In this document: positions 1-41,794 of the stretch, one piece after another
Position numbering within the stretch: position 1 is the stretch's first letter
How the letters are laid out: each line of letters starts with the position of its first letter
NCBI GenBank assembly: GCA_035488355.1
Contig: DATHLI010000131.1
Location: 1 to 41,794 of the forward strand
Length of the DNA stretch: 41,794 bases
Origin: a bacterium
GTDB taxonomy: Bacteria > Sysuimicrobiota > Sysuimicrobiia > Sysuimicrobiales > Segetimicrobiaceae
Direction of reading: 5' to 3'
The notes under the pieces: model-generated
The model's input: only the letters and a program-made list of their open reading frames with translations
Database searches by the model: none
What the model was told of the DNA's origin: nothing
Translations under genes and position numbers: made by a program

Positions 1-452
1 TCAAGGCGCGGCTCCACCAACACGGCAACAGCGTGGCCCCCCCGGAACACGAACCCTATGCCCTGGAAGGGATAGGTGACGGTCCGGTAGGCGCCGGAGG
101 TAGTGCGGACGGTATTCTCGTCGCCGATGAGGCGTGTGGCACCACTTGGCGACACCCCTATTCCGGCGCCGGCATTCGTTCGGAACATCTTGCTCGTCGT
201 CTTGATCTGTACGGCGACGCCCTTCTCGAAGACTACGGTTAGCCCAAAGCGGGAGAAATACATCCGCCCCCCGTGGCTCGCGCTGGGCTGGCCTAATAGG
301 CCGATGACTTGTTGTACGGGCATCCCCAGGCTTACAGGGCCTATCCCCACTCCTGGGGTGATGACCAAGGGAGTAGTGACATCGCCGGCCTTTACGGGCC
401 CAATGACGACCAGCAGGATGCACATGACCGCCGCGGTGAGCGAGCGGATCAT
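1..452 (-). CDS. Small secreted protein of unknown function; 3' end truncated by the window edge, so it is not in the supplied ORF track
   Basis: The reverse complement from ATG at 452-450 reads MIRSLTAAVMCILLVVIGPVKAGDVTTPLVITPGVGIGPVSLGMPVQQVIGLLGQPSASHGGRMYFSRFGLTVVFEKGVAVQIKTTSKMFRTNAGAGIGVSPSGATRLIGDENTVRTTSGAYRTVTYPFQGIGFVFRGGHAVAVLVEPRL... It stays open to position 1 with no stop. It has a signal-peptide-like N-terminus, balanced composition and G/C-rich third positions. The listed 1..423 ORF in another frame is Arg/Pro/Gly-rich. Confidence 0.55.
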   Translation of the reverse strand, partial: MIRSLTAAVMCILLVVIGPVKAGDVTTPLVITPGVGIGPVSLGMPVQQVIGLLGQPSASHGGRMYFSRFGLTVVFEKGVAVQIKTTSKMFRTNAGAGIGVSPSGATRLIGDENTVRTTSGAYRTVTYPFQGIGFVFRGGHAVAVLVEPRL

Positions 453-555
453 TGGCGGTCTTGGTATCCCTGTCCAGTGGGTTCCCATTGGCCGCACTCC
501 TGCCTCGTATCCGTAGACGGCCGGAAAAGAAGTGGCGAGAGGAGGGTTGGCTAAC

Positions 556-585
556 AAAAAAACCCTCCGGATATCACGGAAGGTT
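556..585 (-). terminator. Intrinsic terminator; proposed expression platform of the upstream riboswitch
   Basis: On the minus strand: AACCUUCCG (585-577), loop UGAUAUC (576-570), CGGAGGGUU (569-561). This is a 9-bp stem with one G-U pair. It runs into a U7 tract (562-556). Confidence 0.75.
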
Positions 586-596
586 TTCCCTTACCG

Positions 597-684
597 CTCC
601 GGTAACCCGGCCGGCTTGCCAGCATTGCTGGCCTGCCCCGTGGCTTTGCGTCCCCAGATCTCTCTGGGTTTGCCCCTACGGAAG
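597..684 (-). promoter_or_regulatory. c-di-GMP-I (GEMM-I) riboswitch aptamer
   Basis: Minus-strand RNA: CUUCCGUAGGGGCAAACCCAGAGAGAUCUGGGGACGCAAAGCCACGGGGCAGGCCAGCAAUGCUGGCAAGCCGGCCGGGUUACCGGAG. It contains GGGCAAACC, a CCCAGA/UCUGGG hairpin capped by the GNRA tetraloop GAGA, GACGCAAAGCC, and a 3' GGGUUACCG segment. These occur in the same order as in the V. cholerae Vc2 aptamer as I recall it. A P1 helix can form between CUUCCGUA (684-677) and UACCGGAG (604-597). Confidence 0.8.
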
Positions 685-719
685 CGCGACTGATTGATCT
701 ATGCTCGACAAGCGAACAC

Positions 720-748
720 AGTACACCAAATCCATGCTCGAATGTCAA
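720..748 (-). promoter_or_regulatory. Candidate sigma70-type promoter driving the riboswitch leader
   Basis: Minus strand: TTGACA (748-743), a 17-nt spacer, then TGTACT (725-720). It lies about 35 nt upstream of the aptamer 5' end, in a locally lower-GC stretch. Confidence 0.4.
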
Positions 749-838
749 TGAAACAACGCCGGAAGGTTCCATTGGCGGATCACCTGGAATTCTGACGTCA
801 ACTTCCAAGAGATCTCAAGCCGAACTACCCCGGTCCCC

Positions 839-3040
839 CTAATCGCCGAGCCTGGTCAGGGTGCGGCGTGCGTCATCGATCCCCTCGAACTCCTGCTTGG
901 GTGCCAGCGCAGTGTGCAGTTCGCGTTTCGCCATCTCGCTGTTCCCAGATTGATAATAGGCGAGCCCGAGATGGTAGTGGACGATGGGGGCCTTCGTCAG
1001 CACTTGGGCGGACTCTTCGAGGAGGGGAAGAGCCTGCTTCACCAGGCCCTTCTTATAGTATACCCACCCCAGGGTGTCGGCCACGTACGCGCTGTTCGGC
1101 ATCCATTTTCTGGCTGTTTGCGCGAGCGTAAGCGCCCTATTGAGATCGCCCCCGTGGACGGCATATGACCATGCCAGGTTGTTCGCGGCAAGGGCGAAAT
1201 TGGGATTCACCTTCAACGCCTGCTCATAGAGTTCCCGGGCCCTCGTAATGTTGCCCTGGCGGTCATTGATGGTGCCCAGCACAATATACGTGGGCAGATA
1301 CCGCGGGTTGAGACGGAGCGCTTCCTCGTACTTGCGGGTCGCCATCTCGTTCGCGTTCTCCCTCGCGTAGAGGTCTCCGAGGCGGAGGTACGGGAGAATA
1401 TCGTTGGGGTCGGTGGAAATCGCATGATAATACGCTTCTTCCGCCTTAGCAGTCTGCCCGACCGCGGCGTAGGTGGCGCCGAGGAGCATCTGCAGGCGTG
1501 AATTCTTGGGAGAACGTTCGATTTGGGATTCCGCGCGGCGGATCGCGGCGGCCACGTCTCTCTTATCGAGGTAGATCTGGATCTCCTGAGCGAGCGCGTC
1601 CACGAAGTCGGGCGACAGGGTCAGGGCGGCCTCGAACTCGGGGAGGGCATTGTCGACTCGGCCGGCGGCCCGGTACGCGAGGCCCAGGTGCATGTGGGCG
1701 GTGGGGTCCTTGGGATTGACGGCGATCGCGCGCTGGTATATATCGAACGCCTGGGGGAAGGCTTTTTGGCCGGCATAGAAATCGCCAAGCAGGAGATAGG
1801 CGCCGGAGCTGCCCGGCTCAAGGGTGACCAGCGTCCTCAGTTGCCGTTCGGCCGCCTTGGGGTCACCCGATTGCACCTGCAGTTGCGCGAGGGCGACGCG
1901 CGCCTCGGCGAAACGTGGGGCGAGCTTCAGAGCCTCCGCGAGCTGTTCTTTGGCGGAGGAGATGTCCGGCCGGACCAGGTAGGCGCGGGCGAGGAAATAG
2001 CGCACCGCCGCATCGCCGGGCCGCCCCCTGGCAACGGTCTGGAACTCCTCGGTGGCGACCTTGGCGTCACCTTTGGCGAGGTACACTTTGCCTCGGATGA
2101 AGTGCGCGGTGACATCCTGAGGGGCCTTGGCGAGGATGTCTTCGATCACGACTCTGGCGTCGTCCAGCTTCCCCTGCGCGACCAGCAGGTCCGCCACCTT
2201 CAAGCTGGGCACGGGTGAGCGGGGGGTGATCCCCTGCGCGGTCCGATACTGGGCCAGCGCCTCAACGGGTTTCCCTTCGGCGGCGTAGAGGTCCCCCAGG
2301 GCGAGGGGGATTTCCGCCCGCCGCGGCATGGCGCCTGCGGCCTCCTTGAGCACCTGCTCCGCGGCGTCCCGCCGCCCCTGCCGCATCAGGAGATTGGCGA
2401 GGGCGATGCGGGGCTCAGGAACGGCCGGCGCGGCAGCAATACCCTGCCGGAGCGTCTTCTCCGCCAGCGCAGCGTCGCCCTTGGCCGCTTGAATGCCGGC
2501 CAGAAGCGTGTACGCCGGGGCGCTATTGGGTGCCGTCCGAAGGGCTGCGCCGACTTCTCGGAGGGCGCCGTCGAGATCCCTGGTCGCCGCCATGCTCCGA
2601 GCGAGGAGGACATGGGCGTCCGCGTTCGATGGATCCTTACCGAGAACGAGCTTGGCCTGATCCCGAGCCTGTGAGTATTGGCCGGCGAGGAGGACGATCT
2701 CTCCCAGCTTGAGGTGCGCGTCGAGGATCTTGCCGTCCAGTTCCAGGCTCTTGGTCAGTTCCCGATAGCTCAGGGCGGGTTCCCCCATCCGAAGATAGGC
2801 GACGCCCAGCTTGTAGTGGGCCTGCGCAGACTGGGGGGCGATCTGGAGGATGTTTCTGAAGGCCAGCGCTGCCTCGCCATATCGCTCCGCGGCGAGGAAG
2901 CCGTCTCCGCTCCTCGTGTATCTCAGAACCCGGCCCTGGGGGCTTCTCAGCGCCATGACGCCCAAGACGGCAATCAGGGTCAGGGCGCCCAGCAGCACCA
3001 GTCCGACGGTAAAGCGCTTAGAGATCCGAGCTGAAGCCAT
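839..3040 (-). CDS. TPR-repeat protein, PEP-CTERM-system PrsT-like; N-terminal membrane anchor followed by TPR repeats throughout
   Basis: The track ORF 839..3103 is trimmed to ATG 3040 (MASARISKRFTVGLVLLGALTLIAVLGVMAL...), which is preceded by GAGGGG. The whole length consists of ~34-aa A/L/Y-rich TPR-like repeats (e.g. AHYKLGVAYLRMGEPALSYRELTKSLELD). It sits directly downstream of the exosortase and EpsI genes. Confidence 0.8.
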   Translation of the reverse strand: MASARISKRFTVGLVLLGALTLIAVLGVMALRSPQGRVLRYTRSGDGFLAAERYGEAALAFRNILQIAPQSAQAHYKLGVAYLRMGEPALSYRELTKSLELDGKILDAHLKLGEIVLLAGQYSQARDQAKLVLGKDPSNADAHVLLARSMAATRDLDGALREVGAALRTAPNSAPAYTLLAGIQAAKGDAALAEKTLRQGIAAAPAVPEPRIALANLLMRQGRRDAAEQVLKEAAGAMPRRAEIPLALGDLYAAEGKPVEALAQYRTAQGITPRSPVPSLKVADLLVAQGKLDDARVVIEDILAKAPQDVTAHFIRGKVYLAKGDAKVATEEFQTVARGRPGDAAVRYFLARAYLVRPDISSAKEQLAEALKLAPRFAEARVALAQLQVQSGDPKAAERQLRTLVTLEPGSSGAYLLLGDFYAGQKAFPQAFDIYQRAIAVNPKDPTAHMHLGLAYRAAGRVDNALPEFEAALTLSPDFVDALAQEIQIYLDKRDVAAAIRRAESQIERSPKNSRLQMLLGATYAAVGQTAKAEEAYYHAISTDPNDILPYLRLGDLYARENANEMATRKYEEALRLNPRYLPTYIVLGTINDRQGNITRARELYEQALKVNPNFALAANNLAWSYAVHGGDLNRALTLAQTARKWMPNSAYVADTLGWVYYKKGLVKQALPLLEESAQVLTKAPIVHYHLGLAYYQSGNSEMAKRELHTALAPKQEFEGIDDARRTLTRLGD

Positions 3041-3211
3041 TCGCGACCCCTCGCAACGACATGAGAGGCCAGCGCATTTCTGCTCCGGCCTCCCTCCCCG
3101 CATCTTTCATAGTGGCAACCAGATCATACGACGGCTCCTGGGCCGGCTGCTTCCATCGTTCGGAGGATTTCCATGGATCAAACGATTTGAGGGCCTGCTA
3201 CCATCCCGCGG

Positions 3212-3847
3212 CTACCTCGGCAGGAGGCGGTCGAGGTGGGGAAAAGCCGCCTGGAGGAAGGCGGCCTCGCTTCGAAGGGTATCCTGGGACGGGCCAACGG
3301 CGGGTGCGGTGATGCGGACCAGGGCCTCGTCGTCCCTATGCTGGGTCAAGGAGGTCCAGGCCAGGAAGGTGACCGCCGACAGCTCTTTTGCGACCACCGT
3401 GCCCTTGATCTGATACCAGTACAGCACCACCTGCTTAGCCTCGCCTTTCTGGACCTCGGCGCGGTTGACGATGATCGTCCGGTCGGCAAGTTGGATCGGC
3501 ATGTTCTGGACGTACGCGATGATCCATCCCGCGCCCGGGAGGCACACAATCGGAGAATGCAGGCGGTTGACGCCGGGACGCTGCGAGCCCCAGTAACCGA
3601 CGTACAGCCACAACTCGTTGCCCGCCGGCGCGCGGTAGCGGCGCAGGAGGTAATCGTCGACCTGCAAGGTCTGCAGGATTCCCGGCTCGAGAAACTCCGT
3701 CCGGCCTTCCCATCCCTCCAGCCTCAGCGGGAACGCGTTGAGAGGCTCGCGGGTCGGGATGGTATTCTCGTGGGTGACGGCCTTGAGCGGGAAGATTGCC
3801 AGGACGATGGTGACCAGAGCGATGAGATAGGATGTTCGCGCGATCAT
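3212..3847 (-). CDS. epsI: EpsI-family protein (exosortase-associated)
   Basis: Internal start of the 3212..4591 ORF: MIARTSYLIALVTIVLAIFPLKAV... One N-terminal TM segment, then a soluble domain (LRLEGWEGRTEF..., YVGYWGSQRPG..LHSP..CLPG.GW). Its ATG overlaps the exosortase stop (ATGA at 3844-3847). Confidence 0.75.
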   Translation of the reverse strand: MIARTSYLIALVTIVLAIFPLKAVTHENTIPTREPLNAFPLRLEGWEGRTEFLEPGILQTLQVDDYLLRRYRAPAGNELWLYVGYWGSQRPGVNRLHSPIVCLPGAGWIIAYVQNMPIQLADRTIIVNRAEVQKGEAKQVVLYWYQIKGTVVAKELSAVTFLAWTSLTQHRDDEALVRITAPAVGPSQDTLRSEAAFLQAAFPHLDRLLPR

Positions 3848-4734
3848 CTTCTTGCCCCCTGTCCGGTCACACGCGAGAGGGCCAGGCCTTCGAGGGCCAG
3901 GAGGCCGAAGGCCAGGCCGAAGATCACCACGCCGGAGAAGGTATGGTAGAACCCCAGCGCCACCCGTGGGTCCACGGTCTCTACCAGCACACCCGTGAGC
4001 GTCACCCGCGCGGCATTCGCCACCAGCGCGATTGGAATCGCGGAGAGCGCCAGGACCAGCCGGGGGCCCCATTTCGTCTGGGCGAAGTACGCGTAGATCA
4101 CCGCCAGGGCCAGGAGGGAGATGAGCGATCGGATACCGCTGCACGCCTCGGCCACCTCGAGGCGCATCGAAGGCAGATCGATGATGTTCCCCTCGCGGAG
4201 CACCGGCACGTTGAGGAGGTCCAGGGTCCCCGTGGCGAGGCGCGCGGCCTGGAGTTGCAGCGGGAAGGCGATCTGGTTCAATGCCGGCGCCGGCAGCGGG
4301 ATCATGAAGAGCAGATAGGCGAGGGGAAAGGCGACCAGCCCCAGCACCTTTGGTCCGCCCAAGAAGAGGGTTAGTCCGGTGAACACCACCAGGAGGGAAA
4401 ACCGCGCGGGATACCCGAAGGTCCCGGCCTGGCTGACGATGAGAAGGATCAGGCCCACCAGGAGCACCGGGTAGCCCCACGCGGATCCCTTTACCGGGAC
4501 GTGCTGCAGGCGCTCCCGGCGCTGCCAGATCAGATAGGCGCTGACGAGGGGGATGAGGAAGCCGTGCGAGTAATTCTCGTCGGCCCTCCACTGGCTCACC
4601 AGATCGACCAGCACGGGGTAGTAGAGGTAGACGACGGCCGCTCCCAGGGCCACCATCGGAATCGCCGGGGTGAGAGGCGCGAGGGCGGTGCGCCTCTTCG
4701 AGATGAGGTCAGGGACTACTGCCGCAAGCGCCAC
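3844..4734 (-). CDS. Exosortase (EpsH/Xrt family transpeptidase)
   Basis: Polytopic membrane protein with hallmark motifs: ENYSHGFLIPLVS near the N-terminus, VAEACSGIRSL (catalytic Cys), NAARVTLTG (Arg) and FYHTFSGVVIF (His). GTG start at 4734; the internal ATG (MVALGAAV...) is an alternative. Confidence 0.9.
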   Translation of the reverse strand: MALAAVVPDLISKRRTALAPLTPAIPMVALGAAVVYLYYPVLVDLVSQWRADENYSHGFLIPLVSAYLIWQRRERLQHVPVKGSAWGYPVLLVGLILLIVSQAGTFGYPARFSLLVVFTGLTLFLGGPKVLGLVAFPLAYLLFMIPLPAPALNQIAFPLQLQAARLATGTLDLLNVPVLREGNIIDLPSMRLEVAEACSGIRSLISLLALAVIYAYFAQTKWGPRLVLALSAIPIALVANAARVTLTGVLVETVDPRVALGFYHTFSGVVIFGLAFGLLALEGLALSRVTGQGARR

Positions 4735-4822
4735 GGGCCGAGCATACTCCTGCCGTTTGTGTTCATCACCTCTCCATACGGACCGGCGGGCGGCCCCGCC
4801 TTCGTTCGGAAGGAGGAACTGG

Positions 4823-4850
4823 GCGGATCATTCGAACGAGCGGATCATTC
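4823..4850. repeat. Direct repeat GCGGATCATTC x2 (17-bp period) upstream of the exosortase gene
   Basis: gcggatcattc occurs at 4823-4833 and again at 4840-4850, about 90-115 nt upstream of the exosortase start. Possible operator. Confidence 0.4.
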
Positions 4851-4957
4851 CCCGCTGTGACCGGCGCCGCTATGATCTCTTCGCAAGGGCTCGGCAGAAC
4901 GGGACAGAATCCCAACTGGGGACCCGCCGGTTTCCGCAGCGGCGGTAGACAGCGCTC

Positions 4958-5034
4958 GAGACGCGTGGTTATACTTATTAAATGAGGCTTTAATGAAGCG
5001 TAAATGAAGCTTTAATGCGGCGCTCACGCGTCTC
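4958..5034. promoter_or_regulatory. AT-rich island with internal 21-nt direct repeats, bracketed by a 10-bp inverted repeat; lies in a divergent promoter region
   Basis: GAGACGCGTG (4958-4967) and CACGCGTCTC (5025-5034) are perfect inverted repeats. Between them lie aaatgaggctttaatgaagcg (4980-5000) and aaatgaagctttaatgcggcg (5002-5022), at 22-bp spacing. This is the lowest-GC stretch of the window and sits between the divergent exosortase and response-regulator genes. Confidence 0.45.
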
Positions 5035-5109
5035 ATTATTGCGCGCTACCGCTCTTGATCAGCCCGAGTACCTGGAGACGGATTCGATCCCACCGAGGGG
5101 GCTAGACCG

Positions 5110-5775
5110 GTGACCCCGGAGACGGGCCTTGTGAAGGTCCTGGTCGTCGACCCGTCCCCCATCATGTTGGCGGGGCTCCGCGGCGTACTGCAGTCCGACC
5201 CGGAGATCGAACTGGTGGGCGCCTGCGGCACCGGCGCGGAGGCGCTTGAGGTCTGCTCGCGCGCCCATCCAACCGTGGTGATCACCGATGTGACTCTGCC
5301 GGACATGACCGGCGTCGAGCTCTGCCGCGCGGTCCAACAGCGCCTGGAGAACGTGAACGTGCTCTTCCTCACCGCGAACGACGATAACGCCAGTATCTTT
5401 GGCGCGATCGGCGCCGGCGCCTCGGGGTACGTGCTCAAGGATATCACCCCCGAGAATTTCCTGCGCGCGATCCACGCGGTCCGGAAGGGGCAGTCCATGG
5501 TCCATCCCGGGATCACCCGGCGCGTGTTGGATAAGCTCTCGGTGGTCACGCGCGACGGCAACGGCGGACTGCTGTTCGATCAAAAGCTGACCGAGCGAGA
5601 GGGCCAGATCCTTGCCGAGGTCGCCCGCGGCCTGACGAACAAGCAGATCGCGCACAAACTCTATGTCTCCGAAAGCACCGTGAAGAGCCGCCTGAGGGGC
5701 ATCTTCAGCAAGATCGGCGCGCACGACCGCACCCAGGCCACCGCCATCGCTATTCGGGAAGGGTACGCGGAGTAG
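5110..5775 (+). CDS. Response regulator, NarL/FixJ (LuxR-type HTH) family
   Basis: The receiver domain has VLVVDPSP, VVITDVTLPDM (phospho-acceptor Asp), LFLTAN and GYVLKD. The C-terminal LuxR HTH reads LTEREGQILAEVARGLTNKQIAHKLYVSESTVKSRLRGIFSKIG. GTG start at 5110 after GAGGGGG; GTG 5131 is an alternative. Confidence 0.9.
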   Translation: MTPETGLVKVLVVDPSPIMLAGLRGVLQSDPEIELVGACGTGAEALEVCSRAHPTVVITDVTLPDMTGVELCRAVQQRLENVNVLFLTANDDNASIFGAIGAGASGYVLKDITPENFLRAIHAVRKGQSMVHPGITRRVLDKLSVVTRDGNGGLLFDQKLTEREGQILAEVARGLTNKQIAHKLYVSESTVKSRLRGIFSKIGAHDRTQATAIAIREGYAE

Positions 5776-5834
5776 CCGCCCCGGATCTCCGCCGTGAGCC
5801 GGTCGCCCGGAAGACGCCGTCGTGCGCCGGGCCG

Positions 5835-7166
5835 CTACGGCCGGCGATCGACGACATAGTCCTGCCGAATATCCTGCGTTCCGCACCCCCCATCGCAATC
5901 CAGCGACCAGGTCGAGGCGAAGATGAGCCTGAGCCCGTCCCCGCTCGGCACCGGGTGTGCCTCGCATCGATAACAGTTGGTCGTATCCGTATGGAGGTGC
6001 GCCCACCGCTCCACGGTCTTGCTGCCGTCGAGCGGGACGGCGATGACTTCCTGATTGAACCGCCGTCCATCCTGGCCCTCGTAGTAGGACACGTACGCCC
6101 AGCCGGGACGCCGGGTCGCGCGCAGCGAGACATGGTACGCGTATGCTTCGTTCGTCGGATCCGTTAGCGACATGATCGCGCCGTCCCGCAGGCGGACCAT
6201 GATCACGTGCCCGAGCAATTGTCCGTTCACGATCTGACCGGCGTTGCCGCAGTGTTCCTGACCCACCATGACGTCTTCGTTGTTGTCGAACGGGTTCTGC
6301 CCGACGTCCTGGTGGGCGACGTCGTACACGAAGCCGTCCGCGGCCGCCCCGTGGCAGATCGGACCGCTCTCCGGGTGCGGCGTCAGGGCGAGTGTCAGGG
6401 GGTTCACGTCGAAGATCCGGTTGTAATCACCGCTGTAATGGACCCAGACGTACTTCCCGCTCGCTGACATGCCCATGCCGGTCGCCGCCCACCCGTTATA
6501 CGCGTAGCTGGCGATGGGGCCAATGAGGTCGGCCTGCATGTCGACCACGAACATGTTGCCCGCCTGGTCGGCCAGCGCCACGAACCGGCCGTCGGCCGAG
6601 GCATTGCCGTTCGTCAGGCCGAGGAAGGACACCGGGATGGGCAGGGTCCAGGACCGGACCTGCCGGCACTGGACGACGTCGAACCACTCGAGCAGGATGC
6701 CGTCGGCGTTGATGCGCACAGACGGCTGGGTCGGATGCCAGCGATCGTCCCGGCGATCGTAGTTGGCGCATTGCGACGCGGCGGGCAGGTAGGAGCTGCC
6801 GTCGAGGAAGAGCAGACTTGGGGTCCCCCCCGGCTGATCCATCGCGATGAGCGTTTGATCCGCGTTCCACGCCTCGTCGGTGGAGTAGTGGTGACGGGCG
6901 TCCGCGCCCCACTGCCAGGATCCGGCGGCGGCGGGCGCGATCGGCGTTCCAGGATCGCCCGAGATCCGCGTGACGATCGTGCCGAACGGCGGGAGGGCCG
7001 CCGGTGCAAGGTACGGAGGCTTGGGCACCGGGCCGACCGGGAGCAGGGCCGAGACATCCGTCACGATGCCCGCCAGACTCATCGGCGCCCCCTGCCCCGA
7101 GAGCAGGACCACCGCCGTGACCAGGATGATCGTCGCCGCGCGCGCCCCAATGCGGTTCCCGCCCAT
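5835..7166 (-). CDS. Secreted Cys-rich protein of unknown function; last gene of the EPS operon
   Basis: 443 aa with a signal-anchor (GARAATIILVTAVVLLSGQG). W/Y/N/D-rich composition with 10 Cys (e.g. TNCYRCEAHP, LDCDGGCGTQD). Recurrent beta-strand-like segments such as ADGRFVALADQAGNMFVVD and ASGKYVWVHYSGD. GAGGAGG lies upstream of the ATG. Confidence 0.7.
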   Translation of the reverse strand: MGGNRIGARAATIILVTAVVLLSGQGAPMSLAGIVTDVSALLPVGPVPKPPYLAPAALPPFGTIVTRISGDPGTPIAPAAAGSWQWGADARHHYSTDEAWNADQTLIAMDQPGGTPSLLFLDGSSYLPAASQCANYDRRDDRWHPTQPSVRINADGILLEWFDVVQCRQVRSWTLPIPVSFLGLTNGNASADGRFVALADQAGNMFVVDMQADLIGPIASYAYNGWAATGMGMSASGKYVWVHYSGDYNRIFDVNPLTLALTPHPESGPICHGAAADGFVYDVAHQDVGQNPFDNNEDVMVGQEHCGNAGQIVNGQLLGHVIMVRLRDGAIMSLTDPTNEAYAYHVSLRATRRPGWAYVSYYEGQDGRRFNQEVIAVPLDGSKTVERWAHLHTDTTNCYRCEAHPVPSGDGLRLIFASTWSLDCDGGCGTQDIRQDYVVDRRP

Positions 7167-7187
7167 GCGTATCTCAGCCTCCTCGGT

Positions 7188-8792
7188 TCAGATGGCATCC
7201 CACACGAGCGCTTTCACACGCCGGACGACCTCCTCCAGCGGGACGCTCGCGTCGAGCGGCACGACCCGGGTCCGCGGAGAATAGCGCAAACGCCGGCTGA
7301 TCCGATCGCGCTTCCGGATCTCCGCGAGGTCCATGTCCGGCTTCCGTTGTGAGGCGACCTCCGGCGCCACATCGAGGCGGACGACCAGATCGGGCGGGTG
7401 CGCCTCGGCCCAGTCGTATGGCGCGCGTTCCCACCGCGCCAGGGCGCGCAGCAGGCGGGAGCGGCTCTCCCGCCACTCCGAGAGCAGCGGCCCGTCCATG
7501 CACCCCATCGTCTGGTTCTGGGGAAACCGGTCGCAGACCACGATCATGCCCCGCTCGTGCGCTCGCCAGGCGCGGCGCAGCCGCTGGGCTTTCTCGGCGC
7601 GGAGGATCAACGCCCACAGCGCTCGGGCGATCCGCATCCCCGCCGGGGGCGTGCCCGGCACGCCGCCGTCCCTCGCGCGCGCCGGGGCGGATCGGGCGCG
7701 CGCCTCCGCCTTCCGCCGGTGCCACCATCGACCGGCGACCTGCAGGGGCCAGCGGATCGGCGACACGGGGCCGTCTCCGCTGCCGAAATAGATGGGCAGC
7801 ACGTCGACGTGCTCCGACAGCCACGCCACGATCTCGTTGACCACGGTGGACTTCCCCGACCCATCCGGACCAACGACCGCGATCAATCGCCCTCCGGTGG
7901 CCGGAGTCAGCCGCAGCGGCACCGGCGGAAAGAGCCGCCTGAGAGGCGACGCGCGCCACACCGCGCAGGCCTCTTTGAGCCATCGGTGCCACACGGCCGC
8001 GCTCGGGCCATACCGGCGGTGGGGATGGAGGGCGGTCACCACGCTGCGGCGAAACGCCAGCAGCCCGCGCATCGACGGCCGGCCCTCCAATAGCTCCGAC
8101 ACCCGCCGCGCGGCGCCGTCGTCCAGCAACTTGCGGCCCCATTCGGCGACCCGTGGGGCGGCCGCACGGGTCTCGAGCCAGCGAAACTTCGTCAGGACGC
8201 GGCCGCGAAAGCACGGCGCCGTCCGAGGCCGGCCCAGCCGCTCGTATGTCCGCAGCTTCAACGCCGCCCGCACAAGGAACAGGATCATGTCGACGTTGGG
8301 ATCCGCCGTGTAGATGCCGTGCTCGGCGTCCAGCCGCCGGCTCGCCAGCACCGCGTCCTCCCAAGGGAGGTGATAGCCCTTGAGGTGCCCCTCGCCCGTG
8401 ATCAGGCGATAGTACACGTGGACGTGGGTGAGACGGGCGGTCTGGCGATCCAGCGCCAGAAAATGGCCGATCGCGGGATACGCAAACCAGCCGCAGGGGA
8501 CACACGGCTTGAATCCGACCTCGGCCAGGATCCGGTTCAGCAGGGGCGCCGCCGTCCCATCGACGAGCAGATCGACGTCGAGCGCGCCCTGCAACGACGC
8601 GGTCAGCGTGTCGTTGTCTTTCCAGTGACAGTAGAGGACATCTTCCTCATGCAGCCGGCCGGTCAATCTGCCGAGGACGCTCAACGTGGTGGATGGTGCA
8701 GGCCGTTCGGTCGCCCCGCCCGTCCCGGTGGTCCGCGCCGCGGCGACGCTGCCGGGCGGGGATCCACGCAGCGCTCCGCGCACCTCTCTCAT
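7188..8792 (-). CDS. Fusion protein: N-terminal uncharacterised nucleotidyltransferase-like domain plus C-terminal thymidylate-kinase-like P-loop domain
   Basis: The N-terminal half has CHWKDN...LQGALDVDLLVD, which resembles the DxD motif of Pol-beta-type 'uncharacterised nucleotidyltransferase' proteins. The C-terminal half has Walker A VVGPDGSGKST, then VVCDRFP (DRY-like) and PDLVVRLDVAPEVASQRK (a dTMP-kinase-like lid). Its ATG overlaps the upstream PIG-L stop (ATGA). Confidence 0.65.
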   Translation of the reverse strand: MREVRGALRGSPPGSVAAARTTGTGGATERPAPSTTLSVLGRLTGRLHEEDVLYCHWKDNDTLTASLQGALDVDLLVDGTAAPLLNRILAEVGFKPCVPCGWFAYPAIGHFLALDRQTARLTHVHVYYRLITGEGHLKGYHLPWEDAVLASRRLDAEHGIYTADPNVDMILFLVRAALKLRTYERLGRPRTAPCFRGRVLTKFRWLETRAAAPRVAEWGRKLLDDGAARRVSELLEGRPSMRGLLAFRRSVVTALHPHRRYGPSAAVWHRWLKEACAVWRASPLRRLFPPVPLRLTPATGGRLIAVVGPDGSGKSTVVNEIVAWLSEHVDVLPIYFGSGDGPVSPIRWPLQVAGRWWHRRKAEARARSAPARARDGGVPGTPPAGMRIARALWALILRAEKAQRLRRAWRAHERGMIVVCDRFPQNQTMGCMDGPLLSEWRESRSRLLRALARWERAPYDWAEAHPPDLVVRLDVAPEVASQRKPDMDLAEIRKRDRISRRLRYSPRTRVVPLDASVPLEEVVRRVKALVWDAI

Positions 8793-9580
8793 GATCCCGC
8801 GGGCGTGCGGGCAGGCTGGAGGGCATCGGCCGCGAGCAGATCCCTCGGCGTGGAAGGAGGCAGGAGGGCATCGGCCACGAGCAGATCCCGCACGAGGATG
8901 AACGCCTCGGCGGCCTGCATCCCCACCGCAATCCCCCGCTGCTGGGCATACACGCGCAGCGCTTCCGGCGACCGTGGGTGGGGATAGGGCTTGACCTCGC
9001 TGATGAAGGTGTTGCGATACGCCTCAAAGGCCCTGAGCTTTTCGTCGAGCGTTGTGCTGATGTCCACGTACACCGTGGGGAGAAACGCCCAGTCCGCGAA
9101 CGGCGGCCCCCACTCCGTCGACGACGCCACCTCGTAACACAGAAGCCTCCGCACCGGGTTCTCGCCAAACGGGCGCGCGGCGACCAGCGTGGCCGCAAAC
9201 GCGGCGCGGTGGTCCTGGTTCGCGTCGCCGTGATGATGCGTGTAGACGACCTGGGGGCGCAGGTCCCGGATCGCGTCGGAGATGGGCCGGATGATGTCGA
9301 GCAGGGGCACGCTGTCGAGCCGCTGGTCCGGGAGATCGACGAAGCGCACCTCGTGAACGCCCAACGCTCGGCACGCGGCGCGCGCCGCCGCCTTCTGCGG
9401 CTCGGTCACGGGGTGATGCGACGTGACGCCGTCCGTCAGGATCAGCACGGACACCCGATCTCCCCCGTGGACATGCCGGGCAATGGTCCCCCCCACCCCG
9501 AGGACTTCATCATCCGGGTGGGCGCCGATGACGAGGACCGACGTCGAGGGGCCGGCGCCCCCGCGGTGTGACTGCGTCAT
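8789..9580 (-). CDS. PIG-L/LmbE-family N-acetylglucosaminyl deacetylase
   Basis: VLVIGAHPDDEVLGVGGTIARH... and HHHGDANQDH motifs. ATGA overlaps on both sides. Confidence 0.85.
   Translation of the reverse strand: MTQSHRGGAGPSTSVLVIGAHPDDEVLGVGGTIARHVHGGDRVSVLILTDGVTSHHPVTEPQKAAARAACRALGVHEVRFVDLPDQRLDSVPLLDIIRPISDAIRDLRPQVVYTHHHGDANQDHRAAFAATLVAARPFGENPVRRLLCYEVASSTEWGPPFADWAFLPTVYVDISTTLDEKLRAFEAYRNTFISEVKPYPHPRSPEALRVYAQQRGIAVGMQAAEAFILVRDLLVADALLPPSTPRDLLAADALQPARTPAGS
8818..8889. repeat. 45-bp in-frame tandem duplication at the 3' end of the PIG-L gene
   Basis: ggagggcatcggccGcgagcagatccc (8818-8844) is repeated as ggagggcatcggccAcgagcagatccc (8863-8889). This encodes RDLLVADALLPPSTP / RDLLAADALQPARTP. 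Confidence 0.8.
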
Positions 9581-11571
9581 CGTGTGGTCACGACAGGGTC
9601 CCCGCCTTTCTCACGCGCGGGCGCCGCCCGGGGAGGCGGTGGGTCTCGGTGCAGCGCGTCGCCGTTTCCCCCCAACCACACCGGCATGGGCTCGGAGCTC
9701 GTCACCATCTGATGCAGCACGCGCTTGACGCCGGTCAGGTCCATGGCACGGGACAGCCTGTCCAGTTCCTGAATGGCCAGCCGCAAGATGACCTCGTCCA
9801 CCCGCCCGTTGGTGCGGACCGCGAACATCCCCGGCAGGGTTGTCCCGCCGAGGGGCTCGTCCGAGGTCTCGAGCGCTTCATGGAGTTGCTCGCCGGGCCG
9901 GATCCCCGTGAAGACAATCGGAATGTCCTTGTCGGGCTCCAGTCCGGAGAGCCGGATCAACTCCTGCGCCAGGTCGAGGATCTTGATGGGCCGGCCCATG
10001 TCGAGCATGAAAATGTCGTGGGATTCCTGCGAGGCGCTGGCCTGAAGGACGAGCGCCACCGCCTCCCGGGTGCTCATGAAGTACCGGGTCATCTCGGGGT
10101 GCGTGATGGTCACAGGTCCCCCGCGGCGAATTTGCTCCTGCAAGACCGGGACGACGCTCCCACGGCTCCCGATCACATTGCCGAAGCGAACGGCGAGAAA
10201 GCGCGTGCCCCCCCGCGCGTTCAGGGCTTTCACGATCCACTCCGCCAGACGCTTGGTCGCCCCCATGACGCTCGTGGCGTTCACGGCCTTGTCGGTGGAA
10301 ATCAGCACGAACGTTTGGGTCCCGCAGGCCAGCGCGGCCTCGGCCACGGCCAGCGTGCCGAGGATGTTTGTCCGGACGGCCTCGTCCGGGTGACGTTCCA
10401 TCAGCGGGACATGTTTGTAGGCGGCCGCGTGGTAGACCACGTCCGGTCGCCAGGCGCTGAACACCTTCTGGATCTTGTCCGAGTCACGGACGTCTGCGAT
10501 CACGGTCTGCACCCGCTGCTCCAGCGGAGGATGAATGATCTCCTCCGCAAGGTGGAACAGCGCGGTTTCGTTCGTGTCGAGCAGGAGCACCCGCGCGGCG
10601 TCCGACCGGGACAATTGACGGGCGAGCTCGCTGCCGATCGACCCGGCGGCCCCCGTGACGAGCACCGTTTGTCCTCTCAGAAAGGCCGCGACACGGTTGG
10701 CGTCGATGGGCGCCGGCTTGCGCCCCAACAGATCCTCCAGATTCACGTCCCGAATGTCATGCACCGTCACGTGGCCCGTGAGGAGCTCGTGAACGCTGGG
10801 GAGCACCCGGACCCGCGTAATGCCCGCCTCGCGGGCGAAGCGCATGATATCACGGACGTGCCCGGAGCCGGCGGAGACGAAGGTAATGACCACTTCGTCG
10901 ACCTCCAGCTTCCGGACCGCGTCCGGAATCGCTTCCTTGCCTCCCATCACTTTCAGCCCGTGGACGAACGTGCCCCACTTCGACGCGTCATCGTCGATAA
11001 ACCCCACCGGATGGTACGCCGCGTGCCCGTTACTCACCATCGACCGGGCGATCATCCCGCCCGCCTCTCCCGCGCCCACCAGCAGCACTCGGGAGCCGCG
11101 TCCGGTGCTCGACCTGGCGCGCGGGATCTCATTCGACAACCGCCGCCCGAGCCGGGAGACCGCGATCAACGTGGTCCCCAACAGATAATCCAGGATCAGG
11201 ACCCCCCGCGGGAAGGTGCCGTAGGCATGGATCCCCTGCAGGAGAAACAGCCCCCCCGCCAGGGTCAGCGTCGCCGCGGTCGACGCCTTCCACGCCCCCA
11301 CAATCTCCTTGAGGCCCACCAGGGCCCAGGTGACGCGGTACAACCGAAAGACGGCGTTCCAGGCGAGCTTCACGGGAAGAAATAGGATCAGCACGACCGG
11401 CATGGCGGCGATGAATTGAGGCGGAATGGCCCCATCGAAGCGAATGAGCAGCGCCAGCGCGTAGCTGAGGACCCAGAGCAGCACATCGCTGATGCCAAAA
11501 TATACATGCTGAGCCACCCAAGCGCCCGACACCCGCCTGGACCGTCCGATCGGCAGCCTGCGGCGAATCAT
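9577..11571 (-). CDS. Membrane-anchored CapD/PglF/WbpM-type NDP-sugar 4,6-dehydratase (polysaccharide biosynthesis protein)
   Basis: N-terminal TM segments, then VLLVGAGEAGG, VLVTGAAGSIGSELARQL and ISTDKAVNATSVMGATKRLAE. Confidence 0.9.
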   Translation of the reverse strand: MIRRRLPIGRSRRVSGAWVAQHVYFGISDVLLWVLSYALALLIRFDGAIPPQFIAAMPVVLILFLPVKLAWNAVFRLYRVTWALVGLKEIVGAWKASTAATLTLAGGLFLLQGIHAYGTFPRGVLILDYLLGTTLIAVSRLGRRLSNEIPRARSSTGRGSRVLLVGAGEAGGMIARSMVSNGHAAYHPVGFIDDDASKWGTFVHGLKVMGGKEAIPDAVRKLEVDEVVITFVSAGSGHVRDIMRFAREAGITRVRVLPSVHELLTGHVTVHDIRDVNLEDLLGRKPAPIDANRVAAFLRGQTVLVTGAAGSIGSELARQLSRSDAARVLLLDTNETALFHLAEEIIHPPLEQRVQTVIADVRDSDKIQKVFSAWRPDVVYHAAAYKHVPLMERHPDEAVRTNILGTLAVAEAALACGTQTFVLISTDKAVNATSVMGATKRLAEWIVKALNARGGTRFLAVRFGNVIGSRGSVVPVLQEQIRRGGPVTITHPEMTRYFMSTREAVALVLQASASQESHDIFMLDMGRPIKILDLAQELIRLSGLEPDKDIPIVFTGIRPGEQLHEALETSDEPLGGTTLPGMFAVRTNGRVDEVILRLAIQELDRLSRAMDLTGVKRVLHQMVTSSEPMPVWLGGNGDALHRDPPPPRAAPAREKGGDPVVTTR

Positions 11572-12953
11572 GGCGTGGACACCGCGGCGGCGTCTCGTCC
11601 GTCCAGGGCGGGGACCGAGACCGGGGCGGCCACCGGCACGGCCGGCGCGTCGCCGCGTCCCAGGCTGTGGTACTCGAAGCCGTGCGCCCGCATCTGCGCG
11701 GGCTCGAAGAGGTTCCGGCCGTCGATGACGAGCGGCGCGCGCATCACCGGACGCAGGCGCTCGAGATCCACGGACCGGAATTCGTCCCAGTCCGTAAGGA
11801 TCACGAGGGCGTGCGCCTCCCGCGCGGCCTGATACGAGGACTCCGCGTAGGCGAGGTGGTCGTCCGGAGGCCAGAGGCCCGCCAGCTTCTGCGCCGCCCG
11901 GGGATCGTAGATGCGGAGGGTCACGCCGGCTTCCCGCAGCCGCGCGATCACCCCGAGGCTGGGCGCTCCGCGGATGTCGTCGGTGTCGGGCTTGAACGCC
12001 ACCCCGAGCACCCCCACCGTCTTCCCGCGCAGGCCCCCCATCGCCTCGTCCAGCTTCTGGATGAGGCGATCCACCCGGGAGGCGTTGATCCGTTCGACCT
12101 CACGCAGCAGGGCGAAGTCGAGGCCCGCGTCCGCGGCGCCCCAGATGAACGCCTTCAGGTCTTTCGTAAAGCACGACCCTCCGTACCCCAGCCCCGCCTG
12201 CAGAAAGTGGGGCCCGATCCGCGGGTCGAGGCCGATGCCGCGCGCGACGTCGGCGACGTCCGCGCCGGCCTGGTCGCAGAAATCGGCCACCATGTTGACG
12301 AACGAGATCTTCGTCGCGAGGAACGCGTTGGCCGCGTGCTTGATGAGCTCGGCGGTCCTGATGCTGGTGAGGAGGATGGGGCACTCGAAATCGCGCGCGT
12401 ACAGCTCGCGGAGGAGCGCCCGGGCCCGGTCTGAGTCGGCGCCGATGATGATCCGGTCGGGGTGCAGGAAGTCGCGCACCGCCGAGCCTTCGCGCAAGAA
12501 CTCGGGATTGCTCGCGACCTCGTACTCGGGCATGCTCCCGACCGGCCGGCGGAGGGCCCGGTCGATGCCGGCGCCCGTATGGACGGGGACCGTGCTCTTT
12601 TCCACGATGAGCTTGAAGCCGTCCGGCCGGCAGGCGATGCTGGCGACGGCCTCGTCGATCTGGGAGAGATCGGTCCGTCCGTCGGGAAGGGCCGGGGTGC
12701 CGACACACAGGAAGATGATGTCCGAGCGGTCCAGCATCTCGGCGGTCGACGTGGTGAACTTCAGGCGGCCGGACTGCAGGGTGGACTGCAGGAGCTCCCA
12801 GAGTCCCGGCTCGTACACGATCGGTTCGCCGCGGGCCAGGCGGGCGACGCGCTCCGCATCCTTGTCCATGCCCACCACGGTGTGGCCGAGCGCGGCAAAT
12901 CCCACCGCGGTGACGAGTCCGACGTGACCGGTCCCCATAATGCCGAGCCTCAT
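11568..12953 (-). CDS. ugd: UDP-glucose 6-dehydrogenase family nucleotide-sugar dehydrogenase
   Basis: The track ORF is trimmed to ATG 12953 (MRLGIMGTGHVGLVTAVGFA...). EKSTVPV, NPEFLREG and GYGGSCFTKD catalytic-Cys motifs are present. A GGGGGG SD-like run lies upstream. Confidence 0.85.
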   Translation of the reverse strand: MRLGIMGTGHVGLVTAVGFAALGHTVVGMDKDAERVARLARGEPIVYEPGLWELLQSTLQSGRLKFTTSTAEMLDRSDIIFLCVGTPALPDGRTDLSQIDEAVASIACRPDGFKLIVEKSTVPVHTGAGIDRALRRPVGSMPEYEVASNPEFLREGSAVRDFLHPDRIIIGADSDRARALLRELYARDFECPILLTSIRTAELIKHAANAFLATKISFVNMVADFCDQAGADVADVARGIGLDPRIGPHFLQAGLGYGGSCFTKDLKAFIWGAADAGLDFALLREVERINASRVDRLIQKLDEAMGGLRGKTVGVLGVAFKPDTDDIRGAPSLGVIARLREAGVTLRIYDPRAAQKLAGLWPPDDHLAYAESSYQAAREAHALVILTDWDEFRSVDLERLRPVMRAPLVIDGRNLFEPAQMRAHGFEYHSLGRGDAPAVPVAAPVSVPALDGRDAAAVSTP

Positions 12954-12985
12954 GCGACCCCCCAGTTTCTGCGCCCCCCAGGCTG

Positions 12986-13711
12986 TCAGCCTTGGGGCGC
13001 TCCCCCGACCGCGAGTGGTGCGGGCATCGTCCCGCCGGCTGCGACCGTAGATCGATCGAGGCCGGCGTTGAAGAGCATGTCGAGATAGCTGAGCCACGGC
13101 TCGAAGGCGCCGAAGCGCTGCGGGTACAGCGGGTACGCGTACTCATGCAGGCGGACCGCGATCCCTTCGGCGGCGAATGCCGGGAGATCGAGGTACTCGC
13201 GGCCGAACGCCCCCGACAGATAGACGTCGGCGCCGACCTCCCTGCAGATCTCCAGCAGCAGGCGCGATCCGCGGCCGGCGATCGGCAGCGCAGACGCGCG
13301 AACAAATCGGCAGGTGATCCCGAGCGACCGCACCGCGGGTCCCCAGGACGCCCGGTCGAGGTCGGTCAGCGTGTCGTAGGGACCGTCCAGGATGCCCAGT
13401 ACTTCGGCGATGTGGGTGTCGTACTGGGGGGCCCGGCCGTAGAGGGCGGCGAGGGTATGGCCGATCTTCCGCCGCCAGTGTTGGGTGTCGTCGACCCTGG
13501 TGTCGAGGATGCGCTGCTCCCGGCCGGCCTGGCGGACCGGGACGGTGAGCCAGTGGGGCCCCTGCGCCGTTTTGACCCGGGCCCGGTTCTCCTCGTGGCG
13601 CGGCGAGTACTGCACCGTGTCGAGGATGACAAACACATCGGCCAGCATCATGCGATGCAGATAATGCAGCCCCGGAAAGAACCGCGGCTGGGAGATAACG
13701 CACACGGTCAC
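12986..13711 (-). CDS. WbqC-like family protein (function unknown; typical of O-antigen/EPS clusters)
   Basis: VTVCVISQPRFFPGLHYLHRMMLADVFVILDTVQYSPRHEENRA... GTG 13711 lies 7 nt after GGAGG, immediately after the stop of the upstream gene. Confidence 0.7.
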   Translation of the reverse strand: MTVCVISQPRFFPGLHYLHRMMLADVFVILDTVQYSPRHEENRARVKTAQGPHWLTVPVRQAGREQRILDTRVDDTQHWRRKIGHTLAALYGRAPQYDTHIAEVLGILDGPYDTLTDLDRASWGPAVRSLGITCRFVRASALPIAGRGSRLLLEICREVGADVYLSGAFGREYLDLPAFAAEGIAVRLHEYAYPLYPQRFGAFEPWLSYLDMLFNAGLDRSTVAAGGTMPAPLAVGGAPQG

Positions 13712-13713
13712 CG

Positions 13714-15708
13714 TTACACCTCCCCCTGACGGCCGGCTCGGATGGTTCCCGCGGGGGCGCCGCCGCGCGGCGCCATCGGGACCGCGATCCGCCGCGACGG
13801 CCACCACGACCGAATCAGGACGCAGTACGCCGTTTGGACGATGATCCTGAGGTCGACGAGGAGGCTCTGCCGCTCCATGTAGCGCAGGCACTCGGCCACC
13901 TGGAGCGGCATGTGCCGCCGGATGTAGTGCTCCTGGGCGGAGACGCCGGGAAGCGGCGGGTCGTGGTAGGTCAGATTGGGGTACCAGGTGAGATCCGCCG
14001 GGGAGACCATCCCCGGGCGGATGTCCAGGGTGCGCCACTGCACCGGGGTGTAGTGTTGCCGGACGACGTCCCAATCCTCGGCGCGCGGGCCGACCACAGC
14101 CATCTCCCCGCGGAGCACGTTCCAAAACTGGGGCAGTTCGTCGATCTGGAACCTGCGCAACACCGCCCCAACCGGCGTGACGCGGTCGTCGTCTTTCGCC
14201 GTGATCCGCCGGTCGGGGCTGTCCGCGCCGTCGCGCATCGTCCGCAGCTTGAGCATGGCGAACGGCCGGCCCCTCAGGCCGGCGCGCCGGGCCCGATACA
14301 GGGCAGGCCCGGGCGACGTCAGGGTGATCGCCAGCGCGCCCATGAGGATGAGGGGCCACGTGACCAGGAGCGCCCCGGTCGCGAAGAGGACGTCGAAGAT
14401 CCGCTTTGCCCTTTCATAGAAGCGCCTGCGACCCTTTGCGTCGGGCGCCGCCCCGCCCGCCTCCAAGGCTGTCCCCGGCGCTCGGAAGACGCCCTTCCGG
14501 ATCAACAGCTGCCGGTAGACGCCGCCTGTCCGAGCCGCCACCGCTTTGAGATCGAAGCGCCCCACCGCCAGCCGCCGGGCCGTCTGCCCGAAGCGCGCCC
14601 GGAGTGTCGGAGCGTCGAGCAGTCGCCGGATCGCCTCCCGGAGCGCCGCGCCGTCCCGGGCCGGGACGAGCAGTCCGGTGACATCGTGCTTGACCACTTC
14701 CCGGCACCCCGGCGCGTCGACCGTGACGATCGCGAGGCCCATGGAGGCCGCCTCGAGCAGGACACGCGGGATCCCCTCCGGGTAGGCGGAGGGGAGGACA
14801 AAGATGTCCGACACCGACAGGAGGGCGGGGACATCCGATCGTGGACCGATCCAGATCCCGCTGTGCCGGAGGGCGGTGAGCTCGGACTCGCCCAGGCGAT
14901 CGCGGGCGTCCCCATCCGCCGGGCCGGCCAGGATACAGCGGACGTCCGAGCGGACCGCACAGATCTGACGGGCGGCCTCCGCAAACTCCAACACGCCCTT
15001 GGACCGGATGACCCGCGAGATCATGGTGACCACGAGCTGGCCTGGGCGGAGGCCGAGATCTTCGCGGGTGCGGGCCTGTTCCGCCGCCGGCAACTGCGTC
15101 CGGTCAAACCGCGCCGTATCGACGCCCGATCCGGGGAGGACCCGCGTCTTCTCGGCGGGCGCGATTCCCGCGGCGATGAACCGGCGGGCGTCGTCGGGGT
15201 TCTGAAACACGGTCACATCCGCAACGTGGGACGTCCACCGCTGCAGGCTCTCGAAGATGCGGCGGGTGGGGCTCAGGCCGGCGCCGCCGGCGTACAGGGC
15301 CCCCAGGCCGGTCACCGTCCCAATGACGACGGGCACCCCCGCCCACCGGGCGGCCAGGCACGCCCAGATGCCCGGCTTGGTATCAAACGCGTGGACGATA
15401 TCCGGCCGCGATCTGCGGAAGATGAGCATGAGCTGCCCCAGGGTGATCAGGTCCAGCACCGGGTTGACCCGCCGGCTCATGATGTACGATCCGTACTCGA
15501 AGCCCGCGGCCGCAAACTTGTCGCGCAGCGCCGGGCGGGTCCCCAGGGCGCCGACGGCGATGGCGTCGCTCAGGGCCCGCATCAGGTCGAGCCGCGCATC
15601 GACGTCCGGGCCCCCCACCAGGAGGACCTTCGGGCGCCGCGTCATGGCGGCGCCGGGGGCGGAGCGGATCCCCTCCGCCTTCGCTGCGACAGGACCGGTC
15701 GGGCTCAT
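13714..15708 (-). CDS. Bifunctional fusion: GT4-type glycosyltransferase (N-terminal) plus monotopic phosphoglycosyl transferase of the bacterial sugar transferase / PglC-WbaP C-terminal type
   Basis: GT4 signature: EGIPRVLLEAASMGLAIVTVDAPGCREVVKHDVTGLLV. After a linker come KRIFDVLFATGALLVTWPLILMGALAITLTSPGPALYRARRAGLRGRPFAMLKLRTM...DDRVTPVGAVLRRFQIDELPQFWNVLRGEMAVVGPR. Confidence 0.85.
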   Translation of the reverse strand: MSPTGPVAAKAEGIRSAPGAAMTRRPKVLLVGGPDVDARLDLMRALSDAIAVGALGTRPALRDKFAAAGFEYGSYIMSRRVNPVLDLITLGQLMLIFRRSRPDIVHAFDTKPGIWACLAARWAGVPVVIGTVTGLGALYAGGAGLSPTRRIFESLQRWTSHVADVTVFQNPDDARRFIAAGIAPAEKTRVLPGSGVDTARFDRTQLPAAEQARTREDLGLRPGQLVVTMISRVIRSKGVLEFAEAARQICAVRSDVRCILAGPADGDARDRLGESELTALRHSGIWIGPRSDVPALLSVSDIFVLPSAYPEGIPRVLLEAASMGLAIVTVDAPGCREVVKHDVTGLLVPARDGAALREAIRRLLDAPTLRARFGQTARRLAVGRFDLKAVAARTGGVYRQLLIRKGVFRAPGTALEAGGAAPDAKGRRRFYERAKRIFDVLFATGALLVTWPLILMGALAITLTSPGPALYRARRAGLRGRPFAMLKLRTMRDGADSPDRRITAKDDDRVTPVGAVLRRFQIDELPQFWNVLRGEMAVVGPRAEDWDVVRQHYTPVQWRTLDIRPGMVSPADLTWYPNLTYHDPPLPGVSAQEHYIRRHMPLQVAECLRYMERQSLLVDLRIIVQTAYCVLIRSWWPSRRIAVPMAPRGGAPAGTIRAGRQGEV

Positions 15709-15720
15709 CGAATTTCGCCC

Positions 15721-16986
15721 CTATCGACGGTATCGCTCGAGCACATCGGCGACGGCGTCGACCACATCGTCCACGTCGTCATCGGACATCCTGGGAAAGA
15801 GCGGCAGCGACACGAGGCGCTGATACTCGCGGTAGGCAACCGGAAAGTCCTCCCGCCGGTACCCGTACTTGTCCCGGTAGTACGGGTGCAGGTGCACCGG
15901 GATGAAATGGACGCTGGCGCCGATCTTCCGGGCCCGCAGTTCCTCGATGAAGCGGTGGCGGATCGCCGCCGCGGAGGTGTCCGCGCCGGGGAATCGCAGC
16001 CGCTCGGTGCGGAGGCGGAGCGCGTAGAGGTGCCAGGCGTGCTCGACCTCCGGCCGCTCGGGGGGCGTGTCGACCTCGGGGAACGTGGAGAAGGCCTGCG
16101 TATAGCGCCGGACGATGGCGCGGCGGCGCCCCTGAAAGGCCGGCACCTTCCGCAGTTGGTGCAGGCCGATCGATGCCTGGACGTCGGTCATGTTGTACTT
16201 GAATCCTGGATGGAGGACCTCGTAGTACCAGGACCCCGTCGCGTCGTATCGCTTCCACGCGTCCCGGCTCATGCCGTGCAGGCTCCAGGGACGCGCGTCT
16301 TCCACAAGCGAGGGGGCGCCGGTCAGCATCCCCCCCTCCGCCGTCGTGAGGTTCTTCGTGGCGTAGAACGAAAAGCAGGTCAGGGTGCGGGGGACGGCGG
16401 CATCCGCCGCCCAGGAGCCGACGGGGCGGGTTCGGTAGGCCGCCCCCAGCGCGTGCGCGCCGTCCTCGATGACGTCGAGGTGGAAGTCGCGCGCCAGGCC
16501 CAGGATCGCATCCATCTCGTAGGGATGGCCGTGCAGGTGGATGGGCAGAATCGCCTTGATCGGGCCATCCTGGCCCTGCGTGCGGGCATCGCGCCCCGCC
16601 CGCGCCAGCGCGGCCTCGACCTGATGGGGCGCGATGTTCAGGGTATCCGGTTCCACATCGACGAGCAGGGGGCGCGCGCCCACGTGCTCGATGACGTTCA
16701 CGCTCGCGCAGAACGTCATCGGCGACGTGATGACCCGATGGCCGGGGCCGACCCCCAGGGTCACCAGCGCCAGGTGGAGGGCGGCGGTGCACGAATTCAC
16801 GGCCAGGGCCGCCGGCGCGCCCACGAAGCGGGAGAAGTCTTCCTCGAATTGCTTCACCTTCGGGCCGGTGGTGATCCAGGCCGAGCCGAGCGTCGCGGCG
16901 ACCTCGGCGATCTCTTCCTCACCGACGGCGTGGGCGCAGAACGGCAGCTCGGTGCTCCGAACCCTCCGTTGCAGGACTTCGCGCAT
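15721..16986 (-). CDS. DegT/DnrJ/EryC1/StrS-family PLP-dependent sugar aminotransferase
   Basis: The track ORF is trimmed to ATG 16986 (MREVLQRRV...). It contains ITTGPKVKQFEEDF, NSCTAALHLAL, IEDGAHALGA and SFYATKNLTTAEGGM (PLP Lys). Confidence 0.9.
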   Translation of the reverse strand: MREVLQRRVRSTELPFCAHAVGEEEIAEVAATLGSAWITTGPKVKQFEEDFSRFVGAPAALAVNSCTAALHLALVTLGVGPGHRVITSPMTFCASVNVIEHVGARPLLVDVEPDTLNIAPHQVEAALARAGRDARTQGQDGPIKAILPIHLHGHPYEMDAILGLARDFHLDVIEDGAHALGAAYRTRPVGSWAADAAVPRTLTCFSFYATKNLTTAEGGMLTGAPSLVEDARPWSLHGMSRDAWKRYDATGSWYYEVLHPGFKYNMTDVQASIGLHQLRKVPAFQGRRRAIVRRYTQAFSTFPEVDTPPERPEVEHAWHLYALRLRTERLRFPGADTSAAAIRHRFIEELRARKIGASVHFIPVHLHPYYRDKYGYRREDFPVAYREYQRLVSLPLFPRMSDDDVDDVVDAVADVLERYRR

Positions 16987-16988
16987 CC

Positions 16989-18269
16989 CTATCCCCCCTC
17001 TCCACGGCCGGCGGCCTCGTAGACCGCCGCCAGCATCCCCAGGGCGATCCACAGCGATCGATAATGCTCGCCGTTCGAGACGAGGCTCTGGCCCAGAACG
17101 GCCAGGATGATGGCCAGGGCCGGCTTGGCAACCGCGGCGGCGGGCCCTCGGCCGAGCACCACCGCATCCCGAATCGCGAGACCGAACAACCAGGCAAATG
17201 CGGCGAGCCCGACCACCCCAAGCTCTGCCGCGATGGAGAGATAGGTATCGTGCACGGGCTGGCGCCTCCAGCCGTGGACCGTCTCGGCGTACCCGGGGAA
17301 CTGGCCGTCGCCGATCCCGAGCACCGGCGAGGTGGAGAACGCCTCGATCGCCATGGCCCGCAAATACTCCCGGTCCTCGATGTTCGGTCCCTGGCCCGAC
17401 ACGATCGTGGCCACGCGCCCCGCGATGAATGGGTTGGCGTGCCAATAGGCGACGGCGCCCCCGCCGGTCAGCCCGAGCGCCACAAGCGCCGGGATGAGGC
17501 GCCTCCACGACCCGGACGCCGGACGGCGCCACCTGAGGAGCACCGGAAACGCGAGCGCCGCGCCCAGGATGGCCCCGCGCGACCCGGTGGCGAGGATCCC
17601 CACCAGGAGGAGCGGCGTGGTGAGCCAGAGCGGGACCCGGAGCCCGGGCGGGTTCCCATCACGCTCGTCCAGCCGGGCGAGCATGACGGACAGAAACACG
17701 TTGAACGCGAGGTAGTCGGCGTACAGGTTCTCGTTGGGAAACGGACCCCCCGGCCGGACGCCCCAGGCCATCAGGCTCTCCCGGATCGTGATGATCGAAA
17801 AGAGGCTCGCGGCCAGGATCGACACGGGAGCAAACACCCTGAGGCCCGCGCTCGGGGCGCGGCGGAGCAGGACGTAGACGGCGAGCATCCATGCGGCGCT
17901 GCCGCCGACCCTCACGATCTCCAGGACGCCGGCGAGCGGAGTGAAATACGCGGGCGCCTTCTCCGGCGCCGCCAGAGGCACCAGCAGGGACGCGAGTCCG
18001 GCGAGCATGAGCCCCACCGTCGGCGGGAGGTATCGGGGAAAGGCGATCCGGTCCCAGAGGCAGCTCACGAAGAAGCCGAGGAAGACGATCGCCACGACGA
18101 TATCCCCGAGGCTCGCATCGATGACCGTCCCGGCGGTCCCCGTGTCGTAGTGGAACGGGTAGGCGATCGCGAGCGCGACCAGCAAGGTCTCCCGCAGTCC
18201 CCACGGCCGCCGCGCCGCCGGCGCCACCGGGAGCTCGCGCGCGTGAAGCACCGCCTGGGCGGCGTTCAT
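16989..18269 (-). CDS. O-antigen ligase/polymerase-like (Wzy_C domain) membrane protein
   Basis: About 10-12 TM segments. The LATGSRGAILGAALAF motif is characteristic of the WaaL/PglL/Wzy_C family. ATGA overlap with the upstream gene. Confidence 0.75.
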   Translation of the reverse strand: MNAAQAVLHARELPVAPAARRPWGLRETLLVALAIAYPFHYDTGTAGTVIDASLGDIVVAIVFLGFFVSCLWDRIAFPRYLPPTVGLMLAGLASLLVPLAAPEKAPAYFTPLAGVLEIVRVGGSAAWMLAVYVLLRRAPSAGLRVFAPVSILAASLFSIITIRESLMAWGVRPGGPFPNENLYADYLAFNVFLSVMLARLDERDGNPPGLRVPLWLTTPLLLVGILATGSRGAILGAALAFPVLLRWRRPASGSWRRLIPALVALGLTGGGAVAYWHANPFIAGRVATIVSGQGPNIEDREYLRAMAIEAFSTSPVLGIGDGQFPGYAETVHGWRRQPVHDTYLSIAAELGVVGLAAFAWLFGLAIRDAVVLGRGPAAAVAKPALAIILAVLGQSLVSNGEHYRSLWIALGMLAAVYEAAGRGEGG

Positions 18270-19015
18270 GATCCCCGCACCCGCGCCTGGACGGGACGGC
18301 GGCGGGCCCAGAGGTGCTCGATGCGCGCGGCGAGCGCGTCCGCATGCGCCTCGACGCCGTCCCCGTTGTTGTCCACCGTCGTCACGTCGACGCCCTGGGG
18401 TTCGGTCGACAGCCCCTCGACGAACCGTCGGAGCTCCTGCCAGATCTGGACGGCTCTGACGAAGGCGTGAGGGTCGTCTGCCGCTACGCGCTCGAGACGG
18501 GACCCCCCAAATGGACGGCCGGCCAGACGCGCCGCGGCGGTCGCCGGGCGGACATCGACGATCACGACCAGGTCCGGGCGCGGAAACAGCGGATACAGAT
18601 CGTGGAGCAGCGCCGCGAGGGCGCCGTTCCTGCCGGAGTACCCGATAGACCAGAGGGCCTGAAAGACGCCTTCGTCGAGCAGGACCACGTGTTCCCCCGG
18701 GCCGTTGTCCTCCATGACGCTGGAGACGAAGAGCCAGTTGTGCATGGCTTTCGCAGCGTCAACCAACGAGCGCTGTCCGGATGCCAGAACCGCCAGCCCC
18801 GACCGGTAGGCGCTGTGCGGCCTGGACAGGGTCCCCCTCAGGCCCCGCGCCATCTTCCGCGCGCGGACCCGCCAGGAGGTGTCGGGATACAACGACCCGA
18901 CGTTTTTCACGGCAAGGCCGCGCCGGGCCAGGCGGCCGGCGACCGCTCGGGCCAGCGTGGTCTTCCCCGCGCCGGGGAGGCCGACGAATTCGACGAGCAG
19001 ATGCCCCCGGGTCAT
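18266..19015 (-). CDS. Stand-alone P-loop NTPase, thymidylate-kinase-like, function unknown
   Basis: Internal start of the 18266..20236 ORF: MTRGHLLVEFVGLPGAGKTTLARAVAGRL (Walker A at the extreme N-terminus), VVLLDEGVF (Walker B-like), PDLVVIVDVRPATAAARL (lid). ATGA overlaps at both ends (19012-19015 and 18266-18269). Confidence 0.65.
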   Translation of the reverse strand: MTRGHLLVEFVGLPGAGKTTLARAVAGRLARRGLAVKNVGSLYPDTSWRVRARKMARGLRGTLSRPHSAYRSGLAVLASGQRSLVDAAKAMHNWLFVSSVMEDNGPGEHVVLLDEGVFQALWSIGYSGRNGALAALLHDLYPLFPRPDLVVIVDVRPATAAARLAGRPFGGSRLERVAADDPHAFVRAVQIWQELRRFVEGLSTEPQGVDVTTVDNNGDGVEAHADALAARIEHLWARRRPVQARVRGS

Positions 19016-20517
19016 GCCGGCTCCCGCAGGATCCACCGCAGGCAGCCGGTCAGGCCGGCGTATCGGGCGGCGTGCGGGCGCAACAACCGGAGCAACCAGG
19101 TCCCGTCGCGGCCGAGGAACAGGCGGGGCGCGTGGTGGAGCAGCAGCGGGAGGGTCGCCAGGGCCGTCGCGGTCGCCACCGACAGCGTCAGCAGCGGCGG
19201 GGCCTGCCACTGTCTGAAGAGGGCGGACACCACCTCGAGTTGCAGCGCGACGACGAGCGCCAGCGCCGCTCCGGGGAGGTGCGCGCGCCAAAACTGCGCC
19301 CACGACAGATTCGCCATGGTGAGGGTCAGGTGGGCCATGAGGAGAAAATTGACCACGATGGCGCCGCTCACGCCGACCGCGACACCGGCAAGCCCCCACC
19401 GGGTCCCCGCCCATGCGCCCGCGACCACGAGCAGCGCATAGATGGCCTGCCGGGACGCCCGCCGGTAGACGGCGCCGGCGGCGCGGACCGTCGCGTCGCT
19501 GATCTTGTAGCTCGTCCGGAACAGCATCGCGGCGGCGAAGATCTGGAGGGGGGCCGTGATCCCGGTCCACTTGGGACCCAGCAGCACCCGGACAATTTCC
19601 GGAGCGAGCACCAGGAGGCCGGCGCTCACGGGAAGCGACACCAGGGCGATCAGGGCAACGGCGCGGCCGTAGGCCAGGCCCAGCTGCTTGGGGTCGTCCT
19701 GAAACCGGGCCATGCCCGGAAACAGGACTCTGTCGAGCACGTCGCCGATGTACATCGCCGGCATGACCATCAGCTGAATGGCCCGCCCGTACAGGCCCAA
19801 CGCTTCGGCGCCGAGCGAGCGCACCACGACAGCGCTGTCCCCCTGCCCGGCCGCGTAATTGGCGAGTTTGGCGAGCATCATGCCCCCGCCGAACCGCACC
19901 AGTTCCTGGAGGGCGCGCCGCTCCAGCAGGGGGATCATCGGATGCGGTTGGATGACGAGCAGGAACACGGCCCGCGCCACGATCTGCGCGCAATACGCGG
20001 CGACGAACGCCCAGAACCCAAAGCCGAAGAGCGCCAGCCCGATCCCGATCAGCCCGTATCCCAGCGCGTAGGTGACCGCGTCCAGGATGGCGAGCAGGCG
20101 GAAGCGCATCTTGCGCTGCAGGAGAAATTCCGCGACCGTAAAGGCGGCCTGCAGGGGGAAGCACAGCGACATCGTCCGGAGCACGGCCGCCAGCGGCTCC
20201 AATCGAAAGAACCGCGCCAGGAGGTCCGCGCTCCACCAGGTCAGCCCGAGCAAGGCCACGCCGCCCAGGAGCGACAGGGTAAAGGCCACGCGGATGTGGG
20301 TCATGCGAAGGTCCGGGATCTGCACCATCGCCGGCGCGACGGCGAACTGGGAGATGGTGACGGCCACGCCCACCACGACCAGCGCGGCGTTGACGATGCC
20401 AAAATCCCGCACGGTGAGCAGTCGGGCGAGGACGATCAGCACGAGCAGTTGTCCCATGCCGCGCGCTCCGGTTCCCATGAGGGTCCAGAGCAACCCGGAC
20501 AGCATCGTGTGGGCCAT
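19012..20517 (-). CDS. Wzx-like polysaccharide flippase (MOP superfamily)
   Basis: About 12-14 TM helices: MAHTMLSGLLWTLMGTGARGMGQLLVLIVLARLLTVRDFG... The start is uncertain: ATG 20517, or GTG 20622 which would overlap the upstream gene by 11 nt. Confidence 0.75.
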   Translation of the reverse strand: MAHTMLSGLLWTLMGTGARGMGQLLVLIVLARLLTVRDFGIVNAALVVVGVAVTISQFAVAPAMVQIPDLRMTHIRVAFTLSLLGGVALLGLTWWSADLLARFFRLEPLAAVLRTMSLCFPLQAAFTVAEFLLQRKMRFRLLAILDAVTYALGYGLIGIGLALFGFGFWAFVAAYCAQIVARAVFLLVIQPHPMIPLLERRALQELVRFGGGMMLAKLANYAAGQGDSAVVVRSLGAEALGLYGRAIQLMVMPAMYIGDVLDRVLFPGMARFQDDPKQLGLAYGRAVALIALVSLPVSAGLLVLAPEIVRVLLGPKWTGITAPLQIFAAAMLFRTSYKISDATVRAAGAVYRRASRQAIYALLVVAGAWAGTRWGLAGVAVGVSGAIVVNFLLMAHLTLTMANLSWAQFWRAHLPGAALALVVALQLEVVSALFRQWQAPPLLTLSVATATALATLPLLLHHAPRLFLGRDGTWLLRLLRPHAARYAGLTGCLRWILREPA

Positions 20518-20611
20518 GCCTCCGGCCCCGCGCGGTTCGTCCGACGCCGCCCCCGGGTCCGCCGCGCCCGGGCGGACAGACCCCGGTGCGGGCCGGAGGG
20601 TCGCGCTCAGC

Positions 20612-22675
20612 TCAGCCGGCACGGCCGGCGTCGTGCGGAACCCCGGCGATGACGAGGCCCAAGAGGCGCCCCCCCACGGCCTCGAGCTGCCGTTTCGCTC
20701 TCTGGGCCGCTTCCTGCGGAGTGACTCCGACCTGCACCACCAGCAGCACGCCTTCGACCAGCGGCGCCAGCACAGCGGTGTCGGCTACCGCGAGCACCGG
20801 CGGCGCCGCGACGACGATCACATCGACATCTTCGCGGTCCCGCTGAAGCCATGCCCGCATCTTCGGGCTGCTGATCAGGTCCCCCGCATTCCGCACCGGG
20901 GCGCCGGCGGCGAGGAAGGTCAGATGCTGAATCGTCGTTGCGCACAGCAGGTCGGCTTCGGCGATCTCCGCGCTCAACCACTGGGCGATCCCCACCCACA
21001 TCTCGCCCGGCGCGCGTGACACCGCTCGAGCACGCGTCAGGGACTGCGTCCGCAGATTGCCGTCGACGAGCCAGGCGCGCAGCCCAGCCTCGGCGAACGC
21101 GATCGCCAGTTGGTTGGCGACAAAATCCGCCATCCCGTCACCCCCGGGGCTGGCCACCAAGATCGTCCGCGGGAGCCTCGGACGGAGATAGAGCAGGTTG
21201 GCGCGAAGATACCGAAACGACTCCGCGACCGCCGGCGGCGCCTCGTGGGCCGCGCGGACCGACCACATGCGGCCCTCGCCCTCCGCCGGCGGGATCGAGG
21301 CCAAGACCGGCGCCCCCAGCGCCCGCTCGGCGTGATCGGCGCCCTTGATGGGATCGTCGATCTGTTCTTTGATCAGCGAGCCTCCGACACCCAGGAGCAG
21401 GCCGAGGCACGCCCCCAGAGCCACGCCCAACCATCGCGGCGATACCGGCCGGATCGGCGGTTGAGCGCTGTCGACAATGCGGACCACGCTGCCGATCGAT
21501 GCCTCCGCGACGAGCGCCTGCTGCAGCTTTGCCGTGAGCAGCTGGTGGGTGTCGTTGGCTTCTTTTTCGCTGCGGATCAGCCGGACCTCGGTGAGCTCGA
21601 GGGCGGGGAGGCCCTGCAGTTCACCTTCGTACCGGCTGATCTCGATGGTGAGCGCCTGGTCGCGCGCATCCAATGCGGAGCCGGCCACCTCATCCTGCCG
21701 CACCTGCTGGATCAGTTGCTGGTAGACCGGGTCCACGCCGTACCGGTCGATCTGCGGACCGTGCCCCAGCTCAACATCCAACCGGCGTTTCGTCTCCGAG
21801 ATCCTTGCCTCGACGTTGACGACCGCCGGGTACTTGCGCGTAAACTGGCCGTGCAGGCCGGACAACTCGATTTCCTCACTGGCGAGCTGCGTCTCGAGCG
21901 AGCTGATGAGCGGACTGGGCGTCCATTGGAAGGGTGAGATCTGGGCTTGGACGGCGAGGCGGCTGCGGGCCGCGTCCACACGACCCTTGACCTCCCGCGC
22001 CTGCACGCGAACGTCCACCCTCTGCGCCTCGAGCTGGGCGAGGCGATTGAGGCTCGCGACCGTCCGCTCGCTCAACGGCACGTTCCCGTACCGGGTTTTG
22101 AAGGCGACGAGGGCATCTTCGGCCGCGCGCAGCCTCGGGTCGACGATGACGAGCTGCTCCTCGATGGAGCGGCGCATCTCTTTTGCCCACGCGCGGCGGT
22201 CCTGCAGGTCCATCTCCACGAGACTGGCGGTGACCGCATTCGCGCCCGCGGCGGCCAGGCCGGGGGCGCGGTCTTCGACCGACACGCTGACGAGCTCGGT
22301 ATTCCACAGGGTCCGCACGCGCAGACGGCCGAGGAGGGCTTTGGCCCTGCGGGCGCCGATCACGGGGGCCAGCCGCGCAATGGCGTCGTCGCGCACGGTC
22401 TGGCTCTTCGTGAGGGCGACGAGCGTGGGGACGTCTGGGGACCCCATCCCCTGCAGCCCGCTTACGTTGGTGGCCACCCCCGGCTGGTCGAGGACCACCA
22501 CCGGGGGGTTTTTGGCCGCGGTAATCGTTGCGGACGCCCGGTACACCGGGCGCACAAACACTGAGCCGAGGATCCCCACCCCGAGCGCGATGCCGACGGC
22601 GCGAACAATGAACCGCCGCCGCCGGCGAAGAGCGTCGAGCACATCGCGAAGCCGCGTTTCGTAAGGACGGTTCAC
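20612..22675 (-). CDS. Polysaccharide co-polymerase (GumC/Wzz-type, PCP-2a architecture) with a degenerate C-terminal BY-kinase-like domain
   Basis: N-terminal TM plus Wzz region, then a long coiled-coil periplasmic part. PIRPVSPRWLGVALGACLGLLLG is the PCP proline motif plus TM2. The C-terminal P-loop-fold domain has ILVASPGGDGMADF, LVDGNLR and VIVVAAPP in place of the Walker A, A' and B motifs. Confidence 0.85.
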   Translation of the reverse strand: MNRPYETRLRDVLDALRRRRRFIVRAVGIALGVGILGSVFVRPVYRASATITAAKNPPVVVLDQPGVATNVSGLQGMGSPDVPTLVALTKSQTVRDDAIARLAPVIGARRAKALLGRLRVRTLWNTELVSVSVEDRAPGLAAAGANAVTASLVEMDLQDRRAWAKEMRRSIEEQLVIVDPRLRAAEDALVAFKTRYGNVPLSERTVASLNRLAQLEAQRVDVRVQAREVKGRVDAARSRLAVQAQISPFQWTPSPLISSLETQLASEEIELSGLHGQFTRKYPAVVNVEARISETKRRLDVELGHGPQIDRYGVDPVYQQLIQQVRQDEVAGSALDARDQALTIEISRYEGELQGLPALELTEVRLIRSEKEANDTHQLLTAKLQQALVAEASIGSVVRIVDSAQPPIRPVSPRWLGVALGACLGLLLGVGGSLIKEQIDDPIKGADHAERALGAPVLASIPPAEGEGRMWSVRAAHEAPPAVAESFRYLRANLLYLRPRLPRTILVASPGGDGMADFVANQLAIAFAEAGLRAWLVDGNLRTQSLTRARAVSRAPGEMWVGIAQWLSAEIAEADLLCATTIQHLTFLAAGAPVRNAGDLISSPKMRAWLQRDREDVDVIVVAAPPVLAVADTAVLAPLVEGVLLVVQVGVTPQEAAQRAKRQLEAVGGRLLGLVIAGVPHDAGRAG

Positions 22676-22718
22676 GGCCGATCACCCCCCATCCTGATCC
22701 ACGCAGGCAAGCCCCGAA

Positions 22719-23927
22719 TCACTTGAAGATGTAGGCGACCCCGGCCAGCACACTGGCGATCATCTGGAATCCCCCCATCCCCGTCATCGGGAGCACCAGG
22801 ACGTCCCCGGGCTGGACGGGGATGTCTCGGCTCGGATCGCGCGTGATCGCTCCCAGATCGGCGGTGATGAGCGTGTGTCCGTTCGGAAGAGCGGTCACCC
22901 GCGCGGGACCGGCGCTGACCTCCTGCGGGGTGTTGTCGCTGCGCCGCACGACAAAGGCGGACGCGGCGGTGCCCGGCCCCCGTTGCTCCGGGCCCCCGGC
23001 CATCGCGATGGCCTGGAGCAGCGTGACGTGGCCCTTCACCGGAAAGACCCCGGGATTCCTGACGTCCCCGATGACGTAGATCTTGTTGTCGACCTCCTCA
23101 GGGATGAAGAGCACATCCCCCGGGCTCAAGGGGATGTTGCGGTCCATCTCCTGACGCAGCAGCAGCCCATCTAGAAGGAGCGGTTCGGCCTTTCCGGATG
23201 CCCGCGCCAGCGAGGCCTGCATGACCGATGCGCGTTCCGTCAGCCCTCCCGCCAGCATCAGGGCGTCCAGCACGCGCATCTCGCCCTTCAGACGATACCG
23301 CCCCGGGCGGGCGACCTCGCCTTGGACCGTGACAAAGCCGGTCAGGTCCTCAGGGACCACCAGCGTTTCTCCGCCGGCGAGCGGCGCGTTCACCTCCGGC
23401 GCGCCCGCCATGGCCTGGGTCAGGTCGACGCGGAGGGCCGGCAGCCCAGGACGCAGGAGTTGCGCATCGCCGAGCGCTGCCGCTTCGGTGGGCCCGCCTC
23501 CGGCCGCGACGAGATCGAGGAGGCGCGTTCCCAGCGGGAGATCATAGGAGCCGGGGTGCGCGATCTGTCCGAGAACCGCGACACGCAGCTTTCGGTACTC
23601 TTTGATGGTCACCGCCACGTGCGGGTCGATAATGAACTCCGCGTAGGCCTTGGCGATGAGCGCGGTCAGGCGCTCGACCGACACTCCGGCGATACGGATC
23701 ATGCCGATGAGCGGAAGCGCGATCTCGCCGTCGGGGCCGACCACTCCCTGCCGGGTGAGATCGGGATAGCCCCACACAGAGATCTCGAGGAGATCTCCAG
23801 GGCCGAGCAGGTACCCGGCCGGAGGCTGGCCCATTGCGACGCCGTTCAGCGAACCGATCAGCAGACTGGCGATTAAGAACCCGGTCGCGGCATACCGATG
23901 GCTTCGTCTCAGCCCGTCGCGCATCAT
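22719..23927 (-). CDS. Wza/EpsE-like polysaccharide export protein (Poly_export plus several SLBB domains)
   Basis: Signal sequence, then YLLGPGDLLEISVWGYPDLTRQGVVGPDGEIALPLIGMIRIAGVS. Repeated SLBB-like units follow (VTVQGEVARPGRY, IYVIGDVRNPGVF). GGGAGGG lies upstream of the ATG. Confidence 0.85.
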   Translation of the reverse strand: MMRDGLRRSHRYAATGFLIASLLIGSLNGVAMGQPPAGYLLGPGDLLEISVWGYPDLTRQGVVGPDGEIALPLIGMIRIAGVSVERLTALIAKAYAEFIIDPHVAVTIKEYRKLRVAVLGQIAHPGSYDLPLGTRLLDLVAAGGGPTEAAALGDAQLLRPGLPALRVDLTQAMAGAPEVNAPLAGGETLVVPEDLTGFVTVQGEVARPGRYRLKGEMRVLDALMLAGGLTERASVMQASLARASGKAEPLLLDGLLLRQEMDRNIPLSPGDVLFIPEEVDNKIYVIGDVRNPGVFPVKGHVTLLQAIAMAGGPEQRGPGTAASAFVVRRSDNTPQEVSAGPARVTALPNGHTLITADLGAITRDPSRDIPVQPGDVLVLPMTGMGGFQMIASVLAGVAYIFK

Positions 23928-24238
23928 CGCCCTCCCAGTATTCAGGAAAAGGCTTTAAGGTAGAAACCTTCAGGACAAGGATGGAGTTTATGTGTACCAC
24001 GCGCGCCACGCCCCGGAAAAGCGTTCCAGTGGTTCTAATTGCGACGCCTTCCAGGCAAGGTTGGCGTCCGAAGGGTGTGAGCGGCGTACCTGCGAGAGGA
24101 CAGCCTGGATTAACCCTACCGGCTAGGCGAGGCGATCCACCCGGACACCCGCCCCCAGGCGTCTGGGCAGGAGGTCACAAAGATGAGAGGGCTGAGCGGC
24201 GGTAAGGGCCGGGGCTCGGGGACCGCCGTGAGATGCTA

Positions 24239-24763
24239 TCAGTCTGCCTGAGGCGGGGTGTTGGACGGATCCTTCTCTTTCAGAATGATCCGCATGACCG
24301 CGCGAATCTTGGGATCATCGCTGTTCTGAATTTCTTGCTCCTCCTCGTCCAGGCCGAGGAGCGTCTGATAGATGGTGAACGCCTCGGAAGAGACGAGCTT
24401 CTGGAGATGGTTTTCGAGGCTGAGCTTCCGCAAGAAGACCTCCTGCAGCCGGATCTTCCTGAACAGCCACACACAGCGCCGGTCGATTTCTTGAAGTGCA
24501 CTCGCCATCCCGAAGCTGAGGTCTTGCCGATCCCCGATTTCTCCCAGCCGCCGGAAGCATGCCGTGAGGTCTCGCGAAAGGAAGGTGAGCTCGGCGACGA
24601 CCGCCTCGAGCGGGATCGCATCGCGCCCGCCCTCCTTGACCAGGTAGAGAAACCGGCCCTCGAGGATATTCAGAATCGTCGAGAGTTCCTGCTGGATGTG
24701 CCGCAGGACGTCCTCGGAGTCATCGGCGACCGGCACGCGCGGCCCTGACGACTTCGCTGACAT
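24239..24763 (-). CDS. Hypothetical protein, paralog A of a locus-specific pair (about 174 aa; helical by composition, not modelled)
   Basis: Non-shadow composition (K/E/L/I-rich) with GC lower than its neighbours. Clear similarity to the 28537..29058 product, e.g. DLSFGMASALQEIDRRCVWLFRKIRLQEVFLRKLSLENHLQKLVSSEAFTIYQTLL versus DLSFSIIAALDGLDQWCLWLYRKTHLEQAFFEKLHLEQRLRTLISTDAYEVYQELL. Confidence 0.7.
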   Translation of the reverse strand: MSAKSSGPRVPVADDSEDVLRHIQQELSTILNILEGRFLYLVKEGGRDAIPLEAVVAELTFLSRDLTACFRRLGEIGDRQDLSFGMASALQEIDRRCVWLFRKIRLQEVFLRKLSLENHLQKLVSSEAFTIYQTLLGLDEEEQEIQNSDDPKIRAVMRIILKEKDPSNTPPQAD

Positions 24764-25085
24764 TGGGTCGGCGCCTCCACTGGTGTGCGCGTCTGCACAG
24801 ATCCCAGGTGTCCAGCGGACGATGCGTCAGGGTGTCCTAACGCCTGCGGTTACGTTTCACGCGTCGGCCCATCGATCCCTACGCCCCTGCGCATCATTTA
24901 ACATATATTTATCCAATGTTCACGTATGCTACGCACCCGGCGCGCGAGACATCCCTGACGATGCCAATCGCAGCATCCTCCAGGTCTGGCCCGGTGTCCG
25001 AGCGGTGCGTGCCGGGACTTACCCAGCCGGGCAGGCGCGCCTATCTATCCGGACACCCTCACGCGGCGGCGCACGCCCGGCCCGG

Positions 25086-26057
25086 TCAGCTTCCCAGATC
25101 GATCGTGGAGGCCCAGGACCGGTTCTCCTCATACCAGCGGACCGCGTTCCGCAGCCCGTCCTCCAGAGAGGTCTGGGGTGCCCACCCCAGAAGGCGGCGT
25201 GCCTTTGTCACGTCGGCCCAGGTGGCCGGGACATCGGCGGGGTGACGGGGGAGGCGTTCCAGAAGGGCCGGACGTTGCAGAATCTTCTCGAGCACGGCGA
25301 TGACCTGGCGGACGGCCACGGGCCGGTCGCTCCCCAAGTTGATGACCTCGTACCCCGTCGGCCGCACTGCCAAAACGGTCCCGCGGGCGATATCGTCGAC
25401 GTAGGTGAAGTCACGCTCCTGGGAGCCATCCCCATAGAGTGGAAGGGGACCCCCTTCCGCTATGCGCTGGATGAAGCGGAAGTAGCTCATGTCGGGCCTT
25501 CCGGCCGGACCGTAGACGGTGAAATACCGCAGGACGGTGACATCGAGCTCATAAAGCCGGTGATAGGTGAAGCACAGTGTCTCGGCCGCCTTCTTGGACG
25601 CGGCGTACGGTGAGAGAGGGCGGTCTGTCGGCTGATCCTCTTGGAAGGGTCGAGCGGCGTCGCCGTAGAGGGCGGATGTCGACGCCTGGACAAATTTCCG
25701 CACTTCGAACGTCCGGCAAAGTTCCAAGAGGTTCAGCGCACCGATGACGTTCGTGTCATAGTAGGCCCAGGGATCTAGCAGGCTCTGCCGGACCCCCGCG
25801 CGCGCCGCGAGGTTAATCACGCCATCGACTGGGCTGGTCCGGAAGTGTTCCTCGAGAGCCCTCCGGTTGAGGATATCGCACTGGTGGAAGGTGAAATTTG
25901 GCTCCGCGTGGAGTTGGCCGAGGCGCCACTCTTTGAGCCGTCTATCATAACTGGCATTCAGGTTGTCAATCCCCGTAACACGATGGCCGGCCCGGACCAG
26001 CAACTCAACGACTTTCGACCCAATGAAGCCGGCGCAGCCCGTTACGAGGACGTTCAC
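25086..26057 (-). CDS. NAD-dependent epimerase, UDP-glucuronate 4-epimerase-like (extended SDR)
   Basis: MNVLVTGCAGFIGSKVV..., GIDNLNASYD, YAASKKAAE (YxxxK) and RYFTVYGPAGRPDM, which is typical of UDP-GlcA 4-epimerases. GTG start. Confidence 0.8.
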   Translation of the reverse strand: MNVLVTGCAGFIGSKVVELLVRAGHRVTGIDNLNASYDRRLKEWRLGQLHAEPNFTFHQCDILNRRALEEHFRTSPVDGVINLAARAGVRQSLLDPWAYYDTNVIGALNLLELCRTFEVRKFVQASTSALYGDAARPFQEDQPTDRPLSPYAASKKAAETLCFTYHRLYELDVTVLRYFTVYGPAGRPDMSYFRFIQRIAEGGPLPLYGDGSQERDFTYVDDIARGTVLAVRPTGYEVINLGSDRPVAVRQVIAVLEKILQRPALLERLPRHPADVPATWADVTKARRLLGWAPQTSLEDGLRNAVRWYEENRSWASTIDLGS

Positions 26058-26357
26058 GAGGCCCCGGTCCTGCCGTATAGCGATCTGAACCTTCGCATCG
26101 CTCCACTATTATTATCCGGGCACGGCTCTATACTGCCCTAGTATCAAAAGAAGGATTTCGGAAGTATCTTTTGCGCGAGCCACGGGGCCCTCTCCCTCGC
26201 CCTCGTTCGAAGGATTCCCATTTTTCCTCCCTTTTGCGGAGCACCCTCTTAGGGTTAACCCCCTATACTTGGCTTATGTGCGCTGGCTGGCCGGGAGGCC
26301 GACTGGTTCTGAGTCTACGTGCGCGGGCAGGTCCCGGCGCCACCGAAGGTGTCTTTG

Positions 26358-27059
26358 ATGGCTGACTTTTGGGCGGGGCAGCGCCTCCTGGTGATGACTC
26401 CTCACGCCGATGACGAGGCGTACGGGTGCGCCGGAACGATCGCCAAGGTGAAGGCCGGCGGCGGAGAGGTCTTCGTCATGGTCGGCTCCGTGGGAGACCT
26501 GCGGCATTACGGGTCCGGAATGGTACCCGGAGAGACCCGGGCGGCCGAACTGAAGGCCGCGATGGAGTACCTGCAGGTTGATGGGTACGAGATACTGTTC
26601 ACCGATGCCGAGTCTCACCTCCGCTTGGACACCGTCCCGCGGCGCGACCTCGTGGCCCTGCTGGAGCGGGACGCCAAGTACTCCATCGACAAGGTCCGCC
26701 CGACGGTGCTCATCCTCCCCGCGCCTTCGTACAACCAGGACCACGGGGCGATCTACGACGCGGGGTTTACAGCGTGCCGCCCGCATCGTCGAGAGGACAA
26801 GCACTTCATTGATCTCGTGCTGACCTGCGATTCGGTTCAACTGGGCTGGGGGCAGGCCGCGTTCCACCCCGATGTGTACGTCGATATCTCAGAATACCTC
26901 GGAGCCAAGTTGGACGCCCTGGCGTTTCACAAATCGCAACTGAGACCGGCCCCCGATCCGGGGAGCCTCCAGAACGTCGAGCGTCTCGCCCGCCTGCGGG
27001 GGGCCGATATCGGCGTTGACGCCGCCGAGGCGTATGAATGTCTTCGTATAGCGCTGTAA
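26358..27059 (+). CDS. Second PIG-L/LmbE-family deacetylase
   Basis: MADFWAGQRLLVMTPHADDEAYGCAGTIAK... and APSYNQDH. ATG 26358 lies 6 nt after GAAGGTG. Confidence 0.85.
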   Translation: MADFWAGQRLLVMTPHADDEAYGCAGTIAKVKAGGGEVFVMVGSVGDLRHYGSGMVPGETRAAELKAAMEYLQVDGYEILFTDAESHLRLDTVPRRDLVALLERDAKYSIDKVRPTVLILPAPSYNQDHGAIYDAGFTACRPHRREDKHFIDLVLTCDSVQLGWGQAAFHPDVYVDISEYLGAKLDALAFHKSQLRPAPDPGSLQNVERLARLRGADIGVDAAEAYECLRIAL

Positions 27060-28144
27060 TTCCTCTCGCGTTCCTGAGCGCGCTTGCCCTGTCGCTCGTC
27101 CTGACGCCGCTCTGTGAGCGCCTGGCCCGCCGCTGGGGTGTTCTGGATCTCCCCTCCTCTCGCAAGGTGCATACGCAGCCGACCCCGAGACTGGGCGGTA
27201 TCGCAGTCTTTCTGGCCTTCGCCGTCACGGCGCTGCTGTTTCTCCGGCCCGTCATCCGCGACCAGATGACGTTGCTTCTGGCAGGCGCGGTCGCCTTCTT
27301 CCTGATCGGCCTCGTCGACGATCTTCGGAATGCCGGCCCGTGGAAGCTGGCCGTCGAGGGAGGGGTCGTGGCGTCCATCGTGTTGCTGGGAGGGTTCAGG
27401 GTGAACCTTCCGTGGCCCCATCTGGGCGAGATCCTGGCCATTCTCTGGATCGTGGGCGTGGCCAACGCCATGAATTGCATCGACTGCACCGACGGGGTGG
27501 CCGGCGGCACCGCAACGATTGGCGCGCTCGCCCTCGTCCCCATCGCGCTCGTTGCGGGTCGCTTGGGGGTGGCCGTGGGTGCCGCCTCCGTGGCGGGGGC
27601 GGCCCTGGGCTTCCTGCGATACAATTACCCCCCGGCCCGAATCTTTCTGGGAGACGCCGGGAGTCTGATGGTTGGGTTCCTCTTGGCCGCGCTGAGCGCG
27701 ACGCTGGCCGCTCCTGGAGCCTCGCTGGCAAGATCCGTCGCGCCGGTGCTGATCCTCGGACTTCCGGTCTGTGATTTCTTGTTCGTGCATTGGAAGCGGT
27801 ATCAAAATGGCGTCAGGAACCCGATTGAGCTCTTGAGGTACACTGGGAAAGATCATCTTCCCCATCGGCTGCAGCAAGCAGGCCTCTCCTTTCGTCAGAT
27901 CGCGTGGTGGGTCTACAGCGGAGCTGCCCTGCTCGGGCTGAGCGCGGTTGTGCTCGTGCTGTGGGGGCCGCTGACCGCGGCGATCGTGGCGGCACCGCTC
28001 GTGGCCGCCGCGCTTGGGGGATGGGGGGCGGGGGCAGCCTCCCAGGGGCGAGGCGATTATCTCATGGCGATCGCCGGCTGGACGCCCGGCGGATCTGTCC
28101 CCAGCGGGTCTTCCGAAGATGCCGCCGGAGTCACGGGGCCTTAA
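27038..28144 (+). CDS. Polytopic phosphoglycosyl transferase, WecA/MraY (GT4-family, UDP-HexNAc:polyprenol-P HexNAc-1-P transferase) type
   Basis: About 10 TM segments. Motifs: PTPRLGGIAVF, GLVDDL, NAMNCIDCTDGVAGG, RIFLGDAGSLMVGF. It overlaps the upstream PIG-L gene by 22 nt. Confidence 0.85.
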   Translation: MSSYSAVIPLAFLSALALSLVLTPLCERLARRWGVLDLPSSRKVHTQPTPRLGGIAVFLAFAVTALLFLRPVIRDQMTLLLAGAVAFFLIGLVDDLRNAGPWKLAVEGGVVASIVLLGGFRVNLPWPHLGEILAILWIVGVANAMNCIDCTDGVAGGTATIGALALVPIALVAGRLGVAVGAASVAGAALGFLRYNYPPARIFLGDAGSLMVGFLLAALSATLAAPGASLARSVAPVLILGLPVCDFLFVHWKRYQNGVRNPIELLRYTGKDHLPHRLQQAGLSFRQIAWWVYSGAALLGLSAVVLVLWGPLTAAIVAAPLVAAALGGWGAGAASQGRGDYLMAIAGWTPGGSVPSGSSEDAAGVTGP

Positions 28145-28540
28145 GTGGATTTGACTCCCCATCTGGTGACCGGCGCGGCTCTTGGCGCCCGCGTGAAGGT
28201 GCCGATGGCGGCGCTGGTGGTGGCGTTCGCGAGCCATTTCGTGTTGGATACGATTCCCCATTACGATTTCGCCTGGATCGGCAGCCACGGCCTCTTCGAG
28301 GCGATTGATATCGGGCTCGGGGTTCTGCTGACGGGACTCATCATCTGGAAGGTTCGGCATTGGTGGCCGCTTGCGGGCGCGCTGGCCGCGATTCTGTCGG
28401 ACGCGCCCGGAGTGAAGGCACGGTGGGATACGATCTTCCCCCATTACTCATGGGCGCCGCCGGGGGGACTCGCCATGGAAATCGTCGTGGTAGGCGCCGC
28501 GCTGTTCTGGGGCCTGGGGGCGCCAATCCGGACGAAGTGA
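28145..28540 (+). CDS. Small integral membrane protein; tentatively a YdjM/DUF457-like membrane-bound metal-dependent hydrolase
   Basis: MDLTPHLVTGAALG...ASHFVLDTIPHYDF, plus 3-4 hydrophobic segments. The GTG start directly abuts the WecA-like stop codon. Confidence 0.5.
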   Translation: MDLTPHLVTGAALGARVKVPMAALVVAFASHFVLDTIPHYDFAWIGSHGLFEAIDIGLGVLLTGLIIWKVRHWWPLAGALAAILSDAPGVKARWDTIFPHYSWAPPGGLAMEIVVVGAALFWGLGAPIRTK

Positions 28541-29058
28541 ACCATCGGTTGAGTCGGGAGGGACCGGAAGTGCTGCCATCTGTGCAGGGCGACAACGAGA
28601 GCGGTCTTCGGAGTCTCGCCCATCTTTCCACTGCGACGAATTCGGCCGAGAGACGGCTCCTCCACTTGATCAAGGAGCGGGCGGGCGAGGCGGTTTCCCT
28701 CGAAGATTTCATCGGCGAGCTCTCCAGGCTGAGAGGGGACCTGGGACGGTGTTATCGCGAGATCACGGAGACGAACGGGCGGCGGGATCTGAGCTTCAGC
28801 ATCATCGCGGCGCTCGACGGGCTCGACCAGTGGTGCCTGTGGCTGTACCGGAAGACCCACCTGGAGCAGGCCTTTTTCGAGAAGCTGCACCTCGAGCAGA
28901 GACTTCGGACTTTGATCTCCACTGATGCGTACGAGGTCTACCAGGAGCTGCTGACTGTGGAAGAGCGGGAACGGGAATTCCTGGGCAAAGAGGCATCGGA
29001 CATCAAGCGGCTGATGCTGACGGAAAACGGTTCGCCATCGACCGGCTTGGAAGATTGA
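28537..29058 (+). CDS. Hypothetical protein, paralog B of the locus-specific pair
   Basis: The track ORF 28360..29058 is trimmed to GTG 28537, which overlaps the upstream stop (GTGA). The resulting 173 aa matches the length of paralog A. See the 24239..24763 feature for the similarity. Confidence 0.65.
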   Translation: MNHRLSREGPEVLPSVQGDNESGLRSLAHLSTATNSAERRLLHLIKERAGEAVSLEDFIGELSRLRGDLGRCYREITETNGRRDLSFSIIAALDGLDQWCLWLYRKTHLEQAFFEKLHLEQRLRTLISTDAYEVYQELLTVEEREREFLGKEASDIKRLMLTENGSPSTGLED

Positions 29059-29150
29059 GGCCCGTCCGGTGTCCGGGCACACCCGCATGTCGCGCCGCGG
29101 CGCGTGAGGCGCCCGTGAGCGCACTCATCTGCTAACGGCTGGGTAGGCAG

Positions 29151-29190
29151 CAGCGGCGCGCCCTTCCTTGACGCGCCGCTGTATGGTTTT
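29151..29190 (+). terminator. GC-rich hairpin / intrinsic terminator after paralog B
   Basis: CAGCGGCGCG (29151-29160), 11-nt loop, CGCGCCGCTG (29172-29181), then tatggtttt. Confidence 0.6.
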
Positions 29191-29199
29191 AGGACCGCG

Positions 29200-29958
29200 A
29201 TGCGGGGGGCCGCCTCTCCGCCCTCGCGGCAAGGGATGGACGCAGGCCCGGCGAAACGTGTCTCTATTGTGAAAGGCTTACGAAGCTTGTCTCCGCCGCT
29301 GATCGTGTTTTTGGGCGTGATGTTCATCGTCGCTGCCGTCATCGGCTACGTGCTCGGGCCGGTTCGCCGCCAGGCGGTCACGGTGCCGGCGCCTGGAGTC
29401 GCCCCTCCACCGGAGATCGTGGAGCCCGCGCCTCCCACACCGCCCTCCGACCAGAGCGCGCCGCCGTCAGGGGCTCAGGCGGCGCCAGGGGCCCCCGGTT
29501 CATCCTCCACCTCCTCGGCAGGCCCCCCCTCGTCAGGCTCGCCTCCTCCAGAGACCCCCGGTTCGTTCCCGCCACCCGGGGGGGGATCGTCCGTTTCCCC
29601 CGCACCGCCTCCACCTGCCGCACCACCGTCCGCTCCCGGTTCGTCTCCCCCAGGTCAGGCCGGCGGCGGGGCAGGGCAGGTGGTTCCTCCCGCGCTAGCA
29701 GAAGGGCCGGCGCGCCCCCCAACCGCAAAGCCGGCCCCGGCGTTTCGCGTCCAGGCCGGCGCGTTCAATGTCCGTCGGAACGCCCAGGCGCTGTTCGAGC
29801 AGCTGCGCTCCCACGGCTACACCGCGGTGATCATCGAGTCCGGTGGTCCGCCGCGGTATCGGGTGTGGGTCGGGGGCGAGCTTGACCGGTCCGCGGCAGA
29901 GCGCCTCACCGCCGCCCTGCGGGCCGAGGGCTTCGATGCGGCGTTGATCGCCCGATAG
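29200..29958 (+). CDS. SPOR-domain protein with N-terminal TM anchor and a Pro/Ser/Gly/Ala-rich linker
   Basis: TM segment LIVFLGVMFIVAAVIGYVLG, a low-complexity linker, and a C-terminal SPOR-like domain (AFRVQAGAFNVRRNAQALFEQLRSHGYTAVIIE...YRVWVGGELDRSAAERLTAALRAEGFDAALI). Confidence 0.8.
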   Translation: MRGAASPPSRQGMDAGPAKRVSIVKGLRSLSPPLIVFLGVMFIVAAVIGYVLGPVRRQAVTVPAPGVAPPPEIVEPAPPTPPSDQSAPPSGAQAAPGAPGSSSTSSAGPPSSGSPPPETPGSFPPPGGGSSVSPAPPPPAAPPSAPGSSPPGQAGGGAGQVVPPALAEGPARPPTAKPAPAFRVQAGAFNVRRNAQALFEQLRSHGYTAVIIESGGPPRYRVWVGGELDRSAAERLTAALRAEGFDAALIAR

Positions 29959-30010
29959 GCCCGCGAATCATAAACGAACTCGCAGGATGCGCGCTTAGAA
30001 TCCTCTCCTT

Positions 30011-30046
30011 GAACGATAGCCCCGGAATGCGGCCCCTCGTTATACT
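30011..30046 (+). promoter_or_regulatory. Candidate promoter/operator of PEP-CTERM gene 1: GAACGATAG motif, 21 nt, then TATACT
   Basis: gaacgatag (30011-30019), a 21-nt spacer, tatact (30041-30046). The same architecture occurs upstream of the paralogous gene. Confidence 0.45.
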
Positions 30047-30078
30047 TTCTGGTAATTGGTTCCATACCGGGGGCCACC

Positions 30079-30762
30079 TTGAGACAGTTCATGGTCCGTC
30101 TGGGCGTCGCGTGCATTCTGGTCGGCGCAGGCCTTGCAGTTCCCCGTCCAGCGCCGGCAGCGGCGGTGCCCAACCCGCTCGATTGCGCAGTGGTGAAGCA
30201 GAGCAACCCTGTGATCTACACGATCGACGAGACGACCTCACAGCAACTGACGGCGCCGGAGAACAGTGTGTGTCTCGTCGAAAACCAAGACCTGGCAAAT
30301 ATACCGGGCGGGCCTCTCGTTACTCCACCCACCGTCTTCTTTGATATCTACGAGCCCGGCCATACCCCCGGTAATCCCAGCGATCTGACGCCCGTGAGCG
30401 ATTACGCCAGCGTGGCCTTTGTGCCAAACGCGAACTGCACGGTTCTGCTGTGCACGACGGTAACGTTGGGGTCAGACCTCGGCGAGCCTGCGCCGACGGA
30501 GGTTGGGCTGGCGGCACGCTGCGGCCTACCCGGCTTTACCACAAATTGCTTTAACCTCTTTGAAGACGCGAATGGAGTCGGGATCAATCCAAATGGCGTG
30601 TTGACGGATTTTGGCCTGCTTCCTTGCACCACGACAGGCAGCTGCCTGCTCATCCAGAGCGACGGACAGGCGGCGGTGCCTGAACCGTCCAGCGCGCTGC
30701 TGCTGGGTACTGTGCTGCCGGGGTTCTTGCGGATCAGGCGATTCTCGCGGCGCGCGCTGTAA
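30079..30762 (+). CDS. PEP-CTERM sorting-domain protein (exosortase cargo), paralog 1
   Basis: Signal peptide (MRQFMVRLGVACILVGAGLAVP...). The C-terminus AAVPEPSSALLLGTVLPGFLRIRRFSRRAL has the VPEP motif, a hydrophobic helix and an Arg cluster. The TTG start at 30079 gives the same N-terminal length as paralog 2; ATG 30091 is an alternative. Confidence 0.85.
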   Translation: MRQFMVRLGVACILVGAGLAVPRPAPAAAVPNPLDCAVVKQSNPVIYTIDETTSQQLTAPENSVCLVENQDLANIPGGPLVTPPTVFFDIYEPGHTPGNPSDLTPVSDYASVAFVPNANCTVLLCTTVTLGSDLGEPAPTEVGLAARCGLPGFTTNCFNLFEDANGVGINPNGVLTDFGLLPCTTTGSCLLIQSDGQAAVPEPSSALLLGTVLPGFLRIRRFSRRAL

Positions 30763-30808
30763 TTCAGGCGTGAGAGCCGGCGCCCACTAAACGAGACCAG
30801 TAAAGGCC

Positions 30809-30848
30809 AGCGGCGCGTCGCCACGTGGCGCGCCGCTCGTCATTTGAG
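30809..30848 (+). terminator. GC-rich hairpin / terminator after PEP-CTERM gene 1
   Basis: AGCGGCGCG (30809-30817), 11-nt loop, CGCGCCGCT (30829-30837), then cgtcatttgag. Confidence 0.55.
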
Positions 30849-30862
30849 AAGGCGCAATACTC

Positions 30863-30903
30863 CTATCGAACGATAGACCGCGAAGGCAGGGCTCGATTAT
30901 AAT
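30863..30903 (+). promoter_or_regulatory. Candidate promoter/operator of PEP-CTERM gene 2: palindrome CTATCG-AA-CGATAG, 21 nt, then TATAAT
   Basis: A perfect 14-bp palindrome at 30863-30876 contains GAACGATAG. A 21-nt spacer follows, then tataat (30898-30903). A strong SD (GGGGGGAGG) precedes ATG 30949. Confidence 0.5.
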
Positions 30904-30948
30904 TCCGTTAAACTTTACTGGAGTTGAGCCGTCAAAGGGGGGAGGACC

Positions 30949-31647
30949 ATGAAACACCTGTTCGTCTGCTTGGCTACGGCTTGTATTCTGGTCGGCGCAG
31001 GACTTGTGGTTCCCGGCCCCGCGCACGCGGGTCCATTCGATTGCCAGACCTTGCAGCAGCGCGATGCGAGCGCGGGCCAGCCTCTCATCTATGGAATCGA
31101 CGAGGTGAATGGTCTCTTGGTGACCTCGGAGGGCAATGCGTGCATTATCCCAACTGGGCTTTTTGTGCTGCCAAATAATTCCTCCGCCGTTGATGTATAC
31201 GAGCCAGGGAATACACCTGGCAATGGCATTCTATTCCCCGTGAGCGACTATGCTGATATTGGCGTTACATCAACGGGTTGTGATGTCGGTGTTCAATCGT
31301 GTGCAGAGATCTCGTTGAGATCTGATCCAGGCGGAGCTGGGACTGGCGCGGAGGGTGGGCTGCTGGCGCGTTGTGGCGTGACGGTTCCTACCGGGTGCGA
31401 TAACTTCTTCGAAGATCCAAATACTGGGATCGCACAAGATCCAGCTAACAATGGGCAGGTGGGAAGTAGCTTTGGCTCCCTTCCTTGCGATGAGTACACT
31501 GATCCAGGCCAAGCGACCTGCCTTGTTATCCAGAGCGATACGGCATCGGGAGAAGCAGCGGTGCCTGAACCATCCAGCGCACTGCTCCTGGGGGCTGTGC
31601 TGCCGGGGTTGTTCGGGTTCAGGCGGCTGTCGCGCCGCGATCGGTGA
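30949..31647 (+). CDS. PEP-CTERM sorting-domain protein (exosortase cargo), paralog 2
   Basis: Signal peptide MKHLFVCLATACILVGAGLVVPGPAHA. C-terminus AAVPEPSSALLLGAVLPGLFGFRRLSRRDR. Blocks shared with paralog 1: YEPG(H/N)TPGN, PVSDYA, L(A/L)ARCG, NxFED, LPC...C L(L/V)IQSD. Confidence 0.9.
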   Translation: MKHLFVCLATACILVGAGLVVPGPAHAGPFDCQTLQQRDASAGQPLIYGIDEVNGLLVTSEGNACIIPTGLFVLPNNSSAVDVYEPGNTPGNGILFPVSDYADIGVTSTGCDVGVQSCAEISLRSDPGGAGTGAEGGLLARCGVTVPTGCDNFFEDPNTGIAQDPANNGQVGSSFGSLPCDEYTDPGQATCLVIQSDTASGEAAVPEPSSALLLGAVLPGLFGFRRLSRRDR

Positions 31648-31694
31648 GTCAGTACTGAACGCTCGAGTCCCTTAACGCACGCACGCTCGGCACC

Positions 31695-31734
31695 GGCGGC
31701 GCGCCGAAACGTGGCGCGCCGCCCCTGTTTGAGA
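31695..31734 (+). terminator. GC-rich hairpin / terminator after PEP-CTERM gene 2
   Basis: GGCGGCGCGCC (31695-31705), loop gaaacgt, GGCGCGCCGCC (31713-31723), then cctgtttgaga. Confidence 0.6.
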
Positions 31735-31909
31735 GGCACCCCGAGCCTTCCGGCGCAATCTCCTGGAATCTTCCTCCCAATCTTCCCCATGCTCCCCAGC
31801 CTGGGCGCCGGCGAGCGGACCACCCTACGAGCGCTAGTGGAATTGCCCCGGAGGGGTCGTCTCGCGCTCGAAATGGGGCATGTATTGTACTCGGGGAGGC
31901 GATACCGGA

Positions 31910-33427
31910 ATGTTCCATCTAGTGCCCTTCCTTTCCACCGGTCGCAGAGGCAGCGTCACCGCCGAGGAGTGGATCAGCCTCGTGCGGGTCCTGCTCCTGC
32001 TGTCGTTGATCCCGGCGCTGTGGTTCGGGGTCATCCCCGTGACGCGTCCGGAAGTGGCCCCCATCGTGGTCCTGTTCGGCGCGTATGTGATCTTCCTGGC
32101 GCTCGGCTCCCACCGGCTGGCGCTGCTCCACAAGACCGATCTCGTCATCACGCTGGACCTCCTCGTCACCACGCTCGTCGTGCTCATCTCCGGCGGCGTG
32201 CACAGTCCGTTCGTGTACGGGTACTACCTGACGATTCTCGAGGCGGCGGTGCGGATGAACCTGCGCCAGGCGCTGGCCGCGTCGCTGGCGATGGCCGGGA
32301 TGATCACGCTGCTCTGGCTGCACGCGGGCAGTCCGGCCGCCCTCGAGACGACCGGGTTCCGCCTCGGGGTCTTCGTCGCCAGCGGCTTTTTCATGGCCAT
32401 GTTGTGCGGGTTGCTGGTGCAGGAGTACCGCGCCGCCCACGAGCGCGTGGATGAGCTCGAGTTTGACAGCGGTCTCGCGTCCCGGCTCTCGGGCGAGCTC
32501 CGCGGGGAAGGATTGGCGGAGATTCTCCTGGGGGCGTTCCTCGAGATGACCCAGTTCTCCAAGGGTGCGGCCTACATGTGCGATGAGGGGAGCCGTCCGC
32601 AGCTGATGGCCGCCCGCGGGTTTGAATGGGAAAATGGAGACCTGAGCCCGGCGCATCTCCCGCTCCCGGCGCTGCCGGCCGGGGCCTCCGGCGGCGAGGT
32701 GATCACCCATACCGCTCCCGCGACCGCGTCGGGCGAGGTCATGGCCTGTGTGCCGCTGATCCACGCCGGGCACCTGCGGATGTGGTTGTGCGGGCTGGGG
32801 CAGCCGCCGCTCGCCTTCCCGGACCGCGTCCGCCGCCGCATCCGCCGGCTGGCCACCCACGGCGCGTCCGCGGTGGAGGCGGCCCGCCTCCACGAGAAGG
32901 TCAAGGACTTGGCCGCCAAGGATTCGCTGACCGGGCTGCCCAACCGCCGGACCTTCTTCGAGCGCATGGCCTCCGAGCTGGCCCGCAGCCACCGCCTCGG
33001 ACGTCCCCTCAGCGTCGCCCTCGTGGATCTCAACGGATTCAAGGCCATCAACGACACCTACGGCCACAGCACCGGGGACACGGCGCTGATCCGGGCGGCG
33101 CAGCTGCTGGCCCAGGGCATGCGCGCTTCCGATGTGGTGGCGCGTTTCGGCGGGGACGAGTTCGTGCTGCTGTTCCCGGAGACCACCACGGCGGGTGCCC
33201 AGCGGGTGCTGCGCCGGATGGGCACCATGAAGGCGGCCGTCTCTGAAGAGGTCAGCGCCGAGCTGCGGCTCACGATCGCCTGGGGGGTCGCCACCTGGCC
33301 CACGGACGGTCCCTCGCCCGAGCAGTTGCTGCGGACGGCGGACCGGCGACTCTACGAGATGAAGAAGCGACGGCAGAACGGCAAGCGCGTTCGCGCGACC
33401 CGCGTGGCCAAGCGTCAGATCGCCTGA
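31910..33427 (+). CDS. Membrane-anchored diguanylate cyclase: multi-TM N-terminus, a central domain of unassigned fold, and GGDEF with an RxxD I-site
   Basis: Five to six N-terminal hydrophobic helices. Then LTGLPNRRTFFERM..., LVDLNGFKAINDTYGHSTGD, RASDVVARFGGDEFVLLF (RxxD five residues before GGDEF). ATG 31910 follows GGGGAGG; ATG 31880 is an alternative. Confidence 0.9.
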   Translation: MFHLVPFLSTGRRGSVTAEEWISLVRVLLLLSLIPALWFGVIPVTRPEVAPIVVLFGAYVIFLALGSHRLALLHKTDLVITLDLLVTTLVVLISGGVHSPFVYGYYLTILEAAVRMNLRQALAASLAMAGMITLLWLHAGSPAALETTGFRLGVFVASGFFMAMLCGLLVQEYRAAHERVDELEFDSGLASRLSGELRGEGLAEILLGAFLEMTQFSKGAAYMCDEGSRPQLMAARGFEWENGDLSPAHLPLPALPAGASGGEVITHTAPATASGEVMACVPLIHAGHLRMWLCGLGQPPLAFPDRVRRRIRRLATHGASAVEAARLHEKVKDLAAKDSLTGLPNRRTFFERMASELARSHRLGRPLSVALVDLNGFKAINDTYGHSTGDTALIRAAQLLAQGMRASDVVARFGGDEFVLLFPETTTAGAQRVLRRMGTMKAAVSEEVSAELRLTIAWGVATWPTDGPSPEQLLRTADRRLYEMKKRRQNGKRVRATRVAKRQIA

Positions 33428-33458
33428 CCTGCCTCCTCGGGAGCCCCACGCGTTCTTG

Positions 33459-34220
33459 TCATCGCACCCAATCTCCTGATGTTCTTGTGGTGACGGCCGC
33501 CTCGCCGAGCAGCGTCCGCAGCGGCACGACACTGTAGCCGCGGGCGCGCAGCCCGGCGATCATCCCGGGAAGCGCGGCCCAGGTCGCGCGCGGGGTGGTG
33601 GGATGCCCGCCGCGGTCGTGCAAATCCACGATCGCCCCGGGATGGGCCCACCGGATGACGCGCGCGGCCATCTCACCCGCGCTCACCCCCTTGAGCCACC
33701 CCTCGGGCCGGACAGACCAGAGGATACGCTCTTCCCCCAGCTGCCCCGCCCGGACGTACGCCGTCCAGTTGAACATCCCCCACGGCGGCCGGAAGTAGCG
33801 GGGATGGATCCCGGTGGCCTCGGCCACCGCCGCGGCCCCCCGTTCGACTTCTTCGGCCGCCGCCGGCGGGGCCAGGGTCCAGAGGTGGCGGTGCCTGTAG
33901 GTGTGGTTGCCGAGATCGTGCCCGGCCCGCGCCACCGCCCGCGCCACCTCGGGGAAGGCGTCGACCTGGCGGCCGACCATGAAGAACGTCGCCTGGATGC
34001 CGGCGGCGGCGAGCGTGTCGAGAATCAGCGGCGTGTACGTGGGGTCCGGGCCGTCGTCGAACGTCAGGGCGATCATCGGACGGGCCGGCCCGCGCTTGAT
34101 GACCCCCACGCGGATCGCGCCCGCCATCATCTGCGTCCCGAGCGTGTACGCCGCGGCCCCTCCGAGCACGCCGGCGGCCGCGGTGAGTCCGGTCCGCACG
34201 CCGGCCCGCAGACCCTCCAT
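33459..34220 (-). CDS. Polysaccharide deacetylase (NodB/CE4 family) with N-terminal membrane anchor
   Basis: Internal start of the 33459..35444 ORF: MEGLRAG... Motifs: ALTFDDGPDP, GHDLGNHTYRH, YFRPPWG. The ATG overlaps the upstream TAA (TAATG). Confidence 0.85.
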   Translation of the reverse strand: MEGLRAGVRTGLTAAAGVLGGAAAYTLGTQMMAGAIRVGVIKRGPARPMIALTFDDGPDPTYTPLILDTLAAAGIQATFFMVGRQVDAFPEVARAVARAGHDLGNHTYRHRHLWTLAPPAAAEEVERGAAAVAEATGIHPRYFRPPWGMFNWTAYVRAGQLGEERILWSVRPEGWLKGVSAGEMAARVIRWAHPGAIVDLHDRGGHPTTPRATWAALPGMIAGLRARGYSVVPLRTLLGEAAVTTRTSGDWVR

Positions 34221-35374
34221 TATCCCTCCACGACGTCCGTGCGCCACCGGGTCGCCGCTCCGGAGGCAAACAGCAGCAGCCCGCCGCTCAGGAAGAACGG
34301 CGCGCTCGGGTTCGCAATCTGCCAGAGGAGCCCGCCCACCAGCGGACCGATCACCCCGCCCATGCCCTCGACGGTCATCAGAATCCCCAGGCCGGCGCCG
34401 CGCACGTCCTCGGGCAGGAGGCGCAGCAGGATGCTGTTCCAGGCCGGGAGGACGAACGCGTAGCCGATGCCGATCCCCAGGAAGTCGAGCGCGAGCAGCC
34501 AGAGGGGGCGGCAGAAGGGGACCGCGATCAACAAGAGCGCGACGGTCGCCAGGCCGAGCCCATACGTCAGGCGGCGCCCCAGCCGGTCCCCGATCCGTCC
34601 CGCGGGGGCCAGCAGGAGCAGCCCGGTGCCCATCACCAGCACCATCAGCACGAGCAGCTCGCGTTCGTCGAGGCCGCGCACCGTCAGGAGGTAAGGGACG
34701 ATGATCGGGATGAGCACGCCGGCCGCGATGATCTGGGGGATCAGGCTGGTGAACAGCTGCGCGAGCGAACTGCCGACCAGGCGCAGCAGCTCGCCGACGC
34801 GCGGGCTGGTGGCGGCCGTGCCGGCGGGATCCACGGCGAGGCGGAACGCGAGGACCGGGGCGGCGAGGAGCGGGATGATGAAGACCTTGAGCGACACGGG
34901 ATGGTTCGTCCGGCTCAGCAGCGTGGCGGTCCCGATCCCCAGCCCCGCGCCGAGGAGCCACAGCGAGAACAGGTGGCCCAGCGCTTCGCCGACTTCGGGG
35001 CCCGCGCTGCGCGTCAGGCGGGTCAGCGCGGCGGGCCACAGGGGAGACGCGCCCGCGCCCATCGCCGCGAGGGCGAGGAACACCTGCCAGGTCTGGCGCG
35101 AGGCGACGAGCCCGGCGAACGCGGCCGCGTAGATCCAGAATCCCGCCAGCAGCATCCGCCGCGCCCCGATGCGGTCGACGAGCCACCCGGAGAGCAGCTT
35201 GACCGTCACCTCGGCGAAGAAGTACGCCGCGACGGCGGCGCCGATCGTGCCCATCGGCCAGCCGAGCCGTGTGGCCACCAGCGTCGGCAGGAGCACGAAC
35301 AAGAGCGCCCCATGGACGAACTCGACGAGGCCGACCGAGATGGCGAGGAGCCCGATGTCGCTCTGCGATTTCAA
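34220..35374 (-). CDS. MFS transporter
   Basis: Twelve-TM-like hydrophobic profile with GWLVDRIGARRML (MFS motif A). No ATG lies near the N-terminus. The proposed TTG start at 35374 overlaps the upstream TGA (TTGA). Confidence 0.7.
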   Translation of the reverse strand: MKSQSDIGLLAISVGLVEFVHGALLFVLLPTLVATRLGWPMGTIGAAVAAYFFAEVTVKLLSGWLVDRIGARRMLLAGFWIYAAAFAGLVASRQTWQVFLALAAMGAGASPLWPAALTRLTRSAGPEVGEALGHLFSLWLLGAGLGIGTATLLSRTNHPVSLKVFIIPLLAAPVLAFRLAVDPAGTAATSPRVGELLRLVGSSLAQLFTSLIPQIIAAGVLIPIIVPYLLTVRGLDERELLVLMVLVMGTGLLLLAPAGRIGDRLGRRLTYGLGLATVALLLIAVPFCRPLWLLALDFLGIGIGYAFVLPAWNSILLRLLPEDVRGAGLGILMTVEGMGGVIGPLVGGLLWQIANPSAPFFLSGGLLLFASGAATRWRTDVVEG

Positions 35375-36549
35375 GTCCGGGGGATGGAGGTGGCGAGCGT
35401 CCTCTGGAGGGCGGGCCTGGGGCTCGTCCCCGCAAGCTGGGCAAGCCGGGTGAGGTGGGCGACGACCTGCTGGGTAGCGTCGGGCCGCGCCAGTCTCGCC
35501 GCGGCCTGCTTCATCGCGGTGAGGCGCGCCGGGTCGGCCAGGAGCGTCTCGAGCATGCTGTGCAGCATCTCCGGGGTCTTCGGGGCGAGGGCGGCGCCGC
35601 GGTCGAGCAGATACTTCGTGTTGCCCTCTTCTTGCCCGGGGATGGGCCGGTAGATCAGCATCGGCAGCCGCAGCACCATCGCCTCGCTCACCGTCACCCC
35701 GCCGGCCTTCGTGATCAGCAGGTCGCTGGCTGCCATCAGCTCCTCGACGTTGTCCACGTACTCGAAGACCTGGAAGGGGTGGGGCGACCCGGCCATGCGC
35801 GCGCGCACCTGGTCCGCGAGCCGGCGGTCGTGCCCGCAGACGATGAGCGCTTGGAGCGGCCGCGGAAAGCGGGCGAGCACGCGGGCCACGTCCCCGACGC
35901 CGCCGAGCATGGCGTAGGCGCCGGCCATCACGAGGATCACCGGCCGGTCGGGGGCGAGATCGAGGCGCCGCGCGATGGCCGCGCGGTCCAGCGTCCGGAG
36001 GAACTTGCGCTCGATGGGGAGCCCCGTGACCGTGATCCGGTGCGCCGGGATGCCGCGGGCGAGCAGCCCGTCCCTGACCTCCGCGGCGGGCACGCAGTAC
36101 TCGTCCACGCGCGGGTGGATCCACTGGCTGTGGGTGACGTAGTCGGTGATGATCGTGAGGCAGGGGACCTCGCTGCGCCCGGCGATGTTGAGGTCGGACA
36201 TCGTGCCGGCCGGCGTGCAGTGGACGCAGCAGACGACGTCCGGCCGCTCCGTCTTGAGGTAGCGGTCCAGCCGCTCCAGCCCCATCCGGTTGATCGCCCG
36301 CTGCACGGGCGAGTCGGGCCGGATCTCCCCGGTGGCCTTGTAGAACATGCCGTACATGATCGGCGCCCGGCGGACGCTCTGGATGTACGAGAACTTGGTG
36401 ATGGCGTCGAACACGGGGTGGACGAACCGGGCGAAGTAGTCGACGACCTCCGCGCGGCCCCCGGTCCCCGCCTCCCAGTCCGCGGCGATCGCTTCGCCGA
36501 CCCGGCGGTGGCCACCGCCGTAGTTGCACGAGAGGATCGAGAGGCGCAT
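35371..36549 (-). CDS. MGDG-synthase-family glycosyltransferase (UgtP/YpfP-like diacylglycerol glycosyltransferase, GT28)
   Basis: MRLSILSCNYGGGHRRVGEAIA... is the N-terminal signature of the MGDG_synth domain. PDVVCCVHCTP, ITDYVTHSQWIH, and the C-terminal GT-B half KAGGVTVSEAMVLRLPMLIYRPIPGQEEGN are also present. Confidence 0.85.
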   Translation of the reverse strand: MRLSILSCNYGGGHRRVGEAIAADWEAGTGGRAEVVDYFARFVHPVFDAITKFSYIQSVRRAPIMYGMFYKATGEIRPDSPVQRAINRMGLERLDRYLKTERPDVVCCVHCTPAGTMSDLNIAGRSEVPCLTIITDYVTHSQWIHPRVDEYCVPAAEVRDGLLARGIPAHRITVTGLPIERKFLRTLDRAAIARRLDLAPDRPVILVMAGAYAMLGGVGDVARVLARFPRPLQALIVCGHDRRLADQVRARMAGSPHPFQVFEYVDNVEELMAASDLLITKAGGVTVSEAMVLRLPMLIYRPIPGQEEGNTKYLLDRGAALAPKTPEMLHSMLETLLADPARLTAMKQAAARLARPDATQQVVAHLTRLAQLAGTSPRPALQRTLATSIPRT

Positions 36550-36554
36550 CCCGC

Positions 36555-37508
36555 CTACCGGCGCTCCGCGCCCGTCTCTGCCCTGCGCGCGTCGCCCGTC
36601 AGCACGGACGGCGCCGGGTGGATGACCGAAATCCGGCGCGGCAGCAGCGAGAGGTCGTAGGTGTGGGCCGGGCCGAGCAGGCTGCCGTCCACCTGGGCCT
36701 CGCGCCGCTGGTCGAGCTGAATCCGCACCGACGAGCAGCGTTCGATGCTGAGCTCCGGAACCGGGAGGCGGCGCAGCAGGCGGGCGGTCTTGCGGATGGT
36801 CCGCGAGTGCAGTTCTTCGAGGAGGTAGAGGTCCAGCAGCCCGTCCGACAGGCTCGGGGCGGGCAGCGCCAGCAGCCGCTCGCCATACATCCGGCCGTTC
36901 GCCGCGGCGATCAGGACGGCCCGGCCGTTGAACACCCGCTCCCCGACCTGGACCCGCGCCTGGAAGGGGTCGAATCCGCTCGACAGCAGGAGCAGGGCGG
37001 CGACGTAGTAGACCGACCGGTTGCGGGCCAGCCGGTACCGGGCCCGGAGGGTGTTCACCATCTTGACGACCTGGACGTCGTACCCCAGGCCGAAGATATT
37101 CAGGAAGTACCGGTTGTTGACCTTGCCGACGTCGATCGGGCAGACCTGGCCGGCCAGGAGCACGTCCACGGCCCGCTCCGGATCCCTGGGGATGCCGAGC
37201 GCGCGGATGATCTCGTTCCCGGTGCCGCAGGGGATGATGCCGAGCGTCAGGTTCACGCCGCTCGTAAGGATCGCGTTGACGGCCCCGTTGAGCGTGCCGT
37301 CCCCGCCGATGACGGCCACCTGGTCAAACGAGGTCCGCGCGGAGGCGAGGAATTCCGACAGCATCGGGGCGGTGGCCTCCCCGGTCGGCGCGACGATCAA
37401 CTCGTACTCCCGGTCGTGGCGCTTGAACGCGTTGGTGACCAGAGGCAGGACGTCGCGCGCCCGCCCGCCGCCGGAGCGAAGGTTCGCCACGATCAATGTC
37501 GCCGGCAT
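36555..37508 (-). CDS. Diacylglycerol/lipid kinase (DagK/YegS/BmrU family)
   Basis: ATLIVANLRSGGGRA, VAVIGGDGTLNGAVNAI, LGIIPCGTGNEIIRALGIP. Confidence 0.85.
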   Translation of the reverse strand: MPATLIVANLRSGGGRARDVLPLVTNAFKRHDREYELIVAPTGEATAPMLSEFLASARTSFDQVAVIGGDGTLNGAVNAILTSGVNLTLGIIPCGTGNEIIRALGIPRDPERAVDVLLAGQVCPIDVGKVNNRYFLNIFGLGYDVQVVKMVNTLRARYRLARNRSVYYVAALLLLSSGFDPFQARVQVGERVFNGRAVLIAAANGRMYGERLLALPAPSLSDGLLDLYLLEELHSRTIRKTARLLRRLPVPELSIERCSSVRIQLDQRREAQVDGSLLGPAHTYDLSLLPRRISVIHPAPSVLTGDARRAETGAERR

Positions 37509-37818
37509 ACCGTCACTCCTCTAACGGTCCACGCCCTCGTGCGTGTGGCAGCCGCATGGGCAAACATTGGGGACACCCACCCTTGGGCAGGGGGGCACGG
37601 ACCGATATGATAACGTCTTCCAACCCCTTATTATCCCTGGAAAGCCAAGATGTGTCAATTTTCGCCGAAAATCTCTTCACCACTCCTCCGCACGACTGCG
37701 GAGGAATCGACCTGGGGGCGTAGAACCCCCCGCAGCGTCGACGTTCGGCACTCGGGGGCCTCCGGCGTACGCCGGGAGGGCTCAGGCTCGGCCCTGCGGC
37801 CTTTTATGGAGGTGGGTG

Positions 37819-39597
37819 GTGGCATACGCGGGAGGCGCGTCTGAGTTCGGCGTCCGCCCGGCCGCGCTGGGGCGACGGGGGATGGTCGCCTCGGCCAATC
37901 CGCTCGCGACGCAGGCCGGGCTGCGGATGCTGGCCGCCGGGGGCAATGCCGTCGACGCCGTGGTCGCGACCGCCGCGGCTGTCACGGTCGTGGAACCCTA
38001 CTTCTCCGGGCTCGGCGGGATCGGCATTACTGTGATCACGCTGCCGGGCGGCGAGACCCGTACGCTGAACTTCATGGGGCGTTCCCCGGATCACGCGCGC
38101 GCGGAGATGTTCACGGACGAGACCCAGGATATCGGCCCGATGGCGCCGATGGTGCCCGGGATCGTCGCGGGATGGGCGCGCCTGCACGGGGAGTTCGGCC
38201 GCCTGCCGATTGCGCAGGTGCTCGAGCCGGCGATTGAGCTCGCCGATGGGGGCGCTCCGGTGACCCGGTTCGACTTCGAGCGCTCGGCCCAGGCGGTCGA
38301 TCGGCTGAGGCCGCACCCGGACGCCGTGCGGACCTACCTCAACGATGGCCGGCCCCATGAAGCCGGCGAGACGCTCCGCCAGCCCGGCCTGGCGGCGACC
38401 CTCCGGACGCTCGCCGGGGACGGCTGGATGGCCTTCTACGACGGCGCGCTGGGACGGACGATCGCGACCTACCTGTCCGAGCACGGCGGGTTGATCACCG
38501 AAGACGACCTGCGCCGCTATCCCGAGACGCTCAAGTGGGAACCGCCCCTGCGGGCCATGTACCGGGGCTACGAGCTCCGGACGACCCCGCCGCCCAGCAG
38601 CGCCGTGCAGATTCTCCAGACACTGCGCATTCTCGAGGCGTTCGACCTGGACGACCTGGAGCACCTCGGTCCGGACTACGTGGCGCTGGTGGCGGAGGCG
38701 ATCCGGCTCGCCCGCATGGATGCGGCGGCGCACGTCGCGGATCCGCTGTTTGTCGAGGTGCCGCTGTCCTGGATGCTGAGCGACGAACGCACCCACGAAC
38801 TGCGGGCCGAGGTCACCCGCCGGCTGGAGGGGGTGCGGGGACGGTCACGGCGTGCGCGGAGCGACCGCGCCGATCGCACCGGCGTCCGCCGGCGCATCGC
38901 CGCCCGGCGCCGCGGCGGCAGGATCCGGCGGGCCCGCAGAGCCCCCGAGCGGTCCACCACCCACCTGGCGGCCGCGGATGAGAGCGGGCTGGCCGTCAAT
39001 ATCACGCAGACCTTGGGATCCTCGTATGGATCCGGCGTCGTGATCGGGCGCACCGGCATCGCGATGAACAACGGGCACCACTGGTGCACGCTGATCCCCG
39101 GCGACCTCAAGGAGCTCAAGCCCGGCAAACGGCGGGAGTCGCCCACCTCGCCGGTGCACGCCTTCGGGCTGCACGGGGCGCCCGTCGGGCCCACGCATTC
39201 CTTCGGGATCGATCCCCTTGGGCCGGCGCACGCCGCCAAGGGCGGACGGCTCGCCTTCATGATCGGCACGCCCGGCTCCTATGGGATTCCGCAGACGACC
39301 GCGCAGATGATCATCAACCTCGTGGACTTTGGAAAGAACATCCAGGACGCGATCGCCGCGCCCCGCTTCCGGTGGCAGGACGACGTCGGCGATCCGATCC
39401 CCCCGAAGGTCCTGCTGCTGGAAGGGCGGTTCCCGCCGCCCGTCCAGAAGGCCCTCGCCGCGCGCGGCTACCGCCTTGAGATCCTCGAGGACTGGTCGAT
39501 GCGGGTGGGCGGGGGCCAGGGGATTGTGTTCCGGGAAGACCGCTGGATGATGGGCGGGGCGGATCCGCGGCGCAACGGCTACGCGATGGGGTGGTAG
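37819..39597 (+). CDS. ggt: Gamma-glutamyltranspeptidase-family Ntn hydrolase (no signal peptide) with an Arg-rich insertion before the autoprocessing Thr
   Basis: RGMVASANPLATQAGLRMLAAGGNAVDA, EPYFSGLGG, and STTHLAAADESGLAVNITQTLGSSYGSG (nucleophile Thr codon at 38956-38958). The start is uncertain: GTG 37819 lies 6 nt after GGAGG, and ATG 37882 is an alternative. The track's 37543 start is unlikely. Confidence 0.8.
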   Translation: MAYAGGASEFGVRPAALGRRGMVASANPLATQAGLRMLAAGGNAVDAVVATAAAVTVVEPYFSGLGGIGITVITLPGGETRTLNFMGRSPDHARAEMFTDETQDIGPMAPMVPGIVAGWARLHGEFGRLPIAQVLEPAIELADGGAPVTRFDFERSAQAVDRLRPHPDAVRTYLNDGRPHEAGETLRQPGLAATLRTLAGDGWMAFYDGALGRTIATYLSEHGGLITEDDLRRYPETLKWEPPLRAMYRGYELRTTPPPSSAVQILQTLRILEAFDLDDLEHLGPDYVALVAEAIRLARMDAAAHVADPLFVEVPLSWMLSDERTHELRAEVTRRLEGVRGRSRRARSDRADRTGVRRRIAARRRGGRIRRARRAPERSTTHLAAADESGLAVNITQTLGSSYGSGVVIGRTGIAMNNGHHWCTLIPGDLKELKPGKRRESPTSPVHAFGLHGAPVGPTHSFGIDPLGPAHAAKGGRLAFMIGTPGSYGIPQTTAQMIINLVDFGKNIQDAIAAPRFRWQDDVGDPIPPKVLLLEGRFPPPVQKALAARGYRLEILEDWSMRVGGGQGIVFREDRWMMGGADPRRNGYAMGW

Positions 39598-39630
39598 CGG
39601 CGGCGGTCCGGTCCGAGAGGGGGGACATCG

Positions 39631-39828
39631 ATGCACGTGACAAACTGGGGGATGTTCTTGTTGGGCGTGTATCTGGTCCTCGCCGGGCTGACCTCGCTTG
39701 GAGTGTTTGGCTATTCGGGCGTCACTATCCAGGTCGGCAGCACTAACCAGTCGTTCGTCCAACTGACCAGCCTCATCGGGCTGGTGGCCGGCGTCCTGAT
39801 CTTGATGGAGCACTCGCGCGGCCGGTAG
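39631..39828 (+). CDS. Small 2-TM membrane protein (65 aa), unknown function
   Basis: MHVTNWGMFLLGVYLVLAGLTSLG...LIGLVAGVLILMEH. AGAGGGGGG lies upstream of the ATG. Sensible codon bias. Confidence 0.5.
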   Translation: MHVTNWGMFLLGVYLVLAGLTSLGVFGYSGVTIQVGSTNQSFVQLTSLIGLVAGVLILMEHSRGR

Positions 39829-39834
39829 TGGGCG

Positions 39835-40737
39835 GTGAGGGACTCGCTGGCTGGGCGCATTCGAAGTATCGCCGACGGCCTGGACGGTACAATGGGGGTG
39901 TACGTCCGCGCCGTGGCGACGGGAGAGGAGACCGAGCTCAACGCCGACCGGCCGTTCCAGATGGCCAGCGTGTTCAAGATTCCCATCCTGGCCGAACTGC
40001 TCTATCAGGCGCATGCGGGGCGGCGATCCCTCGAGGACCGCATCATCCTCACCAGTGAGATGAAAGCCCCGGGCTCGGGCGTCCTCAAGGAACTCTCCGC
40101 GGGGACGCCGCTCACGGTGCGCGACCTCGCGACGCTCATGATCATCGTCAGCGACAACACGGCGACCGACATCCTGCTGGGGCTCGTGACCAAAGAGGCC
40201 GTCAACAGTCGCCTCCGGGCGTGCGGGCTCGAACGCACCACGGTCGCCATGTCCTGCCGTGAGCTGCTCTGCGATCTCGTCGGCTTGGGCGGCGCGCCCG
40301 ACACCCCCGAGAACCGGCAGGTGGCGGCCGAGCGCCTCAAGCGGCGGGAGCTCGACCCGAACAGCCGCGTCTACCGGGACGAGCGCGCCAACACGACGAC
40401 CCCGCGGGAGATGGCCGGCCTGCTCGGGCACGTGCTCCGGCCCACGCTCAGCGGCGGCGGGCCGCCCGGCCCCCTGCCCCCCAGCGTGTGCCGGCAAATG
40501 CTGGACATCATGCGCCGGCAACAGGTCCGGGACCGGCTCCCGCTGCTCCTCGCGCCCGCGGTCGACCTCGCGCACAAGACCGGATCGGTGAGCCGGGTGA
40601 GCAACGACGCCGGGATCCTGTACGCGCCGAAATCTCCCTGCATCGTGACGGTGTTCACGAGGGACCTCGCCGACGACCTCAAGGGACGCATGGCAATCGC
40701 GCAGGTTGGGCAGGCCGTCTACGAGGCCTACTCGTGA
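39835..40737 (+). CDS. Class-A beta-lactamase-like serine hydrolase, no signal peptide
   Basis: All three class-A motifs occur in the canonical order: ASVFK (SxxK), SDN (IVSDNTATD) and KTG (LAHKTGSV). The N-terminus lacks a hydrophobic leader. Confidence 0.8.
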   Translation: MRDSLAGRIRSIADGLDGTMGVYVRAVATGEETELNADRPFQMASVFKIPILAELLYQAHAGRRSLEDRIILTSEMKAPGSGVLKELSAGTPLTVRDLATLMIIVSDNTATDILLGLVTKEAVNSRLRACGLERTTVAMSCRELLCDLVGLGGAPDTPENRQVAAERLKRRELDPNSRVYRDERANTTTPREMAGLLGHVLRPTLSGGGPPGPLPPSVCRQMLDIMRRQQVRDRLPLLLAPAVDLAHKTGSVSRVSNDAGILYAPKSPCIVTVFTRDLADDLKGRMAIAQVGQAVYEAYS

Positions 40738-40819
40738 CAGAGGAGAACTTCCGGGGCCGTTGAACGGCCCATCGAGAGTCCGCCCGCCGTTCCTCTGGGG
40801 GATAGGAAGGGGGGGCCAC

Positions 40820-41794
40820 ATGCAGGCGATCCTGTCCCAGCGGCGCTTCCAGGTGCTCGGAACCGCCTGGCTGGCGTGGTTCGTGAACTACCTGGATCGA
40901 ACGAAGACCGCCGCCCTGCTGCCGCTCATCATCGTTTCTCTGGGGATGACGACGAAGCAGACGGGCCTCGTCCTCTTCTGGTTCTTCCTCGGCTACGCGT
41001 CCGTCCAACCGTTTGCCGGTTTCCTCACCGATCTCGTCGGCCCGAAACGAGCGCTGGCGCTCGCCGTCGGCGCGTTTTCTGTGTTCACCTGGACGATGGC
41101 GCTGGTGGGGAACTGGCAGGAACTGGCCCTCCGGAACCTGCTCTTCGGGATCGCCCAGGGCTTCGAGGTGACGGCCGGTGCCCGCCTCACGGCAACCTGG
41201 TTCCCGGTCGCGACCCGGGGCCGGGCGTTTGCCTTTCATCAGACGGCGTACACGATCGCGCCCATCCTGGTGCCGTTCGTCGCCGTCCCGATCGCCCAGG
41301 CGACGGGGTCCTGGCGGTGGTCGTTCATGGTGATCGCCTTTTTCGGGCTCCCGGTTCTGGCGGCCATCGACCACTTCATCGTGGACCGCCCGGAGCGGGA
41401 TCCCCGTGTGACCAAGGAAGAGCTGAGGGTCATCTTCGGTGCGGACGAACTGCGGAAGAAGCGCGGCGAGATCACCGATCCGGCCCGCGCGCATCGTGCG
41501 GAAGAGCTTCCCCCCGGCGAGCGCGTCACCCCGTACTCGGAGATCTTCCTCAATCGCAATGTCATGCTGATGTTCCTGGCGAGTTTCTTCAGCCTGCTGG
41601 CCTCCTGGGGCCTGACAACGTGGCTGCCAACGTATGGAGTCCAACAGCTCAAACTGCCGCTGCTCGTGGCCGGGACGCTGGCCTCCGTCGTCTATCTCGG
41701 CGCGCTCTGCGGGGTGGTGACCGGCGGCATCCTGTCGGACACGGTGTTTGGCACCAAGCGGACACCAATCTGGCTGCTGGGCGGCCTGGTCATG
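40820..41794 (+). CDS. MFS transporter; 3' end truncated by the window edge, so it is not in the supplied ORF track
   Basis: ATG 40820 follows GGAAGGGGGGG. The frame stays open for 325 codons to the window end: MQAILSQRRFQVLGTAWLAWFVNYLDR...GFLTDLVGPKRAL (MFS motif A)...WRWSFMVIAFFGLP. The listed antisense 40679..41644 ORF is Arg/Pro/Gly/Glu-rich shadow. Confidence 0.75.
   Translation, partial: MQAILSQRRFQVLGTAWLAWFVNYLDRTKTAALLPLIIVSLGMTTKQTGLVLFWFFLGYASVQPFAGFLTDLVGPKRALALAVGAFSVFTWTMALVGNWQELALRNLLFGIAQGFEVTAGARLTATWFPVATRGRAFAFHQTAYTIAPILVPFVAVPIAQATGSWRWSFMVIAFFGLPVLAAIDHFIVDRPERDPRVTKEELRVIFGADELRKKRGEITDPARAHRAEELPPGERVTPYSEIFLNRNVMLMFLASFFSLLASWGLTTWLPTYGVQQLKLPLLVAGTLASVVYLGALCGVVTGGILSDTVFGTKRTPIWLLGGLVM

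Follow-up and report, generated by a model that had tools for sequence, protein, structure and literature searches.

The stretch of DNA analysed here (41,794 nt, hereafter the window) carries at its left end, on the minus strand, a unit made up of a promoter, a riboswitch aptamer, a terminator and the 5' part of a gene for a secreted protein (Table 1). The gene upstream of this unit is prsT, which codes for the TPR protein of an XrtA/PEP-CTERM system. Further upstream on the same strand are found a gene for an EpsI-domain protein and then a long run of polysaccharide genes, whose products include Wzy-like, chain-length determinant/tyrosine kinase and Poly_export proteins, sugar transferases, an aminotransferase and a dehydrogenase. 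The order prsT - riboswitch - secreted protein is kept in L130, an 11.8-kb contig that is 91.7% identical to the window over positions 1-11678. The 459-aa ORF at window positions 3212-4591 (-) is matched by exosortase/EpsI models over its C-terminal ~200 aa only, and its N-terminal half was matched by no exosortase model; its tblastn match in L130 comes in two pieces (residues 1-214 and 252-459), and this ORF may represent two genes or have a mis-called start.

The initial annotation of the locus had placed a GGDEF cyclase with an I-site in the same locus as these genes. Such a protein is indeed encoded in the window, with the RASD motif of the I-site five residues ahead of GGDEF, but its gene lies ~31 kb from the riboswitch and on the opposite strand. 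That the organism makes c-di-GMP follows from the fact that its contig encodes a GGDEF protein with an I-site; the presence of the gene does not show specific wiring to the riboswitch.

The gene downstream of the terminator runs off the window, and for this reason the real downstream ORF is absent from the ORF list, which has instead, as was pointed out initially, an 85-aa ORF lying across the RNA. The gene had been described as spanning positions 1..452 and coding for a product of unassigned function with a signal peptide. The translation does have a signal peptide, and searches of Pfam and NCBIfam with the product retrieved no family, even at E<=10, but the start had been placed too far downstream. 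Read in the frame of ATG 452, the ORF reaches upstream to ATG 488, and the closest relative of the unit is found on L001, a 1.6-kb soil contig that encodes P0002, a homolog of 206 aa. Since ATG 488 and its AGGAG sequence are conserved in L001, in which codon 452 reads ATA, ATG 488 is the most probable start of the gene. An ORF of 140 aa with a GTG start, at window positions 1-423 (-) and in another frame than the real gene, has its TGA exactly at position 1, which appears to be a coincidence, the real gene running off the end of the contig.

Close homologs of the secreted product number three, the protein of the window included. A sensitive search yielded 104 remote representatives, in most of which the domain, ~150 aa long, lies at the N-terminus of a protein of ~400 aa, and two distant representatives with BamE/DUF4309/DUF3862-type domains provide a weak hint that the product might have a fold of that kind. 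The AlphaFold2 model of the product, from a three-sequence alignment, has a mean pLDDT of 31.8. Homologs of the product domain (38-51% identity) are also encoded 1.5-3.5 kb upstream of a riboswitch, on the same strand, in five loci (L122:3029-3454, L128:2253-2672, L135:2601-2948, L145:7952-8305 and L150:4420-4791). The downstream gene is pilT in L122, L128, L135 and L145, which suggests that this protein family recurs in genomic association with pilus genes under c-di-GMP control.

Table 1. Features of the riboswitch unit and of its surroundings, in window coordinates.
Feature	Position	Strand	Evidence
Regulated gene, 5' part, running off the window end	1..488	-	translation, conserved ATG
Shine-Dalgarno sequence AGGAG, 8 nt before ATG 488	497..501	-	read directly; conserved in L001
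85-aa ORF over promoter, aptamer and terminator	551..808	-	ORF list
Intrinsic terminator; GC core 583-577/569-563, A-U extension, U7 at 562-556	556..590	-	fold of 600-545, dG -20.4 kcal/mol, z -2.6
Linker CGGUAAGG, can pair with terminator 5' arm 583-577; putative antiterminator core	589..596	-	stepwise nascent-transcript folding (prediction)
c-di-GMP-I class aptamer, three-helix junction	597..683	-	full-length Rfam match; covariation in 20 relatives
P1, 3' strand CGGAG; predicted to double as part of the antiterminator (602-598 with 571-567)	597..601	-	covariation, folding
A603 and C602, unpaired equivalents of A91 and C92	602..603	-	cmscan alignment
P1b helix with nested GGCCAGC-AAU-GCUGGC hairpin	604..645	-	98.3% of cells paired, 4 compensatory pairs
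A47 equivalent, intercalating adenine; G in RF03167 consensus	647	-	cmscan alignment
P1a hairpin CCCAGA-GAGA-UCUGGG, GNRA tetraloop	653..668	-	read directly; 100% paired, one pair covaries AU/GC
J1/2 junction UAGGG, 5 nt; G674 at the G20 place, G676 at the A18 place	674..678	-	covariation-derived P1 register
P1, 5' strand UUCCG (partner 601-597)	679..683	-	96% of cells paired, 3/5 pairs covary (CG/UA, UG/CG/AU)
Extended -10, TGG + TGTACT, 17 nt past the -35	720..728	-	read directly; relatives
-35 hexamer TTGACA of the riboswitch's own promoter	743..748	-	read directly; relatives
prsT, XrtA/PEP-CTERM system TPR protein, upstream gene	839..3103	-	TIGR02917, 342.5 bits (cutoff 312.2)
Diguanylate cyclase, GGDEF + RASD I-site	31880..33427	+	Pfam GGDEF, 3.9e-45; ...RASDVVARFGGDEF...

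The aptamer and its three-helix fold

A cmscan search of the whole window at the Rfam gathering thresholds returned a single match, at 683..597 (-), which covers the full model (positions 1-80 of 80) with 59.8 bits; its E-value of 8.9e-12 is far beyond what chance would produce. One lower-ranked match of the same clan, presumably RF01051 (threshold 35), was also above its own threshold. The initial annotation had recognized a c-di-GMP-I aptamer at 684->597 of the minus strand, and the Rfam match, the motifs GGGCAAACC, CCCAGA-GAGA-UCUGGG, GACGCAAAGCC and GGGUUACCGGAG, all of them read from the sequence within 684..597 (-), and covariation among relatives agree with it. Judged by its sequence, the aptamer is a member of the c-di-GMP-I clan (CL00126), although the family reported by the scan is RF03167 and not RF01051, the one that had been anticipated. 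As it is detected by a standard Rfam scan, the unit constitutes a further member of a known family; with its promoter, aptamer, terminator and gene it is real and complete, and it represents a routine case of a well-known RNA.

Relatives were collected in a metagenome scan for the junction of the window aptamer (pattern GTAGRGGCAAACC-N12-GGGACGCAAAGCC), which gave 30 loci, ~24 of them forming a coherent soil-metagenome subfamily. Its members share the UAGGG junction, the CCCAGAGAGAUCUGGG hairpin, a nested P1b hairpin and a downstream terminator. The junction is present in every aligned member, a constancy that is not independent evidence of selection since the search pattern demanded it, and it also occurs sporadically in unrelated GEMM-I backgrounds. 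The genes downstream of other members include pilT (~6 loci) and sigma factor genes (~5 loci), and these contexts, together with the secreted protein of the window, are typical of a c-di-GMP regulon.

In an alignment of 20 distinct members of the subfamily, 97.4% of the cells of the three-helix structure are paired and nine pairs show compensatory changes. None of 500 shuffles reached the observed values, and slid controls had at most 47% of their cells paired. Covariation in these sequences supports a P1/P1a/P1b three-helix junction. The P1a hairpin with its GNRA loop (GAGA at 662-659) is present just as it had been drawn, but P1 had been drawn one position off, as CUUCCGUA/UACCGGAG. In that register 77.5% of the cells are paired, one pair forms in none of the 20 members, as is also the case of the register used by Rfam, which includes the same pair, and the ligand-contacting C602 would be occupied; covariation gives UUCCG/CGGAG instead (683-679/601-597). 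It was also observed that U678 has a possible partner at position 603 in 20/20 members (U-G in 19 of them, U-A in the window; alignment columns 14 and 112). Combined with G679-C602 and A677-U604, this pair makes up a slipped P1 alternative that occludes C92 and that might correspond to a ligand-free conformation.

The leader of L001 is kept as a whole, at 91% identity to that of the window, and the two 87-nt aptamers differ at three positions, every one of them unpaired. These substitutions bear on the 85-aa ORF, which, being present in the mechanical ORF list, could be taken for a real gene whose resemblance to an RNA is incidental. It overlaps a conserved promoter, a covarying aptamer matched at E 8.9e-12 and a terminator, and the placement of the substitutions at unpaired positions of the RNA also argues against a coding function, so that this reading can practically be dismissed; the ORF is most likely spurious.

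Binding pocket and family label

According to the alignment of the window aptamer to the model and to the 124 other aptamers listed, its pocket nucleotides are canonical, with G674, A647 and C602 at the places of G20, A47 and C92 in Vc2 numbering. The list of contact residues in a study of the class agrees with this numbering and includes A18 (bioRxiv 10.1101/871194). Since the equivalents of the ligand-contacting G20, A47 and C92 are canonical, the ligand is most likely c-di-GMP, one guanine of which would pair with C602.

The label RF03167 (c-di-GMP-I-GGC) was assigned to the window with a margin of 0.8 bits over a threshold of 59, and to the L001 aptamer with 62 bits. The GGC variant was reportedly defined in a paper by Weinberg et al. 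in 2017, and "GGC" presumably denotes positions 20/47/92, as we read it from the model consensus. A true GGC variant would have an altered pocket and a ligand other than c-di-GMP, and the label reported for both aptamers favors that possibility. However, the model consensus reads GACGC-G-AAgCc and the window GACGC-A-AAGCC; the conserved G of the model is replaced in the window by A647, and similarly by an A in L001, and the pocket change that, on this reading, defines the variant is thus absent. The generality of this adenine was apparent in a panel obtained by scanning a genome collection with a pattern that permits A or G at the A47 equivalent. Among the matches listed, which span unrelated phyla, 126/126 aptamers have A at that position; at position 91, which precedes C92, 67 of the panel aptamers among the matches listed have G and 35 have A, and this base provides no discrimination between RF01051 and RF03167. 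Some Solirubrobacterales MAGs carry paired, near-identical c-di-GMP-I aptamers ~800 nt apart (L036:1169-1205 and 2028-2064; L071:844-880 and 1618-1654), and in L047 a second aptamer core begins right after the first in a tandem-like arrangement.

When 19 panel loci were run through cmscan as a control, 17 of 21 A47-bearing aptamers were labelled RF03167, with 66-80 bits. They come from Binatia, Rokubacteria, Nitrospira, Chloroflexi, Cellulomonas and others, and the RF01051 label was limited to Firmicutes-type aptamers and one Cellulomonas copy. The label also flips within the subfamily of the window, three members with the same core (L131, L124 and L139) being assigned to RF01051 with 70-75 bits (threshold 35) and the remaining scanned members to RF03167 with 47-61 bits. 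Because of these two observations, the RF03167 label is concluded to track peripheral architecture and not the pocket. That the window passes the gathering threshold of RF03167 is uninformative, since 17/21 A47 controls pass it as well. The compact periphery of the window aptamer fits the RF03167 model, which wins the clan competition, but the two differ at the A47 equivalent; the label is a product of competition between related clan models and is not diagnostic. The initial annotation would have counted a better score for another family against its assignment, and RF03167 does formally score better, but given A47 and the labels of the controls this is rejected as a refutation. It is very unlikely that the window aptamer is a genuine GGC variant.

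The window aptamer departs from the family elsewhere. Since the covariation-derived P1 register leaves five nucleotides unpaired, J1/2 is 5 nt long, one shorter than in the model, and UAGGG takes the place of the A-rich 6-nt J1/2 of the family, with its A17 and A18. Of the 124 other aptamers among the matches listed, 113 have A at position 18 and two have G; the window has G676 there. The conserved A17-A18 is a feature of the family and is not among the base-specific contacts. From these alignments, the short G-rich J1/2 is the single real departure from the family consensus, and it could alter affinity or specificity.

In its stronger form, this idea holds that the contracted junction (UAGGG for AnAAnG) re-tunes the pocket toward a different nucleotide signal or a markedly different affinity for c-di-GMP. 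The G at position 18, where A is found in 113/124 aptamers among the matches listed, the loss of one nucleotide indicated by covariation, and the inclusion of A18 among the ligand contacts (bioRxiv 10.1101/871194) are compatible with it, as is the presence of the junction in all aligned subfamily members, which the search pattern required and which is therefore not an independent argument. In contrast, the base-specific contacts G20, A47 and C92 are intact, the gene contexts are those of classic c-di-GMP targets, and the same junction turns up sporadically in unrelated GEMM-I backgrounds, all of which makes a re-tuned pocket quite improbable. Recognition of c-di-GMP by a canonical pocket is the preferred reading.

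The type example of the class is Vc2 of Vibrio cholerae (GEMM-I, RF01051), with which the window aptamer has in common P1, P1a with its GNRA loop, P1b, the GGCAAACC and GACGCAAAGCC core motifs, the G20/A47/C92 equivalents, a location in a 5' leader and, over the subfamily, a typical regulon (pilT, sigma factor, secreted or envelope proteins). It differs from it by the 5-nt UAGGG junction without the conserved A17-A18, by the GC-rich hairpin nested in P1b, and by the regulated gene, which codes for an orphan secreted protein next to an XrtA/PEP-CTERM locus. The 3'3'-cGAMP riboswitches of Geobacter (GEMM-Ib; PMC7266159; structure PDB 4YAZ, as cited in PMC7288161) adopt the same fold and are also found ahead of genes for pili and extracellular functions, but they have A at the equivalent of position 20, where the window has G674.

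Promoter, terminator and predicted switching

The promoter proposed initially just upstream of the aptamer, TTGACA-17-TGTACT, is conserved in the leaders of the subfamily. In nearly all of 22 leaders, TTGACA or TTGACT is found at the same relative position amid differing flanks; the promoter pattern of the subfamily continues with a spacer of 17-18 nt, unrelated in sequence, and then TGn and a -10 element of the form T[T/G][T/A]A[C/T]T. The window sequence TTGACA-17-TGG-TGTACT (748-720), in which the TGTACT hexamer is at 725-720, matches this pattern exactly. A promoter/terminator scan of the window, which demands A at position 2 of the -10, found neither element. Between the -10 and P1, most members of the subfamily have a leader motif, ~ACAAnnnnAUAG, which is located at 695-713 (-) in the window (CAUAG at 702-698) and has equivalents in L122-L151; it might belong to the start-site region or else serve as an alternative partner in pairing.

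A hairpin with U7 had been noted eleven nucleotides past the aptamer, and it is indeed separated from P1 by 11 nt, with a stem of ~14 bp (590-577/569-556). A GC-rich hairpin of -10 to -25 kcal/mol follows P1 after a linker of <=16 nt in 20/20 members, with a clear U-rich tract behind it in most of the 20. These sequence features place an intrinsic terminator, as predicted by folding, between the aptamer and the start codon.

Two alternative pairings emerged from stepwise folding of the nascent window transcript, one between the linker (596-589) and the 5' arm of the terminator (583-577), and the other, if P1 is free, between 602-598 and 571-567. Together they would yield an antiterminator of ~-17.8 kcal/mol that cannot coexist with P1 or with the terminator. 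The pairing of the linker with the 5' arm is retained in L001, an A-U pair becoming G-U. In an equilibrium model of the window transcript ending at G563, before the U-tract, the terminator has a probability of 0.92 when P1 is locked but of 0.26 when P1 is unavailable; no switching of the window was seen in this model when the terminator was allowed to pair into the U-tract. The direction is the same in L122, L125 and L128 (0.65-0.93 vs 0.00-0.36), as well as in L001 at the MFE level, where the exact antiterminator pairing differs, and folding of the subfamily revealed no member with the opposite dependence, in which locking of P1 lowers the terminator. A conserved antiterminator is not claimed, because most relatives stay constitutively terminated in the model, at least 13 of the 20 members having a terminator probability above 0.85 even with P1 unavailable. 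Because L001 does not keep the exact antiterminator pairing, support for the OFF direction comes from a small number of sequences and from simple thermodynamic modelling.

The pilT-associated aptamers L122:1453-1555(-), L125:186-289(-) and L128:649-751(-), which display the clearest P1-dependent terminator formation, read GGGUUG-U-CGGAU, with U at the position of the ligand-pairing C92; a C92U pocket might shift their ligand preference.

From these elements, the following mechanism can be proposed. The sigma-70-type promoter (748-720, -) would drive a leader of ~225 nt that folds into the GEMM-I aptamer at 683-597. As long as P1 is not locked, the linker would pair with the 5' arm of the terminator and 602-598 with its 3' arm, the two pairings together forming the antiterminator and allowing read-through. 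Ligand binding would lock P1, leaving only a weak antiterminator, so that the terminator would form and transcription stop. High c-di-GMP would then turn the gene for the small secreted protein (ATG 488) OFF.

Both ON and OFF switches exist among c-di-GMP-I riboswitches. In the OFF switch Cd1, which precedes the flagellar operon of Clostridioides difficile, ligand binding causes premature termination; the window similarly has an aptamer followed by an intrinsic terminator, but it belongs to another phylum, the regulated genes are others, and OFF regulation is only predicted. In an ON switch, the terminator would form by default and ligand binding would lead to read-through. The default-terminated state is conceivable in view of the at least 13 of 20 members that are terminated in the model with P1 unavailable. 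On the other hand, the terminator lies entirely outside of the aptamer, so that locking P1 sequesters none of it, an extension of P1 adds just two base pairs, and in every P1-dependent case (the window, L122, L125, L128 and L001) locking raises the terminator probability. An ON switch is accordingly regarded as unlikely. Ligand-promoted termination, the direction that the initial annotation had favored, agrees with the folding of the window and is the sole direction with computational support; we infer it with some preference, and it is somewhat better than an even bet. The explanation as a whole, namely that a class I c-di-GMP riboswitch acting by termination as an OFF switch precedes the secreted-protein gene, appears probable.

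Significance for the c-di-GMP regulon and for riboswitch annotation

With this unit, the c-di-GMP regulon would gain one gene, which codes for an orphan secreted protein and is located where an XrtA/PEP-CTERM polysaccharide locus of an uncultured soil bacterium ends; as an annotation gain it is modest. The control scans point to an annotation pitfall, in that many ordinary c-di-GMP-I aptamers with the canonical A47 are labelled "GGC" by competition within the Rfam clan, and this label alone should not be taken as a sign of altered ligand specificity.

The coherent subfamily with its short G-rich junction represents a cheap candidate set for a check of ligand selectivity. That it might be a previously undescribed soil-bacterial GEMM-I subfamily whose UAGGG junction alters ligand specificity or affinity is a long shot. 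If true, it would constitute a new variant class, with pilT, sigma-factor and exopolysaccharide-locus genes under its control.

Follow-up and report, generated by a model that had tools for sequence, protein, structure and literature searches.

The fusion gene and its surroundings

The window considered here, a bacterial stretch of 41,794 nucleotides (GCA_035488355.1, DATHLI010000131.1:1-41794), carries a gene whose 534-aa product joins a nucleotidyltransferase (NTase)-like domain to a P-loop kinase domain of the YghR/YghS/YghT type (Table 1). The gene starts with ATG and ends with a stop codon at 7188-7190, and its GC3 of 0.86 is uniform, with a coding-like codon-position pattern. A first-pass annotation had singled out this open reading frame together with a set of motifs, all of which were recovered: HWKDN...LQGALDVDLLVD at aa 56-78, GPDGSGKST at aa 308-316, CDRFP at aa 420-424, and PDLVVRLDV at aa 467-475. 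The Arg/Ala-rich stretch said to interrupt the kinase module is likewise present (RRKAEARARSAPARARDGG, aa 359-377) and maps to a hypervariable loop of low model confidence (pLDDT about 55), whose length varies among relatives by as much as ~90 residues (alignment columns ~370-460).

The AlphaFold2 model of the full-length protein (pLDDT 86.9, pTM 0.85) is confident across the domain junction, and its high pTM suggests a fixed arrangement of the two domains. As a single query against Pfam, NCBIfam, and the PDB, the protein returned P-loop noise only and reached no Pfam or NCBIfam threshold, the Walker A motif being the sole part that matched models of these two collections. Fold assignment required profiles and structure prediction, beyond single-sequence searches.

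Table 1. Features of the fusion gene and of neighbouring genes, with positions counted from the first nucleotide of the window.
Feature	Position	Strand	Remarks
Exosortase	3844..4734		
443-aa downstream gene, same operon	5835..7166	(-)	N-terminal hydrophobic signal-like segment; GAGGAGG RBS
Fusion gene, NTase-like::YghR/S/T-type kinase	7188..8792	(-)	ORF, GC3, collinear homologues, AlphaFold2
C-terminal domain, aa 291-534	7191..7922	(-)	Thymidylate-kinase-fold P-loop kinase, YghR/YghS/YghT family
D421-R422-F423, counterpart of TMPK 'DRY'	7524..7532	(-)	Aligned to S. aureus TMPK
Arg/Ala-rich stretch and hypervariable loop, aa ~359-383	7644..7718	(-)	Between the kinase domain's two long helices
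Walker A / P-loop GPDGSGKST, aa 308-316	7845..7871	(-)	G308, D310, G311, G313, K314 invariant
N-terminal domain, aa 34-290	7923..8693	(-)	Predicted Pol-beta-type NTase core and helical subdomain; resembles NTP_transf_5
D115, putative third carboxylate of NTase	8448-8450	(-)	Invariant, n=42 sequences
D72-V-D74, putative metal-binding DxD of NTase core	8571..8579	(-)	Invariant, n=42
N-terminal tail, aa 1-33	8694..8792	(-)	Disordered, pLDDT about 30; unaligned among relatives, not conserved
PIG-L family deacetylase, upstream gene	8789..9580	(-)	Pfam 3.4e-29
Partner gene, 249-aa second P-loop kinase	18266..19015	(-)	tblastn
Wzx-type flippase (Polysacc_synt_3)	19012..20622	(-)	Pfam 2.4e-65

The gene lies inside a Wzx/Wzy-type operon of an exosortase/PEP-CTERM locus, in keeping with the EPS-operon setting first proposed for it, and the window also holds two PEP-CTERM proteins. 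An ATGA overlap with the PIG-L gene, read directly from the sequence, indicates translational coupling. This overlap, which the first-pass annotation had put forward as meaningful, is thus real, but the coupling is lineage-specific: a PIG-L homologue was found in 4 of 65 dereplicated related loci, a count that rules out conserved PIG-L coupling. The 443-aa downstream protein gave no Pfam, NCBIfam, or PADLOC match, and its homologues occur in 6 of the 65 loci. An exosortase homologue was found within ±10 kb in none of the 65, so that conserved exosortase coupling is ruled out, regular co-occurrence with exosortase loci was not seen, and the suggested role in decorating PEP-CTERM proteins is unsupported. 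XrtA-associated markers occur in at least two related loci (Chelatococcus and L004), and none of the PEP-CTERM-specific NCBIfam models matches the fusion protein. An anti-phage defence NTase/kinase system was also considered and ruled out, since the matches to PADLOC defence models were confined to 25-30 residues at the P-loop (E about 5e-4).

The N-terminal nucleotidyltransferase-like domain

Foldseek searches with the full-length model returned thymidylate kinases only, and the N-terminal domain was therefore modelled separately (pLDDT 92.6). The NTase core spans aa ~50-160, and a helical subdomain takes up aa ~165-290. The top 29 Foldseek matches in the PDB were all NTases of the Pol-beta superfamily, including ANT(2'')-Ia, LnuA, the H. 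pylori NTase 4ok0, CCA-adding enzymes, OAS, and Cid1; for ANT(2'')-Ia and LnuA, the probability was 1.0, with an E of 1.5e-3, a TM of 0.48-0.55, and an identity of 13-15%. The domain is thus, on its predicted structure, of the Pol-beta NTase fold, the match being a weak one (E about 1e-3, TM about 0.5).

The alignment and the predicted strands together supply the carboxylate triad expected of a catalytic NTase, with D72/D74 and D115 placed on strands 73-77 and 108-115, respectively, of the AlphaFold2 model. The position of the canonical hG[GS] motif is occupied by Y-C-H-W-K-[S/D]-N, in which K58 and N60 are invariant, and G69 stands before the DxD. The window protein itself had no match to PF14907 (NTP_transf_5) at E<=1. 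This model was matched by 9 of 42 relatives at E<=0.01 (best 1e-5), all of them below threshold, the best individual relatives scoring 21.5-28.4 bits (1e-5 to 1e-6) against a gathering score of 31.2 bits. At locus L004, a stand-alone PF14907 gene adjoins a member of the family.

The C-terminal kinase domain

The C-terminal half resembles thymidylate kinases (TMPKs) both by Foldseek (E 5e-8, TM 0.6-0.7) and in a profile comparison with TMPK entries of the PDB (E 9e-8). When an HMM of the domain was compared with the E. coli YghR/S/T proteins, it matched YghT (3.3e-41), a YghR-like protein (2.8e-39), and YghS (5.8e-38) over HMM positions 14-242 of 246, and tblastn gave ~30% identity between aa 303-532 and this group. 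By sequence, then, the kinase half is a member of the known, uncharacterised E. coli YghR/S/T family. The lysine of Walker A looks intact, as do the DR motif and the lid arginine, with D421, R422, and R483 (the lid residue) invariant across the 42-sequence alignment. In the fusion family, the kinase domain carries the extra invariant motifs YFGSGDG and DGP, as well as a large helical insertion with the hypervariable loop, and the putative acceptor-side motifs YFGSGDGPSS, DRYPQNQ..GFNDGPLL, and WE..PY are kept from E. coli to archaea.

Many family members are called 'thymidylate kinase' by JGI, and YghS and YghT are called 'dTMP kinase' by PGAP. The fold, P-loop, DR, and lid motifs do match those of TMPK, and an ordinary enzyme of this kind would supply dTDP for dTDP-sugars. 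However, the window protein falls short of the curated cut-offs for thymidylate kinase (PF02223, 23.2 against 27 bits, with aa 308-328 alone aligned; TIGR00041, 23.4 against 83.25), and the base-binding and dTMP-binding segments differ: in the profile alignment alone, the S. aureus thymine-binding segment FAASRREH lies opposite LALEKRKKL, and, again by alignment only, an invariant YFGSGDGPSS after strand 2 replaces the TMPK dTMP-binding motif. The 534-aa architecture with its NTase domain also speaks against an ordinary dTMP kinase, as does the presence of YghR/S/T in E. coli alongside the essential tmk. This explanation therefore has next to nothing to recommend it; the kinase half of the fusion protein is not a dTMP kinase, and the 'thymidylate kinase' and 'dTMP kinase' annotations carried by family members are wrong and need replacing.

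Reality and spread of the fusion

The two-domain order is collinear in all 42 aligned relatives, and both domains are present in every one of the top 150 of 1,709 representative clusters with E<=1e-30. At a clustering level of 50% identity, ~1,700 clusters share the fusion architecture, which occurs in at least 550 species genomes, archaea included. Such a distribution is far beyond chance and is not that of a sequencing frameshift. What could be said for an assembly or sequencing artefact, in which a frameshift fused two separate genes, is that the closest relative, ~88% identical and located on the MAG contig VBAO01000416 ('Bacillati bacterium ANGP1'), has its gene in two pieces in different frames, with aa 253-310 falling in the gap. 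Against this stand the collinear protein in hundreds of species, the identical 534-aa protein on several independent contigs, the uniform GC3, and the confident model through the junction. The MAG split is thus the exception to a fusion that is intact elsewhere, and the artefact is rejected, its probability being vanishingly small.

The fusion therefore belongs to a large uncharacterised family that spans phyla of bacteria and archaea, and its product is a genuine protein, a predicted bifunctional cytoplasmic enzyme whose putative active-site residues are intact in both halves. The first-pass annotation had claimed a true fusion of NTase and thymidylate-kinase-like P-loop folds. The relatives confirm the fusion and give no sign of a frameshift, and profiles, AlphaFold2, and Foldseek bear out the two folds; the domain scan remained sub-threshold in Pfam and NCBIfam for the window protein, with PF14907 weak in relatives and PF02223 at the score given above. 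The remark that the architecture does not correspond to a characterised enzyme also holds, in that no characterised orthologue was found, and a search of the literature on PF14907, YghR/S/T, and 'thymidylate kinase-like' proteins in polysaccharide loci found no functional study.

Conserved partners of the fusion family

The conserved companions of the family are a Wzx flippase and a second small P-loop kinase, neither of which featured in the first-pass annotation. The gene immediately upstream encodes Wzx in 24 of 57 loci, and the gene immediately downstream encodes a ~245-aa P-loop kinase in 30 of 60; the order partner-Wzx-fusion is seen as an alternative. More generally, homologues of Wzx, Wzy, Wza, Wzc, or a phosphoglycosyl-transferase are present in 31 of 32 dereplicated loci with flanks of at least 8 kb. 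In E. coli, a YghQ-like gene, whose product is a Polysacc_synt member, adjoins yghR/S/T. In the window, 9.5 kb separate the fusion gene from wzx, indicating that physical coupling is not obligatory.

The partner kinase of the window (MTRGHLLVEFVGLPGAGKTT...) was located by tblastn with the ~245-aa downstream neighbours from 17 related loci, its gene having been hidden within an over-extended 656-aa ORF. The gene overlaps the wzx stop by 4 nt and the start of a Wzy-like gene by another 4 nt. Its product matches PF02223 (6e-6), AAA_33, and AAA_18 in Pfam, and profile comparison with the PDB returned APS kinase, adenylate kinase, and TMPK, APS kinase being the best non-RecA match. An hhalign comparison with the kinase domain of the fusion aligned the P-loop only; the two belong to distinct P-loop kinase families, and a close paralogy was rejected. 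A BY-kinase or EcpK-like pseudokinase was likewise rejected, as the Walker A of the partner is canonical and its profile matches, given above, are to small-molecule kinases rather than to the MinD-like BY-kinases.

Members of the family are also found fused to further proteins. For example, a Wzx::family fusion is encoded in the finished genome of Rufibacter sp. DG15C (WP_066508813.1), fusions to GT4 glycosyltransferases occur, methyltransferase::family proteins form a cluster of 43 members, and some members carry a Sulfotransfer_3 sulfotransferase domain. For Wzx and the GT4, methyltransferase, and sulfotransferase partners alike, the lipid-linked repeat unit is substrate or cargo, and fusion to a flippase and to tailoring enzymes suggests that the enzyme acts on the lipid-linked glycan and not on a free precursor. 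The family serves Wzx/Wzy-dependent polysaccharide pathways as a dedicated accessory, genetically tied to a small kinase and to Wzx, with which it is physically joined in some species.

A proposed function and its alternatives

Judging from sequence and gene context, the fusion enzyme probably performs some ATP-dependent step in the making of surface polysaccharide. We tentatively favour, as a real possibility, an ATP/NTP-dependent tailoring enzyme that would modify the lipid-linked repeat unit at the flippase, phosphorylating its substrate and then esterifying the phosphate. Under this proposal, the enzyme would be placed beside Wzx at the cytoplasmic face of the membrane and would tailor the undecaprenyl-diphosphate-linked repeat unit just ahead of flipping. 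The kinase domain, possibly with the partner kinase, would phosphorylate the substrate using ATP, and the NTase-fold domain would then esterify that phosphate or a sugar hydroxyl from an NTP or NDP-activated donor, giving a phosphodiester-linked decoration. This two-step logic would be that of the kinase PsmK and the NTase-fold protein PsmN on lasso peptides. Further precedents are the pairing of thymidylate kinase and PF14907 genes at a phosphonate locus, described below, and the nucleotidylation of sugar hydroxyls by ANT(2'')-Ia and LnuA. In the window, the enzyme would act within the EPS pathway of the exosortase/PEP-CTERM locus. Against this proposal, the putative acceptor-side motifs are conserved although the glycans of the various loci must differ, which argues for a common small substrate rather than the variable repeat unit, with a nucleotide, the first sugar, or the diphosphate of the lipid carrier as candidates. 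The sub-threshold Pfam and NCBIfam scores, the replaced hG[GS] motif, the weak NTase fold match, and the 9.5 kb between the gene and wzx also count against it. A bolder version, which we consider unlikely but worth stating, is that the NTase-kinase fusion, the small kinase, and Wzx form an unrecognised, widespread three-part module adding an ATP/NTP-dependent covalent step to Wzx/Wzy-dependent assembly, of which yghQRST would be the E. coli remnant; an example would be a phosphodiester or nucleotidyl mark on the repeat unit or carrier that licenses or accompanies flipping.

The tailoring proposal has to be set against other readings of the same genes, of which donor activation, the idea of the first-pass annotation, seems rather improbable to us. 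Here, the kinase would phosphorylate a free sugar or alcohol, the NTase would make the NDP-donor, and a separate transferase would use it. Pairing a kinase with an NTase is a known route to activated donors, as in HldE, Fkp, and LicA/LicC; both putative active sites look intact, the cross-phylum acceptor-side motifs fit a common small substrate, and genes for a thymidylate kinase and a PF14907 protein flank that for PEP mutase in one family of phosphonate gene clusters (PMC8942020), a setting in which activation by a nucleotide is plausible. However, the fusion protein lacks homology to known families of sugar/alcohol kinases or pyrophosphorylases, and soluble donor-activating enzymes are not expected on a membrane flippase, whereas Wzx::family fusions exist and the GT4, methyltransferase, and sulfotransferase fusions better fit co-action on the glycan. 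Enzymes of the TMPK fold usually act on a phosphate monoester or a nucleoside, which argues against a free sugar, and the partner kinase would be left unexplained. A regulatory or scaffolding NTPase, whose nucleotide binding or hydrolysis would gate, license, or organise Wzx and the assembly complex with no covalent change to the glycan, appears slightly less probable again. It would account for the tight synteny and direct fusion with Wzx, for acceptor-side motifs that are kept whatever the glycan type, and for three E. coli paralogues (YghR/S/T) beside a flippase-like gene, and it has a precedent in EcpK, a non-catalytic P-loop scaffold in a Wzx/Wzy pathway (PMC12004946). Yet by fold the module belongs with the small-molecule kinases and not with switch or motor NTPases, and the invariant DR motif, lid arginine, and carboxylate triad are as expected of catalysis. 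The tailoring-enzyme fusions are also harder to account for, and MOP-family flippases are not known to require ATP.

The occurrence of a fused Sulfotransfer_3 domain in some members raises the further idea of local sulfate activation, in which the NTase would adenylylate sulfate and the kinase would phosphorylate the resulting APS, feeding an EPS sulfotransferase in the manner of a PAPS synthase. The pairing of an NTase with a P-loop kinase does mirror that of ATP sulfurylase with APS kinase, and APS kinase is, as stated above, the best non-RecA match of the partner kinase. No sulfotransferase was found in the window, however, the 25 commonest families of neighbours do not include sulfotransferases, the kinase domain is TMPK-/YghT-like and not APS-kinase-like, and a Pol-beta NTase acting on sulfate would, to our knowledge, be unprecedented. 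Sulfation or PAPS supply was thus rejected as a general function, and we regard this route as very unlikely.

Significance

Wzx/Wzy-dependent pathways are the source of most capsules, O-antigens, and exopolysaccharides, and at their core they are generally regarded as understood. A large family with both putative active sites intact, with synteny and fusion to the flippase, and with a second kinase points to an unrecognised ATP-dependent reaction at flipping. Were the three-part module to prove true, the textbook Wzx pathway, in which cytoplasmic assembly is followed by ATP-independent flipping, would miss a step at thousands of loci. A phosphate-linked decoration, should this be the product, would affect the charge of the surface glycan, its antigenicity, and its recognition by phage or host. 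The family also provides the first functional context for the long-standing E. coli orphan genes yghQ/R/S/T, a link that opens the question to testing in a model organism.

Comparison with known systems

Several systems in polysaccharide biosynthesis share parts of this design. HldE, Fkp, and LicA with LicC combine a kinase and an NTase in one polypeptide or operon, as the fusion does, but their folds are unrelated and they are soluble precursor enzymes that are not coupled to a flippase; among Pfam and NCBIfam models, those for PfkB, GHMP, choline-kinase, cytidylyltransferase, and NTP_transferase gave no match to the fusion protein at E<=1. In WbdD, the chain terminator of E. coli O9a, a kinase phosphorylates the glycan and a second, methyltransferase domain caps the phosphate, a combination that recalls the methyltransferase::family proteins described above. 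WbdD differs in having a protein-kinase-like kinase, in serving an ABC-transporter pathway, and in showing no homology to the fusion protein.

At the level of the single domains, thymidylate kinases share with the C-terminal half the fold, the P-loop, the DR[YF] motif, and the lid arginine, but the fusion has sub-threshold scores, does not keep the dTMP segments, and adds a helical insertion and an NTase domain. ANT(2'')-Ia and LnuA, which gave the N-terminal domain its best structural matches, belong to the small Pol-beta NTases and nucleotidylate or adenylylate hydroxyls of sugar-like substrates; their resistance context is absent here, and the domain of the fusion has an extra helical subdomain of ~125 aa. 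NTP_transf_5 is resembled in the DxD plus third Asp and in the weak PF14907 matches of relatives.

A functional parallel is offered by PsmN, an NTase-fold protein described as uncharacterised whose Phyre2 models match the ANT(2'') entries 5cfs and 4xje (PMC6993621), and from whose description we infer membership of PF14907. The same ANT(2'')-Ia structures are neighbours of the N-terminal domain of the fusion, and PsmN, too, works after a kinase: it adds a hexose to the phosphate that PsmK places on lasso peptides, and its DxD mutant is inactive (PMC6993621). It differs in its peptide substrate and in its partner, which is an HPr-kinase-type kinase and not one of the TMPK fold. The kinase half has sequence homologues in YghR, YghS, and YghT, which are stand-alone proteins of about 230-250 aa without an NTase domain, whereas the homologous kinase here forms the C-terminal half of a 534-aa protein; an HMM of the N-terminal domain found nothing among five proteins of the YghQ/R/S/T region. 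The kinase homology extends over 229 of 246 HMM positions (E 3e-41 to 6e-38) and includes the common motifs GxDGSGKST, DRYPQ.Q..G..DGP, and PDLVIKL..EVA..RKPD, and yghR/S/T, like the fusion family, have a gene for a MOP/Wzx-type membrane protein as their neighbour.

Domain architecture of the fusion protein

The first-pass annotation, made from the sequence alone, had described a single 534-aa open reading frame joining a nucleotidyltransferase (NTase) to a thymidylate-kinase-like module, and the reading frame and every motif that it quoted are present. In single-sequence Pfam and NCBIfam scans, the P-loop was the only match (best Thymidylate_kin, 6e-5, below the cut-off), and the N-terminal half matched neither library. 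A homologue search recovered hundreds of collinear proteins of about 500–530 aa, and conservation was read from an alignment of 42 of these (A1). The residues invariant across A1 are, in the N-terminal half, Y54, C55, K58, N60, G69, D72, D74, D115, H123, H125, K138, W144, E145, and R175, and, in the C-terminal half, G308, D310, G311, G313, K314, Y335, G337-S338-G339, G341, S344, E400, D421, R422, Q425, D433-G434-P435, E455, Y459, and R483. Sub-threshold matches to PF02223 were obtained for 32 of the 42 members and to PF14907 (NTP_transf_5) for 9. Searched against the PDB, the family profile matched thymidylate kinases (E 9e-8), the aligned region extending beyond the P-loop to the DR(Y) motif and the lid.

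The full-length AlphaFold2 model (pLDDT 86.9, pTM 0.85) is of low confidence only at residues 1–33 and in a loop at about 371–380, and Foldseek matched it to thymidylate kinases (E 5e-8, target TM 0.6–0.7). When the N-terminal domain (aa 34–290) was modelled by itself (pLDDT 92.6), Foldseek returned exclusively Pol-beta-superfamily nucleotidyltransferases, headed by ANT(2'')-Ia (5kqj, 4wqk, 5cfs, 4xje), LnuA (4fo1), and a Helicobacter pylori NTase (4ok0), with CCA-adding enzymes, OAS3, and Cid1 lower down; the match probability was 1.0, yet E was about 1e-3 and TM about 0.5. Given these matches, the original domain assignment holds as far as the folds are concerned. D72-x-D74 and D115 occupy the expected place of the NTase metal-binding triad and form a putative equivalent, and HWK[S/D]N stands where NTases carry the canonical hG[GS] motif. 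The Arg/Ala-rich stretch (aa 359–377), previously taken to interrupt the kinase module, is instead a hypervariable insertion that leads into a loop and differs in length by up to about 90 residues among the relatives in A1, leaving the fold uninterrupted. The fusion protein contains two intact catalytic-type domains.

Kinship with YghR, YghS, and YghT

A tblastn search of plasmid records unexpectedly aligned aa 303–532 with E. coli yghT and yghS (30% identity). The C-terminal half is a YghR/S/T-type domain: its HMM aligned with YghT, YghS, and a YghR-like protein along 229 of 246 positions, with E-values from 3e-41 to 6e-38, and the family-specific motifs are retained. The yghR/S/T genes adjoin a YghQ-like membrane protein that Pfam places in the Polysacc_synt (Wzx/MOP flippase) families; our literature search found no functional study of E. 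coli YghR/S/T. A true dTMP kinase is effectively excluded: scores fall under the curated cut-offs, the TMPK base-binding segment is not retained in the profile alignment, and the segment after strand 2 is an invariant YFGSGDGPSS in A1. One E. coli record (NZ_MG591698.1, 13142–31786) carries the yghQ-like flippase and yghR/S/T behind additional genes, namely lptF/lptG-like permeases, a YtfJ-family gene, an ACP, a class I/II aminotransferase, and an epimerase/dehydratase, an arrangement that resembles a more complete, uncharacterised locus for a glycolipid or polysaccharide; despite its plasmid label, the record also holds chromosomal-type genes (pitB, gss, hyb).

The operon in the window

The minus-strand operon runs from Wza through a GNVR/Wzc-like protein, Wzx, a Wzy_C protein, a DegT aminotransferase, a GT4::Bac_transf protein, a UDP-sugar dehydrogenase, a PglF-like dehydratase, and PIG-L to the fusion gene and a gene for a 443-aa protein. 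The codon-position GC pattern of the fusion gene (GC3 = 0.86) resembles that of adjacent genes.

Coordinates of the features discussed (window positions unless marked)
Feature	Position	Strand	Remarks
Exosortase	3844..4734		In window
443-aa protein	5835..7166	-	Hydrophobic N-terminal segment; downstream of fusion gene
Fusion gene	7188..8792	-	Single ORF, ATG start, 534 aa
PIG-L deacetylase	8789..9580	-	Upstream of fusion gene
DegT aminotransferase	15721..17532	-	ORF too long at 5' end
Wzy-like gene	16989..18269	-	Overlaps DegT ORF by ~540 nt
Partner kinase	18266..19015	-	249 aa, MTRGHLLVEFVGLPGAGKTT...
Wzx	19012..20622	-	Operon member
Wzc-like protein	20612..22675	-	687 aa; GNVR domain the only match at E<=1e-4
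Wza	22719..23927	-	First in listed operon
Second PIG-L family deacetylase	26319..27059	+	Overlaps Glycos_transf_4 gene
Glycos_transf_4 (WecA/MraY-type) phosphoglycosyl transferase	27038..28144	+	Overlaps second PIG-L gene
Two PEP-CTERM proteins	30079..30762 and 30949..31647	+	Tandem paralogues, ~230 aa each; signal-like N-terminus and sorting tail
371-aa NTP_transf_5-like gene	L004, 8892..10007	+	Flanks fusion gene in L004
Small AAA_18 kinase	L004, 11565..12296	+	Flanks fusion gene in L004

The presence of an exosortase and of two PEP-CTERM proteins, both with a signal-like N-terminal segment and a classical sorting tail (AAVPEPSSALLLG...RR.SRR), identifies this as an exosortase-type EPS locus; the PEP-CTERM pair sits in a lower-GC part of the window (GC about 0.60). 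The second PIG-L gene and the Glycos_transf_4 gene bring the locus to a total of two PIG-L genes and two types of initiating transferase. The Wzc-like protein has no recognisable BY-kinase domain at E<=1e-4 and may be a PCP-2 protein of the phosphorylation-independent type, as discussed for EpsV/EcpK (PMC12004946). The true start of the DegT gene is probably near 16920, since its Pfam match begins only at aa 204. The 443-aa protein, whose gene begins 21 nt after the fusion gene behind a GAGGAGG ribosome-binding site, had no match in Pfam, NCBIfam, or PADLOC scans; homologues occur in 6 of 65 related loci, the match in L005 falling within a large Metallophos/CBM96 protein.

Neighbourhoods and the partner kinase

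Where precomputed annotation was available, the fusion gene lay inside Wza/Wzc/Wzx/Wzy loci in all five cases. We then considered 84 loci, reduced to 65 by dereplication, and ran Pfam scans on the genes directly next to the fusion gene: a flippase of the Polysacc_synt/Polysacc_synt_3 type lay upstream in 26 of 63 loci, and a small P-loop protein (AAA_33, AAA_18, Thymidylate_kin, or AAA_17) lay downstream in about 12–20 of 60. Cleaned HMMs placed a same-strand Wzx directly upstream in 24 of the 57 loci with sufficient flank and the small kinase directly downstream in 30 of 60; the complete Wzx-fusion-partner trio is found in 12 loci, and in others the genes are arranged as partner-Wzx-fusion. 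A homologue of Wzx, Wzy, Wza, Wzc, or an initiating transferase is present in 31 of the 32 loci with at least 8 kb on each side, and further afield the loci hold ordinary assembly genes (GT4, Bac_transf, Poly_export, Wzy_C, Wzz/GNVR, epimerases).

The coupling to PIG-L proposed in the first-pass annotation was borne out locally, a direct read showing the PIG-L TGA and the fusion-gene ATG overlapping as ATGA (...GGA TCA TGA GAG AGG...), but PIG-L homologues occur in just 4 of the 65 related loci. Co-occurrence with exosortases did not extend to the relatives either: none of the 65 loci has one within 10 kb on either side, and XrtA-associated markers appear in two others, Chelatococcus pTAD1 (order: fusion, 255-aa AAA protein, flippase) and the metagenomic locus L004. 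In L004, the fusion gene is flanked by a separate 371-aa NTP_transf_5-like gene and the small AAA_18 kinase, so stand-alone and fused NTase modules coexist in one locus.

Searching the window with the ~245-aa neighbours from 17 related loci gave clear matches (down to 4e-41) at 18305..19015 (-), revealing a partner kinase concealed in an over-extended 656-aa ORF (18266..20236) and further masked by a spurious plus-strand ORF of high GC3 (18314..19441). Overlaps of 4 nt with the wzx stop and with the start of the Wzy-like gene couple it translationally to both. The conserved trio is therefore present in the window, with the fusion gene 9.5 kb further down the same operon. In this kinase, which is the fusion family's conserved partner, the Walker A is canonical and the lid arginines are invariant; its sub-threshold matches are to TMPK, AAA_33, and AAA_18, and a profile search aligned it with APS kinase, adenylate kinases, and the lid region of TMPK. 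Only the P-loop is common to it and the kinase domain of the fusion.

Distribution and natural fusions

Searching 1.84 billion representative proteins with the profile, we obtained 1,709 clusters at E<=1e-30, and all of the top 150 cover both domains. Scanning one genome per species, we found relatives in at least 550 species, including Chloroflexota, Acidobacteriota, many Gemmatimonadota, Cyanobacteria (Nostoc, Calothrix, Tolypothrix), Vibrio, Photobacterium, Microvirga, Bacteroidota, Bacillota, and Planctomycetota, as well as the archaeal Methanosarcinales, Halobacteriales, and Nanoarchaeota. The identical 534-aa protein is present on several independent contigs. The finding is not peculiar to the window, and the frameshift raised as a concern at the outset gives way to a genuine fusion; an assembly artefact joining two genes is effectively excluded. 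The closest relative, in a soil MAG labelled 'Bacillati bacterium ANGP1' (VBAO01000416.1), shares about 88% nucleotide identity and about 6.3 kb of synteny, from the dehydratase gene to past the gene for the 443-aa protein. Its fusion-gene copy (3020–4550) is split over two reading frames, with aa 253–310 unmatched; since the fusion is universal elsewhere, this anomaly stems from misassembly of the MAG or marks a pseudogene.

Some members carry a further N-terminal partner: a complete Wzx flippase (three distinct clusters, about 1,030 aa; for example, WP_066508813.1 in the finished genome of Rufibacter sp. DG15C), a GT4 glycosyltransferase, a SAM methyltransferase (a cluster of 43 members), or a Sulfotransfer_3 domain. 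Every identifiable partner acts on or moves the lipid-linked repeat unit. A further conserved extension, of about 300 aa, is common in Gemmatimonadota; in L033, L034, L049, L052, L057, L059, L064, L073, and L084 it measures about 150–500 aa from putative start codons, with 40–50% mutual identity. It has no Pfam match and no similarity to the sulfotransferase of locus L003, and may be another fused domain. The family is linked, genetically and physically, to Wzx, a second kinase, and tailoring enzymes.

Proposed function and comparison with known systems

We tentatively favour, at somewhat less than an even chance, an action in two steps on the lipid-linked repeat unit, or on a common moiety of that unit, at the membrane's cytoplasmic face: the kinase domain would move a phosphate from ATP, and the NTase-fold domain, drawing on an NTP or an NDP-activated donor, would then esterify either that phosphate or a hydroxyl. 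ANT(2'') and LnuA nucleotidylate sugar hydroxyls, NTase-fold enzymes of the LicD and fukutin type transfer phospho-alcohols onto glycans, and WbdD follows a phosphate-then-cap logic on an O-antigen. The main argument against tailoring of the repeat unit is that the presumed acceptor-side motifs, among them YFGSGDG, DRYPQNQ, and DGP, are kept from E. coli to archaea while the glycans differ. Such conservation fits a common small substrate and keeps two alternatives alive: activation of a donor, which we regard as unlikely, and a role at the flippase in regulation or scaffolding, which seems slightly less likely again. PAPS-like sulfate activation could apply to the sulfotransferase-fused subgroup but not to the family generally, and is very improbable; a defence role is effectively excluded.

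The closest experimental precedent for the proposed two-step action is PsmK/PsmN of lasso-peptide maturation, in which PsmN places a hexose on the phosphate added by the kinase PsmK and a DxD mutant is inactive; the ANT(2'') structures matched here had also served for modelling the NTase-fold PsmN (PMC6993621). Kinase/PF14907 pairing also recurs outside polysaccharide loci: in one family of phosphonate gene clusters, PEP mutase is flanked by a thymidylate kinase gene and a PF14907 gene (PMC8942020).

No member of either domain family has been characterised in a Wzx-type polysaccharide context, the whole protein has no Pfam or NCBIfam model, and the public labels 'hypothetical protein', 'thymidylate kinase', and 'dTMP kinase' are uninformative or wrong. 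The fusion family defines a widespread module with a testable predicted function, and it supplies context for the E. coli yghQRST orphans. Bifunctional pairing of a kinase with an NTase is familiar from the biosynthesis of glycans (HldE, Fkp, LicA/LicC); compared with these systems, the fusion family uses different folds, is coupled to a flippase, and is accompanied by a second kinase.
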